This document shows, piece after piece, positions 1-64,000 of a DNA stretch of 64,000 nucleotides. The notes beneath the pieces are model-generated. The model did not search any database and was not told where the DNA came from. It worked only from the letters and a program-made list of their open reading frames with translations. Each line of letters starts with the position of its first letter. Position 1 is the first letter of the stretch. The position numbers were made by a program, and so were the translations under genes. This DNA comes from Acidimicrobiales bacterium (GTDB lineage: Bacteria; Actinomycetota; Acidimicrobiia; Acidimicrobiales; Salinilacustritrichaceae), in assembly GCA_041618235.1 (NCBI GenBank), contig JBFJNI010000003.1, positions 7,253 to 71,252 of the forward strand, read 5' to 3'.

Positions 1-527
1 AGGTAGTGGGTCCACTCGTAGTACGCCAACATGCTGAAGCCGCAGGCGATGGCCATCGAAGCCTGCGCGGGGTCGAGCCGCCAGATCGCCAGCGCGATCG
101 CGATCGGCGCGGCCGGGAACAGCGCCTGGAACGGCACCATCACGATGCGCAGGTCCCTGGGGTTGCGGTGGTGCAGGCGGTGCTTGCGCGCCGTGACCGG
201 ATCGATGGTGAAGCGACCGATCTTGGTCGGCTTGCGATGGAGCATGCGGACGTGGATCAGCCACTCGACGAACGGTTCGAGGGCGATGATGATCGCGGGG
301 ATGGCGAGGTCCCACCATCCCCACCGCCCGATGAACAAGCGGGCGACGACGGCCGTCAGCGCGGTGCTCCCGATGATGAGCGGCGAGGGCTTGCGCAGGA
401 AGAAGGCGATGAGCTCGCCCAGCGACGCGCCCGCCTGCGGCTGGTCGGTCGGAACGGGCGCGACGTCGGTCTCCTGGCCGTCGAGCAGCGTGTCGGCCCC
501 CCGACCTCGTGGTGTGGCGTCACTCAT
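1..527 (-). CDS. Fatty acid hydroxylase / sterol desaturase family membrane protein (3' end runs off the window)
   Basis: Not in the ORF track because it is truncated. Manual translation from ATG 527 gives ...EWLIHVRMLH...KHRLHHRNP...YYEWTHY, i.e. His boxes plus hydrophobic segments. Confidence 0.8.
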   Translation of the reverse strand, partial: MSDATPRGRGADTLLDGQETDVAPVPTDQPQAGASLGELIAFFLRKPSPLIIGSTALTAVVARLFIGRWGWWDLAIPAIIIALEPFVEWLIHVRMLHRKPTKIGRFTIDPVTARKHRLHHRNPRDLRIVMVPFQALFPAAPIAIALAIWRLDPAQASMAIACGFSMLAYYEWTHY

Positions 528-613
528 ACGTACCGACGGTAACCCAGCGGGCTGGGGATGTCCCAGCTCCGTCGGGCTGGCGTCGTCGTGTGCGGGCCAA
601 CAGGATGTGCGCC

Positions 614-1267
614 ATGCATGTCTCCGACGCCGTCGTCGCTCGCCGATCCATCCGTGCCTTCCTCCCCGACCCGGTGTCGGACGACACGATCCGCGAGTTG
701 CTCGAGAAGGCCTCGCGGGCACCGTCGGGCGGCAATGTCCAGCCGTGGCGGATCTACGTCGTCAACGGCGACTCGATGACGCGGCTGCGCGAGTTCCTCG
801 CCGATCAGCCGCCGTTCGAGGAGCCGGCCTACGACATCTACCCGCCCGAGCTGTGGGAGCCGTACCGCACCAACCGCTTCACCGTGGGCGAGCAGATGTA
901 CGCCACCCTCGGCATCGAGCGAGCGGACAAGGCCGGGCGGCTGACGCAGTTCGCCCGCAACGGCGAGTTCTTCGGAGCGCCAGCGGCGCTGTTCTGCTTC
1001 GTCGACAAGGGAATGGGGAAGCCGCAGTGGAGTGACCTGGGGATGTTCCTGCAGACGTTCATGCTGCTGGCGCAGGAGGCGGGGCTCGACACCTGCGCGC
1101 AGGAGTACTGGGCGGCACGTCCCCGGGCGATATCGGAGTTCGTCGGTGCCCCGGAGGACGAGATGATCTTCTGCGGCATGTCCATCGGGAGAGCCGACCC
1201 CGATGCGCCGATCAACTCGCTGGTGTCCGAGCGCATGCCGCTGGACGAGTGGGCGAGGTTCGTCTGA
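614..1267 (+). CDS. Nitroreductase family protein
   Basis: RRSIRAF, APSGGNVQPW and GLDTCAQ motifs. Start placed at ATG 614, within ORF 509..1267. Confidence 0.9.
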   Translation: MHVSDAVVARRSIRAFLPDPVSDDTIRELLEKASRAPSGGNVQPWRIYVVNGDSMTRLREFLADQPPFEEPAYDIYPPELWEPYRTNRFTVGEQMYATLGIERADKAGRLTQFARNGEFFGAPAALFCFVDKGMGKPQWSDLGMFLQTFMLLAQEAGLDTCAQEYWAARPRAISEFVGAPEDEMIFCGMSIGRADPDAPINSLVSERMPLDEWARFV

Positions 1268-1368
1268 CTGACCACGGGACGGGTGGGTAGGAACAACCCG
1301 TTCGACGGGTTCCGTCGGACTCGTCCGGCGGGCAGATCAGCTGCCCTGCCCTGACCTCGGAGTGTTCA

Positions 1369-1626
1369 ATGATCGGTTTCATCGTCTTCGGACTCGTGGT
1401 GGGTGCGGTCGCCCGCCTCCTCATCCCCGGCAAGCAGAATCTCAGCCTCCTCGCCACCCTCGCCATCGGCGTCGTCGGATCCGTCGTCGGTGGCCTCGCC
1501 GCCAACGCCCTCGGCACCGGCAGCCTGTTCGAGCTCAATGTCATCGGCGCGATCGTCGCGTTCCTCGCCGCAGCCGCGCTGATCGTCGCCGTCGAGAAGA
1601 GTGGCGTCGCCGGGCGTCACGCCTGA
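1369..1626 (+). CDS. GlsB/YeaQ/YmgE (transglycosylase-associated) small membrane protein
   Basis: 85 aa, three hydrophobic segments, GLVVGAVARLLIPG and GVVGSVVGG patterns. Confidence 0.85.
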   Translation: MIGFIVFGLVVGAVARLLIPGKQNLSLLATLAIGVVGSVVGGLAANALGTGSLFELNVIGAIVAFLAAAALIVAVEKSGVAGRHA

Positions 1627-1638
1627 CGCCGGGGCCGC

Positions 1639-2646
1639 TCAGCCGGCGGCTTCCTCCTCGACCACGCCGTCGGCATGGCGGGCGAAGCGGCGTGGTTCGC
1701 GCCCGTGGGTCGGCGCGCTGTCGGCCCACGGCCACCCGCCGAACTCGGTGGCGCGGTAATCGGCGAACGCCTGGCGGATCTCGTCCTCGGTGTTCATCAC
1801 GAACGGACCGTACTGCGCCACCGGCTCGCCGATGGGCCGTCCCTGGAGCACGAGCACCTCGACCGGCGTGTCCCCGGCGACGAGTTCGACCGCCCGCGCA
1901 CCGGTGACCGCACCGGTGCTGGCGCCGATCGTGGTGTCGCCGATGGCGAGCTGGTCTCCTTCGAACAGGTACAGCGCTCGTAGCGTGTCGTCGTCGGCCG
2001 CGCGGGGGAGTGTCCACGTCGCGCCGGCATCGAGCACCACGTGCCAAATGGCGACGTCGGCCTCGGCGCGAGACGCCCAGGAGTTCGGCGGGGGCGACGG
2101 CGGGCGGTGGTCGCCCAGTGCGCCGGCGATGACCGTGACGGTGACGCCGGGAGCCTCGAGACGGGGGATGTCTCGGTCCCACAGCATGGTGAAGTACGGG
2201 TCGACCATCTTGTCGGCGGCCGGCAGGTTCAGCCAGATCTGGAACAGCTCGACCGGGTTCGGGGACTCACGGTCGAGCAAGGGGAACATCTCGGCGTGCT
2301 GGATGCCTCCTCCGGCGGTGAGCCACTGCACGTCGCCTCGGCCGTAGCGGGCTGCCGCGCCCATCGAGTCGGCGTGGTCGATGAGACCCTGGCGGACGAA
2401 GGTGACGGTCTCGAAGCCGCGGTGGGGATGCTGTGGGAAGCCGGGGACGACCGAGCCGTGGTACATCCGCCACCCGTCGACGCCCTCGAAGTCCTGGCCG
2501 ATGTTCCTCCCGGCGAGGGAGGCGTTCGGGCCGAGCAGGTCGTTGGCCTCGGGGTAGTGGTCGAGGTGGTGGACACAGAACAGGAACGGATCGATCGTGG
2601 GCCACTGGAAGCCCAGCGGAAACGTCTGGAGCACGTCGTCAGCCAT
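1639..2646 (-). CDS. Pirin family protein
   Basis: GFPQHPHRGFETVT, DHADS, AGGGIQHAEM, QIWLNLP and YGPFVMN motifs. Confidence 0.92.
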   Translation of the reverse strand: MADDVLQTFPLGFQWPTIDPFLFCVHHLDHYPEANDLLGPNASLAGRNIGQDFEGVDGWRMYHGSVVPGFPQHPHRGFETVTFVRQGLIDHADSMGAAARYGRGDVQWLTAGGGIQHAEMFPLLDRESPNPVELFQIWLNLPAADKMVDPYFTMLWDRDIPRLEAPGVTVTVIAGALGDHRPPSPPPNSWASRAEADVAIWHVVLDAGATWTLPRAADDDTLRALYLFEGDQLAIGDTTIGASTGAVTGARAVELVAGDTPVEVLVLQGRPIGEPVAQYGPFVMNTEDEIRQAFADYRATEFGGWPWADSAPTHGREPRRFARHADGVVEEEAAG

Positions 2647-2682
2647 GCCGACAGGCTACGGAGATCTCCGTAGGCTGCGGCG

Positions 2683-4263
2683 GTGTCCGAGCCATGGGTC
2701 CGATTCGAGGACGAGCACCTGCTGGTGGTGTCGAAGCCCGCCGGCGTCAACACCCATCGGGCCGACGTGCACGCACAGGACGGCATGTACGAGTGGGTGC
2801 AGGCCCAGCGGCCGGCCGAGTCGCTCTCGGTCCTGCACCGGCTCGACAAGGACACCTCCGGTCTGCTGCTCTTCGGGAAGTCGCCCGAGGCGAACCGCTC
2901 CTTGACCACGCAGTTCGAGGCCAGGACGGTGGCGAAGCGATACGAGCTCCTGGTACGACGCGATGACCGTCGTGGTGCTGCACTCCGCAACGACCAGCCG
3001 ATCGAACGGACCGAACGCGGCACCACGACCGAGCTCGCGGCATCCACCGGATTCGAGCTGGCTGCCACCGGCGCACACCTCCAGCGCTATGTGGCGAGCC
3101 CGCACTCGGGGCGCACCCACCAGGTGCGGGTCCACGCCACCGGGCTCGGAATGGCGATCGCCGGTGACACCGAGTACGGCGGTGTGGCGGCGCAGCGGCT
3201 GTTTCTCCACGCGGCGAGCCTGCGCTTCGAGCATCCCGCCGGGGGGATCATGGAGCTCACGGTCGAACGACCGGCGAGCTTCGACACCGCACTCGAGTCG
3301 TCGGCATCGTGGATCGCTTCGCCGGCGTGCGCGGCGCTCGCCGCCGCCGAAGCTCGTGCCGTCCTGTTCGATCCGTCGAACACCGACGCCTTCCTGTGGA
3401 TCGATCGCCACCATGACGGCTTCCCCGACATCCGGGTCGAGCGCCTGGGCGATGTCGCCCTCGTACTCGATTACCGCGACGCCGACCGCCCACTGCCACC
3501 CGAGTGGATCGAGTCGTGGTTGCAGGTCAGCGACCTCCGGGCGGTGTACGTGCAGCGTCGCCCCCGCGTCGGTTCGGCCGGTCCCGCCGAGCTGGCCAGC
3601 GGTGCGCCCGTCCCGGTCTTCGCCGTCACCGAGCTCGGATGTCGGTACCTCATCGACCTCGAGGCGAGTCCGACATCCAGCGGACTGTTCCTCGACCAGC
3701 GTGAGACCCGCCGACGCCTGCTGCGCGCCGATCTCACCGGTCGGACGTTGCTGAACACCTTCGCCCACACCGGCTCGCTCTCGGTCGCCGCCGCACTTGC
3801 CGGGGCCGAGACGCTGACGCTCGATCTGAGTCCGCGCTATCTCGACTGGGCGCGTGCCAACCTGAGCGAGAACGGCATCGACGTCGACGACCACGACTTC
3901 ATCTATGGCGACGCGCTCGATTGGATGGCCCGGTTGGCGAAGAAGGGGCGGGCGTTCGACCTGGTCCTGGTCGACCCCCCGAGCTCGAGCACGACGCGCA
4001 AGGGCGGGAAGCGGTGGACGGTCGAGCGCGACCTCCACGAACTCGTCGAGCGCGCCGCCGAGCTCTGCGCCCCTGGTGGCTCGCTCTACGTGTCGACCAA
4101 CCTCCGGAAGATGAAGTGGCCCAAGTTCCTCGACCACCTCGACCGTGGTCTGCGCACCTCCGGTCGTGCGGGTCGGATCGAGACGCAGACGTTGCCGCTC
4201 GACCATCGCTCCGGGCCCGGCGACCCGCCCTACCTCAAGGCGGCCTGGGTCACGCTCGACTGA
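2683..4263 (+). CDS. Fused RluA-family pseudouridine synthase + RlmI/RlmK-like class I SAM rRNA methyltransferase
   Basis: N-terminal HRLDKDTSG, GRTHQVRVH, GDTEYG and LFLHA. C-terminal SGLFLDQR, LNTFAHTG and LVDPPS. Confidence 0.85.
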   Translation: MSEPWVRFEDEHLLVVSKPAGVNTHRADVHAQDGMYEWVQAQRPAESLSVLHRLDKDTSGLLLFGKSPEANRSLTTQFEARTVAKRYELLVRRDDRRGAALRNDQPIERTERGTTTELAASTGFELAATGAHLQRYVASPHSGRTHQVRVHATGLGMAIAGDTEYGGVAAQRLFLHAASLRFEHPAGGIMELTVERPASFDTALESSASWIASPACAALAAAEARAVLFDPSNTDAFLWIDRHHDGFPDIRVERLGDVALVLDYRDADRPLPPEWIESWLQVSDLRAVYVQRRPRVGSAGPAELASGAPVPVFAVTELGCRYLIDLEASPTSSGLFLDQRETRRRLLRADLTGRTLLNTFAHTGSLSVAAALAGAETLTLDLSPRYLDWARANLSENGIDVDDHDFIYGDALDWMARLAKKGRAFDLVLVDPPSSSTTRKGGKRWTVERDLHELVERAAELCAPGGSLYVSTNLRKMKWPKFLDHLDRGLRTSGRAGRIETQTLPLDHRSGPGDPPYLKAAWVTLD

Positions 4264-4308
4264 CGGCCACCGGTCCCATCGACGCCAGCCAGGGATACCG
4301 TGCCCGCG

Positions 4309-4755
4309 ATGGGAGCCCTCGACATCATCGGTGACCGCGACGGATGGCGGTGCTGGCTGTGCGACGAGCCGGTCGACCCCGAGATGTCGGTGAACGATCC
4401 GCGCGGTCCCAGCATCGACCAGCGCGTCACGAAGGCCAAGGCGAAGAAGAAGGCGGCACCGGTCGCCGAGCGTCTCGCGCATCGGGGATGCAACACCGGC
4501 AAGGGCGCAACCGCACCCGAGGTGCCGTGGCCCGACGAGCTGTTCGTGGTCGATCCGGCGCCCATCATCGCCTGCGTCGACCGACTCGACCGCAAGGGGG
4601 GTCGCGAGATCATGGCGCGCTGCCCGACCGAAGACGACGCAACTGCGGCGGCGTCGTGGTTGGCCGACCGGGTCTCCCGCCTCGAACCCGGTCTGGAAGC
4701 GACCACCGAGGTCGAGTCGGGCGGCGGGCAGTACCTCGTGGTGCTGCGGGCCTGA
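4309..4755 (+). CDS. Degenerate HNH-like zinc-binding protein
   Basis: WRCWLC...SIDQ...LAHRGCNTGKG. Confidence 0.6.
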   Translation: MGALDIIGDRDGWRCWLCDEPVDPEMSVNDPRGPSIDQRVTKAKAKKKAAPVAERLAHRGCNTGKGATAPEVPWPDELFVVDPAPIIACVDRLDRKGGREIMARCPTEDDATAAASWLADRVSRLEPGLEATTEVESGGGQYLVVLRA

Positions 4756-4769
4756 CCTAGCGTGCGGCG

Positions 4770-5189
4770 GTGCCTGAACCAGGGAGCTCACGGTGCCCGT
4801 GTGGAGCGGGCCGCACGCTCGATGCGTGCTGTGGACGATTCCACGACGGCGCGGCGCCGCCGACAGCGGTGGACCTCATGTGCGCCCGGTACGCCGCCTA
4901 CGTCGTGGGCGACGTGGACTTCCTGCTCCGCACGTGGGACCCGACAACGCGTCCGGACCGCCTTGCCATCGACGACGCACGGGTGTGGCTCGGGCTCGAG
5001 GTCCTCGGGACGGACGCCGGCACGATGTTCGACCAGGAGGGGACGGTGACCTTCGCCGCGACCTTCTCGGCCGGGCCGACGGCGATGCAGCTCCGGGAAC
5101 GGAGTCGGTTCCACCGGGTGGATGGGAGATGGGTCTACGTGGACGCCGAGCTCGCCGAGCTGGTCGACGTCGATGAGGAGAGAGCGTGA
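4770..5189 (+). CDS. YchJ family protein (SEC-C motif + NTF2-like)
   Basis: CPCG...CC, LMCARYAAY, WLGLEV and ERSRF...WVYVD. Confidence 0.85.
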   Translation: MPEPGSSRCPCGAGRTLDACCGRFHDGAAPPTAVDLMCARYAAYVVGDVDFLLRTWDPTTRPDRLAIDDARVWLGLEVLGTDAGTMFDQEGTVTFAATFSAGPTAMQLRERSRFHRVDGRWVYVDAELAELVDVDEERA

Positions 5190-5240
5190 GCCCGGAGGGT
5201 CGTCGAGCGGTGCGGTGCGTCGTGCCTACTCTGATCGCGC

Positions 5241-5957
<717 letters not shown>

Positions 5958-7201
5958 CCGCCCTCGCAGCAGGCGTTCGCCGCCGACGACGGTCACGAGG
6001 GCGGTCATGGTGAGCAATTGGGCGTCGACGATCGCACCGATCGACGACGCCGACAGCACCAGCGCCAGGGTCTGGGCGCCGGCGCCCGCGGCGATGAGCT
6101 TCGGCCCGGTGGATCGGCCTCGTGCGAGGTCGAGGCTCCCCAGGAGATTGGCGACGGTGAACGCCGTGGTCGCCAGCGCGTAGCGCCACAACAGGTGTGC
6201 TGCCTCGCCGTAGCCGGGGCCGACGACGGACGTCAGCACCTGCTCACCCCACAGCGCGGCACCGACCGTCATGACCGATCCGGAGACGAGCACCACGGCC
6301 ACGCCGGCGGCATCCACCCGCGTCGAACCGGAGTCGCCGTCCTGCGCCGACACCGGGAACAGCACGTTGACGACCGACCACGACAGGAAGAACACGGCGC
6401 GGCCGATGAGTGCGACGGCGGAGTAGGTCGCCGCGTCGTCTGGCAGCCAGGCCTTGACGATCAGGACGTCGGCGTTGTTGATGAGGATCTGCGCGACGAG
6501 GAGCACGGCGACTGGTCGGGCGTGGCCGAGCAACGTCGCGCGGTCGGCGGGGTCGATTTCGACGTTCGCGGCCGACCGTTCGACCTGGTGGCGCCCGAGG
6601 AGCCACGTGACGGCGAACGACGCCGACAGCGCGGCGGCGACGCCGCTCGAGCCCGCTCCGATCGCGACGAGCGCGGCGGTGGCGAGCATCCGCACTCCTG
6701 CCTCGGCGAGGAAGCTGATGGCGAGCGTGGTGAAGCGCAAGTGACCCTGGAGCACGCCTCGGTCCACCGCCTGGGCGAGGTAGAAGGGCAGCCCCACTGC
6801 CAGGAGGGCGAACGGTGCGGCCGAGCTGGTGTTGAACACGTGCTGCCACAGCGGTGCGCCCGCGGTGAGCAGGAACGCGGCACCGGAGCCCACGGTCCAC
6901 GCCTGGCGCCGAAGCCATCGGATCGAAGCATCGGGACCGGACTCCGTCGGCGAGGCGGCAACCCGGCGGCTGGCCATCAGTTGGAGTGCGACTGCGCCGA
7001 CGGTGAGGAGGAGGAAGAGGGTGACGATCAGGCTGGCGTCGGCGAACGCCTGCGGCTCCAGCCATCGACCGAGGATGGCGTTGATGCCGTAGTTCGCGCC
7101 GCTGGCGACGAGCATCGCCACCGACAGGACGAGCCCACCGGTCGCCAGGGTGCTGGTCGTGGAGCTGCTGGTGCTGGTCGTGCTGGCGCTGGTCGTGCTG
7201 G

Positions 7202-7513
7202 TCATGCGCTCAGGAGCGCTGGCAGGCCGCAGTAGTCGAGCGATCGCCGGGCAGCAGGCGATGCCGGCTCCACCAGCACGAACCGAGCGCCGCCGCTCTG
7301 GACGGTGGCGGCCCCGCTGGCGATGGCGGTGACGGCGGCGACGTCGAGCTGGACGACAGACCGCAGGTCGACGGTGAGCTCGGTGACGGAGTTGCGGAGG
7401 ACACCTCGCAGCGCCGCTCGAAGCGTTGCCACGGTCGTGATGTCGAGGCGTCCGGCCAGCTCCAGGGTGACGGCGCCGGGGCCGGTGATGTGGTGGTCGA
7501 TGTCGATGGCCAT
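7202..7513 (-). CDS. STAS domain protein (lacks the canonical phospho-Ser)
   Basis: LAGRLDITT...VDLRSVVQLDVAAV. ATG at 7513; ATGA overlap with the next gene. Confidence 0.8.
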   Translation of the reverse strand: MAIDIDHHITGPGAVTLELAGRLDITTVATLRAALRGVLRNSVTELTVDLRSVVQLDVAAVTAIASGAATVQSGGARFVLVEPASPAARRSLDYCGLPALLSA

Positions 7514-7514
7514 G

Positions 7515-7817
7515 TCAGGCCGCCTCGGCGATGTCGTCGACCGGCAGGGCCTCGGTGAGACCGGCGAGCTCGAGGGTGATCCGGGCCGTCTGCGAGATGC
7601 GGCTGATGGCGAGGTCGGCGCCACGCTCGATGGCGGTGGCGCGAGCCTCGACCAGGGCGTGGAGGCCGTACGAGTCGATGAATCGGGTGCGGCCCAGGTC
7701 GAGTCGGACGTGGCCGCTCACCTGGCGCAGGTCGGCGGCGAAGCGCTCGACCTGGTGGGCGTCGAACCGGTCGGCGACGCCGATCTCGGTGGTGTGGTGG
7801 ATGTCGGGGGTGATCAT
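7515..7817 (-). CDS. STAS anti-anti-sigma factor (RsbV/SpoIIAA-like)
   Basis: LDLGRTRFIDSYGL with the conserved Ser, and LELAGL. GGAG RBS upstream of ATG 7817. Confidence 0.85.
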   Translation of the reverse strand: MITPDIHHTTEIGVADRFDAHQVERFAADLRQVSGHVRLDLGRTRFIDSYGLHALVEARATAIERGADLAISRISQTARITLELAGLTEALPVDDIAEAA

Positions 7818-7884
7818 CTCGGCTCCTTGGTGGTTGGTGCTTCCAGCATCGATGGCTGGCTTCAAGTGATCGGGCGGGCTTCGG

Positions 7885-7900
7885 TGAAGAAACGGTCAAG
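7885..7900 (-). promoter_or_regulatory. Putative direct-repeat operator CTTGA-N6-CTTCA upstream of the STAS genes
   Basis: + strand TGAAG (7885) and TCAAG (7896), 11-bp spacing. Confidence 0.4.
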
Positions 7901-7906
7901 CCGTCT

Positions 7907-9844
7907 TCACGCCGCCGCCCGCAGGTGCAGGAGGTGCAGGTCGGCGACCTCACCGATGGGCAGACCGGCTGCTGCGGCAGCGTTCTGCGTGGCGATCACC
8001 GTGCGACGGGCAGGGTCGACGAGCAGCCGCTCGATGGCGTCCTTGAGGCTGTCGACGTCGCCGGGCGTGAACGGCTCGCCGGCGTAGCCCTCCTCGGCGA
8101 TCACGTCGAGGAAGTCGCCGATCGCCGGCAGGATCGCCGCTCGGCCGTGCTCGCCCGCCTGGTGCAACGGGCCCGAGCTCCCGGTCGTGCCGGTGTAGGG
8201 GAAGACGACGGCCGTGGCCGAGCGGAACAGGCCGGCGACGTCGTCCTCGGCCACGTACCCGGTGAAGGACAGCCCGGGCAGGTCCTGGTTGGCCTCGGCC
8301 ACCCCGGCCAGGTAGCCGGGGCAGTTCGGGCTGTCCGTGCCGGCGATCACCAGCTCGAGGTCGTACCCGGCCTCGACGAGCAGGCGATGCGCCGCAACGA
8401 GGTCTTCGACCTTCTTGTAGGTGCCGAACTTCCCGAAGGCCAGGAGTCGAGGTCGGTCGGGCACCGTGGTCGGGGCCGGCTCGGCCTCGCCGAAGGAGCC
8501 GTGTGGAGCGAGGTAGACGTTGGTGGCGCCGTAACGCTCACGCAGGATGTCGACGTAGGCGGGGATGGTGACGGCGACGCGGTGGGCGAGCAGCACGGTC
8601 CGCGTGAGCAGGCGGCCGATGCCGGTGAGGACCTTGGCGACGAATCGGTTCGAGGTGAATCCGGCAGCATCGAGATCGACGGTGTCCACGAGGTTGTGGA
8701 GCAAGACCACGGTCGGCGTGCCCGTGAGCCGCAGGAGGGCGGGCGTCAGCAGACCCAGCGCGGCCGGGACCTTGCCGGCGCCGAACGAGGCGAACTGGAT
8801 GTTGAAGAGCACGACGTCCGGCCGGTGGCGACGGACGGCCAGGAGCAGCCGGATCGGGTTGGCGACCGAGTCGAAGCTCCAGCAGCGGTCGACCGTCGCG
8901 CCGAGCGGGGCGGGCACGTCGTCGACCGAGTCGTCGCAGAGCACGACCACGTCCTGGACGTCGGACTTCCGAGTGAGCTGGCGGACCAGGTGGTAGCCGT
9001 ACTCGTTGAGCGTCAGCTTCGACGGGGGCAGGGGTGTGACCACCGCCAGGCGGATGCCGACCCGGGGCTCGTCGCCGGCGACTCGGAGCGGCCGGAGGCT
9101 GCGATGGCGGCGGCGGATGCGCACCATGTCGACCAGGAAGTTGAGGGCCTCCCGGGCGGGGTCGACCTTCGAGCCGGGTGCGTCGACCCAGTGAACGGGG
9201 ACCTCGACGACCTCGAGCCCGATGCGGTTGGCGACCCACAGCAGCTCGAGGTCGAACGAGAACCCTTCGATGGTCTGTGCATCGACCAGCCGGGCGGCGG
9301 CCTCAGCGGTGAACAGCTTGAACCCACACTGTGAGTCCTCGATCCCCACGGGGAACAGCACGCGGACGAGGAGGCGGAACACGGTGCTGACGAGTTGCCG
9401 GACGGTGGAGCGGCTGGCCTCTTCGGCACCATCGGCGCCGCGGGAGCCGATGGCGATGTCGGCACCGTCGTCGATCGTGGCGATCAAGCGGTCGAGCTCC
9501 TCGATGGGGGTGGAGAGGTCGGCGTCACTGAACAGGACGAGACGGCCTCGTGCGGCCCGGAGGCCGGAGCGGACGGCGTTGCCCTTCCCGCGGTTCTCGT
9601 CGGCCACGATCAGCTCGACGTTGGCGAAGTCGAGGTCGGCGACGATGTCGGGGGTGCCGTCGGTCGAGCCGTCGTCGCTCACGATGAGCTCCCACGGCAT
9701 CCCGAGATCGCTCACGTGGGAGGCGATCGCCGCGATGGTCGGCACGATGCGCTGTGCCTCGTTGTACGTGGGGATCACGACGCTGAGCTCGGGGCGCTCG
9801 GACAGGGGGTGCTGCTTCCAGCGGAGGTAGTTCTCGTAAGCCAT
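7907..9844 (-). CDS. Bifunctional glycosyltransferase: GT2 (polyprenyl/dolichyl-phosphate sugar synthase-like) + GT4
   Basis: VVIPTYNE, SDDGSTDGT, SDADLS, DSQCGFKLF and FDLEL; then AFGKFGTYK, VVFPY and SSGPLH. Confidence 0.9.
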   Translation of the reverse strand: MAYENYLRWKQHPLSERPELSVVIPTYNEAQRIVPTIAAIASHVSDLGMPWELIVSDDGSTDGTPDIVADLDFANVELIVADENRGKGNAVRSGLRAARGRLVLFSDADLSTPIEELDRLIATIDDGADIAIGSRGADGAEEASRSTVRQLVSTVFRLLVRVLFPVGIEDSQCGFKLFTAEAAARLVDAQTIEGFSFDLELLWVANRIGLEVVEVPVHWVDAPGSKVDPAREALNFLVDMVRIRRRHRSLRPLRVAGDEPRVGIRLAVVTPLPPSKLTLNEYGYHLVRQLTRKSDVQDVVVLCDDSVDDVPAPLGATVDRCWSFDSVANPIRLLLAVRRHRPDVVLFNIQFASFGAGKVPAALGLLTPALLRLTGTPTVVLLHNLVDTVDLDAAGFTSNRFVAKVLTGIGRLLTRTVLLAHRVAVTIPAYVDILRERYGATNVYLAPHGSFGEAEPAPTTVPDRPRLLAFGKFGTYKKVEDLVAAHRLLVEAGYDLELVIAGTDSPNCPGYLAGVAEANQDLPGLSFTGYVAEDDVAGLFRSATAVVFPYTGTTGSSGPLHQAGEHGRAAILPAIGDFLDVIAEEGYAGEPFTPGDVDSLKDAIERLLVDPARRTVIATQNAAAAAGLPIGEVADLHLLHLRAAA

Positions 9845-9921
9845 GCACCGAAGCTACGAACGGCGTTTCAAGGCCCTCGCGGGGTCAGGTCAGGCTCTGT
9901 CGAGGATCGCGTGAACCCGCG

Positions 9922-9937
9922 ATTGACGTGCGCTTGA
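9922..9937. promoter_or_regulatory. Putative direct-repeat operator ATTGA-N6-CTTGA upstream of the GT2-GT4 gene
   Basis: ATTGA at 9922 and CTTGA at 9933 (11-bp spacing); a further TCAAG at 9868. Confidence 0.4.
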
Positions 9938-9947
9938 GGTTCGCCGG

Positions 9948-10565
9948 TCAGGCGCCGGGCTCGACCGGCCGGCTGGCGACCCGTTGCCACTGGCGGATTC
10001 GCCAGTTGCCGTCCTCGAGGAGGAACACGACCTCGAAGGTGTCGTCGGTGACCCGGGTGACCGGTCCGGCCGGACCGTGGATGACCCGCCCGAGACGGAC
10101 CGGGTCGGCGCGGAGCCCGACGATCGCACCGTCGTCGCTGTAGAAGCCGATCTGGAGCTCGTGGCGCCCGAGCACCAGTTCCACCGGCTCGCTTCCCGCA
10201 GATGCGAATGCCTCCGCCTGTTCGAGGGCCGGGCCGGCGAACCACGTGGACAGCAACGACGGGTCGCCGGTGGCCGACCGCTGGAGCGCCTGCCACGAGC
10301 GGGTCCACGCCGCCTCGAGTGCGCGGCGGGTGGCGGGCTCGACCTCTCGCTCCTGCAGCGGAGCATCGGGCTGCCAGACGACCACGTCCCGCAGCGCGGG
10401 TACCCCGTCGGGGACCTCGGTGAGGGCGTCGGCCGGGTCGGCGCCCTCGGTGGTGCGCTCCTGGATCCGAGCCAGGGAAGCGATGACGACCAGCGCCACC
10501 AGCGCCACGAGCGCAAGCGCCATCGGGCCGATGATGCGCTTCAGTCGGTTGCGGTCGACGTTCAT
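9948..10565 (-). CDS. Membrane-anchored extracellular hypothetical protein (NTF2-like fold suspected)
   Basis: Manual start at ATG 10565 (ATGA overlap), one N-terminal TM helix, ends FLLEDGNWRIRQW. It is the C-terminal part of track ORF 9948..11462. Confidence 0.75.
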   Translation of the reverse strand: MNVDRNRLKRIIGPMALALVALVALVVIASLARIQERTTEGADPADALTEVPDGVPALRDVVVWQPDAPLQEREVEPATRRALEAAWTRSWQALQRSATGDPSLLSTWFAGPALEQAEAFASAGSEPVELVLGRHELQIGFYSDDGAIVGLRADPVRLGRVIHGPAGPVTRVTDDTFEVVFLLEDGNWRIRQWQRVASRPVEPGA

Positions 10566-11779
10566 CGGATCGACCGCTCGACGCCGAGCACGACGACCCT
10601 CGCACGCGGGCTCGGGGCGCTGGTCGACTCGAGTCGGGCGCGCCCGTCCACGGCGAGGGCCCGCAGCGGGGGAAGACCTGGTCGGACCACGACGATCTCC
10701 GTGCCGTCGGGGATCCAGCCCCCGTCGACCATCCGGACCGGCCCGACGTCGACGGCCCAGCGGTCTCCCTGTTCGGAGACCGCCGTCGGGATGCCGTCGA
10801 CCGCCGCGCCGTAGTCGAGCGTGAGCGGCGGGGAGTCGACGCCCGAGCTCGAGGCGACCACACGGAGCGTGCCGGGCACATCCGGTGCCTCGATCCGGGC
10901 CTCGGCACGGCCGTCGATCGTGGGCGCGGTCAGCAGCCGGCGCCCGGTCGGCTCGTCGACCCGGAACATCACGACGGTCCCGTCGGTGACGATGTTGTCG
11001 TGGCGGTCCCTGATCTGCCCGGTCGAGACGCGATGCAGGCGGCGCCCGTCGGCTCGGAACGGCGCCCCGTCCGAGAGGTCGACCTCCACGTCGATCGCGG
11101 TGGGACGACCAGCGACCTCGTCGAGATCGGCGACCGGCCCACCGATCGTTCCGAGCGACACCGTGATCGTGGCTCGCCCGGCGACGGTCCCCGAGAACAC
11201 GCGGCGCCACACCACGAGACCGGTGGTCTCGACGATGCCCCCGGCCTCCCGGTTCCCCGGCTGGCGCGCGGCGAGCACGGCGTCGCTGCGAGTGGGGACC
11301 GGGTTCCCGTAGCGATCGGAGATCACCGCGACCACCATGGCGTGGTCCTCGCCGTCGGCCACGATCGACTTCGGCCCCACGAGCGGGACGATCGGCTCCA
11401 CCGGGGCGCCCGCGTCGATCCGGACATCGACGAACGCTTGGTCGCGCCCGGCGATCACCCACACCTCCACCACGCCGGCCGATCGCGTGATCGACGCGTC
11501 GACTTGGAGGGAGCCTTCGCCGTCGCGGAGGTCGACGTGCCTCGAGACGCTCCCTGCGCTGGCGGTGAAGACCAGCTGGGCCGAGTCGACCGACGGGTTC
11601 GCTCCGGACACGGAGACCGGCATCGGTGCGCCGGCGTCGAGGCGTCGGGGTGCCTCGATCTCGAGTCGCCCCGTCGCCGCCGGGATCTCGGACGGATCAT
11701 CGTGCCTGAGGATCACCACGGCGGCGACGATCAGTGCGATGGCGGTCCACGCAGCGGCGATGCGCATCCTCGTGCTCAC
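10562..11779 (-). CDS. Membrane-anchored Ig-like (Big_1/invasin-like) domain protein
   Basis: N-terminal TM helix, beta-rich sequence, SIVADG...ISDRYGNPV and IRDRHDNIVTDGTVV patterns. Confidence 0.7.
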   Translation of the reverse strand: MSTRMRIAAAWTAIALIVAAVVILRHDDPSEIPAATGRLEIEAPRRLDAGAPMPVSVSGANPSVDSAQLVFTASAGSVSRHVDLRDGEGSLQVDASITRSAGVVEVWVIAGRDQAFVDVRIDAGAPVEPIVPLVGPKSIVADGEDHAMVVAVISDRYGNPVPTRSDAVLAARQPGNREAGGIVETTGLVVWRRVFSGTVAGRATITVSLGTIGGPVADLDEVAGRPTAIDVEVDLSDGAPFRADGRRLHRVSTGQIRDRHDNIVTDGTVVMFRVDEPTGRRLLTAPTIDGRAEARIEAPDVPGTLRVVASSSGVDSPPLTLDYGAAVDGIPTAVSEQGDRWAVDVGPVRMVDGGWIPDGTEIVVVRPGLPPLRALAVDGRARLESTSAPSPRARVVVLGVERSIR

Positions 11780-13035
11780 GACGCCGCCCTCGAGAAGCCG
11801 GTGACCATCACGTCGACTCCCATGATCTCGGGGTCGGTGACGGTGAGGAACACCGAGGGGGTCGGGAGCGCGTCAGCGAGATCGGTGAGGCCGTTGTCGT
11901 AGACCACGCCCGGCAGGTCCACGGGTTCGATGCCCGCCATCGTCGCCAGCGGCACCCGGATCTCGATGCTGCGCTGCGGGCGCACGGCGTCCGGAAGGTA
12001 GGCGTGGTCGACCCAGAGGAGCCGCCCGTCCTCGTCGCGGTAGGTCAGCAGCACGTGCGGCACGGTCACCTCCGAGGTGCCGTCGTTGCGCAGCGTGCCG
12101 ACCAGGAACGATCCCTCGGGGTCGTCGACGATCCGAGCGTCCTGCACCTCGAACGGACGATTCAGCTCGCGGGCCGTGACGACCGCCTTCGTGTACACCG
12201 CGAACCCTGCGACCCGTTCGTCGTCGATCACCAGGGCCGTGGTGGCTTCTGGTGCGAACTCGCCCGCGGTCGGGTCACGGACGTCGAGGGCGCCGGCGAT
12301 GCCCTCGAACTCGATGCGGAACGGTGCGCGCTCCTTCGGCAGCAGCTTGTGCACGGTGATCTGGGCGGCGTCGTACTGGGCGAGCACCTCGCCGTCGCGG
12401 TCGAGGATCTGCCCCGTCACCGTGACATCCGCGGGATCGACGTCGGTGTTGATCACCTCGCCCACGAGCACCCAGCGACCATCCACACGCAGGAGTCTGG
12501 CGTCGACGGTCGTGGTCTCCGGACGGTCGAGGATGTCCGCGTAGGCGGTGGTCCCCACGGTGACGCGCCGGCGGCCCTGGGAGAGGAAGTCGATGGTCGT
12601 GCGGCGCACGAACTGGTCGGGCGGCACCGTGACGTCGGTGGGTGTCGCAACGAGGTGCCAGCGGCCGTCCCGACGGACCAGATCGTGATCCGTCGTCGCC
12701 TCGTAGCGCTGGAGCGAGGTCACGTAGCTCACCTCTGCCCGGACCGTGGCCCTGTCGGCGACCTGGGTGAGCAGCGTCGTGTCGATGCGTTCGAGCTTGC
12801 CGTACGACGCCACGAGTCCGTCGGCCACCGAACGTTCGAGCAGGAACTGGTCGAGATCGGGGCGATGCTGGGGATCGAGGCGGCCGTGCGCGGCGGCGAG
12901 TCGGGAGAAGTCGATGTCGTCGTAGTACGACTCGACGACCGCTTCCGGCGACGACGCCCGGCGGCCCGACGACAGGGCGACGACGGCGAGGCCGGCGACG
13001 AGCACCGTCGTCACGATCGCCGTGGCACGGCGCAC
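11776..13035 (-). CDS. Extracellular module (TM + NTF2-like + two FxLYD-like Ig domains); probably the C-terminal part of the upstream gene
   Basis: LVGEVINT...VTVTGQILDRDG and LVGTLRNDG...LLTYRDEDG. Same frame as 13096..15033, separated only by one TAG. Confidence 0.65.
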   Translation of the reverse strand: MRRATAIVTTVLVAGLAVVALSSGRRASSPEAVVESYYDDIDFSRLAAAHGRLDPQHRPDLDQFLLERSVADGLVASYGKLERIDTTLLTQVADRATVRAEVSYVTSLQRYEATTDHDLVRRDGRWHLVATPTDVTVPPDQFVRRTTIDFLSQGRRRVTVGTTAYADILDRPETTTVDARLLRVDGRWVLVGEVINTDVDPADVTVTGQILDRDGEVLAQYDAAQITVHKLLPKERAPFRIEFEGIAGALDVRDPTAGEFAPEATTALVIDDERVAGFAVYTKAVVTARELNRPFEVQDARIVDDPEGSFLVGTLRNDGTSEVTVPHVLLTYRDEDGRLLWVDHAYLPDAVRPQRSIEIRVPLATMAGIEPVDLPGVVYDNGLTDLADALPTPSVFLTVTDPEIMGVDVMVTGFSRAAS

Positions 13036-13095
13036 CCGGCGGTGTGGCGTCCGCTCGAGGCGTTCGAGCAGTGCATCGCCACGGAGCTGCCACCG

Positions 13096-15033
13096 CTACC
13101 ATCGAGGGGCGATGCGGTCGCCGTCGACCGTGGACGCGATGGCTGCGAGCCGGCCGTCGACGTCGGCCCACCGACGAGCCGGCCAGCTCTGCCCGATCGT
13201 CGAACGCAGGCCCGCTGCCGCGGCCCGGAGGCGTCGGGGCGGCCGGAGCCGGTTCGTGATGCTCGCGAGGAGCGCCAGCAGGGCCGAGACCACGGCCGTC
13301 ATCGGCACCGTGCCCCAGAGGGCGCGCTGCCATGTGGGGATCTCCCGCGAGGGCAGCTCGGCCGGCAGCGGCGCGATGTCTTCGCGTTCCCACACCTGGA
13401 TCCCGTTGGCGAGCACCTCGAGTCGGTGCCAGCCCGAGAAGGCGAGCAACGGGTCGTAGAACTGGTCGTTCGAGAAGACGAACTTGAGGTGGTACTTGCC
13501 GGGGACGGCGAGGAACTGCTGCAGCGAACCGATGCCGGGGACACCACGGAACTTGGCGCCCTCGAGTCGTTCCACGGGCGTCGAGGTCAGCTCGGGAAGT
13601 CGTCGAGCCGAGTGGTAGTTGCCGTCGACCGTCGTGGCGTCGGTGTTGGCCGACAGCCACGCCATCTGGTCGCCGAAGCCGAGTGCCAGGTACCGCCAGC
13701 GGTCGTGCTGGTCCTTCTCCATGAACTGCGCGATGGGCTCGGGATCGATGGGGTCGGGCTGGAAGCGTCGGAGCGCCGGCAGGTCGGCAGCGAAGACGGC
13801 CATGCCGACGAATGCGAGCGCCAACCCGACCTGGATGACGGGGAGGGCCGCGCGACCGAGCTGGGTGCGCACGGCAGTGGCGACCCGTCCCACGTGGAGG
13901 CTGTCGAGGAACCAACCAGCCATGGGCAGGACCGCGATCGTCGCCCAGAAGGTGAAGCGGTCGAGGGTGAGGATGTCGAACGCGCCCCCGAGGAGGAGGC
14001 GGGGGATCGGTGTCGTCCCGCCGGTGCCGAGGAGAGTGAGCAGCAGCACCGATGCCATCAGCGGCCACGCTCGGTTCGTGAGGCCCCGGACCACCGCGAA
14101 CGGGAGCAGGAGCAGGAGTGCGCCCCACGGCACCGCCCAGAACACGAGCCCGGCATTGGTGTCGGAGAGGAAGTCGGCCCGGCTGGCGTGCGGGATGGGG
14201 ATCTGCGTAATCGGGTCGCTGCTGCTCCACAGCCAGTACGGCAACACGACGAACAGGAGCGTGACGACGACCAGGCAGCCGTACACGCCGGCGCGGACCG
14301 TTGCCGGCAGGATCCGACGGACCCGCCGGACGATCAGTGGCTTGGCATTGCGCCGCGTGACACGGGTGGGATGGAGGTCGGTCTCGTCGGGCAGGGGCGT
14401 GCGCAGACGGTCGAGCAGCGCCGTGGCGACGACGGGGCCCAGGAAGAAGACCGATCCGAAGAGGGTCGTGACATGGTGCCCGGCCGTGGTCGCAGCGGTG
14501 CACAGCACCGCCAGGAGGAGGGCCCGGCCGTGTCCCCAACGGACCCACCGGAACGCGAACGGCATGGCGTTGAGCAGGAAGCCGAGCGAGAAGGTGGTGG
14601 GCAGCTGCCCGAACGTGTGGACCGCCTCGGCGATGGACGAGCTCACCGCCGCCAGCAGGGCGGCCCAGGCGGCGGCCTCCGGGCGGACCCAGATCCGTGC
14701 GAAGCGGTACACCCCCACCACCAGCAGGAGGACCGCTGCCAGCTGCACGGTGACGAAGGCCCACTCCAGGCCGACCAACCGGGACGCGAGGGCCATCGCT
14801 TGGTGGGTTCCGGGCGGGTAGCTCGTGGTGGTGAACCCGGTGTACCAGCGGGGTTCCCACGTGTTGAACCAGCCGCGGGCGTAGTGGTCGGCGAAGAAGA
14901 TGTGGACGTAGGCGTCGTAGGTGCGTCGGAAGCTGCCCGAGACCAGGAGTCCGCCGTGGAACAGCGTCGCCACCGCGAGCACGGCGAGGAGGCGCCGGTC
15001 GTGGTGCGCTCGCGGCGTTCGGGTCGACTCCAT
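13096..15033 (-). CDS. GT-C-like polytopic membrane protein (lipid-linked sugar transferase candidate), ending at an in-frame amber codon
   Basis: First loop RRTYDAYVHIFFADHY...WEPRWYTGF...YPP after TM1, more than 10 TM segments, then a soluble loop (RYLALGFGDQMAWLS, DGNYHSARRLPEL). Confidence 0.7.
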   Translation of the reverse strand: MESTRTPRAHHDRRLLAVLAVATLFHGGLLVSGSFRRTYDAYVHIFFADHYARGWFNTWEPRWYTGFTTTSYPPGTHQAMALASRLVGLEWAFVTVQLAAVLLLVVGVYRFARIWVRPEAAAWAALLAAVSSSIAEAVHTFGQLPTTFSLGFLLNAMPFAFRWVRWGHGRALLLAVLCTAATTAGHHVTTLFGSVFFLGPVVATALLDRLRTPLPDETDLHPTRVTRRNAKPLIVRRVRRILPATVRAGVYGCLVVVTLLFVVLPYWLWSSSDPITQIPIPHASRADFLSDTNAGLVFWAVPWGALLLLLPFAVVRGLTNRAWPLMASVLLLTLLGTGGTTPIPRLLLGGAFDILTLDRFTFWATIAVLPMAGWFLDSLHVGRVATAVRTQLGRAALPVIQVGLALAFVGMAVFAADLPALRRFQPDPIDPEPIAQFMEKDQHDRWRYLALGFGDQMAWLSANTDATTVDGNYHSARRLPELTSTPVERLEGAKFRGVPGIGSLQQFLAVPGKYHLKFVFSNDQFYDPLLAFSGWHRLEVLANGIQVWEREDIAPLPAELPSREIPTWQRALWGTVPMTAVVSALLALLASITNRLRPPRRLRAAAAGLRSTIGQSWPARRWADVDGRLAAIASTVDGDRIAPRW

Positions 15034-15079
15034 GGCCCGAACCGTACGAGTTGGCCGTCAACGGCGAGCCCCGCTTCGT

Positions 15080-15163
15080 TCAAGATCCGCTCAAGGCCGC
15101 GGTCGAGGCGGTCCGGCTCCACTCGCTTGACCCGTTCTTGATGTCTGCAACGTCAACGCTTGA
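15080..15163. promoter_or_regulatory. Divergent promoter region with oppositely oriented 11-bp-phased repeats
   Basis: TCAAG at 15080 and 15091; CTTGA at 15126, 15137 and 15159. Confidence 0.55.
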
Positions 15164-17472
15164 CGCGGGCGACGTACCCTCGGCTCGTGCTCTCGCCCGA
15201 CGACCTCGACTTCCGCGCCGTCGCCCTCCAGGCGCCGGTCGCATGGTCGGTGATCGGCCTCGACGGGTCCCAGATCGTGGGCAACGAGGTCTACGCCGCC
15301 CTGTTCGGCTACGACGTAGACGAGATGTCGGCGTTGCGGGTGTTCGACCTCACGCACCCCGACGACATCGACCTGACCGGCGACTACCTCCAGCAGCTGG
15401 TCGCCGGCGAGATCGAGCGGCACGAGGTCGACAAGCGCTACGTCCGCAAGGACGGCTCGGTCTTCACGGGCCACCTCGTCGCATCGCTCATGCGCGACGA
15501 TGCCGGTGAACCGGTCGCGTTGGTGGGTGTCATCACCGACGTCACGGCGGAGCGGGAGCTCGCCACTCAGGTGGCGCAGAGCGAGGAGCGCTTGTCGAAG
15601 ATGTTGACCAACATCTCCGACACCGTCACCCTCCTCGGGCCCGACGGTGCCATCCGCGCCACCACGGGGTTCCACACCGAGATCCTCGGCTATCCCCAGG
15701 AGTTCTGGGCGGGGACATCGATCTTCGAGCTGGTGCACCCCGACGAGACGGACGAGGCCGCACAGCTGGCGGCCGAGGTCCTCGCGCACCCCGGCGCCGA
15801 GTTGATGGGGGAGTTCCGAGTTCGGCATCGACTCGGGCACTACGAGGACATCGAGCTCGCGGCGGTGAACCTGCTCGAGGACGCCTCCGTGGGCGCGATC
15901 ATCCTCACCACCCGGAACGTGTCGGCTCGAAAGGCGCAGGAGCGTGAGCTGGTGCGGGTGCGTGACCGGGCACTGAAGCTCGCCGAGCAGCGAGCGTCCT
16001 TCGTCGCCAACGTGTCGCACGAGCTGCGCACGCCGCTCCACGCGGTCCTGGGTCTGGCCGAACTCTTGGAGCAGAGCGACCTCACACCGGAGCAGCAGTC
16101 ATTCGTCGCCGGCATCACGGGCGAGGCGACGCGGTTGCGGGAGACGGTCGACGATCTGCTCGACCATGCCCGGGTCGAAGCCGACGGTCTCACTCTCGAG
16201 CCGCAGGATGTCGACGTCCGAAAGCTCATCGAGGTCGTGGTCCGACGCAACGCCGCCGCCGAGCACGCCGCGGGCCTCGCGGTCGAGGCCGTCGTCGATG
16301 CCGGGGTCCCGGAGCGGGCACGACTCGATCCGCATCGCTTCGACCAGGTGCTGACGAACGTCGTGGGGAACGCCGTCAAGTTCACCGCGGAGGGCTCGGT
16401 CGTCGTGCGCGTCGCCGAGGAGGCCGGCGCCCTCGTGGTCCACGTCGAGGACACTGGTCCCGGCATCCCGGCGGCTCTGCATCACCAGGTGTTCGAACCT
16501 TTCATCCAGGTGCCGGGGCAGGCAACGTCGGTGAGCGGCAGTGGACTCGGCCTTGCGCTCGTGCGTGGGCTCGTCGCACTGATGGGTGGCGAGGTCGACT
16601 TCGACGCACGTTCGGGTGGCGGCACCGTGTTCCGCCTCCGCATCCCGTTCGAGGCGGCGGGCGACGACGTCGTCGCCGATCGCCCGACCGGGCCCGAGGC
16701 ACCGGCGAGCACCGGGATCTCGGTGCTCGTCGTCGAGGACAACGAGACCAACCAGATGCTGGTGCGCCAGCAGCTCGCCCGCCTCGGTCATCACTGCGAC
16801 GTCTCGTCCGACGCATCCGATGCGCTCGCCCGCCTCGCGCCCCCCGATCACGGGTATGACCTGGTTCTCATGGACTGGCAGCTGCCCGACATCGACGGCC
16901 TCGAGGCCACACGCCGGCTCCGCGTACTCGAGGGCGCGCGACCGCGAGTACCGGTCATCGCCGTCACGGCCAGTGCCATGCCCGAGGACCGTGTCGCCTC
17001 ACGAGAAGCGGGCATGGACGACTTCCTGCCCAAGCCAGTGGCACTGGCCGACCTCTCGGCGATGATCGACCGTTGGGCGCCGGCGAGGAAGCCGACGGCC
17101 GCTGACACCGGCGCCGTGCCTCACGTCGACCTGTCGAAGCTCGAAGGCCTGGTCGACGATCTCGGCGACCGGGACATCGTCGTCTCGCTCGTGACCAGCT
17201 ACCTCTCCGAGCTCGACGCCCGGGAACGGCTGCTCGAGGACGCAGAGCGCGACGCCGACCTCGAGGTGATGCACCGCGTCGGGCACACGTTGCGTTCCAC
17301 GAGCCAGATGCTCGGAGCCGACGCGCTGGTCGGCGTCTGCCGGGAGATGGAGGCGGCGACGGACGACACCGACCTGACAGCGCTCATGGCGAAGTTCGAG
17401 GGCGCGGCAGCCGAGTCCCGATCGGGGCTCGCCGCCTGGCTCACCGATCACGAACAGGGAGATGTGGCGTGA
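15160..17472 (+). CDS. Cytoplasmic hybrid histidine kinase PAS-PAS-HisKA-HATPase-REC-Hpt
   Basis: THPDD/VHPDE PAS motifs, VSHELRTPL, NAVKFT, DTGPGI, GSGLGL, VEDN...LMD...KP and HTLRSTS. Start uncertain (TTG 15160 or GTG 15187). Confidence 0.92.
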   Translation: MTRATYPRLVLSPDDLDFRAVALQAPVAWSVIGLDGSQIVGNEVYAALFGYDVDEMSALRVFDLTHPDDIDLTGDYLQQLVAGEIERHEVDKRYVRKDGSVFTGHLVASLMRDDAGEPVALVGVITDVTAERELATQVAQSEERLSKMLTNISDTVTLLGPDGAIRATTGFHTEILGYPQEFWAGTSIFELVHPDETDEAAQLAAEVLAHPGAELMGEFRVRHRLGHYEDIELAAVNLLEDASVGAIILTTRNVSARKAQERELVRVRDRALKLAEQRASFVANVSHELRTPLHAVLGLAELLEQSDLTPEQQSFVAGITGEATRLRETVDDLLDHARVEADGLTLEPQDVDVRKLIEVVVRRNAAAEHAAGLAVEAVVDAGVPERARLDPHRFDQVLTNVVGNAVKFTAEGSVVVRVAEEAGALVVHVEDTGPGIPAALHHQVFEPFIQVPGQATSVSGSGLGLALVRGLVALMGGEVDFDARSGGGTVFRLRIPFEAAGDDVVADRPTGPEAPASTGISVLVVEDNETNQMLVRQQLARLGHHCDVSSDASDALARLAPPDHGYDLVLMDWQLPDIDGLEATRRLRVLEGARPRVPVIAVTASAMPEDRVASREAGMDDFLPKPVALADLSAMIDRWAPARKPTAADTGAVPHVDLSKLEGLVDDLGDRDIVVSLVTSYLSELDARERLLEDAERDADLEVMHRVGHTLRSTSQMLGADALVGVCREMEAATDDTDLTALMAKFEGAAAESRSGLAAWLTDHEQGDVA

Positions 17473-18011
17473 AGGGAGTGATCTTCAACGTGGTCGAGGA
17501 GGTGGTGACCGAGCAGTACGGCGCCGACACCTGGGATGCCCTGCTCGACGCTGCCGGCGTCGAGGGGGCGTACACCTCGCTCGGGAACTACGACGACGCC
17601 CAGCTCGTGGCGCTCGTCGAGGCGGCCGCGTCTGCCCTGTCGACTTCGGCGGCGGATGTGCTCCGCATCGTGGGGCGCGCCGGTTTCGCCAAGCTCTCCG
17701 GCAGGTACCCGCACTTCGTGGCGGCGCACACGACCAGCCGCACCGTCTTCCACGAGCTCAATTCGGTGATCCACCCACAGGTGCTGTCCTTGTACCCGGG
17801 GGCGTCGGTGCCGCACTTCGCGGTCGAGGGCGACGGCGCCCAGCTCGTCCTGCACTACACGTCGGACCGCGGGCTGTGCCACCTGGCCGAGGGGCTCGCC
17901 GAAGGACTGGCGGCCTCGTTCGACGAGAACATCGCCATCCATCAATCCAGCTGCCGCCACCGAGGCGACGAGACCTGTCAGATCGTCGTGGACTACCTCG
18001 ACCGTGGCTGA
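17469..18011 (+). CDS. hnoX: Heme nitric oxide/oxygen-binding (H-NOX) protein
   Basis: MKGVIF start, YTSLGNYDD, proximal His in IHPQV, conserved Pro in VPHF, and YxSxR motif (YTSDR). Confidence 0.93.
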   Translation: MKGVIFNVVEEVVTEQYGADTWDALLDAAGVEGAYTSLGNYDDAQLVALVEAAASALSTSAADVLRIVGRAGFAKLSGRYPHFVAAHTTSRTVFHELNSVIHPQVLSLYPGASVPHFAVEGDGAQLVLHYTSDRGLCHLAEGLAEGLAASFDENIAIHQSSCRHRGDETCQIVVDYLDRG

Positions 18012-18855
18012 CGCCGACGGCTACCGGCGGCGCTACGAGCGGGAGCGCAACGCCCGGAGGCAAGCCGAGCAGATCGCCGAGTCGGCCATCGCCGACCTCG
18101 TGGCCGCCAACGCGGCGCTCGATGAGCGCGTCTCCCAGCGCACCGCCGAGCTGCAGGCGGCCCTCGGCCGGCTCGAAGCCGCCGACGTCCTCAAGTCGAC
18201 CTTCGTGCGCGGTCTCGCGCACGAGATGTCCACGCCCCTGCACGCCATCCAGGGGTTGGTCGAACTCATCGACGAACGCAGTACCAACGCCGAGGTCCGC
18301 TCGTCTGCCAAGCACGCTGCTCAGGCTGCGACCCGGCTCAACCACGCGCTGCGCACACTCCTCGAGTTCGCCGCGCTCACCTCGGGCGACGTCGACACCA
18401 CCCGCTCGTCGCTCTGTCTGGGCGACTACGTCGACCGGGTGGTCGAGCGGTGGCGGCTTCCGGCCGCGCGCGGAGGCTTGCTGCTGGTGAGCGAGGTCCG
18501 CCCCGACCCCTCGGTACTCGTCGACGTCGACGCCGCGCGCCTCGACCAGATCGTCGACGCCCTGGTCGACAACGCGATCCGGTTCGGGCGCACGCCGATC
18601 GGGCTCCGCTTCGAGCGGATCGACGGCCATCGGCCGCGCCTGCAGATCGAGGTGAGCGACGCCGGCCCAGGCATCCCCGATGCGATGCGTGACCGGATCT
18701 TCGGGGCCTTCGAGCGCGGCGAGGACTCGACCGAGGGATTCGGCGTCGGTCTGACCTTGGCCAGGGCGATCGCCGAGCTGCTCGGCGGCGGGATCGAACT
18801 CCGCTCGGGCGACAGTCAGGGTGCCACCTTCGCCGTCGACATCCCGCTCAGCTGA
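18004..18855 (+). CDS. H-NOX-associated soluble histidine kinase (HnoK-like)
   Basis: N-terminal coiled coil YERERNARRQAEQ, AHEMSTPL, DNAIRF, DAGPGI and GFGVGL. 8-nt overlap with H-NOX. Confidence 0.9.
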   Translation: MADADGYRRRYERERNARRQAEQIAESAIADLVAANAALDERVSQRTAELQAALGRLEAADVLKSTFVRGLAHEMSTPLHAIQGLVELIDERSTNAEVRSSAKHAAQAATRLNHALRTLLEFAALTSGDVDTTRSSLCLGDYVDRVVERWRLPAARGGLLLVSEVRPDPSVLVDVDAARLDQIVDALVDNAIRFGRTPIGLRFERIDGHRPRLQIEVSDAGPGIPDAMRDRIFGAFERGEDSTEGFGVGLTLARAIAELLGGGIELRSGDSQGATFAVDIPLS

Positions 18856-18891
18856 GGCCCGCTCACCCGGTCTTCGCGCGTGATCCCGGGT

Positions 18892-18907
18892 CTTGACGAA
18901 GGCTTGA
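18892..18907 (+). promoter_or_regulatory. Putative direct-repeat operator CTTGA-N6-CTTGA upstream of REC-EAL
   Basis: CTTGA at 18892 and 18903. Confidence 0.5.
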
Positions 18908-18988
18908 TGTGGAATCGGTTGGTCCCTGATCCGGTGGGCAGAAGATGCATGCATGGCCGCACACCCCACCCCCGAACGATCCTCGAGC

Positions 18989-20101
18989 ATGAAGGTGCTG
19001 GTCGTCGACGACGACCCCATCATCCGAGCCCTGCACATCGCGATCCTCGAACGAGCGGAGTTCGAGGTCGTGGCCGTCGCCGACGGCCCATCGGCACTCG
19101 CGACGGTCGAAGCCGGTGGGGTCGAGCTCGTGCTGCTCGACTCGCGCATGCCGGGGATGTCGGGCATCGAGGTCCTCGGCGAGCTGCGCGCCTCCGGGTT
19201 CTCGCTTCCGGTGATCCTGGTGACAGGAGCCGCCGAGACCCACGATCGGGTCGAGGGCCTCGAGAGCGGTGCCGACGACTACATCACCAAGCCGGTCGAC
19301 TCGCGCGAGCTGCTCGCCCGGGTGCGAGCACTCGTCCGGAGCCGTCAGGCGGCCGTGGACGCGATGTCGGCACCAGGACCGGACGACGTGGCCATCCGCG
19401 CCGTCATCCTCGACGCGATCGAGCGGAAGCAGTACCACCCCGTCTTCCAGCCGATCGTCGACCTGGAGACGCGCTCCGTCGTGGCGTTCGAGGCGCTGAC
19501 CCGCTTCGATGACGGCTGTCGCCCGGACCTCCGGTTCGGAGAGGCCGAGCGCGTCGGGCTCGGAGACGAGCTGGCCCTCGCCACGCTCGCCGCATCGATC
19601 CGCGAGGCGGTCGAGCTGCCACCCGCCGTCGCCCTGCACCTGAACGTGTCGCCGCAGCTCCTGACCAACTCCGATCTGGTGACCCTCCTCGCGTCGGCCG
19701 ATCGCCCGATCGTCGTCGAGCTCACCGAGCACGATCCCATCGATGACTACGACGCGGCGATCTCGCAGCTCGCGGCACTGGGAGACGACATCCGCCTGGC
19801 CATCGACGACGCCGGTGCCGGCTACTCGAGCATGACCCACATCCTCGCCCTGCGGCCCCACGAGGTGAAGCTCGATCGGGAATGGGTGCGAGGCGTCGAC
19901 GTCGACGTCGCCCGCCAGGCGCTCATCGCCGGCCTCGTCACGTTCGCAACGGCCACCGAGACGGTGCTCGTGGCCGAGGGGGTCGAGACCGAGTCCGAGG
20001 CGGCGATGCTCACCGGTCTCGGTGTCGGCCACGCGCAGGGGTACCACCTCGGCCGCCCCAGCCCGACCGAGGCGTGGCGGCCGGGAGTCGCCGCCGCCTG
20101 A
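18989..20101 (+). CDS. REC-EAL response regulator / c-di-GMP phosphodiesterase
   Basis: VLVVDD...LLD...TG...KP; FQPIV, EALTR, LNVS, ELTE, IDDAGAGYSS, VKLDR, AEGVE and QGY. Confidence 0.92.
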   Translation: MKVLVVDDDPIIRALHIAILERAEFEVVAVADGPSALATVEAGGVELVLLDSRMPGMSGIEVLGELRASGFSLPVILVTGAAETHDRVEGLESGADDYITKPVDSRELLARVRALVRSRQAAVDAMSAPGPDDVAIRAVILDAIERKQYHPVFQPIVDLETRSVVAFEALTRFDDGCRPDLRFGEAERVGLGDELALATLAASIREAVELPPAVALHLNVSPQLLTNSDLVTLLASADRPIVVELTEHDPIDDYDAAISQLAALGDDIRLAIDDAGAGYSSMTHILALRPHEVKLDREWVRGVDVDVARQALIAGLVTFATATETVLVAEGVETESEAAMLTGLGVGHAQGYHLGRPSPTEAWRPGVAAA

Positions 20102-20124
20102 AGGGTCCGGCATAGGGTCGGCAG

Positions 20125-20985
20125 ATGACCGACGTCGAGGACACACCCCCCACGGTCGAGCGGATGCTCGCACTCCTCGACGTCGAGCGGCTCGACCGCG
20201 ATCTCTATCGATCGCCCGAGGTCTCCTCGCATCATCCGAAGGGCATGCGTCTCTTCGGTGGGCAGGTCGCCGCCCAGGCGCTGCGGGCGGCCACGCTGTC
20301 GGTCGACGCCGACCACCACCCGCACTCGCTCCACGGCTACTTCCTGCGGCCGGGCTCGCCCGACGGTCCGCTGATCCTCCACGTCGACCGCATCCGCGAG
20401 GGCTCGTCGTTCACGACCCGCCGCGTCGTCGCTCGCCAGGAGGGCGAGGCGATCTTCAACCTGTCGTGCTCGTTCCACAAGGACGAGGACGGCCCCGACT
20501 ACGTCCCCTCCATGCCCGAGGGCATCCCCGACCCCGACGACGACCGCGCCGACTGGGACGAGACGATGTTCGCCGAGTTCAACAAGCGTTCGCCGTTCGA
20601 GATGCGCGAGCTCAAGATGGAGCCGCGTGACGAGCGCGGCCACCTCACCTCGACGCGCCGCATCTGGATCCGCACCCGTGGTCCGCTCCCGGCCGACCGC
20701 TCGCTGCAGGCGTGCGTGGCGACCTTCGTGTCGGATATGGGTGCGGTCTTCGCCGCAGCGCGCGCGGTGGGTGCGGCACCTGGGACGATGATGGCGGCGA
20801 GCTTGGACCATGCGATGTGGTTCCACCGCCCGTTGGCGCTCGACGAATGGGTGCTCTACGACCTGGCCCCCGTGTCGAACGGTGGCGCGCGAGGTCTCGT
20901 GCGCGGGGCGATGTACGGACGTGACGGATCGATCGGGGTGTCCGTCAGTCAGGAGGCGCTCGTCCGCCCGCTGCGGACCTCGTGA
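20125..20985 (+). CDS. tesB: Acyl-CoA thioesterase II
   Basis: LFGGQVAAQ, HSLHGYFLRPG, SFTTRRV and SLDHAMWFH. Confidence 0.92.
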   Translation: MTDVEDTPPTVERMLALLDVERLDRDLYRSPEVSSHHPKGMRLFGGQVAAQALRAATLSVDADHHPHSLHGYFLRPGSPDGPLILHVDRIREGSSFTTRRVVARQEGEAIFNLSCSFHKDEDGPDYVPSMPEGIPDPDDDRADWDETMFAEFNKRSPFEMRELKMEPRDERGHLTSTRRIWIRTRGPLPADRSLQACVATFVSDMGAVFAAARAVGAAPGTMMAASLDHAMWFHRPLALDEWVLYDLAPVSNGGARGLVRGAMYGRDGSIGVSVSQEALVRPLRTS

Positions 20986-21022
20986 CTGGCCCCGCGGCCG
21001 AGGTTGTCCGTACCGTCTCGCG

Positions 21023-21412
21023 ATGCGCCGACTTCCGCCCGACTCCGCCCTCGTCCTCGGCGGTGCCCTGCTGCTGGCCCTGGGCGCGTGTGGTGACGAC
21101 GACGCCGCACCGACCGCCGACGCTGGACCGGCCGACAGCAGCGTCACGGTGCTGGCACGGGACATCGACTTCGACGCCGACGCGTACGAGGTGGAAGCGG
21201 GTGCGGTCGAGTTCGTCTACGAGAACGAGGGCGACATCCCGCACACCCTCGTGATCGACGGTGTGCCCATGGAGCTCACCGTTCGCACGCGCGGTGATGT
21301 CGACCGCGGCGTCGTCGACCTCGAGCCCGGCGAGTACACGGTCTACTGCGACGTCCCCGGCCACCGACCGGCCGGCATGGTGGCGACCCTCACCGTGAGC
21401 GACCCGACCTGA
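21023..21412 (+). CDS. Cupredoxin (plastocyanin/azurin-like) lipoprotein
   Basis: Lipobox LGAC; type-1 Cu ligands PHT...YCDVPGHRPAGM. Confidence 0.85.
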   Translation: MRRLPPDSALVLGGALLLALGACGDDDAAPTADAGPADSSVTVLARDIDFDADAYEVEAGAVEFVYENEGDIPHTLVIDGVPMELTVRTRGDVDRGVVDLEPGEYTVYCDVPGHRPAGMVATLTVSDPT

Positions 21413-22848
21413 TGCCCGTTGCCGACGCCGCGCCCGAGCCAGCACGTTCGGCCGCCGAGGCGTCGTCGTACGGCCGCTTCGACATCCGGCGCGTCACCGG
21501 TACCGCTCCTGCGCTGCCGCTCCTGGTGCTCTTCGGCCTCAACGCCGTCGACGAGCTCGACCGCACCGCGTTCGGCGTTCTCGCGCCCGACATCCGCGAT
21601 CACTTCGGTCTCTCCAACCAGGGGATCCTGTCGGTCATCACCGCGTTCTCGCTGGTCGTCCTGCTCCTCGGGTTGCCCATCGCGCATCAAGCCGATCGAC
21701 GCAACCGGCTCCAGATGGCTCGTGGTGGCGCGCTCGCCTGGGCGGGCTTCAGTGTGCTCACCGGTCTGGCACCGGCGATCGGCGTCCTCCTGATCGCTCG
21801 GATCGGTTCAGGCCTCGGCAAGGCGGTCAACGATCCGACGCACAACAGCCTGCTGGCCGACTACTACCCGCCCGACACGAGAGCTCGGGTCTACTACGCC
21901 CACAAGATGGCCAACACGGTCGGTCAGTTCATCGGGCCGGCCACCGCCGGCGTGCTGGCGACGCTGTTCACCTGGCGCACCCCGTTCCTCGTGTTCGCCG
22001 TACCCACCGTGGTGTTCGTTGCGCTCGCGCTGCGCCTGGAGGAGCCGTCGCGCGGCATCTGGGACCGCCGCACGGCCGGTGTCGAGGCGGCGGCCGAGGA
22101 TCTGGCGGAGGAGCCGCTTCCGTTCCGGCAGGCCTTCAAGATGCTCTGGGGCATCCGCAGCCTCCGGCGGGTCTTCTACGCACTGCCGTTCCTGTCGGCC
22201 AGCCTGATCGGACTGGCCGCGCTGATGAGCCTCTTCTGGGAAGAGATCTACGGGTTCTCGGCTGCCGAACGTGGGTTCCTCGAGTCGGCGTCCGAAGCGT
22301 TCCAGCTCGGGGGCATCGCCCTCGGCGCAGTGTTCGTCCAGCGCCGGCTGTCGGTGAACCCGGCGTCGGTGAACCGTCTGCTCGCGATCGCCGCGGTGGC
22401 CGCGGCCGGAGGCATCGCGCTGATGGCGCTGTCGCCCGTCGTGCTCGGTTCGATCGTGGGGCGCATCTTCTTCGCCGTCGTCGCGGTCTCGCTCATCCCA
22501 GGCATCTACGCCGTCGGCTCGCTGGTGTTGCCGGCCCGGGCGCGTGCGCTGGGGTTCTCGGCCGCCGGGATCTTCGGGCTTCCGGGCGTGTTGTTCCTCC
22601 CGGTCGCGGGGGGCATCGGCGACACCTACGGCCTACGGGCCGGGATGCTCGCGCTCATCCCCGTCTACCTGATCGGGGCGTTCATCCTCGGCTCGTCCGG
22701 GAACTTCGTGAACGCCGACATCGCCGCCAACCAACAGGCCACCCGCGCCGCCGCCGAGCGTTCGCTCGAACGTTCCCTCGGCGTTACGCGTGAGGAACGC
22801 CCCGCAGGACAGGGAGCGCAGGGGGAGCCGGGAGACGGGCGGTCGTAG
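21412..22848 (+). CDS. MFS transporter
   Basis: About 12 TM segments, ADRRNR, LLADYYP...RAR. Confidence 0.88.
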   Translation: MPVADAAPEPARSAAEASSYGRFDIRRVTGTAPALPLLVLFGLNAVDELDRTAFGVLAPDIRDHFGLSNQGILSVITAFSLVVLLLGLPIAHQADRRNRLQMARGGALAWAGFSVLTGLAPAIGVLLIARIGSGLGKAVNDPTHNSLLADYYPPDTRARVYYAHKMANTVGQFIGPATAGVLATLFTWRTPFLVFAVPTVVFVALALRLEEPSRGIWDRRTAGVEAAAEDLAEEPLPFRQAFKMLWGIRSLRRVFYALPFLSASLIGLAALMSLFWEEIYGFSAAERGFLESASEAFQLGGIALGAVFVQRRLSVNPASVNRLLAIAAVAAAGGIALMALSPVVLGSIVGRIFFAVVAVSLIPGIYAVGSLVLPARARALGFSAAGIFGLPGVLFLPVAGGIGDTYGLRAGMLALIPVYLIGAFILGSSGNFVNADIAANQQATRAAAERSLERSLGVTREERPAGQGAQGEPGDGRS

Positions 22849-23029
22849 TCACTCGCCGAAGCCGATCCCGGGCGCACCCCGCTCGGGATCATCGGAGGTG
22901 GCGTGCAGCTGCGCGGTCACGAGCGGAGAGGGACGACACACCTCGGCGGGGTGCGCGCCGTCGGGAAGCTCGAATCGGCGGACCGGTTCGGGTGCTCGAT
23001 GTCCGGTGGCGGCTGCGCCGGTCCGTCGC

Positions 23030-23437
23030 TCACGCCACCGCATGGGTCTGCTCCTCGCGGCAGAAGGCGCAGCGCCGAGCAGCAGCCGGGATGGTCGAAA
23101 GGCAGGCCTCGCACGTCGCCGTGGGGTCGGCGTCGGCCTCGAGCACGGCCTCATAGGCCCGCTTCGGTCGAACCACCGCGAGGAACACGGTGATCGCCAC
23201 GAGCAGGAAGGCGAGCAGGTCGTTGAGGAACCGGCCGTAGAAGAACTCGCCACCTCGGAAGCTGAACGACAGACCGCCGAAGTCGAACTCGCCGAAGATC
23301 GAGAGCAACGGGCTCACGAGGTTGTCGACCAGCGACTTGATGACCGTGCCGAACGCGACGCCGAGGACCACGCCGATGGCGAGATCCAGCGCCCGGGCCG
23401 TGAACAGGTAGTGACGGAAGTCGCGCAGCAGTCCCAT
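23030..23437 (-). CDS. mscL: Large-conductance mechanosensitive channel with C-terminal CxxC...CxxC
   Basis: LDLAIGVVLGVAFGTVIKSLVDNL, YGRFLN..LAF, CEAC...RCAFC. Confidence 0.85.
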   Translation of the reverse strand: MGLLRDFRHYLFTARALDLAIGVVLGVAFGTVIKSLVDNLVSPLLSIFGEFDFGGLSFSFRGGEFFYGRFLNDLLAFLLVAITVFLAVVRPKRAYEAVLEADADPTATCEACLSTIPAAARRCAFCREEQTHAVA

Positions 23438-23504
23438 GGTCTCTCCGCTTCGGTGAGGTGTTCCGACAACCTAGGACTTCGGCCTCGGTACGCTCCCGGG
23501 CCGC

Positions 23505-24605
23505 ATGACCTCCACCACCGCGACCGCCATGGTGCTCGAGGCACCCCACCAACTCGCCCGGCGGTCGTTCCCCCGCCCCGAGGTCGACGACCACGACGCG
23601 GTGCTGCGCATCGAGGCCTGTGGCCTGTGCGGTACGGATCACGAGCAGTACTCGGGTGCGCTCCCGGCCGGGGCCGCGGTGATCCCCGGCCACGAGGCGG
23701 TCGGGATCATCGAGGAGATCGGCGCCGCCGCGTCGGAACGCTGGGGCGTCGCCGCCGGCGACCGGGTGGCGGTCGAGGTCTTCCAGTCGTGTCGGACCTG
23801 CGACGCCTGCGCGTCCGGGGAGTACCGCCGGTGCGAGTCCCACGGCATCGGCGACATGTACGGGTTCATCCCCGTGGAGAAGGCACCCGGGCTCTGGGGT
23901 GGCTACGCGACGCACCAGTACCTCGGTGCGGACTCGATGGTGCTCCCGATCCCCGACGGACTCGATCCCGTGCTGGCCACGATGTTCAACCCCCTCGGCG
24001 CGGGCATCCGGTGGGGCGTCACCGTGCCGGGGACGGCGCCGGGTGACGTGGTCGCCGTCCTCGGGCCCGGCATCCGCGGGCTGTGTTCCCTGGTCGCGGC
24101 GAAGGACGCCGGCGCGGGCTTCGTCATGGTCACCGGGTACGGACCGCGCGACGCCGAGCGGTTGGCCATCGCCTCAGCGCTCGGCGCGGACCTCACGGTC
24201 GATGTCGCCGAGCACGATCCGGTCCGAGCGCTGCGCGCCGCCACCGGCGGCCGTCTCGCGGACGTGGTCGTCGACGTGACCGCGAAGGCGCCGGCGGCGT
24301 TCGCGCAGGCGATCAAGCTCGCCACGACCGGCGGCACCGTCGTCGTCGCCGGGACGCGAGGGACCCCCGACGTCCCCGGCTTCCACCCCGACCATGTCGT
24401 CTACAAGGAGCTCCGGATCATCGGTGCGCTCGGCGTCGACGTCACGGCCTACGCCGCAGCCATCGCGCTGCTGGCGTCGGGTCGCATCGACTTCGCCGGT
24501 CTGCCGCGGGAGGTCGTGGGCTTCGACGGCCTCGAGCGCCTGCTGCAGACGATGGCGGGCGAGTCCGATGGCATCCCGCCGGTGCACGGAGTGCTCGTTC
24601 CCTGA
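23505..24605 (+). CDS. Zinc-binding alcohol dehydrogenase (MDR family)
   Basis: CGLCGTD, GHEAVG, CxxCxxC...C and GPGIRG. Confidence 0.92.
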   Translation: MTSTTATAMVLEAPHQLARRSFPRPEVDDHDAVLRIEACGLCGTDHEQYSGALPAGAAVIPGHEAVGIIEEIGAAASERWGVAAGDRVAVEVFQSCRTCDACASGEYRRCESHGIGDMYGFIPVEKAPGLWGGYATHQYLGADSMVLPIPDGLDPVLATMFNPLGAGIRWGVTVPGTAPGDVVAVLGPGIRGLCSLVAAKDAGAGFVMVTGYGPRDAERLAIASALGADLTVDVAEHDPVRALRAATGGRLADVVVDVTAKAPAAFAQAIKLATTGGTVVVAGTRGTPDVPGFHPDHVVYKELRIIGALGVDVTAYAAAIALLASGRIDFAGLPREVVGFDGLERLLQTMAGESDGIPPVHGVLVP

Positions 24606-24611
24606 CGAGGA

Positions 24612-26537
24612 TCAGCGCGTCGCTGGTGAGGCCACGTAGTCATCGAGATCGGCGTGCCGCGTCATCGACCAGTAGTCGACGAGCCGGAACGGCGACACCG
24701 AGACCACCCGACCGTGGCGGTTCCGGTACCAGGTGCTCATGCCGGGATGGGTCCAGATCATGCGCTCGTGTGCCGCGTCGACATCGCGGACCCAACGGTC
24801 GTGCGGCTCGCGCCGACACTCGATCGCATCGATGTCGCGCTCGACCATCTGCACGATGGCATCGGTGATGTAGCGCGCCTGGGACTCGGCCTGGAACATG
24901 ATGCTGCCGCCGTGGCCGAGGTTGGTGTTGGGGCCGTACATGCAGAACAGGTTGGGGAACCCGGGGACCGTGATGCCGAGATACGCCGTCGGGTTGTCGT
25001 CGGCCCACGCCTCGTCGAGCCGCTGCCCGCCGCGCCCGAGGACACCGAGCCGGGCGGTGAGGTCGGTGACGTGGAAGCCGGTCGCATAGACGATCACGTC
25101 GGCCGGGTGATGGAGGCCGTCCTCGGTGACGATGCCGTCGGGAGTGATGCGTTCGATCGGTGACGTCACGAGATCGACGTCGGGGCGGGCGATGGTCTCG
25201 TACCAGCCGTTGTCGATGAGCATCCGCTTCCCGTAGGGCGGGTAGGTCGGCAGGCAGGCGTCGACCAGCTGGGGATGGTCGGCGAGCGAGGAGACGATGT
25301 GATCGGTGAGCTCCTGGCGGTGGCGATCGTTTCCCCGATTGAGCGAGCGCTCCGGATGGGGCCAGTCCGGGTCCTTGACCAGGAACGGCAGGAGGCCGTC
25401 GCCGTAGCGCCAGAGGAGCGTGAACCGGAACCACGCAGCGTAGAAGGGGACATGGTCGAGGAGCCACTGGGTGCCGGTGCTCACCTCGCGGTGGTACTCG
25501 GCGATGGGACGCACCCACTGCGCAGACCGCTGGAACACGTCGAGGTGCCCGGCTCGGTCGGCGATGGACGGGACGAGCTGCATCGACGTGGCGCCGGTGC
25601 CGATGACCGCGACGCGCCGACCGTCGAGGTCGAGATCGTCGGGCCAACGCGCCGAGTGGAACGCCGGTCCGACGAACGTCGACGCCCCCTCGAGATCGGG
25701 GATCGAGGGCAGGTTCATCTGCCCGATGGCACTGATCATGATGGCGGCGTCGAGTCGGTCGAGCTCGTCTCCGTCGCCGGAGCGAAGGTCCAGGTGCCAG
25801 GTGCACGACGCTTCGTCCCACCGGGCCCCGATGACCTCGGTGCCGAAGCGGATGTGGGGCGCGACCTCGTGTTCCACGGCGATGCGTTCGAGGTACCCGT
25901 GGATCTCGGATCGGGGTGAGAAGTACCGGCTCCACGGCTCCGGGGTGCCGAAGGAGAACGAGTAGGCGTGGTTCGGCGTGTCGACGCCGCATCCGGGGTA
26001 GCGGTTCTCGAACCACACCCCGCCGGCTCGCTCGTTCTTCTCGATGATGGTGAACGGGATGCCGAGTCGGGCGAGTTGGACCCCGATGGCGATGCCGGAG
26101 ACGCCGGCGCCGACGACGGCCACGTGGGGCAGCCCGCGGTCTCGCTTCGGGCCCTCGGCGCTCGACCAATCGACGAGGGCAGGCGCGAACCCGAGCTGAT
26201 CGCGCATCATCGGGACGTACGCCTCCTCGACCTGCTCGTCGAGGCAGACCCGCATCATCCGGAGCAGCGTGGTGTCGTCGGGCACAGCGATCGCGGGTTG
26301 CGGAATCCCCGAGCGGAGCAGGTCGACCGCGGCCGCTCGGACGTCGGCTTGTATCTCCGGCGGGAGGCCGGCGTGCTCGTCGGCCACGAGGCGCACGTCG
26401 CGGACCGGACGATGGGGCGGCTCGAGCCAGCACTCGTCGCCGGTGATCTGGAAGAGGCACAGGAGCAGCACGCGGAGATCGGCATCGGCGACGGCCGCCC
26501 GGATCGACGGCTCGTCCGGGTCGGCATGCGGATCCAT
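24612..26537 (-). CDS. Flavin-containing / Baeyer-Villiger monooxygenase (4-hydroxyacetophenone monooxygenase-like, with N-terminal extension)
   Basis: GAGVSG, WFENRYPG, FVGPAFHSARW, GTGATS and ATGF. Start chosen at ATG 26537. Confidence 0.9.
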   Translation of the reverse strand: MDPHADPDEPSIRAAVADADLRVLLLCLFQITGDECWLEPPHRPVRDVRLVADEHAGLPPEIQADVRAAAVDLLRSGIPQPAIAVPDDTTLLRMMRVCLDEQVEEAYVPMMRDQLGFAPALVDWSSAEGPKRDRGLPHVAVVGAGVSGIAIGVQLARLGIPFTIIEKNERAGGVWFENRYPGCGVDTPNHAYSFSFGTPEPWSRYFSPRSEIHGYLERIAVEHEVAPHIRFGTEVIGARWDEASCTWHLDLRSGDGDELDRLDAAIMISAIGQMNLPSIPDLEGASTFVGPAFHSARWPDDLDLDGRRVAVIGTGATSMQLVPSIADRAGHLDVFQRSAQWVRPIAEYHREVSTGTQWLLDHVPFYAAWFRFTLLWRYGDGLLPFLVKDPDWPHPERSLNRGNDRHRQELTDHIVSSLADHPQLVDACLPTYPPYGKRMLIDNGWYETIARPDVDLVTSPIERITPDGIVTEDGLHHPADVIVYATGFHVTDLTARLGVLGRGGQRLDEAWADDNPTAYLGITVPGFPNLFCMYGPNTNLGHGGSIMFQAESQARYITDAIVQMVERDIDAIECRREPHDRWVRDVDAAHERMIWTHPGMSTWYRNRHGRVVSVSPFRLVDYWSMTRHADLDDYVASPATR

Positions 26538-26641
26538 GGCCGGACGGTAGTTGGGCATCGCCCCGGCGGATCGGTTCCGGGATTCGAGGGCGGCGCCGAG
26601 CGGGGAGGAATCGGTGCCCGAATCCGACATATGCTCTCGGG

Positions 26642-28681
26642 GTGCCGCTCCAGACCACCTACGGCCTGACGGCACTTCTCGAGTGCAGCATGGCGCTACG
26701 GACGGTGGCCGATGGAGCGCAGAGCCTCGAGGAGGTCGGCAGACGGGTCGTCACCTACCTGCGCGAGCACTTCATCGACAAGGTCTCGGGTCAGTCGGCG
26801 CTCCCGCTGGTGCGCATGTACATCACGCAGCCGGTCGGTCAGCTCGAGCCCGCCTTGCGCGACTACGCCCTGGCCGCCGGTGTCGACGCCCGCAGCGGCC
26901 CCGACGTGCAGTGCCTGACCTTGCTCGCCACCGCCGGCGAGGAGGAAGCGTGGAACGATCGCCGCCGTTCGGTGGGCCACAAGGCGATTCCGCTCCCCAG
27001 CGTCGAAGCGCTCCATCGGATGCCGATGATCGCGCAGCTCATCGAGCAGCTCGGTCTCGATCCCCGGCACGTGGTCGATCCTGATCCCGAGCTCTTCCAC
27101 GATCTCGACGAACGGTCGTACAACGTCTTCTACGTCGCCGACGCCCGAGAGCATCCATCGATCCCGGCGCAGGCCGATTTCGTCATCCCGTACGGCATCC
27201 GGTCGATGGTCGGATTCGGCGGCGTGCTGCCCGACGGCATGCTGCTCGCCGTCGTGCTGTTCTCCCGGGTCCCGATCCCGCCCAGCGCCGTCGGCGCGTT
27301 CGCCGCTGCTGCGCTCAGCACGAAGATCGCCGCGCTGCCGCTGATGGGCGAGACCGTCTTCGATGGTCATCCGCCCGCGTCGGCATCGCCCGACGAGGCG
27401 AGACTTCGCGAAGCACAGCGCATCGAGTCGAGGGCGACGGCGCTCGGCCAGTTGCTCGACGTCCGCTACTCGATGGTCATGGCCGAGGCCTCGCGGCTCG
27501 AGAACCTGCTGTCGCGGGCCGAAGACCGTGCGTCCGAGCTGGCGGCCTCGCGCCAGGCGTTGGCGGTGAGCGAGGCTCGCAAGACCGCGATCGTCGAGGG
27601 CGCGCTGGACTGCGTCATCGGCATGGATGCGTCGGGTCGGATCACCGACTTCAACCAGGCGGCCGAGCGGACGTTCGGATACGAGCGGTCGGCGGTCATC
27701 GGGGAGATGCTGGCCGACGTGCTCGTCCCCACCACGATGCGCGAACGCCACCGTCTGGGGATCGCCCACCTACGTGAGACCGGCGAAGGGCCCATCATCG
27801 GTCGCCGGATCGAGGTCAACGCCCTGCACGCCGACGGTCACGAGTTCCCCGTCGAGCTCACGGTGACCCAGCTCGCCGACGTCGATCCTCCGCAGTTCAC
27901 CGGCTACCTCCGGGACCTGTCGGCGCAGCGACGGGCCGCGGCCGACCTGGCGGCGAGCCACGAGCGCCTGGCCCACATCGCCCGCACCCTCCAGACCAGC
28001 CTGTTGCCCCCCAGCCTTCCCGAGGTCGACGGGCTGGAGCTCGCCGCGGCGTTCCACGCAATGGGTGACGGCTTCGACGTGGGCGGCGACTTCTACGACG
28101 CGTTCGAGCTCAAGGACGGGCGATGGGCGTTCACGCTGGGAGACGTGTGCGGCAAGGGGAGCGAGGCGGCCGCCATCACCGCCCTTGCTCGCTACACCAT
28201 CCGGGCAGCGGCGATGCGCAGCCGCAACGTCACCACGGTGATGCAGTCGGTCAACGAGGCGATCCACCGGAACGATCCGAGCCGGTTCTGCACCGCGGCA
28301 TATGCCGCCGTCGGCGCCGACGCGACCGACTTGTCCTTGGTGCTCGGCGGCCACCCGCAGCCGTTGCTGTTGCGGGCCGACGGCACGGTGGAGTTCGTCG
28401 GCGCTCATGGTCCGCTGCTGGGGACCTTCCCGACCTGGACGGGTCGGGCGTCGGTCATCCCGTTCCACCCGGGCGACCTGCTCCTCCTCTACAGCGACGG
28501 GATCACCGAGGCTCGCTCTGGTGACGAGTTCTACGGCGAGGATCGACTCGTCGAGACGCTCCGAGGTGCCCACGGTCTGGACGCCGCCGAGGTCGTCCGG
28601 CGCATCGAGTCGTCGGTGCTCGACTTCGCCGGCATCCTGTCCGACGACGTGACGATGCTGGCCGTACGCTCCGTCGGGTGA
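26642..28681 (+). CDS. PP2C/SpoIIE (RsbU-like) phosphatase with an unassigned N-terminal domain and a PAS domain
   Basis: PAS (FNQAAERTFGY, FPVELTV); PP2C motifs GGDFYD, GDVCGKG, YSDGITE and DDVT. Confidence 0.9.
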   Translation: MPLQTTYGLTALLECSMALRTVADGAQSLEEVGRRVVTYLREHFIDKVSGQSALPLVRMYITQPVGQLEPALRDYALAAGVDARSGPDVQCLTLLATAGEEEAWNDRRRSVGHKAIPLPSVEALHRMPMIAQLIEQLGLDPRHVVDPDPELFHDLDERSYNVFYVADAREHPSIPAQADFVIPYGIRSMVGFGGVLPDGMLLAVVLFSRVPIPPSAVGAFAAAALSTKIAALPLMGETVFDGHPPASASPDEARLREAQRIESRATALGQLLDVRYSMVMAEASRLENLLSRAEDRASELAASRQALAVSEARKTAIVEGALDCVIGMDASGRITDFNQAAERTFGYERSAVIGEMLADVLVPTTMRERHRLGIAHLRETGEGPIIGRRIEVNALHADGHEFPVELTVTQLADVDPPQFTGYLRDLSAQRRAAADLAASHERLAHIARTLQTSLLPPSLPEVDGLELAAAFHAMGDGFDVGGDFYDAFELKDGRWAFTLGDVCGKGSEAAAITALARYTIRAAAMRSRNVTTVMQSVNEAIHRNDPSRFCTAAYAAVGADATDLSLVLGGHPQPLLLRADGTVEFVGAHGPLLGTFPTWTGRASVIPFHPGDLLLLYSDGITEARSGDEFYGEDRLVETLRGAHGLDAAEVVRRIESSVLDFAGILSDDVTMLAVRSVG

Positions 28682-28699
28682 CGGCGGCTGCGCACCGGG

Positions 28700-30202
28700 T
28701 CAGTGCGACGGGGTCAGTAGTCCGCTCATCCGGCCGTGCAGATCGGCGCTGTGGGCGTTGAGCCCGACCAGCTCGGCCTCGATTTCGTGCGAGGCGAACT
28801 TGGCGACGACGGCGTCGAGCGCCGCGCATGCCGACGTGTCCCACACGTGGGCGTCGTGCAGATCGATGATCACCCGATCGAGGTCCTCGAGGTAGTCGAA
28901 CAGGTGGAGGAGCTCGTTCGTCGATGCGAAGAAGAGCTCGCCGGTGACGTGGTAGATCCGGGTCCGGCCGTCGGCGGGGTCGATGACGCTGGTGACATCG
29001 GCGACGTGCGCCACGCGGCGTGCGAAGAAGATGGCCGCGAGCAGGACGCCACCGGCGACCCCGAGCGCGAGGTTGTGCGTGACGACCACGATCGCCACGG
29101 TGACGACCATCACCATGGTCTCGCTGCGGGGAGAGTGGCGGAGCTGGTCGATGCGGATGCTGCGCCAGTCGAAGGTGCTGGTGGCCACGATGATCATCAC
29201 GGCGACGAGCGCGCCCATCGGGATCGCGGCGATGAGGTCGCCGAAGACCAGGATGCCGACGATCAGGAACAGCCCGGCGGCGAGGGTCGACAGACGTGAG
29301 CGCCCGCCGGACTTCACGTTGATCATGGACTGGCCGATCATGGCGCATCCGGCCATGCCGCCGAGGAAGCCGGTGGCGACGTTGGCGATGCCCTGGCCGC
29401 GTGACTCCCGATCCTTGTCGGAGCGCGTGTCGGTGATGTCGTCGATCAGTTGCGCGGTCAGGAGCGACTCGAGCAGGCCGACGAAGGCGAGGGTGAACGC
29501 GTAGGGGGCGATGATCGAGAGGGTCTCGAGACCGAACGGGACGTCGGGCAGCGACAGGAAGGGAAGGGCACTGGGCAGCTCGCCCATGTCGCCGACGGTG
29601 GGGACGTCGATGCCGAGCAGGACGCCACCGAAGCCGAGGACGGCGATGGCCACCAGCGGTGCCGGGATCGTGGTGGTGAGCCGGGGCAGCCCGACGATGA
29701 TGGCGATGCCGACGGCGACCATGCCGTAGACGGCGATGCCCTTGCCCACGACGTGGTCGAGCTGGGCGAGGAAGATCAGGATGGCCAGGGCATTGACGAA
29801 GCCGGTCATCACCGTGCGGGGGATGAACCGCATGAGCCGACCGACCCCCAGAGCCCCGAGGGCGACTTGGATCACGCCGGCGAGGATCGTGGCGGCGAAG
29901 AGGTACTCGACGCCGTGTTCCTTCACCAGCGAGACGATGACGAGGGCCATGGCACCGGTTGCGGCGGAGATCATGGCCGGCCGGCCCCCGGTGAAGGCGA
30001 TGATCACGGCGATGCTGAACGATGCGTAGAGCCCCACCTTGGGATCGACGCCGGCGATGATCGAGAACGAGATCGCCTCGGGCACCAGCGCGAGGGCCAC
30101 GACGAGGCCGGCGAGCAGGTCGGCACGTGGGTTCGAGAGCCAGGTGTCACGGACCTTCGACCAGGACGCGCGGGAGGGGCGGGGGAGGGTTGCTGCGTTC
30201 AC
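28700..30202 (-). CDS. SulP family anion transporter with C-terminal STAS
   Basis: [34 protein letters not shown] and GELFFAS. Confidence 0.93.
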
Positions 30203-30237
30203 GGGGTGCTTTCGGTGGTGCCGCGCGTCAGCACGGC

Positions 30238-30322
30238 GGAGGTCGGTTGCGTTCGCTGTGGCGTCTCATCCACGGCCTCGGGCTGATGCCCCGGGCAGGT
30301 GGAAGGGCCTGACAGGACCTCC
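30238..30322 (-). promoter_or_regulatory. Candidate structured 5' leader of the SulP gene
   Basis: Sense GGAGGUC (30322-30316) can pair with GACCUCC (30244-30238), enclosing CUGU/ACAG and three short hairpins. TACGGT, a possible -10, lies just upstream. Confidence 0.3.
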
Positions 30323-30390
30323 TCACCGTATCGGTTCGGCTCACGAGGACCCGAACCGGGTTGTTCGCCGTCCAGCCCCGTTCGGCCTGC

Positions 30391-31587
30391 TCAGGAGGCC
30401 TTGGGTGTCGCTGGACGGCCGCCGGCGAACGAGTCGGCGTACTTCGCTGCGAGCGGTCCGAAGATCGCGGTGAGGAGCACGTACGCGGCGGCGAACGCGC
30501 CGAGCGCCTCGCCGTCGACGGTCGTGGCCCCGAGCGAGGCGATGACGATCGAGAACTCGCCGCGGGCGATCAGCGCGGTGCCGGCACGCATGCGACCGCG
30601 TTGGCCGGCGCCGGCGCGAGCGGCGGCGACGCGCCCGGAGAGCAGCTTCGTGGCACCGGACACCACGGTGAGAGCCGCCGCCGGAGCGAGCGCCCCCAGG
30701 AGTGACGACGGTTGGATCTGGAACGAGAAGAAGAGGAAGACGGTGGCGGCGAACAGGTCGCGCAGTGGCCCCATCAGGTCGCGGGCGCGTTCCTGGACGA
30801 CGCCCGACAGCGCGAGACCCACCAGGAATGCGCCGATGGCGCTCGAGACCTGCAGTTGCTCGGCGAGCCCGCCCACGAGCAGCGTGAGGCCGAAGACCGC
30901 GAGGAGCACCGCCTCGTCAGATCCTGGCGCCAGTACCGCGCTGAGACGTTCGCCCCACCGGAGGGCGATGACGAGGATCACGGCAACGGCGGCCAGGGCG
31001 GCCACCACGGTCACCACGGTGTCCATGGGCGCCCGTCCGGCGACCAACGCCGCAACGATGGGGAGGTAGACGGCCATGGCGAGATCCTCGATGACGAGGA
31101 TGTTGAGGATCGCCGGCGTCTCCCGGTTGCTGAGTCGATCGAGATCGGTGAGGACCTTCGACACCACACCCGACGAGCTGATCCAGGTCACCCCGCCCAG
31201 CAGCACTGCGTTGGTGATGTCCCAACCGAGGAGTATCCCGGCGCCGAGCCCGGGCAGGAAGTTGGCGACGGCATCGACGGTGCCCGGGATCATGCCCGTC
31301 CGGAGTCCCTGGCGCAGCTCCTCGGACGAGTATTCGAGCCCGAGGGTGAACAACAACAGGAGCACGCCGATCTGGGCGGCGAGCGCGATGAAGTCCTCAC
31401 TGACGTCGAGGGGGGCGATCCCGCCGTTGCCCACCGCCAAGCCTGCGAGGAGGTAGAGGGGGATCGCCGTGATCCCCAGTCGTCCCGCGACGCGGGCGAG
31501 CACGGCGAGCGCGATCGCGACGGCACCGATCTCGATGAACGCGAGTGGCGCATCGCCGGTGGCGGCGGCGAGCGCGGCTCCGATCAC
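30391..31587 (-). CDS. CPA2 cation:proton antiporter (KhtU/YhaU-like)
   Basis: IPLYLLAGL, LLLFTLGLEYS, ISSSGVVSKVL, IEDLAM and RGEFSIVIA. Confidence 0.92.
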   Translation of the reverse strand: MIGAALAAATGDAPLAFIEIGAVAIALAVLARVAGRLGITAIPLYLLAGLAVGNGGIAPLDVSEDFIALAAQIGVLLLLFTLGLEYSSEELRQGLRTGMIPGTVDAVANFLPGLGAGILLGWDITNAVLLGGVTWISSSGVVSKVLTDLDRLSNRETPAILNILVIEDLAMAVYLPIVAALVAGRAPMDTVVTVVAALAAVAVILVIALRWGERLSAVLAPGSDEAVLLAVFGLTLLVGGLAEQLQVSSAIGAFLVGLALSGVVQERARDLMGPLRDLFAATVFLFFSFQIQPSSLLGALAPAAALTVVSGATKLLSGRVAAARAGAGQRGRMRAGTALIARGEFSIVIASLGATTVDGEALGAFAAAYVLLTAIFGPLAAKYADSFAGGRPATPKAS

Positions 31588-32066
31588 GGACGCAGGACCG
31601 AACGGAGCTGCTCGAGGCCTTCGGGTGTTCCGACGGCCACCACGACGTCGGCGGGATGGAGCACGAATTCGGGTCCGGGGGCAGCCTCGGTGGTGGACTG
31701 GCGGATCACGGCCACGACCGAGGCGCCCGTCTTGGTACGGAGCTCACCGTCGCCGATGGTGCGCCCGGCGAGCGGTGAGTCTCCCGTGACCTCGACCCAC
31801 TCGAGCGCCAGACCCTCGATGCGCTGCTGCATCGCGCCGATGGCCTCGCTGACCTGGGTGGCGCCGAGGAGGTCGGTGAGGGTCCGGCTGTCGTCGGAGT
31901 TGAGGTGCATCACGGTGCGACCCACGTCGGGGTCGTCGCGGTCGTACACGACGACCTCTCGCCGTCCGCTGTGGTGCCACAGGACGCCGACCCGTTCATC
32001 GTCCGCGGTCGTGAACTCGTACCGCACCCCTACGCCGGGTAGCTGCGTCTCGGTCACCTCTGCCAC
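31584..32066 (-). CDS. Antiporter regulatory subunit with RCK_C/TrkA-C domain (KhtT/YhaT-like)
   Basis: ETQLPGVGVRYEF, LRTKTGASVVAVIR and PGPEF. GTG at 32066. Confidence 0.9.
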   Translation of the reverse strand: MAEVTETQLPGVGVRYEFTTADDERVGVLWHHSGRREVVVYDRDDPDVGRTVMHLNSDDSRTLTDLLGATQVSEAIGAMQQRIEGLALEWVEVTGDSPLAGRTIGDGELRTKTGASVVAVIRQSTTEAAPGPEFVLHPADVVVAVGTPEGLEQLRSVLRP

Positions 32067-32202
32067 GTCGGTCCTCCTGTGCTGGTCGGAAGGCCAGTCT
32101 GGCAAGAAGGTGAGCGGTTCGGTTGCTCAGTGCCGGCGGTGCCCGGGTCGACGATGACGTTTGACCCTGGTGAAGATGTCCGGGTCGGTGCACCGTGATC
32201 GG

Positions 32203-33072
32203 ATGCAGCGTCGGTCGGCCACGGTCCGCGTCCTCTCGTTCCTCGGTGCGCTCGCCCTCTTCGTCGGCGCGTGCGGCGATGACGACGACACGTCGTCGAG
32301 CACGACGTCGTCGACGATCACCAGCACCAACGAGGCGACGACGTCGTCGAGCGAACCGGCCGGCGACGAGGTCGTGAAGATCTACTTCCTCCGCGACGAA
32401 CTGGTGGGTCCGGTGGCTCGAACGGTGGACGCGTCCGACCTGCCGACGGCTGCCATGGAGGCGCTGTTGGACGGCCCCACCGCGACCGAGGAGCAGCTCG
32501 GCTTCGTGAGCAACATCCCCGACGGGACCGAGCTGCTCGGCTTGACGGTCGACGGAGGCACGGCGACGGTCGATCTGAGCGGGGACTTCGAATCCGGCGG
32601 CGGGTCGCTGTCGATGATGGCCCGGGTCACCGAGGTGGTCTACACGCTCACCCAGTTCGACGACGTCGACGACGTGGTCTTCGAACTCGACGGCGAGGCC
32701 ATCGAGTTCCTGGGCGGCGAAGGGCTCATCCTCGACGAGCCCCAGACCCGTGCCGACTGGGACGAGCTGGCGCCGGCGATCCTCGTCGAGTCACCGCTGC
32801 CGTTCGAGGAGGTGACGAGCCCGCTGCAGATCACGGGGACGTCGAACACCTTCGAGGCGACCTTCCAGGTGATCGTCACCGACGGCGACGGACTCATCGT
32901 CTACGAGGACTTCGCCACCTCGACCGGAGGCAACGGTGTGCGCGGCCCGTTCGATGTCACCGTCTCGTTCGACGTGCCGACGGCGGGCGTCGGCGCACTG
33001 ATCGTCTTCGAGTTGTCCGCCGAGGACGGTTCGCAGATCAACCTGGTCGAGGTCCCGCTGACCATCAGCTGA
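32203..33072 (+). CDS. GerMN + Gmad2 Ig-like domain lipoprotein
   Basis: Lipobox VGAC, Thr/Ser linker, EALLDGP...IPDGT...VDLSGDF...EVVYTLTQF, and ITGTSNTFEA. Confidence 0.85.
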   Translation: MQRRSATVRVLSFLGALALFVGACGDDDDTSSSTTSSTITSTNEATTSSSEPAGDEVVKIYFLRDELVGPVARTVDASDLPTAAMEALLDGPTATEEQLGFVSNIPDGTELLGLTVDGGTATVDLSGDFESGGGSLSMMARVTEVVYTLTQFDDVDDVVFELDGEAIEFLGGEGLILDEPQTRADWDELAPAILVESPLPFEEVTSPLQITGTSNTFEATFQVIVTDGDGLIVYEDFATSTGGNGVRGPFDVTVSFDVPTAGVGALIVFELSAEDGSQINLVEVPLTIS

Positions 33073-33142
33073 TCGCTCGCCGGCTCGGACCGCCACCGGC
33101 CACTCGTCGGGCGCGTAGGTTCGCGCCGATGAGGGGGACCCC

Positions 33143-34738
33143 ATGACCGTGCTCCGTACGCGACTCGACACGTCGTCGCCCGCGTACCTCGAGAACCTCG
33201 CAGCGATGCAGGAGCTGTGGGACGAGGTCGCCGCCGAACTGGCGTCCGTCCCGACGGTGGGCGGTCAGCGCTACGTCGACCGCCATCGACGCCGCGGGAA
33301 GTTGCTCGTGCGCGAGCGCATCGAGGCCCTGGTCGATCCGTACACGCCGTTCCTCGAGCTGAGCCCGCTGGCCGCGTGGGGGACCGAGGATCCCGTCGGC
33401 GCCGGGACGGTCGTCGGCATCGGGGTCGTCGAGGGCACCGAGGTGCTGATCTCGGGCAGCGACATGACCTACCGGGGTGGGTCGGCCAATCCGACCACGG
33501 TCGCCAAGGGCGCGCGGATGGCCGAGATCGCCCGCGCGAACCGTCTGCCGCTCATCACCCTGAACGAGTCGGCCGGCGCCGAGCTGCCGCGCCAGGCCGA
33601 CATCTTCGTGCCGGGCGGGGCGAGCTTCAAGAACCTCACGCAGCTGTCGAAGCTCGGCATCCCCACGATCACCGTCGGCTTCGGTCCGGCGACCGCAGGC
33701 GGTGCCTACACGCCGGGCATGAGCGACTACACGGTCTTCGTCAAGGAGCGCGCCACCGCGTACCTCGGCGGTCCACCACTGGTGAAGATGGCCATCGACG
33801 AGGAGGTCGACGAGGAGTCGCTGGGCGGCGCCGAGATGCACTCGCGCACCAGCGGTCTGTCCGACCACTTGGCCGTCGACGAGCTCGACGCCATCCGCAT
33901 CGCTCGCGACATCGTCAAACACCTGCGCTGGAGCAAGCTCGGCCCGGGGCCCACCGAGCCCGCCGACGCCCCGCGATACGACCCCGCCGAGTTGCTCGGC
34001 TGCGCGTCTGCGGACGTGCGCATCCCCTTCGAGGTGCGCGAGATCCTCGCCCGCCTCGTCGACGGCAGCCGGTTCGAGGAGTTCAAGCCGCTGTACGGCG
34101 ACAAGATGGTGTGCGGCTGGGCCTCGATCTGCGGCTTCCCCGTCGGCATCATCGCCAACAACGGGATCCTCTTCTCCGAGGAGTCGAACAAGGGCGCCCA
34201 GTTCATCCAGCTGTGCAACAAGGCCCACACGCCGCTGCTCTTCGTCCAGAACATCACCGGCTTCATGGTCGGCTCGAAGGCCGAGCAGGGCGGCATCATC
34301 CGCAACGGCGCCAAGCTCATCAACGCGGTCTCGAACTCCGAGGTCCCGCACCTCGTGCTCATGGTCGGCGCCAGCTACGGGGCCGGCAACTACGGCATGT
34401 CGGGACGGGCGTACGACCCACGGTTCGTCTTCAGCTGGCCGAACCACCGCATCGCCGTCATGGGTCCCAAGCAGCTCGCCGGCGTCATGGACATCATCGC
34501 CCGCAACGCCGCCGCCGGCCGCGGCCAGGAGATCGACGAGGAAGCGCTCAACGCGCAGACCTCGGCCCTCGAGCACCTGGTCGAGGAGCAGTCCACGGCC
34601 CTGTACGCCACCGGCCGGCTGTGGGACGACGGCATCATCCATCCGGCCGACTCGCGCACGGTGCTCGGCATGGCCCTCTCGGCGACGCACGGCAACGAAG
34701 TGCGCGGTGCCACCGAGTACGGCGTGTGGAGGCACTGA
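33143..34738 (+). CDS. Acyl-CoA carboxylase, carboxyltransferase subunit (AtuC/AccD-like)
   Basis: GKLLVRERI, ESAGAEL, AGGAY, GGAEMH, QNITGFMVG and SYGAGNYGMSGR. Confidence 0.93.
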   Translation: MTVLRTRLDTSSPAYLENLAAMQELWDEVAAELASVPTVGGQRYVDRHRRRGKLLVRERIEALVDPYTPFLELSPLAAWGTEDPVGAGTVVGIGVVEGTEVLISGSDMTYRGGSANPTTVAKGARMAEIARANRLPLITLNESAGAELPRQADIFVPGGASFKNLTQLSKLGIPTITVGFGPATAGGAYTPGMSDYTVFVKERATAYLGGPPLVKMAIDEEVDEESLGGAEMHSRTSGLSDHLAVDELDAIRIARDIVKHLRWSKLGPGPTEPADAPRYDPAELLGCASADVRIPFEVREILARLVDGSRFEEFKPLYGDKMVCGWASICGFPVGIIANNGILFSEESNKGAQFIQLCNKAHTPLLFVQNITGFMVGSKAEQGGIIRNGAKLINAVSNSEVPHLVLMVGASYGAGNYGMSGRAYDPRFVFSWPNHRIAVMGPKQLAGVMDIIARNAAAGRGQEIDEEALNAQTSALEHLVEEQSTALYATGRLWDDGIIHPADSRTVLGMALSATHGNEVRGATEYGVWRH

Positions 34739-36744
34739 TGATCCGTCGACTCCTCATCGCCAACCGCGGCGAGATCGCCGTCCGCATCGCCGGGACCGCC
34801 CATCGTCTGGGCATCGAGACGGTCGGGGTCTACAGCGATCCCGATGCCGACGCCCTCCACGTCGACTCGGTCGACCTCGCCGTCGGCCTCGGCGGTTCCA
34901 CACCGGCGACGTCGTACCTGCGGGTCGACGCCGTCTTGTCCGCGGCCATCGACACCGGCTGCGACGCCGTCCACCCCGGCTATGGGTTCCTGGCCGAGAA
35001 CGCCGACTTCGCCCGCCAGGTGATCGCTGCCGGCCTCCGCTGGGTCGGCCCGACGCCCGAGCAGATCGAGCTGCTCGGCGACAAGGTCGCCGCCAAGCGT
35101 GCGGCCCTCGAGGCCGGCGTCCCCACCACCGAGATCATCGAGATCACCGGAACCGACGTCCCCGGCGGTGTGCCGATGCCGGCGCTGGTGAAGGCCGCCG
35201 CCGGTGGCGGCGGGCGTGGCATGCGTGTGGTTCGCTCCGAGGCCGAGCTCGCCGACGCGGTGGCTGCGGCGTCCCGCGAGGCCGAGTCGGCGTTCGGCGA
35301 CGGCACCGTCTTCATCGAGCCCTATCTCGAACACGGCCGGCACGTCGAGGTCCAGATCATCGGCGATGCCCACGGGTACGTCGTGCACCTGGGCGAGCGC
35401 GAGTGCTCGATCCAGCGCCGCAACCAGAAGGTGCTCGAGGAGGCGCCGTCGGCCGGAATCGACGACGCCACCCGTCGGACGTTGTGCGAGGGAGCGCTCG
35501 CCCTGGCCCGACACGTCGGCTACCAGAACGCCGGAACCGTCGAGTTCCTGGTGGGGGCCGACGGCACCATCACCTTCCTCGAGGTCAACACGCGGCTGCA
35601 GGTCGAGCACCCGGTCACCGAGGCCGTGACCGGCGTCGACCTCGTCGAGCTCCAGCTCCGCGTGGCTGCCGGCGAGCCGCTGCCGTTCACACAGGACGAG
35701 GTGACGTTCTCGGGCCATGCGATCGAGGTGCGGGTGGTGGCCGAGGACCCCTCCGCTGGCTGGCTGCCGTCCACCGGCACCTTGACCCGGTTCGACATCG
35801 GTGCCGGGGTGCGCGTCGACCGCGGCTTCCGAGCCGGCAGTGTCGTCTCCGGCGACTACGACTCGTTGCTGGCCAAGGTGGTCTCGCACGCGCCGACCCG
35901 CTCCGAGGCGGCGTGGGTGCTGGCACGAGCGCTGCGGTCGTCGGCCATCGTCGGCGTCAGGTCCGACGTCGACTGCCTTGCCGCCATCCTCGGCGAGCCC
36001 GACTTCCTCGACGCTCGAACCCCCACGTCGTACCTCACCGACCATCCGGCAGTGGAACAGGCCGTGGGCCCCGAGGGCGACGATCGCATCGCGCAGTTCA
36101 TGGGCGCCGTGCTCGTCGACGAGGCCGCAGCCCGCGCCGAAGACGAGCACCTCGGCTTCGCCCCGTCGGGCTGGCGCAACCTGTGGACCCATGGGCAGCG
36201 TTCCATCTGGATCGATCGGGGCGACGGGTCCGAGGTGCCGGTCGAGGTCCGGCCCTCCGGCGACGGCTTCGACGTCCGGGTCGGCCCGTGGCCCGCACCG
36301 ACCGAGGACGGCTCGCTCGCTCCCGACGACCGCGCCATCCACCGTGTGCGTCGCCTCGCTCATCGGGGCGACGAGCTCGCGGTCGAGGTCGATGGCGTCC
36401 GTCGGCGGCTCGAGGTGGGCGACGACGGTTCGGTCGTGCACGTGTCCGGACCGGCCGGATGCACCACGTGGACGCGGGCTCCGCGGTTCGCCGACCACGA
36501 TGCGGCGGCCGCCGGCGGTGGTCCGGTCGCACCGCTGCCGGGGTCGGTGTTGTCGGTCCATGTGTCGCCCGGGGATCAGGTCACCGACGGCCAGCTCCTG
36601 GTCGTGGTCGAGGCCATGAAGATGGAGCACCAGATCACCGCCGCCGCGGCCGGCACCGTGACCGAGGTGCGGGTCGCCGCCGGCGACAGGGTCGACACCG
36701 GCGACCTCCTCGTGCTGCTCGACACCAGCGCCGCCGACGACTGA
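34738..36744 (+). CDS. Acyl-CoA carboxylase, biotin carboxylase + biotin carrier subunit (AtuF/AccA-like)
   Basis: LIANRGEIA, HPGYGFLAEN, GGGGRGMR, RRNQK, EVNTRLQVEH and EAMKME. Manual ATG 34738 within track ORF 33217..36744. Confidence 0.93.
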   Translation: MIRRLLIANRGEIAVRIAGTAHRLGIETVGVYSDPDADALHVDSVDLAVGLGGSTPATSYLRVDAVLSAAIDTGCDAVHPGYGFLAENADFARQVIAAGLRWVGPTPEQIELLGDKVAAKRAALEAGVPTTEIIEITGTDVPGGVPMPALVKAAAGGGGRGMRVVRSEAELADAVAAASREAESAFGDGTVFIEPYLEHGRHVEVQIIGDAHGYVVHLGERECSIQRRNQKVLEEAPSAGIDDATRRTLCEGALALARHVGYQNAGTVEFLVGADGTITFLEVNTRLQVEHPVTEAVTGVDLVELQLRVAAGEPLPFTQDEVTFSGHAIEVRVVAEDPSAGWLPSTGTLTRFDIGAGVRVDRGFRAGSVVSGDYDSLLAKVVSHAPTRSEAAWVLARALRSSAIVGVRSDVDCLAAILGEPDFLDARTPTSYLTDHPAVEQAVGPEGDDRIAQFMGAVLVDEAAARAEDEHLGFAPSGWRNLWTHGQRSIWIDRGDGSEVPVEVRPSGDGFDVRVGPWPAPTEDGSLAPDDRAIHRVRRLAHRGDELAVEVDGVRRRLEVGDDGSVVHVSGPAGCTTWTRAPRFADHDAAAAGGGPVAPLPGSVLSVHVSPGDQVTDGQLLVVVEAMKMEHQITAAAAGTVTEVRVAAGDRVDTGDLLVLLDTSAADD

Positions 36745-36754
36745 GGAGACGGCG

Positions 36755-38518
36755 ATGACCGATCCGATCCGCATCGCCAACTGCTCGGGCTTCTACGGCG
36801 ACCGCCTCTCGGGGGCGCTCGAGATGGTCGAGGGCGGGCCCATCGACGTCCTCACCGGCGACTGGCTGGCCGAGCTGACGATGCTCATCCTGGCCCGAGC
36901 GCGGGCCTCGCGCCCTCGCGGCGGGTTCGCCCGCACGTTCGTGACCCAGATGGAGCAGGTCATGGGCACCTGCCTCGATCGGGGAATCAAGGTGGTCTCC
37001 AACGCCGGCGGCCTCGATCCCGACGGCTGCGCCGAGGCCGTCCAGGAGGTCGCCGACGCGCTCGGTCTGTCGCCGACGATCGCGTACGTGTCGGGCGACG
37101 ACCTGATGCCACGGGTCACCGAACTCGCCGAATCCGGCGCGCTGCAGCCGTTCTCCGGCGCCACCGACCTCGGCGATCCCACGGCGTACCTGTCGGCGAA
37201 CGCGTATCTCGGGTGCTGGGGAATCGTCGATGCCCTCGACCGGGGCGCCGACATCGTCATCACCGGCCGGGTCACCGATGCTGCGGTGTGCTGTGGACCG
37301 GCGGCGTGGCACCACGGGTGGAGCCGGACCGACCTCGACCAGCTCGCCGGCGCCGTGGTGGCCGGCCACGTCATCGAGTGCAGTGGCCAGGCCACCGGAG
37401 GGAACTACTCGTTCTTCACCGAGGTCCCCGGCATGGCACGCGTCGGGTTCCCCTGGGCCGAGGTCGCCGCTGACGGATCGTCGGTCATCGGCAAGCACGA
37501 CGGCACCGGCGGCGCGGTGACCGTGGGCACCGTCACCTCACAGCTGCTCTACGAGATCGGCGGACCCGCCTACCTGGGCCCCGACGTCACCGCACGCTTC
37601 GACACCATCGCGCTCGAGCAGGTCACCGTCGACCGGGTCCGGGTGTCGGGGACCAAGGGAACGCCACCGCCGGAGACCCTCAAGGTCGCGATGAACGAGC
37701 TCGGGGGTCATCGCAACGAGGTGTCGATCGCGCTCACCGGGCTCGACATCGAAGCCAAGGCGCAGGTCGCCTCCGACGCGTTCTGGGCTGCGTGCCCCTA
37801 CGTTCCCGGCGACTTCGCCTCGGTCACCGAACGGGTGGAGCGCACCGACAAGACCGACCCTGCATCGAACCAGGAGGCCACGGCGTTGTGGCGGTTGATC
37901 GTGAAGGACCCCGACGAGCGCAAGGTCGGCCGGGCGTTCACGGGGGCGGTCATCGAGACCGCGCTGTGTTCGATCCCGGGGCTCTACAGCCCGAGCGGGG
38001 GGCCGCGGAACGGCGGCCCGTTCGGGATCTACCGCCCGGCGGTCGTGCCTGCGGACCTGGTCCCCAACCTGGTGACCGTGCTCGGAGGCGACACCCGCGA
38101 GGTCGAGTCGACGTTCCCGGCTTCACCGGGCGAGCGCGAGCCCGAGGCTTCCCCCGGGCCCGTCGGAATGGTGCCCACCGGTCCGACCGAGCGAGTGCCG
38201 CTGGGCATGATCGTCGGTGCCCGTTCGGGCGACAAGGGGGGCGACGCCAACCTCGGCGTGTTCGTCCGGAGCGATGACGCCTGGCCGTGGCTCGAGGAGT
38301 TCCTCACCACGGAGCGGCTGCGGACCTTGCTGCCCGAGACCGCGCCGCTGCCCATCGATCGGCACCCGCTCCCGAACCTCCGGGCGATCAACTTCGTGAT
38401 CCACGGCCTGCTCGACGAGGGCGTTGCGGCGTCGACGCGTGTCGACGCCCAGGCCAAGAGCTTGGGTGAGTGGCTCCGCGCCCGGGTCGTCGACGTCCCG
38501 CAGGCGCTGCTGGCCTGA
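36755..38518 (+). CDS. atuA: Acyclic terpene utilization AtuA family protein (with C-terminal AtuA-like domain)
   Basis: IANCSGFYGDR, DWLAELT, GHVIECS...TGGNY, QLLYEI and ARSGDKGG. Confidence 0.88.
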   Translation: MTDPIRIANCSGFYGDRLSGALEMVEGGPIDVLTGDWLAELTMLILARARASRPRGGFARTFVTQMEQVMGTCLDRGIKVVSNAGGLDPDGCAEAVQEVADALGLSPTIAYVSGDDLMPRVTELAESGALQPFSGATDLGDPTAYLSANAYLGCWGIVDALDRGADIVITGRVTDAAVCCGPAAWHHGWSRTDLDQLAGAVVAGHVIECSGQATGGNYSFFTEVPGMARVGFPWAEVAADGSSVIGKHDGTGGAVTVGTVTSQLLYEIGGPAYLGPDVTARFDTIALEQVTVDRVRVSGTKGTPPPETLKVAMNELGGHRNEVSIALTGLDIEAKAQVASDAFWAACPYVPGDFASVTERVERTDKTDPASNQEATALWRLIVKDPDERKVGRAFTGAVIETALCSIPGLYSPSGGPRNGGPFGIYRPAVVPADLVPNLVTVLGGDTREVESTFPASPGEREPEASPGPVGMVPTGPTERVPLGMIVGARSGDKGGDANLGVFVRSDDAWPWLEEFLTTERLRTLLPETAPLPIDRHPLPNLRAINFVIHGLLDEGVAASTRVDAQAKSLGEWLRARVVDVPQALLA

Positions 38519-38531
38519 CGGCGCTCGATCG

Positions 38532-39185
38532 TCAGCTGACGGCGGCGGCGGCCTGGAAGACGACGCGGACGTCGGTGAAGCCGGCGCTGGTGAACAGCTC
38601 CTCGATCATCGCGGCCGTGTTCGCCTCGGCGGTGGCCAGCAGCTCGCTGGTCGACGCGGCCTCGCTCAAGCGGCTCTCCGCCTCGAGGTAGAGCTTCTGC
38701 TCCGACGTGGGCTTGTCGGAGAACACGCCTCCGACCCGGTCGAGGACGCCACGGTCGCGGTCGAGGACCTCGCTGGCCTCGTGATCGATGGCGGGATCGT
38801 CGAGGACGGCCGGAGGCAACAGCACGGTGACCGATCCGTCGTCGCCGACGATGACCGCATCGGGGCCGAGGTCGCCGAGGTCGACGATGGCATCGACCGA
38901 ACCCTGCGCGAGGAAGGTGGTGCGCTCGCCCTTGAGGAACCCGGGGACGTACCGGGTCTTCTTCTCGATGTCGACGACGACCTGGTACTCGCCGGTGGCG
39001 GCGTGGTACTCGCTGAGGTCCTCGAGCGACTGCAGGACCGCGGCGTGGTCGCGAACGACGGTCTCCGACCGGAATGGATTGGGCAACGAGGGCAACCCGA
39101 CGAGGGTCACCCCCAAGAGGATGATGATGAGGAAGGTCGCGCCCGCAACGCCGGTCTTGAGTGCAGTCTTCACAGCACCATTCAA
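38532..39185 (-). CDS. DUF4230-like membrane-anchored protein
   Basis: N-terminal TM helix, GSVDAIVDL, VLLPPA and acidic C-terminus. The start may be GTG 39173. Confidence 0.7.
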   Translation of the reverse strand: MNGAVKTALKTGVAGATFLIIILLGVTLVGLPSLPNPFRSETVVRDHAAVLQSLEDLSEYHAATGEYQVVVDIEKKTRYVPGFLKGERTTFLAQGSVDAIVDLGDLGPDAVIVGDDGSVTVLLPPAVLDDPAIDHEASEVLDRDRGVLDRVGGVFSDKPTSEQKLYLEAESRLSEAASTSELLATAEANTAAMIEELFTSAGFTDVRVVFQAAAAVS

Positions 39186-39282
39186 GCGGTTGGGGTTGCG
39201 AACTGTTCCCGATTGTCCGGGAATCAGCTCCGAATGATCAATCGTGGACAGATTGACTAGGCAATCTGTCCATCATGCGTCG

Positions 39283-40272
39283 TCAGGTCCGCGGCTGCAG
39301 CGATCGCAGCTGCATCGTGTACTCCTCGTGGTACCGCACGTCGCCCGAGGGTCCGGTCGACGTGCCGTCCAGCAGCGAGACCCGTCGCAGGGTCAGCCCG
39401 GTCTCGGGGTGCACCCAGGAGTCGATCTCGGAATGGGCCCGGCTGTCACCGGTGACGTCGCTGACCGAGCGGATGCGTCGGGCGCGCACGGTTCGACCGC
39501 CGATCACGAGGTCCTCGTCGGCCAGCACGGTCACGACGTTGCGGGCGTCGGTGTCCGGATCGGTGCAGCGATGGCGGTACTCGGTGCCGACCGGTGCGTC
39601 CGTGGAGAAGGCCACCGCGCCGGCGTCGCAGGTGAGGCGACGGGTGTCGGTCTGACCGAAGAACGATCGGGACGACTCGTACCACTCGATGGCATGGGTG
39701 GTCGCCGTGGCGCACACGCTCCGTTCGTCGTAGCGGCCGTCGAGGGGCTGCCACCGCTCGCGCAGCCCACAGCCGCCGTGCGTGATCGTGAGTGTGGTCT
39801 GGTCGGGGTACTCGTGCCGCGCGCCGCCGAGTGCGTCGAGCCGCTCGTGACCCGAGGTGTCGTAGCTGTAGACGCCTTCGGCGGGTCGAGCCGGGGTGCC
39901 GGGGGTCGGGATCGGGTTCGATGTGCGGTCACCTCCGTCGGCGGGTCCGGCGGTGGTCGGAGGGGGACCGTCGGCACCGCTGCTGTCGGGGGTCGCCGAG
40001 TCGGGTCCCTCCGTCTCCTCGCCGCCCCCATTGTCGGTCGTCCCTTGTCCACCAGCGCCCGTGTCGAGAGGCGATGACGTGGCGGTGGTGGGGGTGGTGC
40101 TCTGGCGTGTGGCGCGGAACGCCTCCACCGCGGCATCGGCCGTGACCGGGCTGGTCGAGTCGTTGGCGTGGAGGACGGAGATGCCACCGGCGACGACCAG
40201 GTCGAGCGCGATGACGACGGCGAGGAGGCGGCGGAGCCAGGACTGCAGCGCGGAGTTCGACGAAAGTGGCAC
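39283..40272 (-). CDS. Hypothetical secreted/membrane-anchored protein with a Thr/Pro/Gly linker and a Cys-containing beta-rich domain
   Basis: TM helix RLLAVVIALDLVVAGG, low-complexity linker, then GVYSYDTSG... domain. Start uncertain. Confidence 0.65.
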   Translation of the reverse strand: MPLSSNSALQSWLRRLLAVVIALDLVVAGGISVLHANDSTSPVTADAAVEAFRATRQSTTPTTATSSPLDTGAGGQGTTDNGGGEETEGPDSATPDSSGADGPPPTTAGPADGGDRTSNPIPTPGTPARPAEGVYSYDTSGHERLDALGGARHEYPDQTTLTITHGGCGLRERWQPLDGRYDERSVCATATTHAIEWYESSRSFFGQTDTRRLTCDAGAVAFSTDAPVGTEYRHRCTDPDTDARNVVTVLADEDLVIGGRTVRARRIRSVSDVTGDSRAHSEIDSWVHPETGLTLRRVSLLDGTSTGPSGDVRYHEEYTMQLRSLQPRT

Positions 40273-40371
40273 ATTTGGGACAGTACATTCGAGGTCGTCC
40301 GAGGTGAGAAACTGTCGGACGCACCCGTCCGTCTCCCCCTTCCCCCTGATCAGCACCACGGAGCGTCATCG

Positions 40372-41235
40372 ATGAGCACCGCCACCGCTCGAGAGGTCCC
40401 CACCCGACGGGTGTCGTTCGAATACCCGCTCGCCGACCTGCCCCGCCACTTCGCCGCCGACGCCGACCCGGTTCGCAGCCATGTCATCGCGACGCTCTCC
40501 GCCGTGTTCCCGAACGGCGAGGACTTCTTCGTCCGTTCGGTGCGGAACTACCGCAAGGACATCACCGACCCCGCGCTCGCGGAGCAGGTCAAGGGATTCA
40601 TCGGGCAGGAGGCCATCCACGGTCGCGAGCACCGCGAGCTCAACGACCGGCTCGACGAGCTGGGCTATCCGACCAAGACCATCGACCGGTGGGTCGACAA
40701 GAGCCTGAAGCTCCGTGAGCGCATCGCCCCCGCCTCGGCGAACCTCGCCCTCACCGCCGCGCTCGAGCACTGGACCGCCACGTTGGCCGAGGTGTTGATG
40801 ACCGACGAGGAGGTGCGAGGGTCGATCGGACACCCCGAGGTCACGTCGCTGTTCATGTGGCACGCCCTCGAGGAGTCCGAGCACAAGGCGGTGGCCTTCG
40901 ACGTGTACAAAGCCGTCGGTGGAAGCGAGCGGATCCGGGTGTGGACCATGCGTCTCATCAACGCCGGCTTCCCGATCTTCATCCTGCTCACCACGCTGGT
41001 CTCGCTCCTCCGCGACCCGGTTGCCCGACGCCAGCCCCGCAAGGTCTGGCAGGGATGGAAGCGGCTCCGACGGTCGTCACTGGTGAGCCGGGAGATGCTC
41101 GACAAGCTGCGCGAGTACAACCGGCCGGACTTCCACCCCGACGACCGCGACACATCGGCCCTGGTCGAGCAGTGGCGCGACGAGCTCTTCGGCGAGTCCG
41201 GAACGCTCACCGACCGCCTGCCCAGCGCCGGCTGA
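40372..41235 (+). CDS. Predicted metal-dependent hydrolase (diiron-like EXXH motifs)
   Basis: FPNGEDFFVRSV, QEAIHGREH, LEHWTA and WHALEESEHKAVAFDVY. Confidence 0.88.
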   Translation: MSTATAREVPTRRVSFEYPLADLPRHFAADADPVRSHVIATLSAVFPNGEDFFVRSVRNYRKDITDPALAEQVKGFIGQEAIHGREHRELNDRLDELGYPTKTIDRWVDKSLKLRERIAPASANLALTAALEHWTATLAEVLMTDEEVRGSIGHPEVTSLFMWHALEESEHKAVAFDVYKAVGGSERIRVWTMRLINAGFPIFILLTTLVSLLRDPVARRQPRKVWQGWKRLRRSSLVSREMLDKLREYNRPDFHPDDRDTSALVEQWRDELFGESGTLTDRLPSAG

Positions 41236-41288
41236 GCTCGCCTCCTCCGGCCCCAGGACCCCGCAAGCACGACCGGTAGCGTGCGCGG

Positions 41289-42725
41289 GTGCGCGCGCCC
41301 ACCTACAAGGTCGCGGTGACGGTCGTCTATGTCCTCGGACTCTTCATCCAGATCCTCGACGCCACCATTGTCAACGTGGCGCTCCCGACCCTCGCCGACG
41401 AGTTCGGCGTCGAGGTCACCGAGGTCGAGTGGGTCGTGGTCGGCTATCTGCTCGTCCTGGCCAGTGCCATACCTGCCGCCGGCTGGCTGAGCGACCGGTT
41501 CGGCTCGAAGCGCGTCTTCCTCGGCGCGCTCGTGCTGTTCACGCTCGCCTCGGGTCTGTGTGGCGCCGCCGGCTCGCTCGACCAGCTGATCCTGTTCCGC
41601 CTGCTCCAGGGCCTCGGCGCCGGCCTCATCACCCCGGTCGGGTCGGCGATCCTGTTCCGCGCCTACCCCGTCAGCGAGCGGGCCACCGCAGCGGCGGCGG
41701 TCGTCGGCGTGGCGGTGATCGCACCGGCCATCGGGCCGGCGCTGGGGGGCATCATCGTCGACACGATCTCGTGGCGATGGATCTTCTACGTCAACTTGCC
41801 GATCGGCGTGGCCGCCATCACGTTGGGCGTCCTCTGGTTGCGTGAGCAGGTGGTCGAGTCGGCCGGCCGCTTCGACGCCGTCGGTCTCCTCCTCGCCAGC
41901 GGCGGCCTCGCCGGCCTGCTCTACGGCCTCTCGCTCGGACCCGACGAGGGGTGGTCGTCGCCGAGCACGCTCGCCGTGCTCGGCGCGTCGGTCCTCGCCT
42001 TCATCGCCCTCGTGATCGTCGAACTCCGCATCGCCGAGCCGATCCTGCACCTGCGGCTGTTCACCGAGCGACTGTTCCGGATGACCAACCTCGCCGGTCT
42101 GTCGATCTACGCCGGCTTCCTCGGTCAGGTCTTCCTGTTCACGCTCTACCTGCAGGACCTGCGAGGGGTCTCGGCGACCGGTGCCGGCTTCACCCAGGCT
42201 CCCCAGGCCGTGGGCGTCTTCGTGATCTCGAATCTCGCCGGTCGTCGCCTGTACGTGTCCGTCGGCCCCCGACGGCTCATGTTCACCGGCGCCGCCGGCA
42301 CCGCCGTCTTCACGGCGTGGTTCGCCCTCACCGACACCACCACGCCGCTCGGTGTCCTGGCCGCCATGAACTTCTTCCGCGGCGTGGCCATCGGTCTGGT
42401 CTTCGTCACGATCCAGACGGCCACCTACGCCCGCATCTCCAACGAGGACACCGCGCGGGCGACCACCTTGTTCGCCGTGCAGCGTCAGTCGGCCAACGCC
42501 ATCGGCGTCGCCATCGCGGCCACGGTGCTGGCGTCGCTGGCCCCGACGGCCGGGCTGAGCGCTGCCGCGTCGGCGGCCGAGGGCCTGTCGGCGTACCGCA
42601 CGGCGTTCGTGGCCATCGCTCTGCTCTTCGTGCCCGGGATCATCGCGTCGTGGTTCATCCGCGACGCCGATGCCGCCGCCACTCGTGGGCTCGAGGTCGA
42701 GCCCGCTGCTCAGCGCTCGCGGTAG
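41289..42725 (+). CDS. DHA2 (EmrB/QacA) MFS efflux transporter
   Basis: LDATIVNVALP, WLSDRFGSKR, GPALGG and WIFYVNLPIG. Confidence 0.92.
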   Translation: MRAPTYKVAVTVVYVLGLFIQILDATIVNVALPTLADEFGVEVTEVEWVVVGYLLVLASAIPAAGWLSDRFGSKRVFLGALVLFTLASGLCGAAGSLDQLILFRLLQGLGAGLITPVGSAILFRAYPVSERATAAAAVVGVAVIAPAIGPALGGIIVDTISWRWIFYVNLPIGVAAITLGVLWLREQVVESAGRFDAVGLLLASGGLAGLLYGLSLGPDEGWSSPSTLAVLGASVLAFIALVIVELRIAEPILHLRLFTERLFRMTNLAGLSIYAGFLGQVFLFTLYLQDLRGVSATGAGFTQAPQAVGVFVISNLAGRRLYVSVGPRRLMFTGAAGTAVFTAWFALTDTTTPLGVLAAMNFFRGVAIGLVFVTIQTATYARISNEDTARATTLFAVQRQSANAIGVAIAATVLASLAPTAGLSAAASAAEGLSAYRTAFVAIALLFVPGIIASWFIRDADAAATRGLEVEPAAQRSR

Positions 42726-43555
42726 TCGCCGAAGCTCCGGTCTCGATCGCTCAGCGCCTCGCTCACGCCCTTCTCGGCGAACGAGCGCATGTACTCCTTG
42801 GACGACCGCTGGTGGAAGCCCATGGCCTGGATGTCGGCCGTGGCTCGGATGCCGGAGCGGATGCCGGCCGCCTCCATGGCCCGGTGCGCGGCCCGCTTGT
42901 TGAGCGCGAGCAGGTCGGGAGGGATCCGGGCGACTCGCTCGGCCATGACGAGCACGGCGTCGTCGAGCTCCTCGGCGGGATGGGCTCGGTTGGCCATGCC
43001 GGCCTCGACGGCTTCGGTCCCGGACATGGCGTCGCCGGTCAGCAGCGCTTCCATCCCGCGCCGGAGTCCCATGAGCCACGTCTGCCACTGCATGTCGGGC
43101 GGCGACATCAGCCGGACGGGTGGGTAGCCGATCTGGGCGTCCTCGGCGACGTAGACGAGATCGCACGCGGCGGCCAGCTCGGTGCCGCCGGCGAGGCAGT
43201 AGCCGTGCACCTGCCCGATGATCGGCGTCGGCATGTCCCACATCTCGAACCAGTTGCCGACGACATGGCGGCTCCACCACCCGTCGGCCGGTGCGGTGGA
43301 CCGCTCGATGTCGGTGTTCGGCGACCCGAGGTCGTACCCGGCCGAGAAGCAGGGGCCGGCGCCGCGTATGACGATGACGGAGACCGCCGGATCGTGGTCC
43401 GCCCGACGGAGCTCGTCGAACAGGCGGCCCCGGAGCGCGTCGTTCAGGGCGTTGCGTTTGGCGGGCCGGTTCAGCGTGAGCCGTCGCACCTTCGGTCGCG
43501 GGTCGTCCACCAGGACGACCTCGGCACCGGAGGCGGCTGGCTCGTCGCTGGTCAT
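42710..43555 (-). CDS. Enoyl-CoA hydratase/isomerase family protein
   Basis: LNRPAKRNAL, FSAGYDL and GYCLAGGTEL. Confidence 0.9.
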   Translation of the reverse strand: MTSDEPAASGAEVVLVDDPRPKVRRLTLNRPAKRNALNDALRGRLFDELRRADHDPAVSVIVIRGAGPCFSAGYDLGSPNTDIERSTAPADGWWSRHVVGNWFEMWDMPTPIIGQVHGYCLAGGTELAAACDLVYVAEDAQIGYPPVRLMSPPDMQWQTWLMGLRRGMEALLTGDAMSGTEAVEAGMANRAHPAEELDDAVLVMAERVARIPPDLLALNKRAAHRAMEAAGIRSGIRATADIQAMGFHQRSSKEYMRSFAEKGVSEALSDRDRSFGDYRER

Positions 43556-43579
43556 GCGCAGACTCTAGGAACCTGCGGG

Positions 43580-44467
43580 TCAGGCTGCGTCGGCGACCTC
43601 GATGCGGGCGCGGGCGGCGTGCTGGTCGATGGCGTCAGCGATCTCGCCGAGGCGCGGGGCGGGAAGGTCGTGGCCCATGTCGCTGAACATGAGCAGGCGC
43701 GAACCGGGGATCGCCTCGGCGGTGGCGATGCCACCGCTGGGCTTCACCAGCGGATCGACGAGGCCGTGGATCACCAGCGCCGGGGTGCCGAGCCGGCGGA
43801 GTCCCGGCGTCCGGTCGGCGCTGGCCATGATCGCGGCGGTCTGCCGGGCGACGCCGCCCGGGGCGAAGCTCCGGGCCACGGCAGCTTCGGCGAGCGGGCG
43901 GTACGCCGCGGGATCGAAGTGCGGGCCACTGATGAGCTGGAAGGTCTCGACGGCCTGCTCGACGGCGTTGGCCCGTGTCGCCTCGGGACGGCGAGCGAGC
44001 TTGGCCAGCACCGGGAGTGCAGCGCCGCCGCTGCCATCGCCGGGGTTCGACATGATCGAGGTCAGCGTGCGGACCCGGTGCTCGTGGCGGATGGTCAGGG
44101 CCTGCGCGATCATGCCGCCCATCGACACGCCGACCACGTGGGCGGACGAGATCCCGAGAGCGTCGAGCAGGCCGGCGGCGTCGTCGGCCATGTCGTCGAC
44201 GACGTACCCGGTGGCCACCGGGCGGCGGAACAGCCGTCCGAGAAACGCTCGCAGAGGCGACGGCGGCTCCCACTCGCACTGCGAGCTCAGGCCGATGTCC
44301 CGGTTGTCGAAGCGGATGACCTCGTAGCCACGGCGACACAGGTCGTCGACGAGTTCGACGGGCCACGCCGTGAGCTGACCGCCGAGTCCCATGATCAGCA
44401 GCAGCGGCTCACCCGACCCGCTCCGCTCGTACTCGATGGTGATCCCGTTGACGTCGACCGAAGGCAT
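43580..44467 (-). CDS. Alpha/beta hydrolase (lipase/esterase)
   Basis: FDNRDIGLS, GVSMGG nucleophile elbow, HGLVD and MGHD. Confidence 0.92.
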   Translation of the reverse strand: MPSVDVNGITIEYERSGSGEPLLLIMGLGGQLTAWPVELVDDLCRRGYEVIRFDNRDIGLSSQCEWEPPSPLRAFLGRLFRRPVATGYVVDDMADDAAGLLDALGISSAHVVGVSMGGMIAQALTIRHEHRVRTLTSIMSNPGDGSGGAALPVLAKLARRPEATRANAVEQAVETFQLISGPHFDPAAYRPLAEAAVARSFAPGGVARQTAAIMASADRTPGLRRLGTPALVIHGLVDPLVKPSGGIATAEAIPGSRLLMFSDMGHDLPAPRLGEIADAIDQHAARARIEVADAA

Positions 44468-44488
44468 TCGGACATTCTGCCCGTCCCG

Positions 44489-45187
44489 TCACAGGCCGAT
44501 CGACTTCGCCATCGCCGTCGCCGCCGCCACGAAGAGCGCTTCGTGCTCGGTCACGACGCCCCGGGTCTGACTGAACACCTCGAAACTGAGCAGCCCGAAC
44601 AGTTGGGTCCACGCCAGCAACGTGGCCACGAGGACCTCGTCGTCGACGTCGAGATCGATGAGGCCGCGCAAGCGCTCGAGGTCGGCGACGAGGGTGGGTG
44701 GGAGGTCGACCTGCACCGTGGGTGTGAGGGTGGAGCGTTCCGCTGCCTCGCGCACCACTCCCACCAGGGCGAGCGAGACGCGGGTGCCGGGCGCCGAGGT
44801 CTCTTCGGGGGCCTGGTAGCCGGGCACCGGTGTGCCGTACACGAGGGCGTACTCGTGTGGGTGCTCGTGCGCCCACCGCCGGATGGTGCAGGCGACCTCG
44901 ACCCATCGGTTGTGGGGCGCCTTGCGGCGTGCGTCGAACGCGGCCTGTTCGGCGACCTCGCCGAGCGAGTCGTACGCATCGATGATCAGGAGCGTGAGCA
45001 GCTCGTCGCGGCCGGCCACGTACCGGTAGACGGCGGATGACGCCATGCCGAGGGCCCGGGCGACGGCGCGCAGCGAGAGCGACGCGGCGCCGTGCTCGCC
45101 GAGCTGACGGCGGGCCTCGGCGACGATCTCGTCGGTGACGGCGGCTCGGGCTCTGGCTCTCGCCGTGGGAAGCGCGGCATCGGTCAT
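44489..45187 (-). CDS. TetR/AcrR family regulator with WHG-type C-terminal domain
   Basis: LSLRAVARALGMASSAVYRY and LAWTQLFG. Confidence 0.92.
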   Translation of the reverse strand: MTDAALPTARARARAAVTDEIVAEARRQLGEHGAASLSLRAVARALGMASSAVYRYVAGRDELLTLLIIDAYDSLGEVAEQAAFDARRKAPHNRWVEVACTIRRWAHEHPHEYALVYGTPVPGYQAPEETSAPGTRVSLALVGVVREAAERSTLTPTVQVDLPPTLVADLERLRGLIDLDVDDEVLVATLLAWTQLFGLLSFEVFSQTRGVVTEHEALFVAAATAMAKSIGL

Positions 45188-45217
45188 CGGGCGTGATGGT
45201 AACAGCGCTCCGAGATG

Positions 45218-45282
45218 AGAGCACTGCTCTTGACAAGCGTCGCTCGTTGGTGTTCAGTGCTCTGAAACGAGAGCAGTGCTCA
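45218..45282. promoter_or_regulatory. TetR-type palindromic operators and a sigma70-type -35 in the divergent promoter
   Basis: AGAGCA-C-TGCTCT at 45218-45230, AGAGCA-G-TGCTCA at 45270-45282, half-site TGCTCT at 45258, and TTGACA at 45230-45235. Confidence 0.75.
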
Positions 45283-45300
45283 CAACGAAGGGAATGACCG

Positions 45301-45777
45301 ATGACCGTCACCGAAACCCGCACTCCGCACTACGTCCCGCCGTCGTGGTTCACCCGAAGCGTGTTCAACCGCTTCGTGGCCTGGTCGACGCGGCGTGGCC
45401 TCAGCCTGTGGGGCTCCAGGGTGCTCGAGGTCCGTGGCCGCAAGACGGGCGAGTGGCGGTCGGTGCCGGTGAACCTGCTGACGCACGACGACTCGACGTA
45501 CCTGGTGGCGCCGCGCGGCGAGACGCAATGGGTGCGCAACCTCCGCGTCGCCGGCGAGGGACGGCTGCGCGTCGGTCGACGTCGCTCGACGTTCTCGGCC
45601 CGCGAGATCGACCCGTCCGAAGCTCTCGAGGTCCTTCGCGCCTACCTGAAGCGGTGGAAGTGGGAGGTCGGTCAGTTCTTCGACGGCGTCGGCCCGGATG
45701 CGTCCGAGGCGGAGCTGGCGGCGGCAGCCGTCCGCCATCCCGTGTTCGCGGTCACGATCGGTCGAGCCGTCAGCTGA
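45301..45777 (+). CDS. Deazaflavin (F420)-dependent nitroreductase family oxidoreductase
   Basis: LEVRGRKTGEWRSVPV and WVRNLR. Confidence 0.88.
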   Translation: MTVTETRTPHYVPPSWFTRSVFNRFVAWSTRRGLSLWGSRVLEVRGRKTGEWRSVPVNLLTHDDSTYLVAPRGETQWVRNLRVAGEGRLRVGRRRSTFSAREIDPSEALEVLRAYLKRWKWEVGQFFDGVGPDASEAELAAAAVRHPVFAVTIGRAVS

Positions 45778-46666
45778 TGCGCTGCACCGCGTCGGCGAGC
45801 GCCGAGGCTTCGATGCGGTGCCCGTCGAAGTGCTCCCACGGGTCGGCGGCCAGGCTGCCGAGGCGACGGAAGAGGCTCCGCAGCGGCGTCGAGCCGGGCT
45901 GCCACGATGCGTCGATCTCGTCCCACCGCAGGGGGATCGCGACGGGCGCACCGGGCTTGGGTCGCAGCGTGTAGGGCGCCACTGCGTGCTGGGCCGGCGC
46001 GTTGCGGAGCGTGTCGACGAAGAGCCGGTCGCCGCGGTCCTCCTTCGAGAACTCGACGGTGAGCAGGTCGGGGTGACGCGCCGCCAGGATCCGCCCGAGG
46101 TGCGAGCCGAGCGCGCCGACGGCGTCGAAGCCGGCATTGCCGAGCAGCGGGAGGTGCACGTGGACGCCGCGTGACCCCGTCGACTTCACGAAGCCCACGA
46201 CGCCCATCTGATCGAGGAGGTCACGCACTGCGTGCGTTGCCTCGATCACCTGCGACGCGTCGCCGATCGACGGGTCCAAGTCGATGAGCAGCTCGGTCGG
46301 TACGTCCGGTCGTTCGGCCGAGCCGCCGAGCACATGGACGGAGATGGTGCCCTGGTTGACCACGTACCGCAGCGCATCGGCCGAATCGATGACGGGATGT
46401 CGCACGGTGCCGCCGCCGCGCTTGGGCAGCTCGACCGTCGGGATCCAGTCGGGGAAGTGCTTCGGTGTGTGCTTCTGGTACCAGCCGTCCCCGTCGACGC
46501 CGTCGGGGAAGCGCTGCAGCACGGCTGGGCGGTCGGCGATGAGCGGGATCATGCGGTCGGCGATGCGGCCCGCGTACTCGAACAGGTCGGCCTTGGTGAT
46601 GGCGGGGTGGTCGTCGACCGACGGGAACAGGACCTTGTCTGGCTTCGTCAGCCGCACCTCGGGCAT
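45770..46666 (-). CDS. Stand-alone LigD-type primase-polymerase domain protein
   Basis: PDKVLFP, RFPDG, YQKH, IDLDP, STGSRGVHV, FVDTLRN and VAPYTLR. ATG at 46666. Confidence 0.88.
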   Translation of the reverse strand: MPEVRLTKPDKVLFPSVDDHPAITKADLFEYAGRIADRMIPLIADRPAVLQRFPDGVDGDGWYQKHTPKHFPDWIPTVELPKRGGGTVRHPVIDSADALRYVVNQGTISVHVLGGSAERPDVPTELLIDLDPSIGDASQVIEATHAVRDLLDQMGVVGFVKSTGSRGVHVHLPLLGNAGFDAVGALGSHLGRILAARHPDLLTVEFSKEDRGDRLFVDTLRNAPAQHAVAPYTLRPKPGAPVAIPLRWDEIDASWQPGSTPLRSLFRRLGSLAADPWEHFDGHRIEASALADAVQRIS

Positions 46667-46748
46667 CTGTCTGAACGTACCCGTCACGGGCCGGCGTCAT
46701 CCCAGACGGTGACGTCCACGTCGGGTCGACCGCGAGGAACTCCGCCGG

Positions 46749-49700
46749 TCAGCGCATGTGTGCGCCGCGGCGCCGCTGACGGCGGGCGGTCTCGGTGAGG
46801 CTGAACCCGGACAGCAGGAACAGGCCGGCGGCGAGCAGGAGCAGCCCGAGGTCCGCGCCCGTCACCGGCAGCGTGGCGGGCGGACGTCGGACCACGACGT
46901 CGGTGAGGACGATCGAGATCGTGACCGAGTCATCGTCGGTCACCTGCTTGCCGAGCACGTCGCTGCCGGTCGCGGTCGCCACGTTCACGAGGTCCTGGTC
47001 GGCTTGGACGAGGTCGTCCTTGGTGAGGGTCACCGACTCGCCCGGCTCGAGGACGTCGATCGTGCCGATCTCGCCGAGCTGGTCGTCGACCACCACCACG
47101 TCGAACAACGTCGTGTCGCCGGTGTTGGTGACGATGTAGGTGAAGGTGATCGTGTCGCCGGGGTTCGGCCCGAGGTCGTCGACCGTCTTGACGATCTCGA
47201 TGGCGGGGTCGATGAGGTCGACGACGTGGTCGTCGGCGTCCTCGGTCGTCCGCTCCCGCTCGTCGATGCCGACCGCAGTGGCGGTGTTCGGCAACGGGTC
47301 CGGATCATCGCTCGTCACGACGTGGGTGCAGGTGTAGACCCACGCCTCGTCGACCGCCAGCACCGTGTCACCGTCGGCATCGTCGACCAGCTCCATGGTG
47401 TCGTCGTCGCAGAGCGGGTCGGTGAGGACGACCCCGACCAGGTCGGCCTCGCCCGAGTTCGTGACCACGATCGTGTAGGTGACCTCGTCGCCGACATGGG
47501 CGAAGGACGGGCCGGTCTTGTCGACCGTGATGCCGAGCGGGCACAGCACCAGCACCGATGCCTCGTCGGAGTCGACCGGAGGACCGTTCCCGCTGTCGGC
47601 CGCCGCCTGGTTCGTGAGCAGGCCACAGTCGCTGATGCCCGTGGTGGCGACGACGTGGATCTCCACGCTGCTGCCGGCATCGAGGTCGCCGAGCTCGCAG
47701 GTGAGCCGGCCGTCGGCGATGGCGCAGCCCTCGACCGCGGGGTCGAGCGTCCATTCGAGGCCCAGCGGCAGCTCGTCGGTCACGACCACGTCGGTGGCGA
47801 CGCCTTCGGGCGGGGGCACGCCGTCGTCGACGTTGGAGACGACGATGGTGAACCCGATCTGGTCACCGGCATCGATCACGGTGTCGTCGGCGACCTTGGA
47901 GATGTTGAGACCGGGGCAGAGCACCGTGGTGGCATCGTCGGCCTGGACCGGCTGGTCGTTGGAGGCATCCGCCGTGGCCGTGTTCTGGTACGTGCCGCAG
48001 TCGTCGTCGCCGGTGGAGGCCACGACGTGCACCGTGAACTCGGCGAGGGCCGGCAGCGACCGCGGTGTGCACGCCAGCGTGCCGTCGGTGATGGCGCATC
48101 CGTCGACCGCCGGCGCGAGCGACCACGCGAGTCCGGCCGGGAGCGGGTCGGTGAGGATGACGTCGTAGGCCGTGCCCGGGCCGTCGTTTCGGACCGTGAT
48201 CGTGAACCCGACGTCGGAGCCGGCGCTGACCGTGTCGTCGTCCGCCTCCTTGGTGATGTCGATGTCCGGGCACTGCACCGTGATGTCGCCATCGGCGCTG
48301 ACCTGGTCGTCGTTCGATGCGTCAGCGACGGCGGTGTTGTCGAGCAGGCCGCAGTCGCTCTGGTCGGTGGTGGTCACGAGGGTGATGGACACCGAGTCGC
48401 CGGCATCGAGCTCGTCGAATGCGCAGTACAGCGTGCCGTCGGCGACCGTGCAGCCTGGGACCGCCGGGTCGAGGAGCCACGTGAGGTCACCCGGGAGGTC
48501 ATCGGAGACGGTGACGTCGTAGGCGGTGCCCGGCCCGTCGTTCCCGACCACGATCGTGAAGCTCGCTGGGTCACCGGCGTTGACCACGCCGCCGTCGGGC
48601 GTCTTGTCGATGGTGAGATCAGGGCACTGGACCGTGATGGTGGCGCTCGCTTCGTTGTTGCCGTCCAGCTCGGGCGCTTCGTTGCCGGAGCTCACGGTGG
48701 CGGTGTTCGGCAGATCGCCGCACGCCGTCGGCGTGGTCGTGGCGACCACCGTGATCTCGATCTCCCCACCCGGACCGAGGTCGCCGAGCTCGCAGGTGAG
48801 GGTGCCGCTCTGGATGGCGCAGCCGGTGACGGCGGGGTCGATGGTCCAGGACAGGGTGCCGGGCAGTTCGTCGACCACGGTGACGGCGGTCGCCGTACCC
48901 GTCTGGTCGTTGTTGCTCACCATCAGGGTGAACTCGGCCACGTCGCCTGCGTTGATCGTGCCGTTGCCGGTCTTGGTGATCGAGACGTCGGGGCACGAGA
49001 CCGTGACCGTGTCGGCGTCGGTGTTGTTGGCGGTGTCGACGGCGCGCTCGTTGGTGGCGCCGACGACGACCGAGTTCCGGACCGTGCCGCATTCGCCCGT
49101 GTCGGTCGGGCCGGAGATCCGCACCGTGGACGCACTCTCGCCTGCGGCGATGTCGCCGAACGAGCAATCGAGGACGCCCGACGCGATGGAGCAGGCAGCC
49201 GTGTCGTCGACCGTCCATGCCACACCGCTCGGGAGCGTGTCGATGAGCGTCACGCCCTTGGCAACGGCGTCGCCGATGTTGCTGACCGTCAGGTCGAAGG
49301 CGATCGTGTCGCCGGCGTCGATGGCGTCGTCGACCGCCACCTTCTCGACCACGACGTCGGGGTAGATGATGTCGACCAGGTGGGTGTCCCTGTCGGTGAC
49401 CGTTCGACCGAAGGCGTCGGTCCCGGATGCCTCCGCCTCGTTGGGGAGCGGGTCGGGGTCGGAGAACGTGACGGTGTGATCACAGGTGAAGGTCCACGTC
49501 TCGCCGACCTCGAGCCAGGCGTCGTCGTCGCCGCCGGTCTTCACCGGCCCGGACAGCGGGGTGTCGCACCGGCCCTCGGTGAGCTCGGTCACCGTCACGT
49601 CCTCGAGCGGGGGACCGTTGGTGGTGACGCCGAAGGTGTACGCGAACGTGTCACCGACGGTGGCGGTGTCGGGCCCGCTCTTGTCGAGGGTGATCTGCAG

Positions 49701-51278
49701 CGGGCTGAGCGAGTTGGTGTAGGTGACCTGCACCGGGGCTTCCTGGGTGTTGCCCGCGGTGATGGTCACCGGGACGTCGTCGCCCTTGGTGGTGCCGTCG
49801 GGCACGACGGTCTCGGCGATGCGGTACCCGCCGGTGGCGACCGGTCCGATGAGGCACGAGTCGTCGCCGGAGGCGACGGTGCAGCCGGCGAGGTCGGTCG
49901 ACCCCCACGTCGTGACCTCCTCGCCCACGTCGTACTCGTTGTCGCCGTCTCCGCCATCGGCGACGTCGTCGTCGTAGAGCAGGAAGGCGGTGCCGGCGAG
50001 CACGCCGATGTCGCTCGGGACGACGGGCAGCCCGGAGAGCTCGGCCAGCGCCTTGGTGACCTCGACCCAACCGGTCTGGCGTGGGTTCACGATCGGCGCG
50101 GCGGTGAGGTCGACGTGCTCCTTGAAGCCGACCGTGATGCCCGACTTCACCGGGTTCGTCGCCGGCGTGTAGCCGGGCGGCACGGTGCTGGCGTCCTCGA
50201 AGATGCTGTAGCTCTGGCCCTGCGGGGTCGGCGGTACGTCGTCGAAGAGGCAGATGCCGTCGTCGCCGGTGACGCACGTGTCGATCGGCGTGCCGGTGCC
50301 CGCGGTGTTGCCGTACAGACCGAATCCGATGCCGGCCATCGGTTGGCCGAGGTCGTCGACCTTCTTGATCTTCACCGAGCCGCAGGTCGACAGGTCGATG
50401 CCGATCGGGGCGATGAAGTCCTGGAGCGCAGCTTCGAACGACTCGCCCGACGAACGCGAACGAACCGTGGCACTGCCGAAGCCGGGGCAGCTCAGGATGG
50501 GGGCGCCGTCGACCTGGCGATCGAGCTCGAGGAGGTCCACGACGACCTCGCCGAAGGTCCGGACGGGAAGGACACCGCCGACGACCTGATCGGTGATCTG
50601 CGCCGTGTTGTCGCTCGCGACCACGAGCGCGCTCACGTTGTTGATCGCGAGCTCGTCCCATTGTCCGTCGGCCGACACGGCCGGGTTCCAGCGGTAGACC
50701 TTGATCACGGCCGGGCTCGTCGTGTTGCCGGGGAAGTCGAAGGTGAAGAGGAGGTCGCCGGCGAGGCGGCCCAGGTAGGGGCAGGCTCCGTTCGCCACGG
50801 GGGTGAACGAGATCGCGCCCTGGTTGAACTCGAAGTTGACGTGGCTGTCCCCCTGGCCACCATCGTCCTCACGGACGAATCCGAGGGCGAGTCGCGCCTT
50901 GCTGAGCTGGACCTCGTTGTGGAGGTACGCCCGGATCAGGTTCGCCTTCCCCGGCGTGATGCCGCCCGCCTTCGACTGGCAGGTGAACTGGGAGGGGTCG
51001 TTCTCCTTCGATGAGCCCTGGTATCCGAAGTCCGGAGCGGACCCGTCGGTCGCGACCGTGCGGGTCACGTTCGCCCAGTCGAGATTGGACGGCGGTCCCA
51101 CGACGTCGACCGTCTGGTTGCCGTCGGCCTCGAACCCGAGCAGCGTGCCCGGGCCCGCGTTGGCGGCCGCCGCGCTGGCGGGCGCGAGGACGCCAGCCAT
51201 GAGCTGGAGTGCGCCGAGGAAGGCGAGCAGGATGCCGAGTGCTCGTCGTCGGGTGGTGATCTCTCGCCGGGTTTCCAT
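46749..51278 (-). CDS. Large secreted LPXTG-anchored surface protein (adhesin-like): N-terminal globular domain, two SpaA/CnaB-like domains and eight DUF11/DUF7507-like Ig repeats
   Basis: Signal peptide (RRRALGILL...ASA), repeats with K...N.G....D.LP...N.A, and LPVTG + TM + basic tail. Start at ATG 51278 or 51299. Confidence 0.88.
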   Translation of the reverse strand: METRREITTRRRALGILLAFLGALQLMAGVLAPASAAAANAGPGTLLGFEADGNQTVDVVGPPSNLDWANVTRTVATDGSAPDFGYQGSSKENDPSQFTCQSKAGGITPGKANLIRAYLHNEVQLSKARLALGFVREDDGGQGDSHVNFEFNQGAISFTPVANGACPYLGRLAGDLLFTFDFPGNTTSPAVIKVYRWNPAVSADGQWDELAINNVSALVVASDNTAQITDQVVGGVLPVRTFGEVVVDLLELDRQVDGAPILSCPGFGSATVRSRSSGESFEAALQDFIAPIGIDLSTCGSVKIKKVDDLGQPMAGIGFGLYGNTAGTGTPIDTCVTGDDGICLFDDVPPTPQGQSYSIFEDASTVPPGYTPATNPVKSGITVGFKEHVDLTAAPIVNPRQTGWVEVTKALAELSGLPVVPSDIGVLAGTAFLLYDDDVADGGDGDNEYDVGEEVTTWGSTDLAGCTVASGDDSCLIGPVATGGYRIAETVVPDGTTKGDDVPVTITAGNTQEAPVQVTYTNSLSPLQITLDKSGPDTATVGDTFAYTFGVTTNGPPLEDVTVTELTEGRCDTPLSGPVKTGGDDDAWLEVGETWTFTCDHTVTFSDPDPLPNEAEASGTDAFGRTVTDRDTHLVDIIYPDVVVEKVAVDDAIDAGDTIAFDLTVSNIGDAVAKGVTLIDTLPSGVAWTVDDTAACSIASGVLDCSFGDIAAGESASTVRISGPTDTGECGTVRNSVVVGATNERAVDTANNTDADTVTVSCPDVSITKTGNGTINAGDVAEFTLMVSNNDQTGTATAVTVVDELPGTLSWTIDPAVTGCAIQSGTLTCELGDLGPGGEIEITVVATTTPTACGDLPNTATVSSGNEAPELDGNNEASATITVQCPDLTIDKTPDGGVVNAGDPASFTIVVGNDGPGTAYDVTVSDDLPGDLTWLLDPAVPGCTVADGTLYCAFDELDAGDSVSITLVTTTDQSDCGLLDNTAVADASNDDQVSADGDITVQCPDIDITKEADDDTVSAGSDVGFTITVRNDGPGTAYDVILTDPLPAGLAWSLAPAVDGCAITDGTLACTPRSLPALAEFTVHVVASTGDDDCGTYQNTATADASNDQPVQADDATTVLCPGLNISKVADDTVIDAGDQIGFTIVVSNVDDGVPPPEGVATDVVVTDELPLGLEWTLDPAVEGCAIADGRLTCELGDLDAGSSVEIHVVATTGISDCGLLTNQAAADSGNGPPVDSDEASVLVLCPLGITVDKTGPSFAHVGDEVTYTIVVTNSGEADLVGVVLTDPLCDDDTMELVDDADGDTVLAVDEAWVYTCTHVVTSDDPDPLPNTATAVGIDERERTTEDADDHVVDLIDPAIEIVKTVDDLGPNPGDTITFTYIVTNTGDTTLFDVVVVDDQLGEIGTIDVLEPGESVTLTKDDLVQADQDLVNVATATGSDVLGKQVTDDDSVTISIVLTDVVVRRPPATLPVTGADLGLLLLAAGLFLLSGFSLTETARRQRRRGAHMR
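46912..49700 (-). repeat. Eight tandem ~100-125 aa Ig-like repeats within the surface protein
   Basis: Read directly from the translation; five central units share W.(L/V)D....C.(I/V)..G.L.C and CG...N...CP. Confidence 0.8.
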
Positions 51279-51311
51279 GCTCGCCTGAGTCCCGCTCATC
51301 TCGGCTGCGTG

Positions 51312-51471
51312 CACCACCGGGGTGGTGATGGCGCCCGCCGAGTCGAACACCGGGCGACGCGATTCCCTCACATCGCGGGGTGTCATCTGATTGGACTACC
51401 GGTGGTCCGACAGGGCGAGGGTCAGACGACCGGGTTTCGGATCCGTTCTTGCGTTGAGATCCGAATGGTCG
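51312..51471 (-). promoter_or_regulatory. Hairpin-rich leader upstream of the surface protein
   Basis: Inverted repeats at 51312-51327, 51332-51356, 51358-51377 and 51427-51471. Confidence 0.3.
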
Positions 51472-51629
51472 CGACTCGCGGTGAATGCGCCGCCACCGGC
51501 TCTGTCCTCACTGCGACGATGCGTAGCGAAGGGCGACGCTGTGGGGTGATTGCACCGGCGTCCTGCCACGCCACGCGGTCGTGACCACCTCGCGCGTTCG
51601 GTGCAGCCCGGAGGGCGATCGACCGGTCG

Positions 51630-52757
51630 TCAGTGGTAGGCCGCGGTGTCTGCGCGTGTGGCCGCCAGCCGGTCTTCGTCGAGGGCGATGCCGAATCCGG
51701 GCGCTTCTCCGAGATGGAGCATGCCGTCCCCGGCGGGCTTCCACGGCTTCTTCAACGCGAAGTCGCGCCGGCCCACGGTCCACAACGGTGGGTCGTAGGG
51801 GAACTCGAGCACGGGTGCGGCGACCGCCCCGGCGGCGAGGTGGGCGTTGGCGATGAGCACCGCGCCGCTGCCCCAGGTGTGGGGGCTGAAAACGTGGCCG
51901 GCGTCGACGACCCGTCGGGCGAAGGGAGCGAGCCACGTGAGGCCGGCGGTGACGGCGACGTCGGGCTGGAACACGTCGAGGCAACCTCGTTCGAGCAGCG
52001 AGTCGAGCGTCGAGCGGTCGCGGGTCATCTCGCCCCCGGCGATCGGCACGCTGGTGCGCCGCCGGAGCTCGGCCATGCCGTCGAGGTCGTCGCGGTCGAG
52101 CGGTTCCTCCATCCATCCCACATCGAGCGCCTCGAGATGGCGGGCGACCTCGGTGGCGTGGTCGAGGGTCCACGGCGGGTGGACGTCCCACGGCATGCGC
52201 CAGCCCTGGTTGCAGTCGACCAGCAGCTGGAGGCGGTCGCCGGCGACTTCCTTCACGCGAGTGAAGACGTCGAGGTCGTCGGTGAGGTGGTGGCGACCGA
52301 AGCGGAGCTTGAGCGCGGTGAAGCCCGACTCGACGAGGTGCTCGACGCGGTCGTCCACGTCGTCGAGACTCCAGTGCGACCCCGACGACGCGTACGGCCG
52401 GATGCGGTCGCTGCGACCGCCGAGCAACCGCCAGACCGGTGCGCCCTGGATCTTGCCGGCGAGATCCCACAGCGCCAGCTCGAGGGGCCACGGACGGCCG
52501 TCGAAGAAGTCGATGTTGGCGAGGACGGCCGCGTGACGGTCGAGGTCGCGGGGGTCCTCGCCGATGAAGAGATCGAGGTAGTCGACCAAGCCCCGCATCG
52601 CATCGCCGAGGGCCACGCCTTCGCGGCCCTCGTCGTCGATGACGCGGTACACGGTCACGGGGAAGGCATGGCGTGGACGGCGATCCCATGCCGCGGGATA
52701 GGGGGGATCGAGCGGGAGCTGGTGCATCGAGATGCTGATCCGCTCGATGCGGCTCAC
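51630..52757 (-). CDS. Mandelate racemase / muconate lactonizing enzyme family (enolase superfamily)
   Basis: LKLRFG, VDCNQGW, MEEPL, GGEM, QPD and PHTW. GTG at 52757. Confidence 0.9.
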   Translation of the reverse strand: MSRIERISISMHQLPLDPPYPAAWDRRPRHAFPVTVYRVIDDEGREGVALGDAMRGLVDYLDLFIGEDPRDLDRHAAVLANIDFFDGRPWPLELALWDLAGKIQGAPVWRLLGGRSDRIRPYASSGSHWSLDDVDDRVEHLVESGFTALKLRFGRHHLTDDLDVFTRVKEVAGDRLQLLVDCNQGWRMPWDVHPPWTLDHATEVARHLEALDVGWMEEPLDRDDLDGMAELRRRTSVPIAGGEMTRDRSTLDSLLERGCLDVFQPDVAVTAGLTWLAPFARRVVDAGHVFSPHTWGSGAVLIANAHLAAGAVAAPVLEFPYDPPLWTVGRRDFALKKPWKPAGDGMLHLGEAPGFGIALDEDRLAATRADTAAYH

Positions 52758-53434
52758 GACGAGCGGCTCCGCCGGCGCTTCGGACCGAGCTCGGTGGGAT
52801 CGACGGCGGCGATCGCATCGGTGAGCTTTCGGGCATCGGGCCCGCCACCTCCGAGGCCGAACGGCGCGAGCTGGCCGCCCATGCGCCGGATCCACCGCCG
52901 GACGAGGCCGAGGTGGGCGACGCGTCCGGCCGGGTCGACGGTCTCGCCGGCGATCAGCTGCACGGTCGCGGTGTGGATCCGATCGGCGTCGGGAGCGCGG
53001 CCGTGATCGTGAGCCAGCGCGACGAGCTGCGCGGCCACGGCGTCGAGCTCTCGAACGGCCTGGGTCGCGACGTCGTACATCGCCGGGCCCACCCGCAGCG
53101 CGATGGCGGTGGGGGAGCGTCGGGCGAGCGGGCCGGCGCGACGAGCGACGCGTGCGACCCCCGACGTGCCGAGGCGACGCGTGAGCGCCGAGCTCCTCGG
53201 TGCGGCGAGGGAGCGGTCGAGGGAAGGTGATGCACCGGGTTCGATGCCGTCGACGGCCCGAGCAACCCGGTGGCGGACGAAGGCGGCCACGGCGTCCTCG
53301 GAGCCGTGCTGCAGCGCGGACAGGCCGGCGCCGCCAGCCGTGCGAGCGGTGTCGAACACGGTCTTGAGGATTGCGAAGAGCTCTTCGGGTCCCCAGCGAT
53401 CATCGCCGGTCTCGTGCCGGTCGGGTGCAGCCAT
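52754..53434 (-). CDS. Hypothetical protein
   Basis: Fills the gap between flanking genes, with a GTGA overlap to the downstream gene. No motif recognised. Confidence 0.55.
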   Translation of the reverse strand: MAAPDRHETGDDRWGPEELFAILKTVFDTARTAGGAGLSALQHGSEDAVAAFVRHRVARAVDGIEPGASPSLDRSLAAPRSSALTRRLGTSGVARVARRAGPLARRSPTAIALRVGPAMYDVATQAVRELDAVAAQLVALAHDHGRAPDADRIHTATVQLIAGETVDPAGRVAHLGLVRRWIRRMGGQLAPFGLGGGGPDARKLTDAIAAVDPTELGPKRRRSRSS

Positions 53435-53507
53435 CGAGACGATGGTACGGCGGTGCGGTGGTTCCGCGATGCTGGATGATCGTTCATTCAGCAGTGGGAG
53501 CCCCGCC

Positions 53508-54440
53508 ATGTCCTGGTCGACGTCCGACATCCCCGATCTCTCCGGCCGCACGGCGGTGGTCACCGGCGCCAACGGCGGCCTCGGTCTCGAGACCGCCCGA
53601 GCGCTGGCCGTCGCCGGCGCTCACGTGGTGATGGCCGCTCGTAACCAGACCAAGGCCGCGGCCGCGGAGGCCGACATCCGAGCACTCGATCCCGGCGTCT
53701 CACTCGAGATCGTCGAGCTCGACCTCGGTTCGCTCGCGTCGGTGCGTGCTGCGGCCGACGCGATCTCGGCGTCGCACTCCGTCATCGACCTGCTCGTCAA
53801 CAACGCCGGCATCATGGGCATCCCCGAGGGCAAGACCGCCGACGGCTTCGAGATCCAGTTCGGCGTCAACCACCTGGGCCATTGGGCGTTCACCGCGCAC
53901 CTGCTGCCCAGCGTGCTCGCCGCACCGTCGCCGCGTGTCGTCACCGTCACGAGCACCGCCCACCACATCGGCCGACGTGTCGATCCCGCCAATCCTCATC
54001 TGCACGGCCGCTACGGCGAGTGGAAGGCCTATGGGCAGTCGAAGCTGGCCAACTTCCACTTCGGGCTGGGGCTCCAGCAGCGGTTCGAAGCCTCCGGGGT
54101 CGCCGCGCGGAGCCTCGTCGCCCACCCCGGGCTCTCCGACACCGAGCTGCAGGCCACCAGCGTCGAGGAGACCGGCGGCGGATTCAGCCAGCGCTTCTTC
54201 CACATGCTTGCCGGCTCGACCGGCATGTCGCCGGCGCAGGGGGCGCTGTCGCAGCTCCGTGCCGCCACCGATCCGAAGGCGAAGGGCGGCGAGTTCTACG
54301 GACCGCTGTGGGTGAACAACGGCCCGCCGATCCGCAAGCCCATCTTCCGGCGTCTCGGCATGGCCCGCTCGATCGAGGTCCTGTGGCAGGTCTCCGAGCA
54401 GGAGACCGGTGTCGCGCTCGAGGTCCCCAGCATTCGCTGA
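53508..54440 (+). CDS. Short-chain dehydrogenase/reductase (retinol-dehydrogenase-like)
   Basis: TGANGGLG, NNAG, NHLGH and YGQSK. ATG at 53508. Confidence 0.93.
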   Translation: MSWSTSDIPDLSGRTAVVTGANGGLGLETARALAVAGAHVVMAARNQTKAAAAEADIRALDPGVSLEIVELDLGSLASVRAAADAISASHSVIDLLVNNAGIMGIPEGKTADGFEIQFGVNHLGHWAFTAHLLPSVLAAPSPRVVTVTSTAHHIGRRVDPANPHLHGRYGEWKAYGQSKLANFHFGLGLQQRFEASGVAARSLVAHPGLSDTELQATSVEETGGGFSQRFFHMLAGSTGMSPAQGALSQLRAATDPKAKGGEFYGPLWVNNGPPIRKPIFRRLGMARSIEVLWQVSEQETGVALEVPSIR

Positions 54441-54505
54441 GGGCGTCCTCCTGCACCCGACCTCCGTCCTCGTGTCGATCGCCGTCGATCGGCAAGAGTG
54501 ACGAC

Positions 54506-56320
54506 ATGTCGAATGCGCCCGCCTCCGTGGTCACCATCGGACCCGACGCCACCATCGCCGAGGCCGCCTCGCTCATGCAGCAGCGCCACGTGTCGGCGCT
54601 GATCGTCGTCGAGGGCAGCGCGCCGCTGGTCGGTCTCCTCACCGAACGCGATCTCCTCCAGGTCATCGTCGACGGCGACGACCCGGCCACCGTTCCCGTG
54701 CGCCGACGCATGCGCAGCGACGTCGTCACCATCACCCCGTCGACCGACACCATGGAGGCTCGCGAGCTGATGGGTCGCCATGCGGTCCGCCACCTGCCGG
54801 TCGTCGACGGTGGCGTGGTCGTCGGTCTGGTCGAGCAGACCGAGCCTCGGGTCGGGCTGCACTTCGGCGGGCGGCGCGAGCTGCCCGAAGGTCACGAGAC
54901 GCCCGCGATCCTCGAGAACTTCCGCGGACCGTACGCCGACGGCCCGCCCGATGCCGATCTCATCGTCGACGCGCCTGCGCTCGACCATTTCGGTCTCACG
55001 GAGATCCGCCGCGGCATCGCGATCGCGTTCATCCTCACCGTCAGCGTGCTGCGGTCGCTGCTGCGCCGGCGCTTCGATCTCGTCTTCCGACGCCGACAGG
55101 TCGGCACCTGGTGGGAAGCGGCATCGAGCGGTGCGGTCGACGCGTTCGAGCGTCTGGGACCGGCGTTCGTGAAGCTCGGTCAGATCATGGCCTCGTCGCC
55201 CGGGGTGTTCCCCGAACCGCTCGCCGACGCCTGTCAGCGCACGCTCGACGAGGTGCCGCCGTTCGATGCCGCCACGGCTCGATCGATCATCGAGGCCGAT
55301 CTGGGCCACACCCCCGAGGAGCTGTTCCGGTTCTTCGGCGACAAGCCGTTGTCGGCCGCCTCCATCGGACAGGTCCACGCCTGCGTCCTGCCCGACGGGC
55401 GACAAGCCGTGCTGAAGCTCCAGCGCCCCGGCATCCGCGAGCTGTTCACCGCCGATCTCCGGATCCTGTGGCGCATCGCCAAGTTGGCCGAGAAGTGGGA
55501 CTGGCTGTCCTCGGTCGACCCGGTCTCGATCATCGAGGACGCCGCCTACCTGAACTTCCAGGAACTGGTTCCGGCGCTCGAAGCGAAGCGGCAGTCGGAG
55601 TTCCGCGACAAGATCTGGGCCTTCGGCGACAACGAAGGCATCACGGCACCCGAGGTCTACTGGGACTACTGCGGTCCGCAGGTCATCTGCATGGAGCGCA
55701 TGACCGGCACACCGCTCGACGAGTTCGAGGAGATGGCCCGCCGCGGCATCGACGGCGAGCTGATGCTGCGTCGTGGCGCCAAGGCGTGGATCGAGTCGGT
55801 GTGCATCCACGGCCCGTTCCATGGCGACATGCACGCAGGCAACATCTGGTTCATGCCCGATGGTCGGGCCAGCTTCCTCGACTTCGGGATCATGGGCGAG
55901 CTCGCTCCCGAGTACCAGGACGTCATCAAGGACATCCTCTACACCTGCATGATCGACGGCGACTTCACCAGGGTGGCGCGGGCGTACCGCAGGGTGGGCG
56001 TGTTCCCCGCCGACGTCGGCTCCGACGAGGAGCTGGGCATGCGCCTGCAGATGATCCTCGGGCCGATGCTCGAAGCCGGCATCGGGGGCATGAACCTGGG
56101 CGAGATGCTGAAGATGAGCATCGATCTCATGGACAACTACGGCGCCAAGGGGCCGCGTGAGCTCGTGCTCATCGCCAAGCAGCTCGCCTACATGGAGCGC
56201 TACGCCAAGGGCATGGCGCCCGACTACCAGATCATCCAGGACCTCTACCTGATCAAGAACGTCTTCCCCGAGGCGGCGGCGGCCAAGGCCGCCGAGACCG
56301 GCATCGACCTACCGACCTGA
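54506..56320 (+). CDS. CBS-pair + ABC1/UbiB/AarF atypical kinase fusion
   Basis: Two CBS motifs (VGLLTERDL, RHLPVVD) followed by VKLGQ, AASIGQVH, LKLQRP, HGDMHAGN and LDFG. ATG at 54506. Confidence 0.88.
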   Translation: MSNAPASVVTIGPDATIAEAASLMQQRHVSALIVVEGSAPLVGLLTERDLLQVIVDGDDPATVPVRRRMRSDVVTITPSTDTMEARELMGRHAVRHLPVVDGGVVVGLVEQTEPRVGLHFGGRRELPEGHETPAILENFRGPYADGPPDADLIVDAPALDHFGLTEIRRGIAIAFILTVSVLRSLLRRRFDLVFRRRQVGTWWEAASSGAVDAFERLGPAFVKLGQIMASSPGVFPEPLADACQRTLDEVPPFDAATARSIIEADLGHTPEELFRFFGDKPLSAASIGQVHACVLPDGRQAVLKLQRPGIRELFTADLRILWRIAKLAEKWDWLSSVDPVSIIEDAAYLNFQELVPALEAKRQSEFRDKIWAFGDNEGITAPEVYWDYCGPQVICMERMTGTPLDEFEEMARRGIDGELMLRRGAKAWIESVCIHGPFHGDMHAGNIWFMPDGRASFLDFGIMGELAPEYQDVIKDILYTCMIDGDFTRVARAYRRVGVFPADVGSDEELGMRLQMILGPMLEAGIGGMNLGEMLKMSIDLMDNYGAKGPRELVLIAKQLAYMERYAKGMAPDYQIIQDLYLIKNVFPEAAAAKAAETGIDLPT

Positions 56321-56330
56321 CCCCCTCGCG

Positions 56331-56377
56331 ATCTGTCGTTCATCGTCGGCACCCTTTCGGGTGGACGAACGACAGAT
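56331..56377. terminator. Probable bidirectional hairpin terminator between convergent genes
   Basis: Perfect 11-bp inverted repeat ATCTGTCGTTC/GAACGACAGAT with an inner CACCC/GGGTG stem. Confidence 0.6.
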
Positions 56378-56381
56378 TCAC

Positions 56382-57029
56382 TCATTCCGGCTTGTTGCCC
56401 CAGCGGTCGACGTGGACGATGCGCTCGACCGGCGGACGCTCGGCGGCCTTGAAGTCGGTGCCGAGGGTGTAGGCCACCGGCAACAGCGCGACCTGGGTGA
56501 CGTCGTCGGGGATGCCGAGGACCTCGGCCGCTTCCTTCTCCTTGTTGAGGTGCAGGGTGGTGAGGCACGAGCCCAGACCCCGACTGCGCAGCGCGAGCTG
56601 GAAGCTCCAGATGGCCGGGTAGATCGAGCCGAGCATCCCTGACCATGCGCCGGGGCCGGCGTCGTCGGGCATCCGGCCCTTGAAGCACGGGATGACGTGC
56701 ACCGGCACCCTCTGCAGGTTCTCGGCCAGGTAGTTCGCCGATGTCATCACGCGGCCGGTCTGGCCCTCACCAGCGGTCTCGGCCGCCGCCTTGAGGTAGT
56801 CGCCACCGCCGGCCCGGTAGAGGTCGGCCAGCGCCGCACGGGTGTCGGCGTCGCGCACGATGAGCCAGCGCCAGTTCTGCATGTTCGACCCGGTGGGCGC
56901 CTGCTGCGACAGGCGGATGCACTCGAGCAGCACGTCGTCCGGGACGTCGCGCTCGAGGTCGAGACGCTTGCGTACCGCCCGGGTGGTGGAGAGGAGGGTG
57001 TCGACGGTCTCGAGATCGAAGGTGGTCAT
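56382..57029 (-). CDS. Nitroreductase family protein
   Basis: TTRAVRKRL, APTGSNMQNW and GLGSCLTT. Confidence 0.9.
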   Translation of the reverse strand: MTTFDLETVDTLLSTTRAVRKRLDLERDVPDDVLLECIRLSQQAPTGSNMQNWRWLIVRDADTRAALADLYRAGGGDYLKAAAETAGEGQTGRVMTSANYLAENLQRVPVHVIPCFKGRMPDDAGPGAWSGMLGSIYPAIWSFQLALRSRGLGSCLTTLHLNKEKEAAEVLGIPDDVTQVALLPVAYTLGTDFKAAERPPVERIVHVDRWGNKPE

Positions 57030-57073
57030 GCCACCGGGCTAGCACAGCGGCCCGAGAACCGCGGCGGCCTGCG

Positions 57074-58087
57074 TCAGGCGGCGGCGTCGAACTCGCGGAG
57101 GACGCGTTCGCCTTCGTCGTGCGCCATGATCCGTTCGACCAGCATCTCGCGCTGCTGCTCGGCCTGGAGCTTGGGCTGGTCGACCGTGGCCCACTGGACC
57201 AGGCCCTCCCAGAACCGGTCGATGACCTCGGCGCCGGCGATGGTGCCGCCGTCGACCGTCTTGAACGTGCACGAACGGATCTCGCCCAGGTACAGGCGCA
57301 GTGAGCTGACGTGGATCTCCTCGTCGGTGCGGATGCGACCGATGATCTCGGCCGCCTCGGCGGCGCGCTCCTGCCGGTCGCCCCACAGATCACCGGTGCG
57401 GAGCACGGCCTGGCTCTCGGAGAACCCGAGCTCGGCGCGGAACTCGATGAGCAGCAGATTGGCGAGGAAGGACACGACCCCCTCGATGCCCGGCTCGATC
57501 TCGGGGATCTTGCGATCGGTGTCGGGGCGAGCGATGTTGTCGGCCGGCTCGACGTCGGGGAACGCATCGTTGCCGAAGGCGAGGTCGCGGGCGACGAACC
57601 ACATCTCGTCGTGGCCACCGATGCCCTGGTCGGGCTGGCCGCCCTCGTCGAGGCCGTGAGCCACGAGGAGACCCTCGTTGAGGTGACCGATGGCCATCTC
57701 GGAGATGTCCTCGACGATGGCCGGCTGGAGCGAGGGGAACTCGATGTCGGCGAGCAGGCGGCCCTTGGCCTCGATCTTGCCGATGATGGTCAGGGTGTTC
57801 CAGAAGCTCTGCCCGAGCCCGTTGCGGATGAGGATCCGCTGCTGGTCGATGTTGGGCAGTCGGACGCCGGTGAGGAGCGAGGCGTCGGCGTCGAACACGT
57901 CGCCCCCCCTGGCCCGGAGCGCTTCCGTCCAGGCATCGACCGCCGGCTCGCGCACCAGCGTGCGTGGCGGCTGGTACGTGCCGTCGGCCAGGAACCCGCC
58001 GTGCATGCGGCGACCCTCGACGACGTGCGGCTCGGCGTAGTCGTGCTCGGCCATGAGTTCGTCGCGTGTGTAGACGAGCTTCGACAT
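57074..58087 (-). CDS. Uncharacterised ferritin-like (diiron-carboxylate) protein
   Basis: IEAKG, DEGG...GH, IEFRAE and DEEIH. ATG at 58087. Confidence 0.65.
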   Translation of the reverse strand: MSKLVYTRDELMAEHDYAEPHVVEGRRMHGGFLADGTYQPPRTLVREPAVDAWTEALRARGGDVFDADASLLTGVRLPNIDQQRILIRNGLGQSFWNTLTIIGKIEAKGRLLADIEFPSLQPAIVEDISEMAIGHLNEGLLVAHGLDEGGQPDQGIGGHDEMWFVARDLAFGNDAFPDVEPADNIARPDTDRKIPEIEPGIEGVVSFLANLLLIEFRAELGFSESQAVLRTGDLWGDRQERAAEAAEIIGRIRTDEEIHVSSLRLYLGEIRSCTFKTVDGGTIAGAEVIDRFWEGLVQWATVDQPKLQAEQQREMLVERIMAHDEGERVLREFDAAA

Positions 58088-58111
58088 GGTGGTTCCCCCT
58101 GAGTTCTGCGG

Positions 58112-58129
58112 CTTGACCCGATGGTCAAG
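58112..58129. promoter_or_regulatory. Palindromic operator candidate
   Basis: CTTGACC-CGAT-GGTCAAG, 25 nt upstream of the ferritin-like gene. Confidence 0.5.
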
Positions 58130-58327
58130 ATAGCCGATCTGGCGCACGCGCTGACAGTTCGCGCGGACACTCGACGAGCCTGTTGAGTCCGCGCCGATCG
58201 CGCAGAACCAGAGGATCAAGCGAGTTCCACCGCTTTCAGCGGATACGGAACGATTGCCCATGACTGTCACCCCCCGGGTTGATCATTCCCAATTCGGGCC
58301 TACCGGACACTCGCTCTTGGTGGGCAT

Positions 58328-59965
58328 ATGGACACCATGCGTATGGATCGGTTCACTCGTCGGCGAGCACTCCGGGTCATGGTCGTGGGTGCGCTCACGA
58401 CCGGGATCCTGGCCGTGCCGGCGCCTCCCGCCCAGGCGGGCCTGCTGGGTGGCGTGCTCGGCACGGTGGGCGGAGTGGTGGACTCGACCCTCGACACGGT
58501 CGATGGCGTGGTCGGCGTCCTGCAGGCGGGTTGGGACGACGACGCGCGGACGCCGCCGATCCCGATGTCGATGGTCGCCGACGCCATCGGCGCCGACGAT
58601 CTGTGGCGGCAGGGCCAGGACGGCCGCGGTGTCGACGTGGCCGTGATCGACACGGGCATGGTCCCGGTCGAGGGCCTGGACGGCGCCGGCAAGGTGGTCA
58701 ACGGTCCGGATCTGTCCTTCGAGTCGCAATCCGACGACCTGCGATACCTCGACGGTTTCGGTCACGGCACGCACATGGCCGGGATCATCGCCGGGAGCGA
58801 TGGCGCCGACGGCGGCTTCCGAGGGATCGCACCCGGTGCACGACTCGTCAACCTCCGGGTCGGTACGCATGACGGCGCCGTCGACGTGAGTCAGGTGATC
58901 GCGGCCATCGACTGGGTGGTCCAGCACCGCCGTTCCGACGGCCTCAACATCCGTGTCCTCAACCTTTCGTTCGGGACCGACGGGGTGCAGCCCGCATCCG
59001 TGGACCCGCTCGCCCACGCCGTGGAGGTCGCCTGGCGAAGTGGCATCGTCGTCGTCGTCGGCGCCGGCAACGACGGCTCCAGCCGAGCCGTCCTCTCGAA
59101 CCCGGCGACCGATCGCTACGTCCTCGCCGTCGGCGCCGTGGACCTCGTCGGCACGCCATCGGCGCTCGACGACGTGGTCGCTCCCTTCTCGAGCCGGACC
59201 TCGAGCGGGCGCACGGTCGACGTCGTCGCCCCGGGCGTCAGCCTCATGGGCCTCCGGAACCCCGGCTCGACCATCGACCGGGAGCACCCGAACGCCGTGG
59301 TCGACCAGCGGTACTTCCGTGGCAGCGGTACCTCGCAGGCCGCGGCCGTCACCTCCGGTGCCGCCGCCCTGCTGCTGCAGGGCCGCCCCTCGCTGACGCC
59401 CGACGACGTGAAGCGCGTGCTCACGGCCTCGGCGACCCCGCTCCTCGGCCAGGACGGTCGAGCGGCCGGCAGCGGGCGCATCGACGTGCTCGCCGCGTCG
59501 CGTACCCGGCCAGGCCGGTCGGCGCAGACCTGGTCGACCAGCCGGGGCACGGGTTCGCTCGAGCAGGCCCGCGGCACGAGCCACGTCGCCGACGACGGCG
59601 TCGAGCTCCGCGGCGAGGTCGACATCTTCGGTCGGGCATGGAACGGGGCCGCCTGGGCCGCGAGTGCCTCGGCCGGGACGTCGTGGAACGGCGGTTCGTG
59701 GAACGGCTCCGAGTGGACCGGCACCTGCTGGTGCGAGACCAGCTGGGCGGGCGAGAGCTGGGAGGGCCGCTCGTGGACCGGTCGTTCCTGGACTGGTCGT
59801 TCCTGGACGGGCCGCTCGTGGACCGGTCGCTCGTGGACGGGTCGTTCGTGGACCGACGAGGAGTGGACCGGCCGTTCGTGGACGGGCCGTTCGTGGACCG
59901 GCCGTTCCTGGACCGCCGCCGGCTGGGAAGACCGTGCCGGCAACCGGGGGGCCGGGGGCTCGTGA
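58328..59965 (+). CDS. Secreted S8 (subtilisin-like) serine peptidase with a Trp-periodic C-terminal tail
   Basis: Catalytic triad AVIDTG, GHGTHMAG and SGTSQAA; oxyanion GAGNDG; signal peptide TRRRALR...AQA. The start may be 58337 or 58343. Confidence 0.92.
   Translation: MDTMRMDRFTRRRALRVMVVGALTTGILAVPAPPAQAGLLGGVLGTVGGVVDSTLDTVDGVVGVLQAGWDDDARTPPIPMSMVADAIGADDLWRQGQDGRGVDVAVIDTGMVPVEGLDGAGKVVNGPDLSFESQSDDLRYLDGFGHGTHMAGIIAGSDGADGGFRGIAPGARLVNLRVGTHDGAVDVSQVIAAIDWVVQHRRSDGLNIRVLNLSFGTDGVQPASVDPLAHAVEVAWRSGIVVVVGAGNDGSSRAVLSNPATDRYVLAVGAVDLVGTPSALDDVVAPFSSRTSSGRTVDVVAPGVSLMGLRNPGSTIDREHPNAVVDQRYFRGSGTSQAAAVTSGAAALLLQGRPSLTPDDVKRVLTASATPLLGQDGRAAGSGRIDVLAASRTRPGRSAQTWSTSRGTGSLEQARGTSHVADDGVELRGEVDIFGRAWNGAAWAASASAGTSWNGGSWNGSEWTGTCWCETSWAGESWEGRSWTGRSWTGRSWTGRSWTGRSWTGRSWTDEEWTGRSWTGRSWTGRSWTAAGWEDRAGNRGAGGS
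59630..59929 (+). repeat. Coding 15-bp tandem repeat encoding 20 pentapeptides (19 with Trp at position 4; 9 exact GRSWT)
   Basis: GGY CGY TCS TGG ACN units at 59765-59854 and 59870-59914, with synonymous variation. Confidence 0.95.
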
Positions 59966-62463
59966 GCGCCGGGCGTCTCCGTCCGGTCTCCGCCCTCGCG
60001 GCTGTGACCTGCCTGGTCGCGGTCGGCATCACGTGGCCGACCCGCGACTTCGCGCCCATGGGCAGCGTCTCGGTGCCTTGGCTGGCGATCGCCGCGGCCT
60101 ACGCCATGACCGAGATGTGCCTCGTGCACTTCGAGCACCGGAACGAGGCGCAATCGCTGTCGTTCAGCGCGGTCCCGCTCGTGGTGGGGTTGTACGTCCT
60201 GAGTGCACCGCTCCTCATCCTCGCCCGTCTCGCCGGATCAGCGTTCGCGCTCGTGATCCACCGCCGGCAGACGCCGCTCAAGCTGTTCCTGAACATCTCG
60301 GCCTTCTGGCTCGGGGACGTCCTGGCGATCCTGGCATTCCGCTCCGTGGTGGCCGACGGTGCGTTCGGCCCGGCGACGTGGCTCGCCGCGATCGTCGCCG
60401 CCGTGGTGTCCGACCAGGTGCAGGGTCTCGTCGTCATGCTCGCCATCAGCCTCCATCAGCGACGGCTGGAGATCCTCAACGGCCCCGTCCTCCTCGGCCC
60501 CGTTTCCACCGTCGTGAATGCCGGCCTCGCGATCGTCGCCGTCACCTTGCTGGAGGCCGAGCCGATGGCCCTGGTGCTCCTCGGTCTCGCGGTGCCGGTG
60601 CTGATCGTGTCGTACCGAGTGCACGCCCGACTGCTCGAACAGCACCGCAACCTCGAGCAGCTCTATGCGTTCACGCGCCGCATCAGCGAGTCGGTGGTCG
60701 ACGACCGCGTGATCGCGACGCTGCTCGACCAGGTCCGCGAGCTGATGCACGCCGACTCGGCGTGGCTCTGCATCGACGACGGCGGATCGATGCTCCACAT
60801 CTCGTGCCGTCCCGACGGGGCGGACCCCGAGGCCGCGCTCATGCCGGCCGGCAGCATCGACGACCTCCTCCACCGACGCGCGCACGATCACGGGCAACCG
60901 CTGCTCGTGACGGCGGCGAACGACACCGAGCTCCACCACGGGCTCCGGGACCTCGGCGCTCGTCAGGTGCTCATCGCCCCGATCGGCATGGTGGGCGGCT
61001 CACCCGCCACCGTCGTGGTGGCGGACCGCAGCGGAGAGGTCCGCGACTTCGGTGCCGACGACCTCCGCCTCTTCGCCACCCTGGTCGGCCACGCCGCGAC
61101 GACGCTCGAGAACGACCACCTGGTCGACCAACTCCGCGTGCAGGCGGCCGAGAGCGAGTTCCAGGCCCTGCACGACGCCCTCACGGGATTGCCGAACCGC
61201 AGCATGTTCGGTCAGCGGCTGGTCGAAGCGCTGGAGAGCGGCAAGCCGGCGGCCGTCCTCCTCCTCGACCTGGATCGCTTCAAGGAGGTCAACGACACGC
61301 TGGGGCACCACAACGGCGACGTCCTGCTCCGCTCGGTCGCCGACCGGCTGCGCGATGCGGTCGATTCGTCGGCGATGGTCGCCCGGTTCGGCGGCGACGA
61401 GTTCTCGATCCTGCTCCCGGACGCTGGTGGTGTGGCGGAGGTGATCGACGTCGCCCGTGCGATCAACGCAACGCTCGAGGCGCCGCTCGCCGTGGCCAAC
61501 CTCGAGGTCGTGGTCGGCGCGAGCATCGGGATCGCGATGACCCCCGAGCACGGCACCGACGTCGCCACGCTGCTCAGTCGCGCCGACATCGCGATGTACG
61601 CGGCGAAGACCGACCGCAGTGGCGTCGAGGTCTACGACGTCGAGCGCGACGACCACAGCCCGGACCGGTTGGTGCTCGCAGGTCGCATCCGCGAAGCGAT
61701 CGAACACGGCGACCTCGCGGTGCACTTCCAGCCGCAGATGTCGCTGGCGACCGGGGCGGTCATCGGAGCCGAAGCGCTGGTCCGGTGGGACGGGGATCCG
61801 ACCGTGAGGATCTCGCCCGCCGAGCTGGTTGCCATCGCGGAGAACACGGGTCTGATCCGTCGGCTGACCATGCACGTGCTCGAGCGAGCGATCCGCGAGT
61901 GTCGGCGGTGGCGCGATGGCGGCCGCGAGCTCCGGGTCTCCGTCAACCTGTCCGCCCACGATCTGCTCGACTCCGGCCTGGTCGACGACGTACTCGAGCT
62001 GCTCATCGCCTCCGACGTGCCGCCGTCGGCGCTCTGCCTCGAACTCACCGAGACGAGTGTCATGGCGGATCCGACGAGGACCATCGCGGTGCTCCAGGAT
62101 CTCCACCGCACGGGCATCGAGATCGCCGTCGACGACTTCGGCACGGGCTACTCCTCCCTGTCGTACCTCAGTCAGCTCCCGGTGGACGAGGTGAAGATCG
62201 ACCGCTCGTTCGTCATGGGCATGGACGAGGACGCGGGCGACGAGGTCATCGTCCGCTCGGTCGTCGACCTCGGTCGCAACCTGCGACTCCGGGTCGTCGC
62301 CGAGGGCATCGAGACGGAAGAGGCCCGCCAGCGGCTGTGCGAGCTCGGCTGCACCGCCGGGCAGGGCTACCTGTTCAGCCGCCCGCTGCCGGCGGACGAG
62401 TTCGCGAGCTGGCTCACCGGAGCAGACGCCCACCCCGACCGGCTGGTGGCCCGCACCGCCTGA
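59962..62463 (+). CDS. Membrane sensor + GAF + GGDEF + EAL (diguanylate cyclase/phosphodiesterase)
   Basis: About 7 N-terminal TM segments, HDALTGLPNR, DLDRFKEVND, GGDEF, AEALVRW and DDFGTGYSS. GTG 59962 overlaps the peptidase TGA. Confidence 0.93.
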   Translation: MSAGRLRPVSALAAVTCLVAVGITWPTRDFAPMGSVSVPWLAIAAAYAMTEMCLVHFEHRNEAQSLSFSAVPLVVGLYVLSAPLLILARLAGSAFALVIHRRQTPLKLFLNISAFWLGDVLAILAFRSVVADGAFGPATWLAAIVAAVVSDQVQGLVVMLAISLHQRRLEILNGPVLLGPVSTVVNAGLAIVAVTLLEAEPMALVLLGLAVPVLIVSYRVHARLLEQHRNLEQLYAFTRRISESVVDDRVIATLLDQVRELMHADSAWLCIDDGGSMLHISCRPDGADPEAALMPAGSIDDLLHRRAHDHGQPLLVTAANDTELHHGLRDLGARQVLIAPIGMVGGSPATVVVADRSGEVRDFGADDLRLFATLVGHAATTLENDHLVDQLRVQAAESEFQALHDALTGLPNRSMFGQRLVEALESGKPAAVLLLDLDRFKEVNDTLGHHNGDVLLRSVADRLRDAVDSSAMVARFGGDEFSILLPDAGGVAEVIDVARAINATLEAPLAVANLEVVVGASIGIAMTPEHGTDVATLLSRADIAMYAAKTDRSGVEVYDVERDDHSPDRLVLAGRIREAIEHGDLAVHFQPQMSLATGAVIGAEALVRWDGDPTVRISPAELVAIAENTGLIRRLTMHVLERAIRECRRWRDGGRELRVSVNLSAHDLLDSGLVDDVLELLIASDVPPSALCLELTETSVMADPTRTIAVLQDLHRTGIEIAVDDFGTGYSSLSYLSQLPVDEVKIDRSFVMGMDEDAGDEVIVRSVVDLGRNLRLRVVAEGIETEEARQRLCELGCTAGQGYLFSRPLPADEFASWLTGADAHPDRLVARTA

Positions 62464-62539
62464 CCCTGGCCCGCCGGATCGAGTCCCGGGGTCGCGTGCA
62501 CCGGTTCGGGCGTGCCCCTTGGCATGCTGGCCGTCGGTC

Positions 62540-64000
62540 ATGGCTGCTCACACCCCGCCCGCGCTCGAGATCGCGTATCCGCCCGATCTGCCCATCTCGG
62601 CGCGCCATGACGAGCTGCTCGACACCATCCGCGACCACCAGGTCGTGGTCGTCGCCGGCGAGACCGGATCGGGCAAGAGCACGCAGCTGCCCAAGATCTG
62701 CCTCGAGCTGGGCCGGGGCGCGTCGGTCGACGGTCGGGGCGGTCTGATCGGGCACACCCAGCCCCGCCGCATCGCTGCCCGCTCCGTGGCCGAGCGGGTC
62801 GCCGAGGAGCTCGGCACCGAGATCGGCGGCGTCGTGGGCTATGCGGTCCGCTTCACCGATCGGGTCGGCGGTGACACCCGCTTGAAGGTCATGACCGACG
62901 GCATCCTGCTCAACGAGCTGCAGCGAGATCGTGAGCTGCGGCGCTACGACACGATCATCGTCGACGAGGCCCACGAGCGGAGCCTGAACATCGACTTCAT
63001 CCTCGGCTACCTCAAGGAGCTGTTGCCACGACGGCCCGACCTCAAGGTCATCGTCACCTCGGCAACCATCGACACCGAACGGTTCGCCGAGCACTTCGTC
63101 GGTGCCGACGGACCCGCTCCCATCATCGAGGTGTCGGGCCGGACGTACCCTGTCGAGGTCCGCTACCGCCCGCAGGAGGAGCGTGACGATCTCGTCCAGG
63201 CCGCCGCCGACGCCGCGGCCGAGCTCCTCGCCGAGGGGATGGGTGACGTCCTCGTGTTCCAATCGGGCGAGCGCGAGATCCGCGACACCGCCGACGCCAT
63301 CGAGGCGCTGGGGCTGCGCGACACCGAGGTGCTCCCGCTGTTCGCCCGGCTGTCGGCGGCCGAGCAGCACCGGGTCTTCTCCTCGCATCGCGGTCGGCGC
63401 GTCGTGATCGCCACCAACATCGCCGAGACGTCGCTCACGGTGCCTGGCATCCGGTCGGTGGTCGACCCGGGCACCGCCCGCATCTCTCGGTACAACAAGC
63501 GGACCAAGGTGCAGCGGCTCCCCATCGAAGCGATCTCGCAGGCCTCGGCCGACCAGCGAGCCGGTCGGTGCGGGCGGGTCGCACCGGGTGTGTGCATCCG
63601 GCTCTACGCCGAGGACGACCACCTCGAACGCCCCGAGTTCACCGAGCCGGAGATCCTGCGCACCAACCTGGCGTCGGTCATCCTCCAGATGACGGCCCTC
63701 GGTCTCGGCGACGTCGAGTCGTTCCCGTTCGTCGAGCCGCCCGACCGACGCAACATCGCCGACGGCATCACCCTGCTCGAGGAGCTCGGTGCGCTGCAGC
63801 TCGACCGTCCGGCTCACGATCGCCGGCTCACGAAGCTCGGTACCCGGCTCGCCCGGCTGCCGGTCGACCCCACGTTGGGCCGCATGGTGCTCGAGGCCGA
63901 GCGGAACGGTTGCGTGCACGAGGTGATGGTCATCGCGGCGGCGCTGTCGATCCAGGACGTGCGCGAGCGGCCCACCGGCCAGGAGCAGGTGGCGGGCGAG
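62540..64000 (+). CDS. hrpA: ATP-dependent RNA helicase HrpA (runs off the window)
   Basis: Not in the ORF track because it is truncated. Manual translation gives GETGSGKSTQLP, TQPRRIAA, DEAHERS, TSAT, ATNIAETS and QRAGRCGR. Confidence 0.95.
   Translation, partial: MAAHTPPALEIAYPPDLPISARHDELLDTIRDHQVVVVAGETGSGKSTQLPKICLELGRGASVDGRGGLIGHTQPRRIAARSVAERVAEELGTEIGGVVGYAVRFTDRVGGDTRLKVMTDGILLNELQRDRELRRYDTIIVDEAHERSLNIDFILGYLKELLPRRPDLKVIVTSATIDTERFAEHFVGADGPAPIIEVSGRTYPVEVRYRPQEERDDLVQAAADAAAELLAEGMGDVLVFQSGEREIRDTADAIEALGLRDTEVLPLFARLSAAEQHRVFSSHRGRRVVIATNIAETSLTVPGIRSVVDPGTARISRYNKRTKVQRLPIEAISQASADQRAGRCGRVAPGVCIRLYAEDDHLERPEFTEPEILRTNLASVILQMTALGLGDVESFPFVEPPDRRNIADGITLLEELGALQLDRPAHDRRLTKLGTRLARLPVDPTLGRMVLEAERNGCVHEVMVIAAALSIQDVRERPTGQEQVAGE

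Follow-up and report, generated by a model that had tools for sequence, protein, structure and literature searches.

Direct CTTGA repeats as the probable operator of an OmpR/PhoB-type regulator in a glycan and H-NOX/EAL gene cluster of Acidimicrobiia

Gene content of the locus

The window, meaning the whole 64-kb stretch of DNA analysed, is from a marine member of the Acidimicrobiia and carries an OmpR/PhoB-type regulator gene and a hybrid-kinase gene separated by a 9-kb glycan cluster, with H-NOX, kinase and REC-EAL genes following the hybrid kinase (Table 1). The H-NOX protein contains the His of VIHP and the YTSDR (YxSxR) motif, and the REC-EAL protein contains the EAL, DDAGAG and EGVE catalytic motifs. 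No HD-GYP domain (HnoD-like) was detected among the window ORFs scanned with Pfam. The gene order of the glycan operon is conserved in L003-L082, and the order GT / STAS / STAS / Wzx-like (5808-9844) is also present in L084.

The regulator reached no NCBIfam equivalog cut-off, whether for PhoB, MtrA or any other family, the best being MtrA with 216 bits against a cut-off of 300. Its closest solved structures are MtrA, PrrA and RegX3, which align over the full length with E-values from 7e-51 to 6e-48. It shares its domain architecture with these three M. tuberculosis proteins, but its context is a hybrid PAS kinase-Hpt rather than MtrB, PrrB or SenX3.

Table 1. Genes and predicted promoter elements of the cluster, in window positions
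Feature	Position	Strand	Details
OmpR/PhoB-family response regulator, proposed CTTGA binder	5241-5957	+	Pfam Response_reg 2.7e-32, Trans_reg_C 6.5e-24
Wzx-like polysaccharide-biosynthesis membrane protein	5808-7205	-	Pfam
Two STAS proteins	7515-7817, 7202-7513	-	Pfam
STAS-operon promoter	7845-7911	-	CGTGA 7911-7907, CTTGA 7900-7896, CTTCA 7889-7885, R4 CTTGA 7866-7862; predicted -10 GATGCT 7850-7845; predicted leadered, Shine-Dalgarno AAGGAG, ATG at 7817
GT2+GT1 glycosyltransferase (GT)	7907-9844	-	Pfam
GT promoter region	9851-9937	-	sense R4 CTTGA 9872-9868; weak R2 CCTGA 9894-9890; predicted -10 TAGCTT 9856-9851; ATG 9844, predicted leaderless
Upstream inverted pair of GT promoter region	9922-9937	+ (opposite to GT gene)	ATTGA 9922-9926, CTTGA 9933-9937
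Glycan operon	9948-15033	-	645-aa multipass membrane protein (13096-15033), 419-aa protein (11776-13035), Ig-like protein (10562-11779), 205-aa protein (9948-10565)
Membrane-protein (glycan operon) promoter	15041-15095	-	CTTGA at R1 15095-15091 and R2 15084-15080, R4 GTTGA 15062-15058; predicted -10 TACGGT 15046-15041; ATG at 15033
Hybrid-kinase promoter	15126-15186	+	CTTGA at R1 15126-15130, R2 15137-15141 and R4 15159-15163; predicted -10 TACCCT 15175-15180; GTG start 15187, predicted leaderless
PAS-HisKA-HATPase-REC-Hpt hybrid histidine kinase, putative cognate kinase	15187-17472	+	first gene of operon; Pfam
H-NOX (haem NO/O2-binding) protein	17469-18011	+	Pfam HNOB 6.5e-37; start overlaps kinase stop
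Sensor-less HisKA-HATPase kinase (HnoK-like)	18004-18855	+	Pfam; start overlaps H-NOX stop
REC-EAL promoter	18892-18952	+	CTTGA at R1 18892-18896 and R2 18903-18907, R4 CCTGA 18925-18929; predicted -10 GAAGAT 18941-18946; ATG 18953
REC-EAL c-di-GMP phosphodiesterase (HnoB-like)	18953-20101	+	Pfam EAL 4.3e-43, Response_reg 5.9e-30

CTTGA repeats are enriched and confined to four intergenic regions

An earlier note on this DNA had observed paired CTTGA words with a six-base spacer in the cluster and had suggested an enrichment test. We ran this test on the 64-kb window against 100 dinucleotide-preserving shuffles, and the observation proved to be real, with the motif far above background. Three exact CTTGA-N6-CTTGA pairs occur at 15080-15095 (-), 15126-15141 (+) and 18892-18907 (+), compared with 0.00 expected. 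Allowing one mismatch adds the pairs at 7885-7900 (-), 7896-7911 (-) and 9922-9937 (+), giving six against 0.77 expected, a number that no shuffle reached; the extra matches at up to two mismatches are at chance level (14 observed, 18.4 expected). When all pentamers W were tested without bias in the form W-N6-W, CTTGA ranked first (0.029 expected, Poisson p = 4e-6).

Where two CTTGA words fall within 30 bp of each other, the period is 11 in three cases and 22 in one, with no others. The pairs are direct head-to-tail repeats on one strand, about one helical turn apart, as in OmpR/PhoB operators. The sites, all within 7885-18907, are confined to the intergenic regions 7866-7906, 9845-9947, 15034-15186 and 18856-18952, and the rest of the 64 kb contains no pair with one mismatch or fewer, as the earlier note had noticed for the other intergenic regions. 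Its count of four arrays in five with CTTGA on the sense strand, 9922/9933 being the exception, was likewise correct. The arrays it listed exist, but the words at 7885 (CTTCA) and 9922 (ATTGA) are each one mismatch away from CTTGA, and the 11-bp phasing given for 15126/15137/15159 holds for the first two units and not for 15159, which lies 22 bp from 15137. A third phased unit near 7896, CGTGA at 7907-7911, was absent from its list.

The sites share a promoter layout

The sites follow a fixed layout, R1(CTTGA)-N6-R2(CTTGA)-N6-[R3, not conserved]-N6-R4(cTTGA)-N11-TAnnnT-N6/7-start codon, corresponding to a composite promoter grammar of CTTGA-N6-CTTGA-N17-cTTGA-N11-TAnnnT. We scanned 393 kb of high-GC sources for R4-like units with nAnnnT at +16. 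Such units were found at offsets from R1 of 33 (13 cases), 34 (4 cases) and 45 (2 cases), and not once at the other 28 offsets tested. In the STAS-operon promoter the distance from R2 to R4 is 23 bp. In 17 promoter instances the R4 hexamer lies exactly 10 nt upstream of the conserved TAnnnT, the predicted -10. R4 would then span roughly -28 to -23, inside the interval that separates the expected -35 from the -10. Outside the cluster, the 64 kb contain a single exact CTTGA with nAnnnT at the R4 spacing, at 39186 (-) inside a DUF4230 gene, and this spacing is therefore not a general promoter feature.

The aligned promoters have no conserved -35; the R3 region, where it would sit, varies, so these promoters lack a recognisable -35 hexamer. 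Since the start codon follows the predicted -10 by 6-7 nt, most of these mRNAs would be leaderless; no RNA run was found to contain the sequence. For the GT gene, judged by this layout, the functionally placed promoter site is the sense half-site at 9868-9872, which the earlier note had missed. The geometry predicted here, in which the repeat nearest the gene stops 10 bp short of the predicted -10 and a -35 is lacking, resembles that of the E. coli pho box, whose proximal repeat likewise ends 10 bp before the -10. The periodicity of about 11 bp that the earlier note had invoked for OmpR/PhoB regulators is borne out by the direct repeats, and the predicted position of the proximal repeat would fit such an operator.

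The layout is conserved in related genomes

The motif layout is kept in more than 10 related genomes (high-GC Acidimicrobiia contigs) upstream of orthologous genes, while the surrounding bases vary. Conservation in orthologous promoters, which the earlier note had named as a check, was borne out for five gene types: the membrane-protein, hybrid-kinase, GT, STAS and REC-EAL genes all have the motif at a fixed position.

In an alignment of six orthologous hybrid-kinase promoters, whose columns average 68% identity, nothing varies in the 15 bases of the three CTTGA units, in the T-A and last T of the -10 or in the TG of the start codon. Gene callers place the starts of these orthologs 6-7 nt after the -10. 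Nine membrane-protein promoters showed the same pattern of conserved repeat units and -10, and this layout precedes the orthologs in L001, L003, L013, L014, L021, L022, L034 and L084. The REC-EAL promoter of L088 reads GTTGA/CTTGA/CCTGA with the spacing seen in the window. The STAS genes of L084 are preceded by the same array as in the window (6384-), and L034 has a pair near its STAS gene (11740). The inverted ATTGA-N6-CTTGA pair of the GT region recurs in L084 (8412+) around other spacer bases, and the GT promoter of L034 has the full sense-strand array (8890+). Spacers and flanking bases vary from genome to genome, and also from promoter to promoter within one genome.

The motif accompanies the regulator gene and its putative kinase

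We retrieved test loci by regulator homology alone, not by motif. A pair lies within about 10 kb of the regulator gene in 7 of the 9 informative loci, mostly at less than 1 kb; six of these pairs are exact and that of L092 has one mismatch, where chance would give about 0.007 exact pairs in 20 kb. The regulator gene is adjoined by the motif in L083-L088, L091 and L092. Regulator orthologs of 72-86% identity adjoin the hybrid kinase. In L083 (Actinospongicola halichondriae), L085, L086 and L088, the regulator ortholog is directly upstream of the hybrid-kinase ortholog, and the sole exact pair of each locus (12-21 kb) sits in the gap between them, 75-235 bp long and immediately downstream of the regulator. 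L084 is organised like the window, with the glycan cluster between regulator and kinase, and it has the same four sites. In other gene contexts, homologs of 59-64% identity also have a pair within about 1 kb, exact in L087 and L091 and with one mismatch in L092.

The recognition helix of the regulator, GDDHVVDVHIANLRKK, is identical in all motif-associated homologs, and the regulators adjoining the glycan cluster in the motif-less loci L010, L011, L040 and L052 have a different one. The earlier note had assigned the repeats to this regulator; the part of that claim open to computation is supported by the gene linkage and by the correlation of helix and motif. It had also called the regulator an orphan, which the relatives contradict: from the adjacency of the two genes there, we infer that it is paired with the hybrid kinase at 15187-17472.

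As separate observations that count against the proposed operator, the 9922-9937 pair is opposite to the GT gene, the regulator's own promoter has no CTTGA motif, and in L089 the 10 kb to each side of a regulator homolog of 64% identity lack the motif.

Proposed operator and alternative explanations

Taken together, the most likely role of the CTTGA repeats is to dock the OmpR/PhoB-type regulator encoded nearby. We consider it probable that they form the operator of the regulator at 5241-5957, with the PAS hybrid kinase-Hpt as its cognate kinase. Each promoter would present the regulator with as many as four half-sites at successive helical turns, R1 and R2 being strong and R4 conserved. After phosphotransfer from the hybrid kinase, two head-to-tail dimers of the phosphorylated regulator may occupy R1-R2 and R3-R4, by analogy with PhoB/PhoP; because R3 is not conserved, a second full dimer on R3-R4 is an assumption. 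The downstream dimer would replace the contact of sigma region 4 with the -35 and recruit RNA polymerase, so that the regulator would activate rather than repress.

The predicted regulon comprises five transcription units in the window: the hybrid-kinase/H-NOX/kinase operon, which would create positive feedback, the REC-EAL gene, the membrane-protein glycan operon, the GT gene and the STAS-STAS-Wzx unit. Predicted sites precede both the kinase/H-NOX operon and the REC-EAL gene. The single regulon joining glycan and H-NOX/EAL genes that the earlier note had envisaged is thus supported computationally by a common promoter architecture, predicted sites and conservation in relatives.

The same regulator and sites might instead serve repression or a dual role, with R4 blocking RNA polymerase and phosphorylation possibly relieving the block as for HnoC. 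Although R4 lies between the expected -35 and -10, and HnoC, the known H-NOX-linked factor, is a repressor released on phosphorylation (PMC8738867), we regard this as doubtful: promoters without a recognisable -35 hexamer are typical of activator dependence, and the R3-R4 position matches the pho-box position used in activation (PMC11825685, the E. coli position being general knowledge).

It is less likely still that the repeats are a genuine OmpR/PhoB-type operator read by a paralog encoded outside the window whose helix is identical or close, in which case the regulator at 5241 would be a mere neighbour. The homolog search has a long tail at 59-68% identity, and the tail homologs checked (P0021, P0026, P0032, P0060 and P0099) have the identical recognition helix in different gene contexts. 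Since the helix is common to several paralog-like groups, a second regulator of the same specificity could exist in one genome, and the missing site in the regulator's own promoter would fit such a binder. However, the motif accompanies the 5241-type gene in the gene contexts examined, directly downstream of it in four loci, and the Pfam scan of ORFs found no other winged-helix regulator encoded in the 64 kb.

The CTTGAC words could also be -35-like core elements read by a sigma factor, as the earlier note had raised, because the opening five bases of the sigma-70 -35 consensus, TTGAC, are contained in them. This is very improbable, as the TTGACn hexamers of R4 and R2 lie 9 bp and 31 bp from TAnnnT, compared with 16-19 bp for the housekeeping sigma, the position due for a -35 (R3) is not conserved, only the CTTGA at 39186 has the R4 spacing outside the cluster, and three phased copies per promoter are unexpected for a sigma element. 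A chance or compositional artefact, or non-functional copies of a duplicated promoter cassette, has in its favour only that the sites are few and lie in one window, and can practically be dismissed, given the excess over shuffles and the restriction of conservation across genomes to the repeat units and -10.

Comparison with known systems

The preferred reading, activation by the regulator at 5241, has its closest parallels in PhoB and PhoP. The repeat words of these regulators are CTGTCAT for PhoB, GTTCACC for Streptomyces PhoP and TCACAGC for M. tuberculosis PhoP, whereas the word here is CTTGA and the third half-site is not conserved. As in the boxes of PhoB (E. coli) and PhoP (Mycobacterium tuberculosis, Streptomyces), direct repeats recur at each helical turn, and a winged-helix OmpR/PhoB regulator would read them here as well. 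PhoB/PhoP promoters likewise have at least two boxes, bound there by tandem head-to-tail dimers, the downstream box overlapping or replacing the -35; for PhoP, tandem dimers on two PHO boxes stand in for the -35 contact (PMC11825685). The predicted regulon differs in containing signalling and glycan genes instead of phosphate genes, and in place of PhoR the putative partner is a PAS hybrid kinase, cytoplasmic and equipped with an Hpt domain.

The Hno network of Shewanella oneidensis comprises HnoX/HnoK, HnoS, the REC-EAL protein HnoB, HnoD and the transcription factor HnoC (PMC8738867), with transcriptional feedback tied to biofilm and c-di-GMP (PMC8738867; PMC6335343). Both systems place H-NOX beside a sensor-less kinase and include a second kinase with other sensor domains and a REC-EAL phosphodiesterase. 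A response-regulator factor over the network's own genes, the role of HnoC, is predicted here from the sites upstream of the kinase/H-NOX operon and the REC-EAL gene. The present locus differs in its actinobacterial host (Acidimicrobiia), in the glycan cluster within the predicted regulon and in having no HnoD-type HD-GYP gene in the window. Unlike HnoC, a repressor relieved by phosphorylation, the regulator is of OmpR/PhoB type and its promoter geometry suggests activation. In A. halichondriae, moreover, the regulator-kinase pair has no adjacent H-NOX gene.

Implications for H-NOX-linked signalling

H-NOX proteins of Gram-positive bacteria are reported to be uncharacterised (PMC8738867). In the predicted regulon, genes for H-NOX and c-di-GMP signalling are tied to a surface-glycan cluster in such a lineage, where H-NOX function is undescribed (PMC8738867). 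Tentatively, it may represent the first definable regulon of H-NOX-linked signalling in a Gram-positive (actinobacterial) lineage, running from the PAS hybrid kinase-Hpt and the H-NOX/kinase pair to one OmpR-type regulator, which would directly activate a c-di-GMP phosphodiesterase and a horizontally widespread exopolysaccharide-type cluster. If true, this would be a regulatory capture linking NO sensing to surface-glycan production.

The analysis yields a predicted operator, promoter grammar, cognate kinase and small regulon for an uncharacterised two-component system of Acidimicrobiia, a common but little-studied marine actinobacterial class. Actinospongicola halichondriae is a cultured relative (PMC12263773) with the same regulator-kinase pair and site, and the prediction is therefore directly testable. 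Finally, the three transcription units of the glycan cluster between regulator and kinase each carry the promoter architecture ascribed to the regulator, and they illustrate how genes situated between a regulator and its kinase can have that regulator's promoter architecture in common.

Occurrence of the CTTGA repeats

We searched the whole window, whose G+C content is ~70%, for CTTGA-N6-CTTGA and found exact pairs at 15080-15095 (-), 15126-15141 (+) and 18892-18907 (+), that is, 3 observed against 0.00 expected from dinucleotide-preserving shuffles. When one mismatch was allowed, further pairs appeared at 7885-7900 (-), 7896-7911 (-) and 9922-9937 (+), and the resulting 6 pairs, against 0.77 expected, were reached in no shuffle. 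A two-mismatch search of the rest of the window added matches at chance level and no extra weak sites. In an unbiased scan of the window, CTTGA ranked first among all pentamers for W-N6-W pairs (p = 4e-6), and CTTGA pairs at most 30 bp apart showed periods of 11 and 22 only. The repeat coordinates listed in an earlier note on this DNA were right apart from small corrections: its pentamer positions stand, but the unit at 7885 is CTTCA and that at 9922 is ATTGA, and the unit at 15159, described as phased by 11 bp, lies 22 bp from 15137. As that note had claimed, every array falls within four intergenic regions of the gene map.

Genes of the cluster and the CTTGA-containing promoters (R1, R2 and R4, half-site positions; R4 is closest to the -10)
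Feature	Position	Strand	Remarks
OmpR/PhoB-type response regulator	5241-5957	+	
645-aa multipass membrane protein	15033-13096	-	first in transcription order
419-aa protein, Ig-like protein, 205-aa protein		-	in that transcription order after the membrane protein
GT2+GT1 glycosyltransferase	9844-7907	-	
Two STAS proteins	7202-7817	-	tandem, between GT2+GT1 and Wzx-like genes
Wzx-like protein	7205-5808	-	last in transcription order
PAS-HisKA-HATPase-REC-Hpt hybrid kinase	15187-17472	+	
H-NOX	17469-18011	+	His and YxSxR present
Sensor-less kinase	18004-18855	+	
REC-EAL	18953-20101	+	promoter of its own
Hybrid-kinase promoter	R1 15126, R2 15137, R4 15159	+	predicted -10 TACCCT 15175, GTG 15187
Membrane-protein promoter	R1 15095, R2 15084, R4 15062	-	R4 GTTGA, predicted -10 TACGGT 15046, ATG 15033
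REC-EAL promoter	R1 18892, R2 18903, R4 18925	+	R4 CCTGA, predicted -10 GAAGAT 18941, ATG 18953
STAS-operon promoter			same layout but R2-to-R4 23 bp; leader with Shine-Dalgarno sequence
GT promoter	R4 9872-9868	-	exact R4, TAGCTT, predicted leaderless ATG

The starts and stops of the hybrid-kinase, H-NOX and sensor-less kinase genes overlap, indicating one operon. The 645-aa, 419-aa and 205-aa proteins of the glycan cluster matched no Pfam family, and the 419-aa protein gave only sub-threshold or partial domain matches in NCBIfam. Apart from the OmpR/PhoB-type protein, the 64 kb yielded one DNA-binding regulator, a TetR protein (44489-45253).

Convergent to the regulator gene (+), the Wzx-like ORF (-) shares 150 nt with it (5808-5957); the last ~50 codons of the Wzx-like membrane protein are antisense to the DNA-binding domain of the regulator. 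This overlap was also called in a related locus, L084 (4312-4461). The tandem STAS genes inside the glycan cluster are anti-sigma-antagonist-like, and a PAS-SpoIIE (PP2C) phosphatase (26447-28681) and a SulP-STAS transporter (28700-30265) lie farther on. Together they would fit a partner-switching module, but an anti-sigma kinase was not seen. The gene for a 1548-aa surface-type protein, in which DUF11 occurs seven times and DUF7507 several times (46749-51395), adjoins a LigD primase-polymerase domain gene (45770-46696).

A composite promoter layout

Read toward the downstream gene, the pairs belong to a fixed layout, R1(CTTGA)-N6-R2(CTTGA)-N6-R3(variable)-N6-R4(cTTGA)-N11-TAnnnT-N6/7-ATG/GTG. 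In E. coli, 10 bp separate the end of the pho box from the downstream -10. The GT promoter has weak sense-strand units further upstream (CCTGA at 9894), and the 9922-9937 pair is inverted relative to the GT gene; a rightward promoter from this pair was rejected, as R4 and a -10 are absent at the required offsets.

An offset test on 393 kb of high-GC sources found an R4-like unit with nAnnnT at +16 only at offsets of 33 (13 cases), 34 (4) and 45 (2) from R1, and the remaining 28 offsets gave none. Outside the cluster, exact CTTGA with nAnnnT at the R4 spacing occurs at one place only in the window. These results indicate that R4 is not a general promoter element. CTTGAC resembles a -35 box, but this reading was rejected: the distances to the -10 are 9 bp and 31 bp, and CTTGA so placed occurs at one other promoter-like spot in the window only. 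A sequence search for transcription-start evidence gave matches in marine DNA metagenomes only and no RNA run. In the hybrid-kinase promoter, R4 and the preceding bases form a small palindrome, GTCAA-CGC-TTGAC (15152-15164), which is not conserved in the aligned orthologous promoters.

Conservation in related genomes

A genome scan with the membrane protein as query yielded two short contigs only. In the Ilumatobacter MAG contig L001, a 62% identical membrane-protein ortholog is preceded by two exact pairs, and an OmpR-type regulator of 56% identity by one more. The corresponding metagenome scan returned 80 loci. A pair with at most one mismatch, on the sense strand and 50-140 bp before the ortholog, was present in seven contigs only (L001, L003, L013, L014, L021, L022 and L034), all among the high-GC loci (GC 0.68-0.73), and absent from the lower-GC and several other high-GC loci of the scans. 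L034 had additional sites at the GT and STAS genes, and L003 had one at a divergent hybrid kinase.

Promoters were aligned by anchoring on the orthologous genes. Across 6 hybrid-kinase promoters (mean column identity 68%), all bases of the three CTTGA units were invariant, as were the T-A and final T of the predicted -10 and the TG of the start codon; 9 membrane-protein promoters showed the same pattern. A check proposed in the earlier note, on orthologous promoters, found the motif conserved in these related loci. Judged from these sequences, the CTTGA array is a genuine cis-regulatory element that has been conserved. In L003-L082, genes for the membrane, 419-aa, Ig-like, GT2+GT1 and Wzx-like proteins recur in this order, in contigs of GC 0.32 to 0.75, and the order so spans very different taxa.

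Link between the repeats, the regulator and the hybrid kinase

A protein search found regulator orthologs of 72-86% identity, one of them from the cultured Actinospongicola halichondriae, family Iamiaceae, class Acidimicrobiia (PMC12263773). The hybrid-kinase ortholog directly follows the regulator in L083 (A. halichondriae), L085, L086 and L088, and in L088 H-NOX, further kinase genes and REC-EAL come after it. The regulator, which the earlier note had called an orphan, is therefore not one. L084 has the layout of the window, with the glycan cluster between regulator and hybrid kinase.

In each of L083, L085 and L086 (17.6-20.7 kb per locus), the sole exact pair falls between regulator and kinase and has the full architecture, and the gene-caller start codons are 6-7 nt past the predicted -10. 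In L088 the kinase promoter and the REC-EAL promoter each carry the full array, and L084 repeats all four sites of the window. Regulator homologs of 59-64% identity have other neighbours (a divergently oriented GGDEF gene, a small convergent HisKA gene and a PAS hybrid kinase-Hpt), and in L087, L091 and L092 a pair is still within ~1 kb of the regulator gene. No motif was found at the homolog locus L089 or at L090; the latter stops 180 bp past the regulator gene and is hence uninformative. The recognition-helix segment GDDHVVDVHIANLRKK is identical in all motif-associated regulators, the one at 5241 included. OmpR-type regulators next to this glycan cluster in L010, L011, L040 and L052, loci without the motif, have a different one.

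The 9-kb glycan cluster sits exactly between the regulator and hybrid-kinase genes, which are neighbours in relatives (window 5958-15125; L083 10715-10787; L085 10724-10801). The R1-R2 spacer of the hybrid-kinase promoter, CCCGTT, is the same in A. halichondriae. Upstream of an 87-aa HisKA-only gene on the opposite strand, CTTGA pairs occur at 11070-11085 in L087, 9592-9607 in L091 and 9072-9087 in L092, inverted as the 9922-9937 pair of the window is. A composite site at 16689 (-) in L091 (GTTGA/CTTGA, R4 CTTGA, TAGTGT), upstream of a 64-aa ORF, may mark a further regulon member in that genome.

Proposed mechanism and comparison with known systems

On direct repeats spaced by one helical turn, OmpR/PhoB monomers bind as head-to-tail dimers, and promoters with two or three boxes are bound by tandem dimers; in the M. 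tuberculosis PhoP cryo-EM structure, sigma region 4 is displaced by the downstream dimer, which overlaps the -35 position (PMC11825685). By analogy, the repeat layout matches this operator pattern. If transcription begins at the start codon, R1-R4 would start at about -61, -50, -39 and -28. From the layout match and these positions, we therefore propose tandem-dimer activation: the phosphorylated regulator would bind as two tandem dimers (although R3 is not conserved) and would activate these -35-less promoters. Its own kinase/H-NOX operon would then be under positive feedback, with co-induction of the REC-EAL phosphodiesterase and glycan genes.

The analysis supports, with corrections, the earlier reading of the repeats as sites of the regulator at 5241 in a feedback regulon. 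The regulator scored below every NCBIfam equivalog cut-off (best MtrA, 216 vs 300); among solved structures, MtrA, PrrA and RegX3 are closest to it. A search of the literature gave no relevant report of a CTTGA operator for OmpR-type regulators. On sequence grounds, this is a predicted new regulator-operator pair and regulon of a kind that is itself well known, and the prediction is open to experiment in a cultured relative.

Actinobacterial H-NOX proteins have been noted as uncharacterised (PMC8738867). In function, the closest circuit described is the Hno network of Shewanella, where, according to reviews, the hno genes are under feedback from the response regulator HnoC (PMC8738867; PMC6335343). 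The present case differs in regulator class and in the likely sign of regulation, no HD-GYP partner was seen, and the glycan cluster is included.

Follow-up and report, generated by a model that had tools for sequence, protein, structure and literature searches.

How is an H-NOX gene embedded among kinase and response regulator genes wired in an actinobacterial genome, and what does it control? The genome in question is an Acidimicrobiales (Actinomycetota) MAG obtained from marine metagenomes, and the DNA analyzed (hereafter, the window) is a stretch of 64,000 nucleotides. An earlier note, made from the sequence alone, had described positions 15160-20101 as a complete H-NOX phosphorelay in an actinobacterial-type genome. 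The genome type is borne out by a housekeeping protein encoded in the window, 86-87% identical to proteins of Acidimicrobiales MAGs and Salinilacustrithrix flava. As to function, we lean towards the view that the locus encodes a multi-step phosphorelay, cytoplasmic and gated by H-NOX, which is part of the neighboring surface-glycan cluster and most likely controls it.

The features discussed below are listed in the table. Pfam analysis of the four forward-strand products of 15160-20101 (hybrid kinase, H-NOX, small kinase and REC-EAL) agreed with the domain content first read, and motif inspection found every catalytic and phospho-acceptor residue, in keeping with the claim of intact phospho-sites. 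The proteins had also been said to lack transmembrane segments; indeed, no TM-like segment was detected in the four proteins over 19 residues, the highest Kyte-Doolittle mean being 1.77. Their reading frames are backed by high third-position GC, and no Pfam domains were found in the long opposite-strand ORFs across them. A GTGA is common to the stop of the hybrid kinase gene and the start of the H-NOX gene, the latter overlaps the small kinase gene by 8 nt, and a 97-nt gap precedes the REC-EAL gene. This arrangement couples the translation of the first three genes. No RNA runs were found to contain this DNA. The OmpR regulator attributed to the relay does exist; however, it lies outside the region originally described, on the other side of a minus-strand glycan gene cluster.

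Features of the locus, with coordinates in the window
Feature	Position	Strand	Evidence or context
Orphan OmpR/PhoB-family response regulator, REC + Trans_reg_C	5241-5957	+	Pfam
Flippase-like multi-TM membrane protein	5808-7205	-	Third-position GC 0.88; hydrophobic translation
STAS-domain protein, anti-sigma-antagonist-like	7515-7895	-	Pfam STAS
Two overlapping one-mismatch boxes	7885-7911	-	Between STAS and GT2-GT4 genes
GT2-GT4 fused glycosyltransferase	7907-9844	-	Pfam
One-mismatch box	9922-9937	+	Between GT2-GT4 gene and orf9948
orf9948, Big_1/invasin-like (10562-11779) and FxLYD/Rv0361-like (11776-13035)	9948-13035	-	Pfam, NCBIfam
Polytopic protein, 645 aa, weak PMT_2 (GT-C-like) match	13096-15033	-	Pfam E 0.007
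Two exact CTTGA-N6-CTTGA boxes, opposite orientation	15080-15095; 15126-15141	-; +	Divergent intergenic region
Soluble hybrid (unorthodox-type) kinase, PAS-PAS-HisKA-HATPase_c-REC-Hpt, 770 aa	15160-17472	+	Pfam
H-NOX, stand-alone haem sensor, 180 aa	17469-18011	+	HNOB 127 bits; predicted Cys3/Gln zinc site
Small kinase, soluble HisKA-HATPase_c, 283 aa	18004-18855	+	Pfam, motifs, N-terminal helix HMM
Exact CTTGA-N6-CTTGA box	18892-18907	+	46 nt upstream of REC-EAL start
REC-EAL response regulator (HnoB/RocR-like), 382 aa	18953-20101	+	Pfam; full-length match to RocR 3sy8

The H-NOX sensor and its predicted kinase partner

The H-NOX is well above the Pfam cut-off for HNOB (25.5 bits), and no second HNOB was found in the host genome. 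Its best solved relative is the H-NOX of Shewanella oneidensis (E 1e-24), with which the proximal His, YxSxR and Cys residues align. Key residues are H102, P115, Y130-x-S132-x-R134 and C137/C162/C170. As the proximal His, the YxSxR motif and the conserved Pro are intact, haem binding is expected. The distal-Tyr position holds L139, and residue inspection revealed neither a distal Tyr nor a distal Trp for O2 binding; hence, lacking the distal Tyr, the protein is expected to be NO-selective.

An alternative that seems quite doubtful to us would leave the rest of the relay as it is but have the H-NOX sense mainly redox state or oxidants, by way of its zinc site, or else O2. The ligand could be an oxidant at the zinc site and not NO: in the alignment, the zinc ligands of the Shewanella protein are matched by C137, C162, C170 and Q159, the site is conserved in 'group 3' H-NOX proteins (PMC7108781; PMC8738867), and the haem-free H-NOX of Vibrio cholerae inhibits its kinase upon Cys oxidation (PMC7108781). 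The intact haem-binding residues and the distal pocket speak, however, against this possibility. Furthermore, the Cys residues are gone from half of the H-NOX clade associated with the cassette (L116, L124-L126, L130), yet the cassette is kept, so the zinc site is inessential to the module.

The small kinase carries H73 along with the N, G1 and G2 boxes, and its residues 5-50 form an N-terminal helix of 45 residues. Among 123 loci, 110 have a match to an HMM of this helix at the start of the gene that directly follows H-NOX, irrespective of effector class; across the 123 loci, no match was found beyond the first residues of that gene. Possession of the helix points to the small kinase as the direct partner of H-NOX, and we predict it to be the HnoK equivalent.

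A sensor cassette inherited with glycan genes

H-NOX genes of Acidimicrobiaceae and Mycobacteriaceae are already on record (PMC8738867). In our sample, H-NOX was present in 21 of 301 Acidimicrobiales genomes (host included) and in 22 of 401 Actinomycetota genomes. The hybrid kinase/H-NOX/small kinase cassette was found at L116, L123-L126, L128, L129, L132, L133 and L153; since other Acidimicrobiales also have the unit, and Mycobacteriaceae a form of it whose small kinase is degenerate, the system of the window is not unique. Orthologues of the hybrid kinase, whose phospho-sites are H287, D572 and H709, occur at L132 and L153 (37% identity each), at L133 and in G063 (72%), a genome of the same genus.

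A taxonomic survey and an H-NOX phylogeny, both proposed with the original reading, placed the window in a clade of Actinomycetota that extends beyond this genome. The only named members of the clade are Actinomycetota; it contains every locus with an upstream HK-REC-Hpt, and L153 is the sister of the window. In a kinase-core tree, the cassette hybrids, including that of the window, form one clade (support 93), and the cassette small kinases form a separate, divergent clade (support 96) with the same pairings. The three trees agree, and the three genes are, by this phylogenetic reading, co-inherited across Actinomycetota.

The two kinases had been viewed as independent parallel inputs. This part of the claim does not fit the small kinases of relatives. 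In L126, L128 and L129, the phospho-His is replaced by Arg; in G086 and in Mycobacteriaceae only the DHp is left, without an ATPase domain; and in L153, the closest relative, the Hpt is carried on the small kinase and the hybrid is a PAS-HK-REC protein with a C-terminus only weakly Hpt-like. Even where it has no phospho-His or no ATPase domain, or carries the Hpt, the small kinase is retained in every case alongside H-NOX and the hybrid. In addition, the hybrids of most relatives lack any sensor domain, which leaves H-NOX as the only possible sensor there. Altogether, these observations argue that the hybrid mediates the action of the small kinase.

Against this background we consider it unlikely that the locus holds two uncoupled pathways, one from H-NOX and HnoK to REC-EAL and the other from the PAS hybrid through Hpt to OmpR. 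Such an arrangement would be compatible with the intact H-box and ATP-binding motifs of the small kinase in the window; this kinase might be an ordinary HnoK that targets the product of the next gene, REC-EAL, directly. The route from HnoK to HnoB is the one characterized in Shewanella (PMC8846402). Moreover, G063 keeps the OmpR regulator and the hybrid kinase without H-NOX, so the hybrid can work as an independent system. Co-inheritance of the three genes and the degenerate or Hpt-bearing small kinases and the mostly sensor-less hybrids of relatives are, however, difficult to reconcile with separate pathways, and most cassette loci lack REC-EAL.

A surface-glycan gene set, the conserved partner of the cassette, was absent from the first reading. 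Glycan genes like those at 5808-15033 flank the cassette in 10 of the 10 relatives with enough flank, and none were found beside the other H-NOX loci (>100). Relevant details are as follows:

(i). The 645-aa PMT_2-like protein shows the highest conservation in the glycan cluster. Homologues with 61-66% identity adjoin the cassette in L116, L123-L125, L133, L153/L238 and L237; the protein is absent from the five genomes of the same genus.

(ii). The three proteins of 9948-13035 are membrane-anchored or extracellular. Wherever a cassette locus has enough flank, homologues of them lie there in collinear order.

(iii). The GT2-GT4 protein, whose NCBIfam matches to polyprenyl-phosphate hexose transferases are below cut-off, has homologues of 50-56% identity next to the cassette in relatives. 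Flippase-like homologues (31-46%) adjoin it in L116, L123-L126, L128, L129, L156 and L238.

(iv). STAS homologues (31-41%) were detected in seven cassette loci, including that of M. xanthum. The syp locus of Vibrio fischeri contains a STAS protein, SypA.

Because relatives keep the sensor module beside the same glycan genes, the module is most likely an NO switch of the surface coat.

Two candidate outputs

Convergence of the relay on the OmpR regulator, as the earlier note had it, finds strong comparative support. No kinase gene adjoins the regulator in the window; however, among the proteins of its own genome it best matches the cassette-adjacent OmpR proteins of L126, L128, L131, L156 and L220 (51-59% identity, 243-261 bits, the next paralogue reaching at most 174 bits), and its orthologue in G063 (82% identity) is encoded 47 bp upstream of the hybrid kinase gene. 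Hence, OmpR is probably the terminal transcription-factor output. A clear orthologue was not found in five cassette genomes (G155, G057, G146, G023 and G085), and the regulator is therefore not universal.

CTTGA-N6-CTTGA, a rare direct repeat with 11-bp spacing, is found at promoters of the cluster, that of REC-EAL included. The window has six boxes where 0.77 would be expected; all six are inside the cluster, and half of the six exact copies of the 3.92-Mb genome are in the window. Where a cassette locus has an OmpR orthologue, the boxes number 10 per 127 kb; cassette loci without one have 0 per 78 kb, and the remaining H-NOX loci 8 per 1.30 Mb. In G063, the identical 16-mer occurs between the OmpR and hybrid kinase genes (L239:10156), two one-mismatch boxes are found directly upstream of the REC-EAL orthologue of G086, and box positions are the same in G086 and M. 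xanthum. We propose that the boxes are operators of the OmpR regulator, an assignment made by co-occurrence only.

REC-EAL retains D63 and the EAL residues E180, N231, E256, D285, D286, K306, E342 and Q362, and is predicted to be an active c-di-GMP phosphodiesterase. It does not look like the core output: of about 11 cassette loci, just 2, those of the window and of G086, have the gene next to the cassette, and in G507 its orthologues are on a contig other than that of the cassette. REC-EAL is thus a lineage-specific branch, whose place in the relay rests on adjacency and the common box.

Might REC-EAL be no phospho-target of the relay, and instead a mere transcriptional target of OmpR or an unrelated neighbor under another kinase? 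The rare adjacency and a promoter region of its own with a box would fit this possibility, as would the many other kinases and c-di-GMP enzymes of the genome; still, we deem it rather improbable. The orthologue of the distant relative G086 (38% identity) is again cassette-adjacent and again has boxes, the genome has no other REC-EAL, and the Shewanella REC-EAL is a proven target of an H-NOX kinase (PMC8846402).

A tentative circuit and its known counterparts

In the phosphorelay that we favor, ferrous H-NOX would bind NO, dock on the N-terminal helix of the small kinase and alter its activity, presumably by inhibition if HnoK and SiliHK are valid analogies. The small kinase would then act on or with the hybrid, either by phosphorylating D572 of its REC or by modulating the DHp through kinase-kinase contact, and the PAS domains of the hybrid would provide a second input. 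Phosphate might travel from H287 to D572 to H709 (Hpt), and from there to both OmpR and D63 of REC-EAL. Phospho-OmpR would bind the box in front of REC-EAL, those within the glycan cluster and those at the divergent promoter of the glycan and kinase operons. Phospho-REC-EAL would lower c-di-GMP, in a background of about 34 GGDEF proteins encoded by the genome. NO and the PAS signal would thus reset surface glycan production and c-di-GMP.

Our verdict is that the locus may be read, from its sequence, as an actinobacterial variant of NO-to-biofilm circuits of the Shewanella Hno or V. fischeri HnoX-Syp type; if so, it would be the actinobacterial counterpart of these proteobacterial switches. The convergence of two kinases first suggested has the topology of Shewanella, where HnoK, with its NO input, and a second kinase, HnoS, signal to HnoB and HnoC (PMC6335343). 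In the Hno system of S. oneidensis and V. cholerae (HnoX, HnoK, HnoS, HnoB, HnoC, HnoD), which controls c-di-GMP and biofilm (PMC6335343, PMC8846402), a stand-alone H-NOX likewise adjoins a soluble, sensor-less HisKA kinase, the second kinase has another input, and the outputs are a REC-EAL protein and a transcription-factor response regulator. The system of the window differs in that it belongs to Actinomycetota, its second kinase is a REC-Hpt hybrid whose gene precedes that of H-NOX in one operon, its regulator is OmpR-type, and the module lies within a glycan gene cluster; besides, no HD-GYP partner was seen in the cluster, and the HnoK-like protein of relatives may be a pseudo-kinase.

In V. 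fischeri, HahK, controlled by NO and HnoX, is reported to signal through the Hpt of SypF to regulators of the syp polysaccharide locus (PMC12369376), a similar case of kinase-to-kinase wiring with a polysaccharide target. However, the glycan genes are non-homologous, and in the window a single conserved cluster contains the sensor gene, those of the two kinases and the target genes. The regulator is OmpR-type while SypG is sigma-54-dependent, and there is an extra REC-EAL branch.

The Silicibacter sp. TrichCH4B relay SiliHK/SiliHpt/SiliDGC, a His-Asp-His-Asp pathway gated by NO-bound H-NOX (PMC4436077), also has four steps and a REC-fused c-di-GMP enzyme as the last one. There, a single hybrid kinase is the direct partner of H-NOX, the Hpt is separate and the output is a cyclase; in the window, the hybrid includes the Hpt, the docking helix belongs to a second, small kinase, and the outputs are a phosphodiesterase and a transcription factor. 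A path from H-NOX through a hybrid kinase and an Hpt to a transcription regulator is likewise found in the H-NOX-HqsK-LuxU-LuxO circuit of V. harveyi and V. parahaemolyticus (PMC8738867; PMC6759604). That circuit serves quorum sensing, its Hpt (LuxU) is common to several kinases, and it has neither a c-di-GMP enzyme nor a glycan cluster, both of which are found in the window.

The operon and its H-NOX sensor

The four genes that the earlier note had placed at 15160-20101 are real, as judged from their Pfam domains and from third-position GC, which supports the frames. As it had described, they form one overlapping run followed by REC-EAL: the sequence GTGA is common to the hybrid kinase stop and the H-NOX start, the H-NOX and small-kinase genes overlap by 8 nt, and 97 nt separate the small kinase from REC-EAL. 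The next gene encodes an acyl-CoA thioesterase, and the genes upstream of the operon lie on the opposite strand. Domains were searched in long overlapping ORFs in other frames, and none was found. A plus-strand ORF upstream of the operon (11734-15141) was rejected as a gene because it had no domains and the wrong third-position GC. Scanning of 14900-21300 for sigma-70 promoters and intrinsic terminators detected none, a result that is uninformative for an actinobacterium with 70% GC.

Features of the window discussed in the text
Feature	Position	Strand	Domains and remarks
OmpR regulator	5241-5957	+	Pfam REC, winged-helix Trans_reg_C
Cluster STAS gene	7515-7895	-	
Hybrid kinase	15160-17472	+	Pfam PAS x2, HisKA, HATPase_c, REC, Hpt
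H-NOX	17469-18011	+	Pfam HNOB, 127.4 bits (cut-off 25.5)
Small kinase	18004-18855	+	Pfam HisKA, HATPase_c; 283 aa
REC-EAL	18953-20101	+	Pfam REC, EAL
Acyl-CoA thioesterase	20125-20985		next gene after REC-EAL
PAS-PP2C (SpoIIE) phosphatase	26447-28681	+	long N-terminal region beyond the assigned domains
SulP-STAS transporter	28700-30265	-	
Surface protein	46749-51395	-	1548 aa; DUF11, DUF7507, CARDB, SpaA-like repeats
GGDEF-EAL protein	59638-62463	+	941 aa

All four proteins retain every phospho-acceptor and catalytic residue, and a TM-like stretch was found in none of them (0/4), so the intact phospho-sites and the solubility noted earlier both stand. The hybrid kinase carries the residues of a phosphorelay in one chain: H287, D572 (with D527, T603 and K625) and H709, the latter in HTLRS. 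In the small kinase, H73 and the N, G1 and G2 boxes are present. The DHp helices of the hybrid and small kinases are alike (HELRTPLHAVLGLAELL vs HEMSTPLHAIQGLVELI), a likeness that was not used as evidence.

The H-NOX protein covers positions 1-162 of the 163 of the HNOB profile (PF07700) and matches the solved Shewanella H-NOX (So) with an E value of 1e-24. The proximal haem-ligating histidine is H102, aligned to So H103, and both P115 and the propionate-binding Y130-x-S132-x-R134 are present; the proximal His, the Pro and Y-x-S-x-R are all invariant in an alignment of 18 sequences. We take Leu139 to occupy the distal-Tyr position (Tyr140 of the Tt protein), with Val, not Trp, at position 9, and this pair of residues predicts NO selectivity without O2 binding. 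In addition, C137, C162, C170 and Q159 align with the zinc site of So (C139, C164, C172 and H161). Zinc-site ('group 2/3') H-NOX proteins have three conserved Cys plus His or Gln as fourth ligand (PMC7108781), and the window protein has the three Cys and the Gln.

The assembly (3.9 Mb, 207 contigs) was rightly described as of actinobacterial type, since a carboxyltransferase encoded in the window has 86-87% identity to its counterparts in Acidimicrobiales MAGs and Salinilacustrithrix flava. Four marine metagenome runs, all DNA, contain the window stretch. HNOB occurs once in the genome, in 21 of the 301 sampled Acidimicrobiales genomes (own genome included; 14/185 genera) and in 22/401 sampled Actinomycetota genomes; none of five same-genus genomes has it. 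Homologues are on record from Acidimicrobiaceae, Nocardioidaceae, Micrococcaceae and Mycobacteriaceae, as "group 3" with a conserved zinc site (PMC8738867; PMC7108781). Recent transfer from Proteobacteria was considered and rejected: GC is uniform (0.69-0.70), and the clades in which the H-NOX and the two kinases are placed contain Actinomycetota only.

Two H-NOX occurrences deserve separate mention. A contig labelled as a Thermoplasmatota archaeon (locus L003, JBHEMF010000075.1) encodes an H-NOX 49% identical to that of the window beside bacterial-type kinase and REC neighbours, and is probably a mis-binned bacterial contig. Actinobacterial 806-aa ORFs at loci L120 and L197 carry H-NOX at the C-terminus, after an N-terminal region of 620 residues.

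A three-gene cassette and the relation between its kinases

Neighbourhoods of 40 actinobacterial H-NOX genes (~8 kb per side) and of the 80 closest H-NOX genes of all phyla (~7 kb per side) were compared, the domains of the window itself serving to score neighbour genes. A hybrid kinase (HisKA-HATPase-REC-Hpt), H-NOX and a small kinase follow one another in this order again at loci L116, L123, L124, L125, L126, L128, L129, L132, L133 and L153. Most hybrid kinases of this cassette have no sensor domain at all, their HisKA beginning around residue 7-26. In Mycobacteriaceae (L156, L159, L175, L220), one of them the cultured Mycolicibacterium xanthum Y57 (L156), a 950-aa PAS-containing hybrid kinase lies 5' of H-NOX.

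Loci in which a hybrid kinase precedes H-NOX together form a single clade of the H-NOX tree. Every named member of this clade belongs to Actinomycetota, and the sister of the window is L153 (56% identity). In relatives from Proteobacteria, Verrucomicrobiota, Nitrospirota and other phyla, the partner genes of H-NOX lie solely downstream. A tree of kinase cores groups the cassette hybrids together (support 93) and sets the cassette small kinases apart in a very divergent clade (support 96). Both clades repeat the internal pairings of the H-NOX tree, so the three genes have been inherited together as a unit.

Members of the small-kinase clade have in common an N-terminal helix of 45 residues, RLERRLERERxARxxAExIAE...RTAEL, found at residues 5-50 of the window small kinase (18016-18153) and absent from the hybrid kinase. 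Pfam has no family matching residues 1-60 of the small kinase. An HMM of the helix matches the first residues of the gene directly 3' of H-NOX in 110 of 123 loci (L002-L234) from many phyla, starting 8-100 nt past the H-NOX stop, and has no significant match elsewhere in ~1.9 Mb of locus DNA. The genes that bear it encode a plain kinase (37 loci), GGDEF-EAL (37), HK-REC-REC (12), HK-REC (6) or, in the rest, other types. We read the helix as a mark of the direct H-NOX effector, a neighbour that its signature would predict across phyla, and it is likely to be a general H-NOX docking element.

How the two kinases relate can be approached through small kinases that have degenerated. At L126, L128 and L129 an Arg replaces the phospho-His. 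In G086 (locus L132) and in the Mycobacteriaceae, the small-kinase gene is short, encoding the N-terminal helix and DHp with no ATPase domain detected. In an uncultured Mycobacterium MAG (L220:6995-8224), H-NOX is fused in frame to a small-kinase-like DHp protein in a 409-aa ORF. At L153 a clear Hpt is found on the small kinase (E 5e-14, cassette Hpt model), and the hybrid kinase has just a weak Hpt-like tail. Judging from their sequences, these forms could not work as an ordinary kinase. Such small kinases, together with the many sensor-less hybrid kinases of relatives, argue that H-NOX and the small kinase would make up an input module for the hybrid kinase, on which or with which it acts, rather than a separate parallel pathway. 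The module might transfer phosphate to the REC domain of the hybrid or act through kinase-kinase contact. Possibly the window small kinase, which has the full set of catalytic motifs, passes phosphate straight to REC-EAL by analogy with Shewanella.

The OmpR regulator, its candidate boxes and the two outputs

The OmpR regulator named in the earlier note exists, but at 5241-5957, beyond the coordinates given there. With this amendment the observation made there is confirmed, and its interpretation is partly supported. The regulator has no kinase neighbour and adjoins a flippase-like membrane protein gene on the other strand. At L126, L131 and L156 the convergent REC genes adjoining the cassette are OmpR-type. 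When OmpR regulators of L126, L128, L131, L156 and L220 were compared with the genome under study, the window regulator was the best match in 5/5 cases (51-59% identity, 243-261 bits; next paralogue ≤174 bits). Clear orthologues were found in genomes G277, G201, G027, G282, G086 and G507; a search of G155, G057, G146, G023 and G085 found no clear one.

A same-genus genome without H-NOX (G063, locus L239:10143-13243) is informative. Its regulator, 82% identical to that of the window, lies 47 bp ahead of a hybrid kinase with unchanged architecture and 72% identity. Of the small kinase, just an H-box remnant comes next (58% identity over 36 residues, from residue 48); its first ~47 residues are missing, as is H-NOX. 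Because only this remnant is left, a deletion appears to have removed H-NOX and the docking helix from G063, with the regulator and hybrid kinase persisting as a cognate pair.

Allowing for up to one mismatch, the window contains six copies of a repeated motif, CTTGA-N6-CTTGA, always within 7885-18907; 0.77 were expected, and shuffling never gave as many as six. Of the six exact copies in the entire 3.92-Mb genome, three are in the window. Two (15080 and 15126) stand in opposite orientations in the divergent intergenic region, and the third (18892) lies 46 nt 5' of REC-EAL. The same 16-mer is found in G063 between regulator and hybrid kinase. Boxes in G086 precede the regulator, the GT-C-like gene, the hybrid kinase and REC-EAL, and those in M. 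xanthum the regulator and the STAS gene, with an opposed pair between GT2-GT4 and flippase genes. Cassette loci with a regulator orthologue have 10 exact sites in 127 kb searched, and those without it have 0 in 78 kb. Other H-NOX loci have 8 in 1.30 Mb, 4 of them in L194, a member of the same H-NOX clade. OmpR/PhoB-family regulators bind direct repeats about one helical turn apart, and these 11-bp-spaced repeats would fit as a candidate operator of that type.

Two of the three remaining exact boxes of the genome lie ~50 bp 5' of genes, C11:38415-40082(-) and C10:15779-16471(+), which are possible further regulon members. One of the two codes for a membrane sensor kinase with an H-box similar to that of the hybrid kinase; the other encodes a secreted protein that by eye we take to be TasA/camelysin-like.

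Between regulator and operon, the minus strand encodes a flippase-like protein, a STAS protein, a GT2-GT4 fusion, a 205-aa protein, a Big_1 protein, an FxLYD/Rv0361-like membrane protein and a 645-aa GT-C-like protein. Homologues of these glycan genes adjoin every cassette locus with enough flank (L116, L123-L126, L128, L129, L132/L237, L133, L153/L238) and are partly present in M. xanthum (L156); at all other H-NOX loci compared there are none. Their fixed position beside the cassette points to surface-glycan machinery as its conserved functional partner. In G507 the hybrid kinase, H-NOX, small kinase, glycan genes, OmpR regulator, and flippase with GT2-GT4 are collinear on one strand. In G086 the regulator comes first, and after it the glycan genes, hybrid kinase, H-NOX, degenerate small kinase and REC-EAL. 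The glycan gene at 13096-15033 has a homologue in 0/5 same-genus genomes, which shows just that the cluster is accessory. Around the thioesterase orthologue of G263, a same-genus genome, comparison with the window showed no synteny and no gene in common but that one, so the limits of the island cannot be set in that way.

The GT-C-like gene and the gene next downstream of it (11776-13035) had been read earlier as one frame split by an in-frame TAG (13035-13098); in relatives, their counterparts match separately, ~300 nt apart. The PAS-PP2C phosphatase, the SulP-STAS transporter and the cluster STAS protein could form a partner-switching layer. The window also encodes a large repeat-containing surface protein.

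REC-EAL matches RocR along its full length and is the sole protein of this architecture among the ~20 EAL and ~34 GGDEF proteins or ORFs of the genome. Its EAL profile score is 147.8 bits. The phospho-acceptor is D63, and the EAL residues are E180, N231, E256, D285/D286 (DDAGAGYSS), K306, E342 and Q362. They provide all of what we take to be the catalytic set (EAL Glu, Asn, ELTE Glu, the loop 6 DD pair, KLD Lys, EGVE Glu and QGY Gln), and an active phosphodiesterase is predicted. Full-length orthologues were found only in G086, adjoining the cassette, and in G507, on another contig. We rate REC-EAL as a putative lineage-specific c-di-GMP branch of the circuit, given its adjacency, the box shared in two distant genomes and the Shewanella precedent (PMC8846402). 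Elsewhere in the window there is a GGDEF-EAL protein.

Relation to known H-NOX circuits

As in Hno systems, H-NOX adjoins a soluble kinase without sensor domain or TM segment. In Shewanella, HnoB, HnoC and HnoD are fed by the NO-controlled HnoK and by HnoS, which brings in a second input (PMC6335343), and the circuit proposed for the window has the same topology. There, the kinase phosphorylates the REC-EAL protein and stimulates hydrolysis; the window counterpart, REC-EAL 97 nt downstream, would be a putative recipient. An HnoD-like REC-HD-GYP modulator is not encoded within 1-30000 of the window. A four-step relay to a c-di-GMP enzyme, like that of the window, is known from Silicibacter (PMC4436077). 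Vibrio fischeri HnoX-HahK-SypF resembles the window in that an H-NOX-controlled kinase acts via the Hpt of another kinase on a polysaccharide locus (PMC12369376).

Unlike these systems, the window circuit (i) belongs to Actinomycetota; (ii) has a kinase on either side of H-NOX, the three genes being translationally coupled as one unit; (iii) is of a type whose auxiliary kinase is often degenerate; (iv) has an OmpR-type regulator with a definable box; and (v) is in fixed linkage with one particular glycan gene set. On these comparisons, the system would represent a new, actinobacterial form of the known NO/H-NOX-to-biofilm circuits.

A broader proposal, advanced tentatively and with the balance leaning somewhat against it, is that Actinomycetota carry an ancient, self-contained NO-to-surface module, made of a helix-docked auxiliary kinase, a hybrid kinase, an OmpR regulator with its boxes and a glycosylation machine, the helix being of general use in docking. 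H-NOX would gate the signalling kinase indirectly, through a partner (an auxiliary kinase or pseudo-kinase) on whose conserved N-terminal helix it docks; this partner would in turn control the sensor-less hybrid kinase by kinase-kinase contact or trans-phosphorylation. The OmpR-type regulator would then read (T)CTTGA-N6-CTTGA boxes and drive a dedicated surface-glycosylation machine (GT-C-like enzyme, Ig-like anchored proteins, GT2-GT4, flippase and STAS switch). The same 45-residue helix would serve H-NOX docking on kinases and GGDEF-EAL enzymes across phyla.

NO is common in marine and sediment nitrogen cycling, and the circuit would link actinobacterial cell-surface remodelling to it. The locus and its relatives offer a complete putative circuit (sensor, two kinases, Hpt, two outputs, candidate operators and candidate targets), comparative evidence for kinase-to-kinase signalling downstream of H-NOX, and a cultured carrier, M. 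xanthum Y57, where it could be tested. According to a 2022 review, which terms the area open, no Gram-positive H-NOX has been studied (PMC8738867; PMC7108781), nor has any from an actinobacterium been characterised (PMC8738867); the locus supplies a testable case.

H-NOX and REC-EAL are also found together elsewhere. In Massilia and Telluria (Oxalobacteraceae; L186, L190, L210), ~400-aa REC-EAL genes are convergent to H-NOX/GGDEF-EAL pairs, and these loci are another recurrent association of the two.
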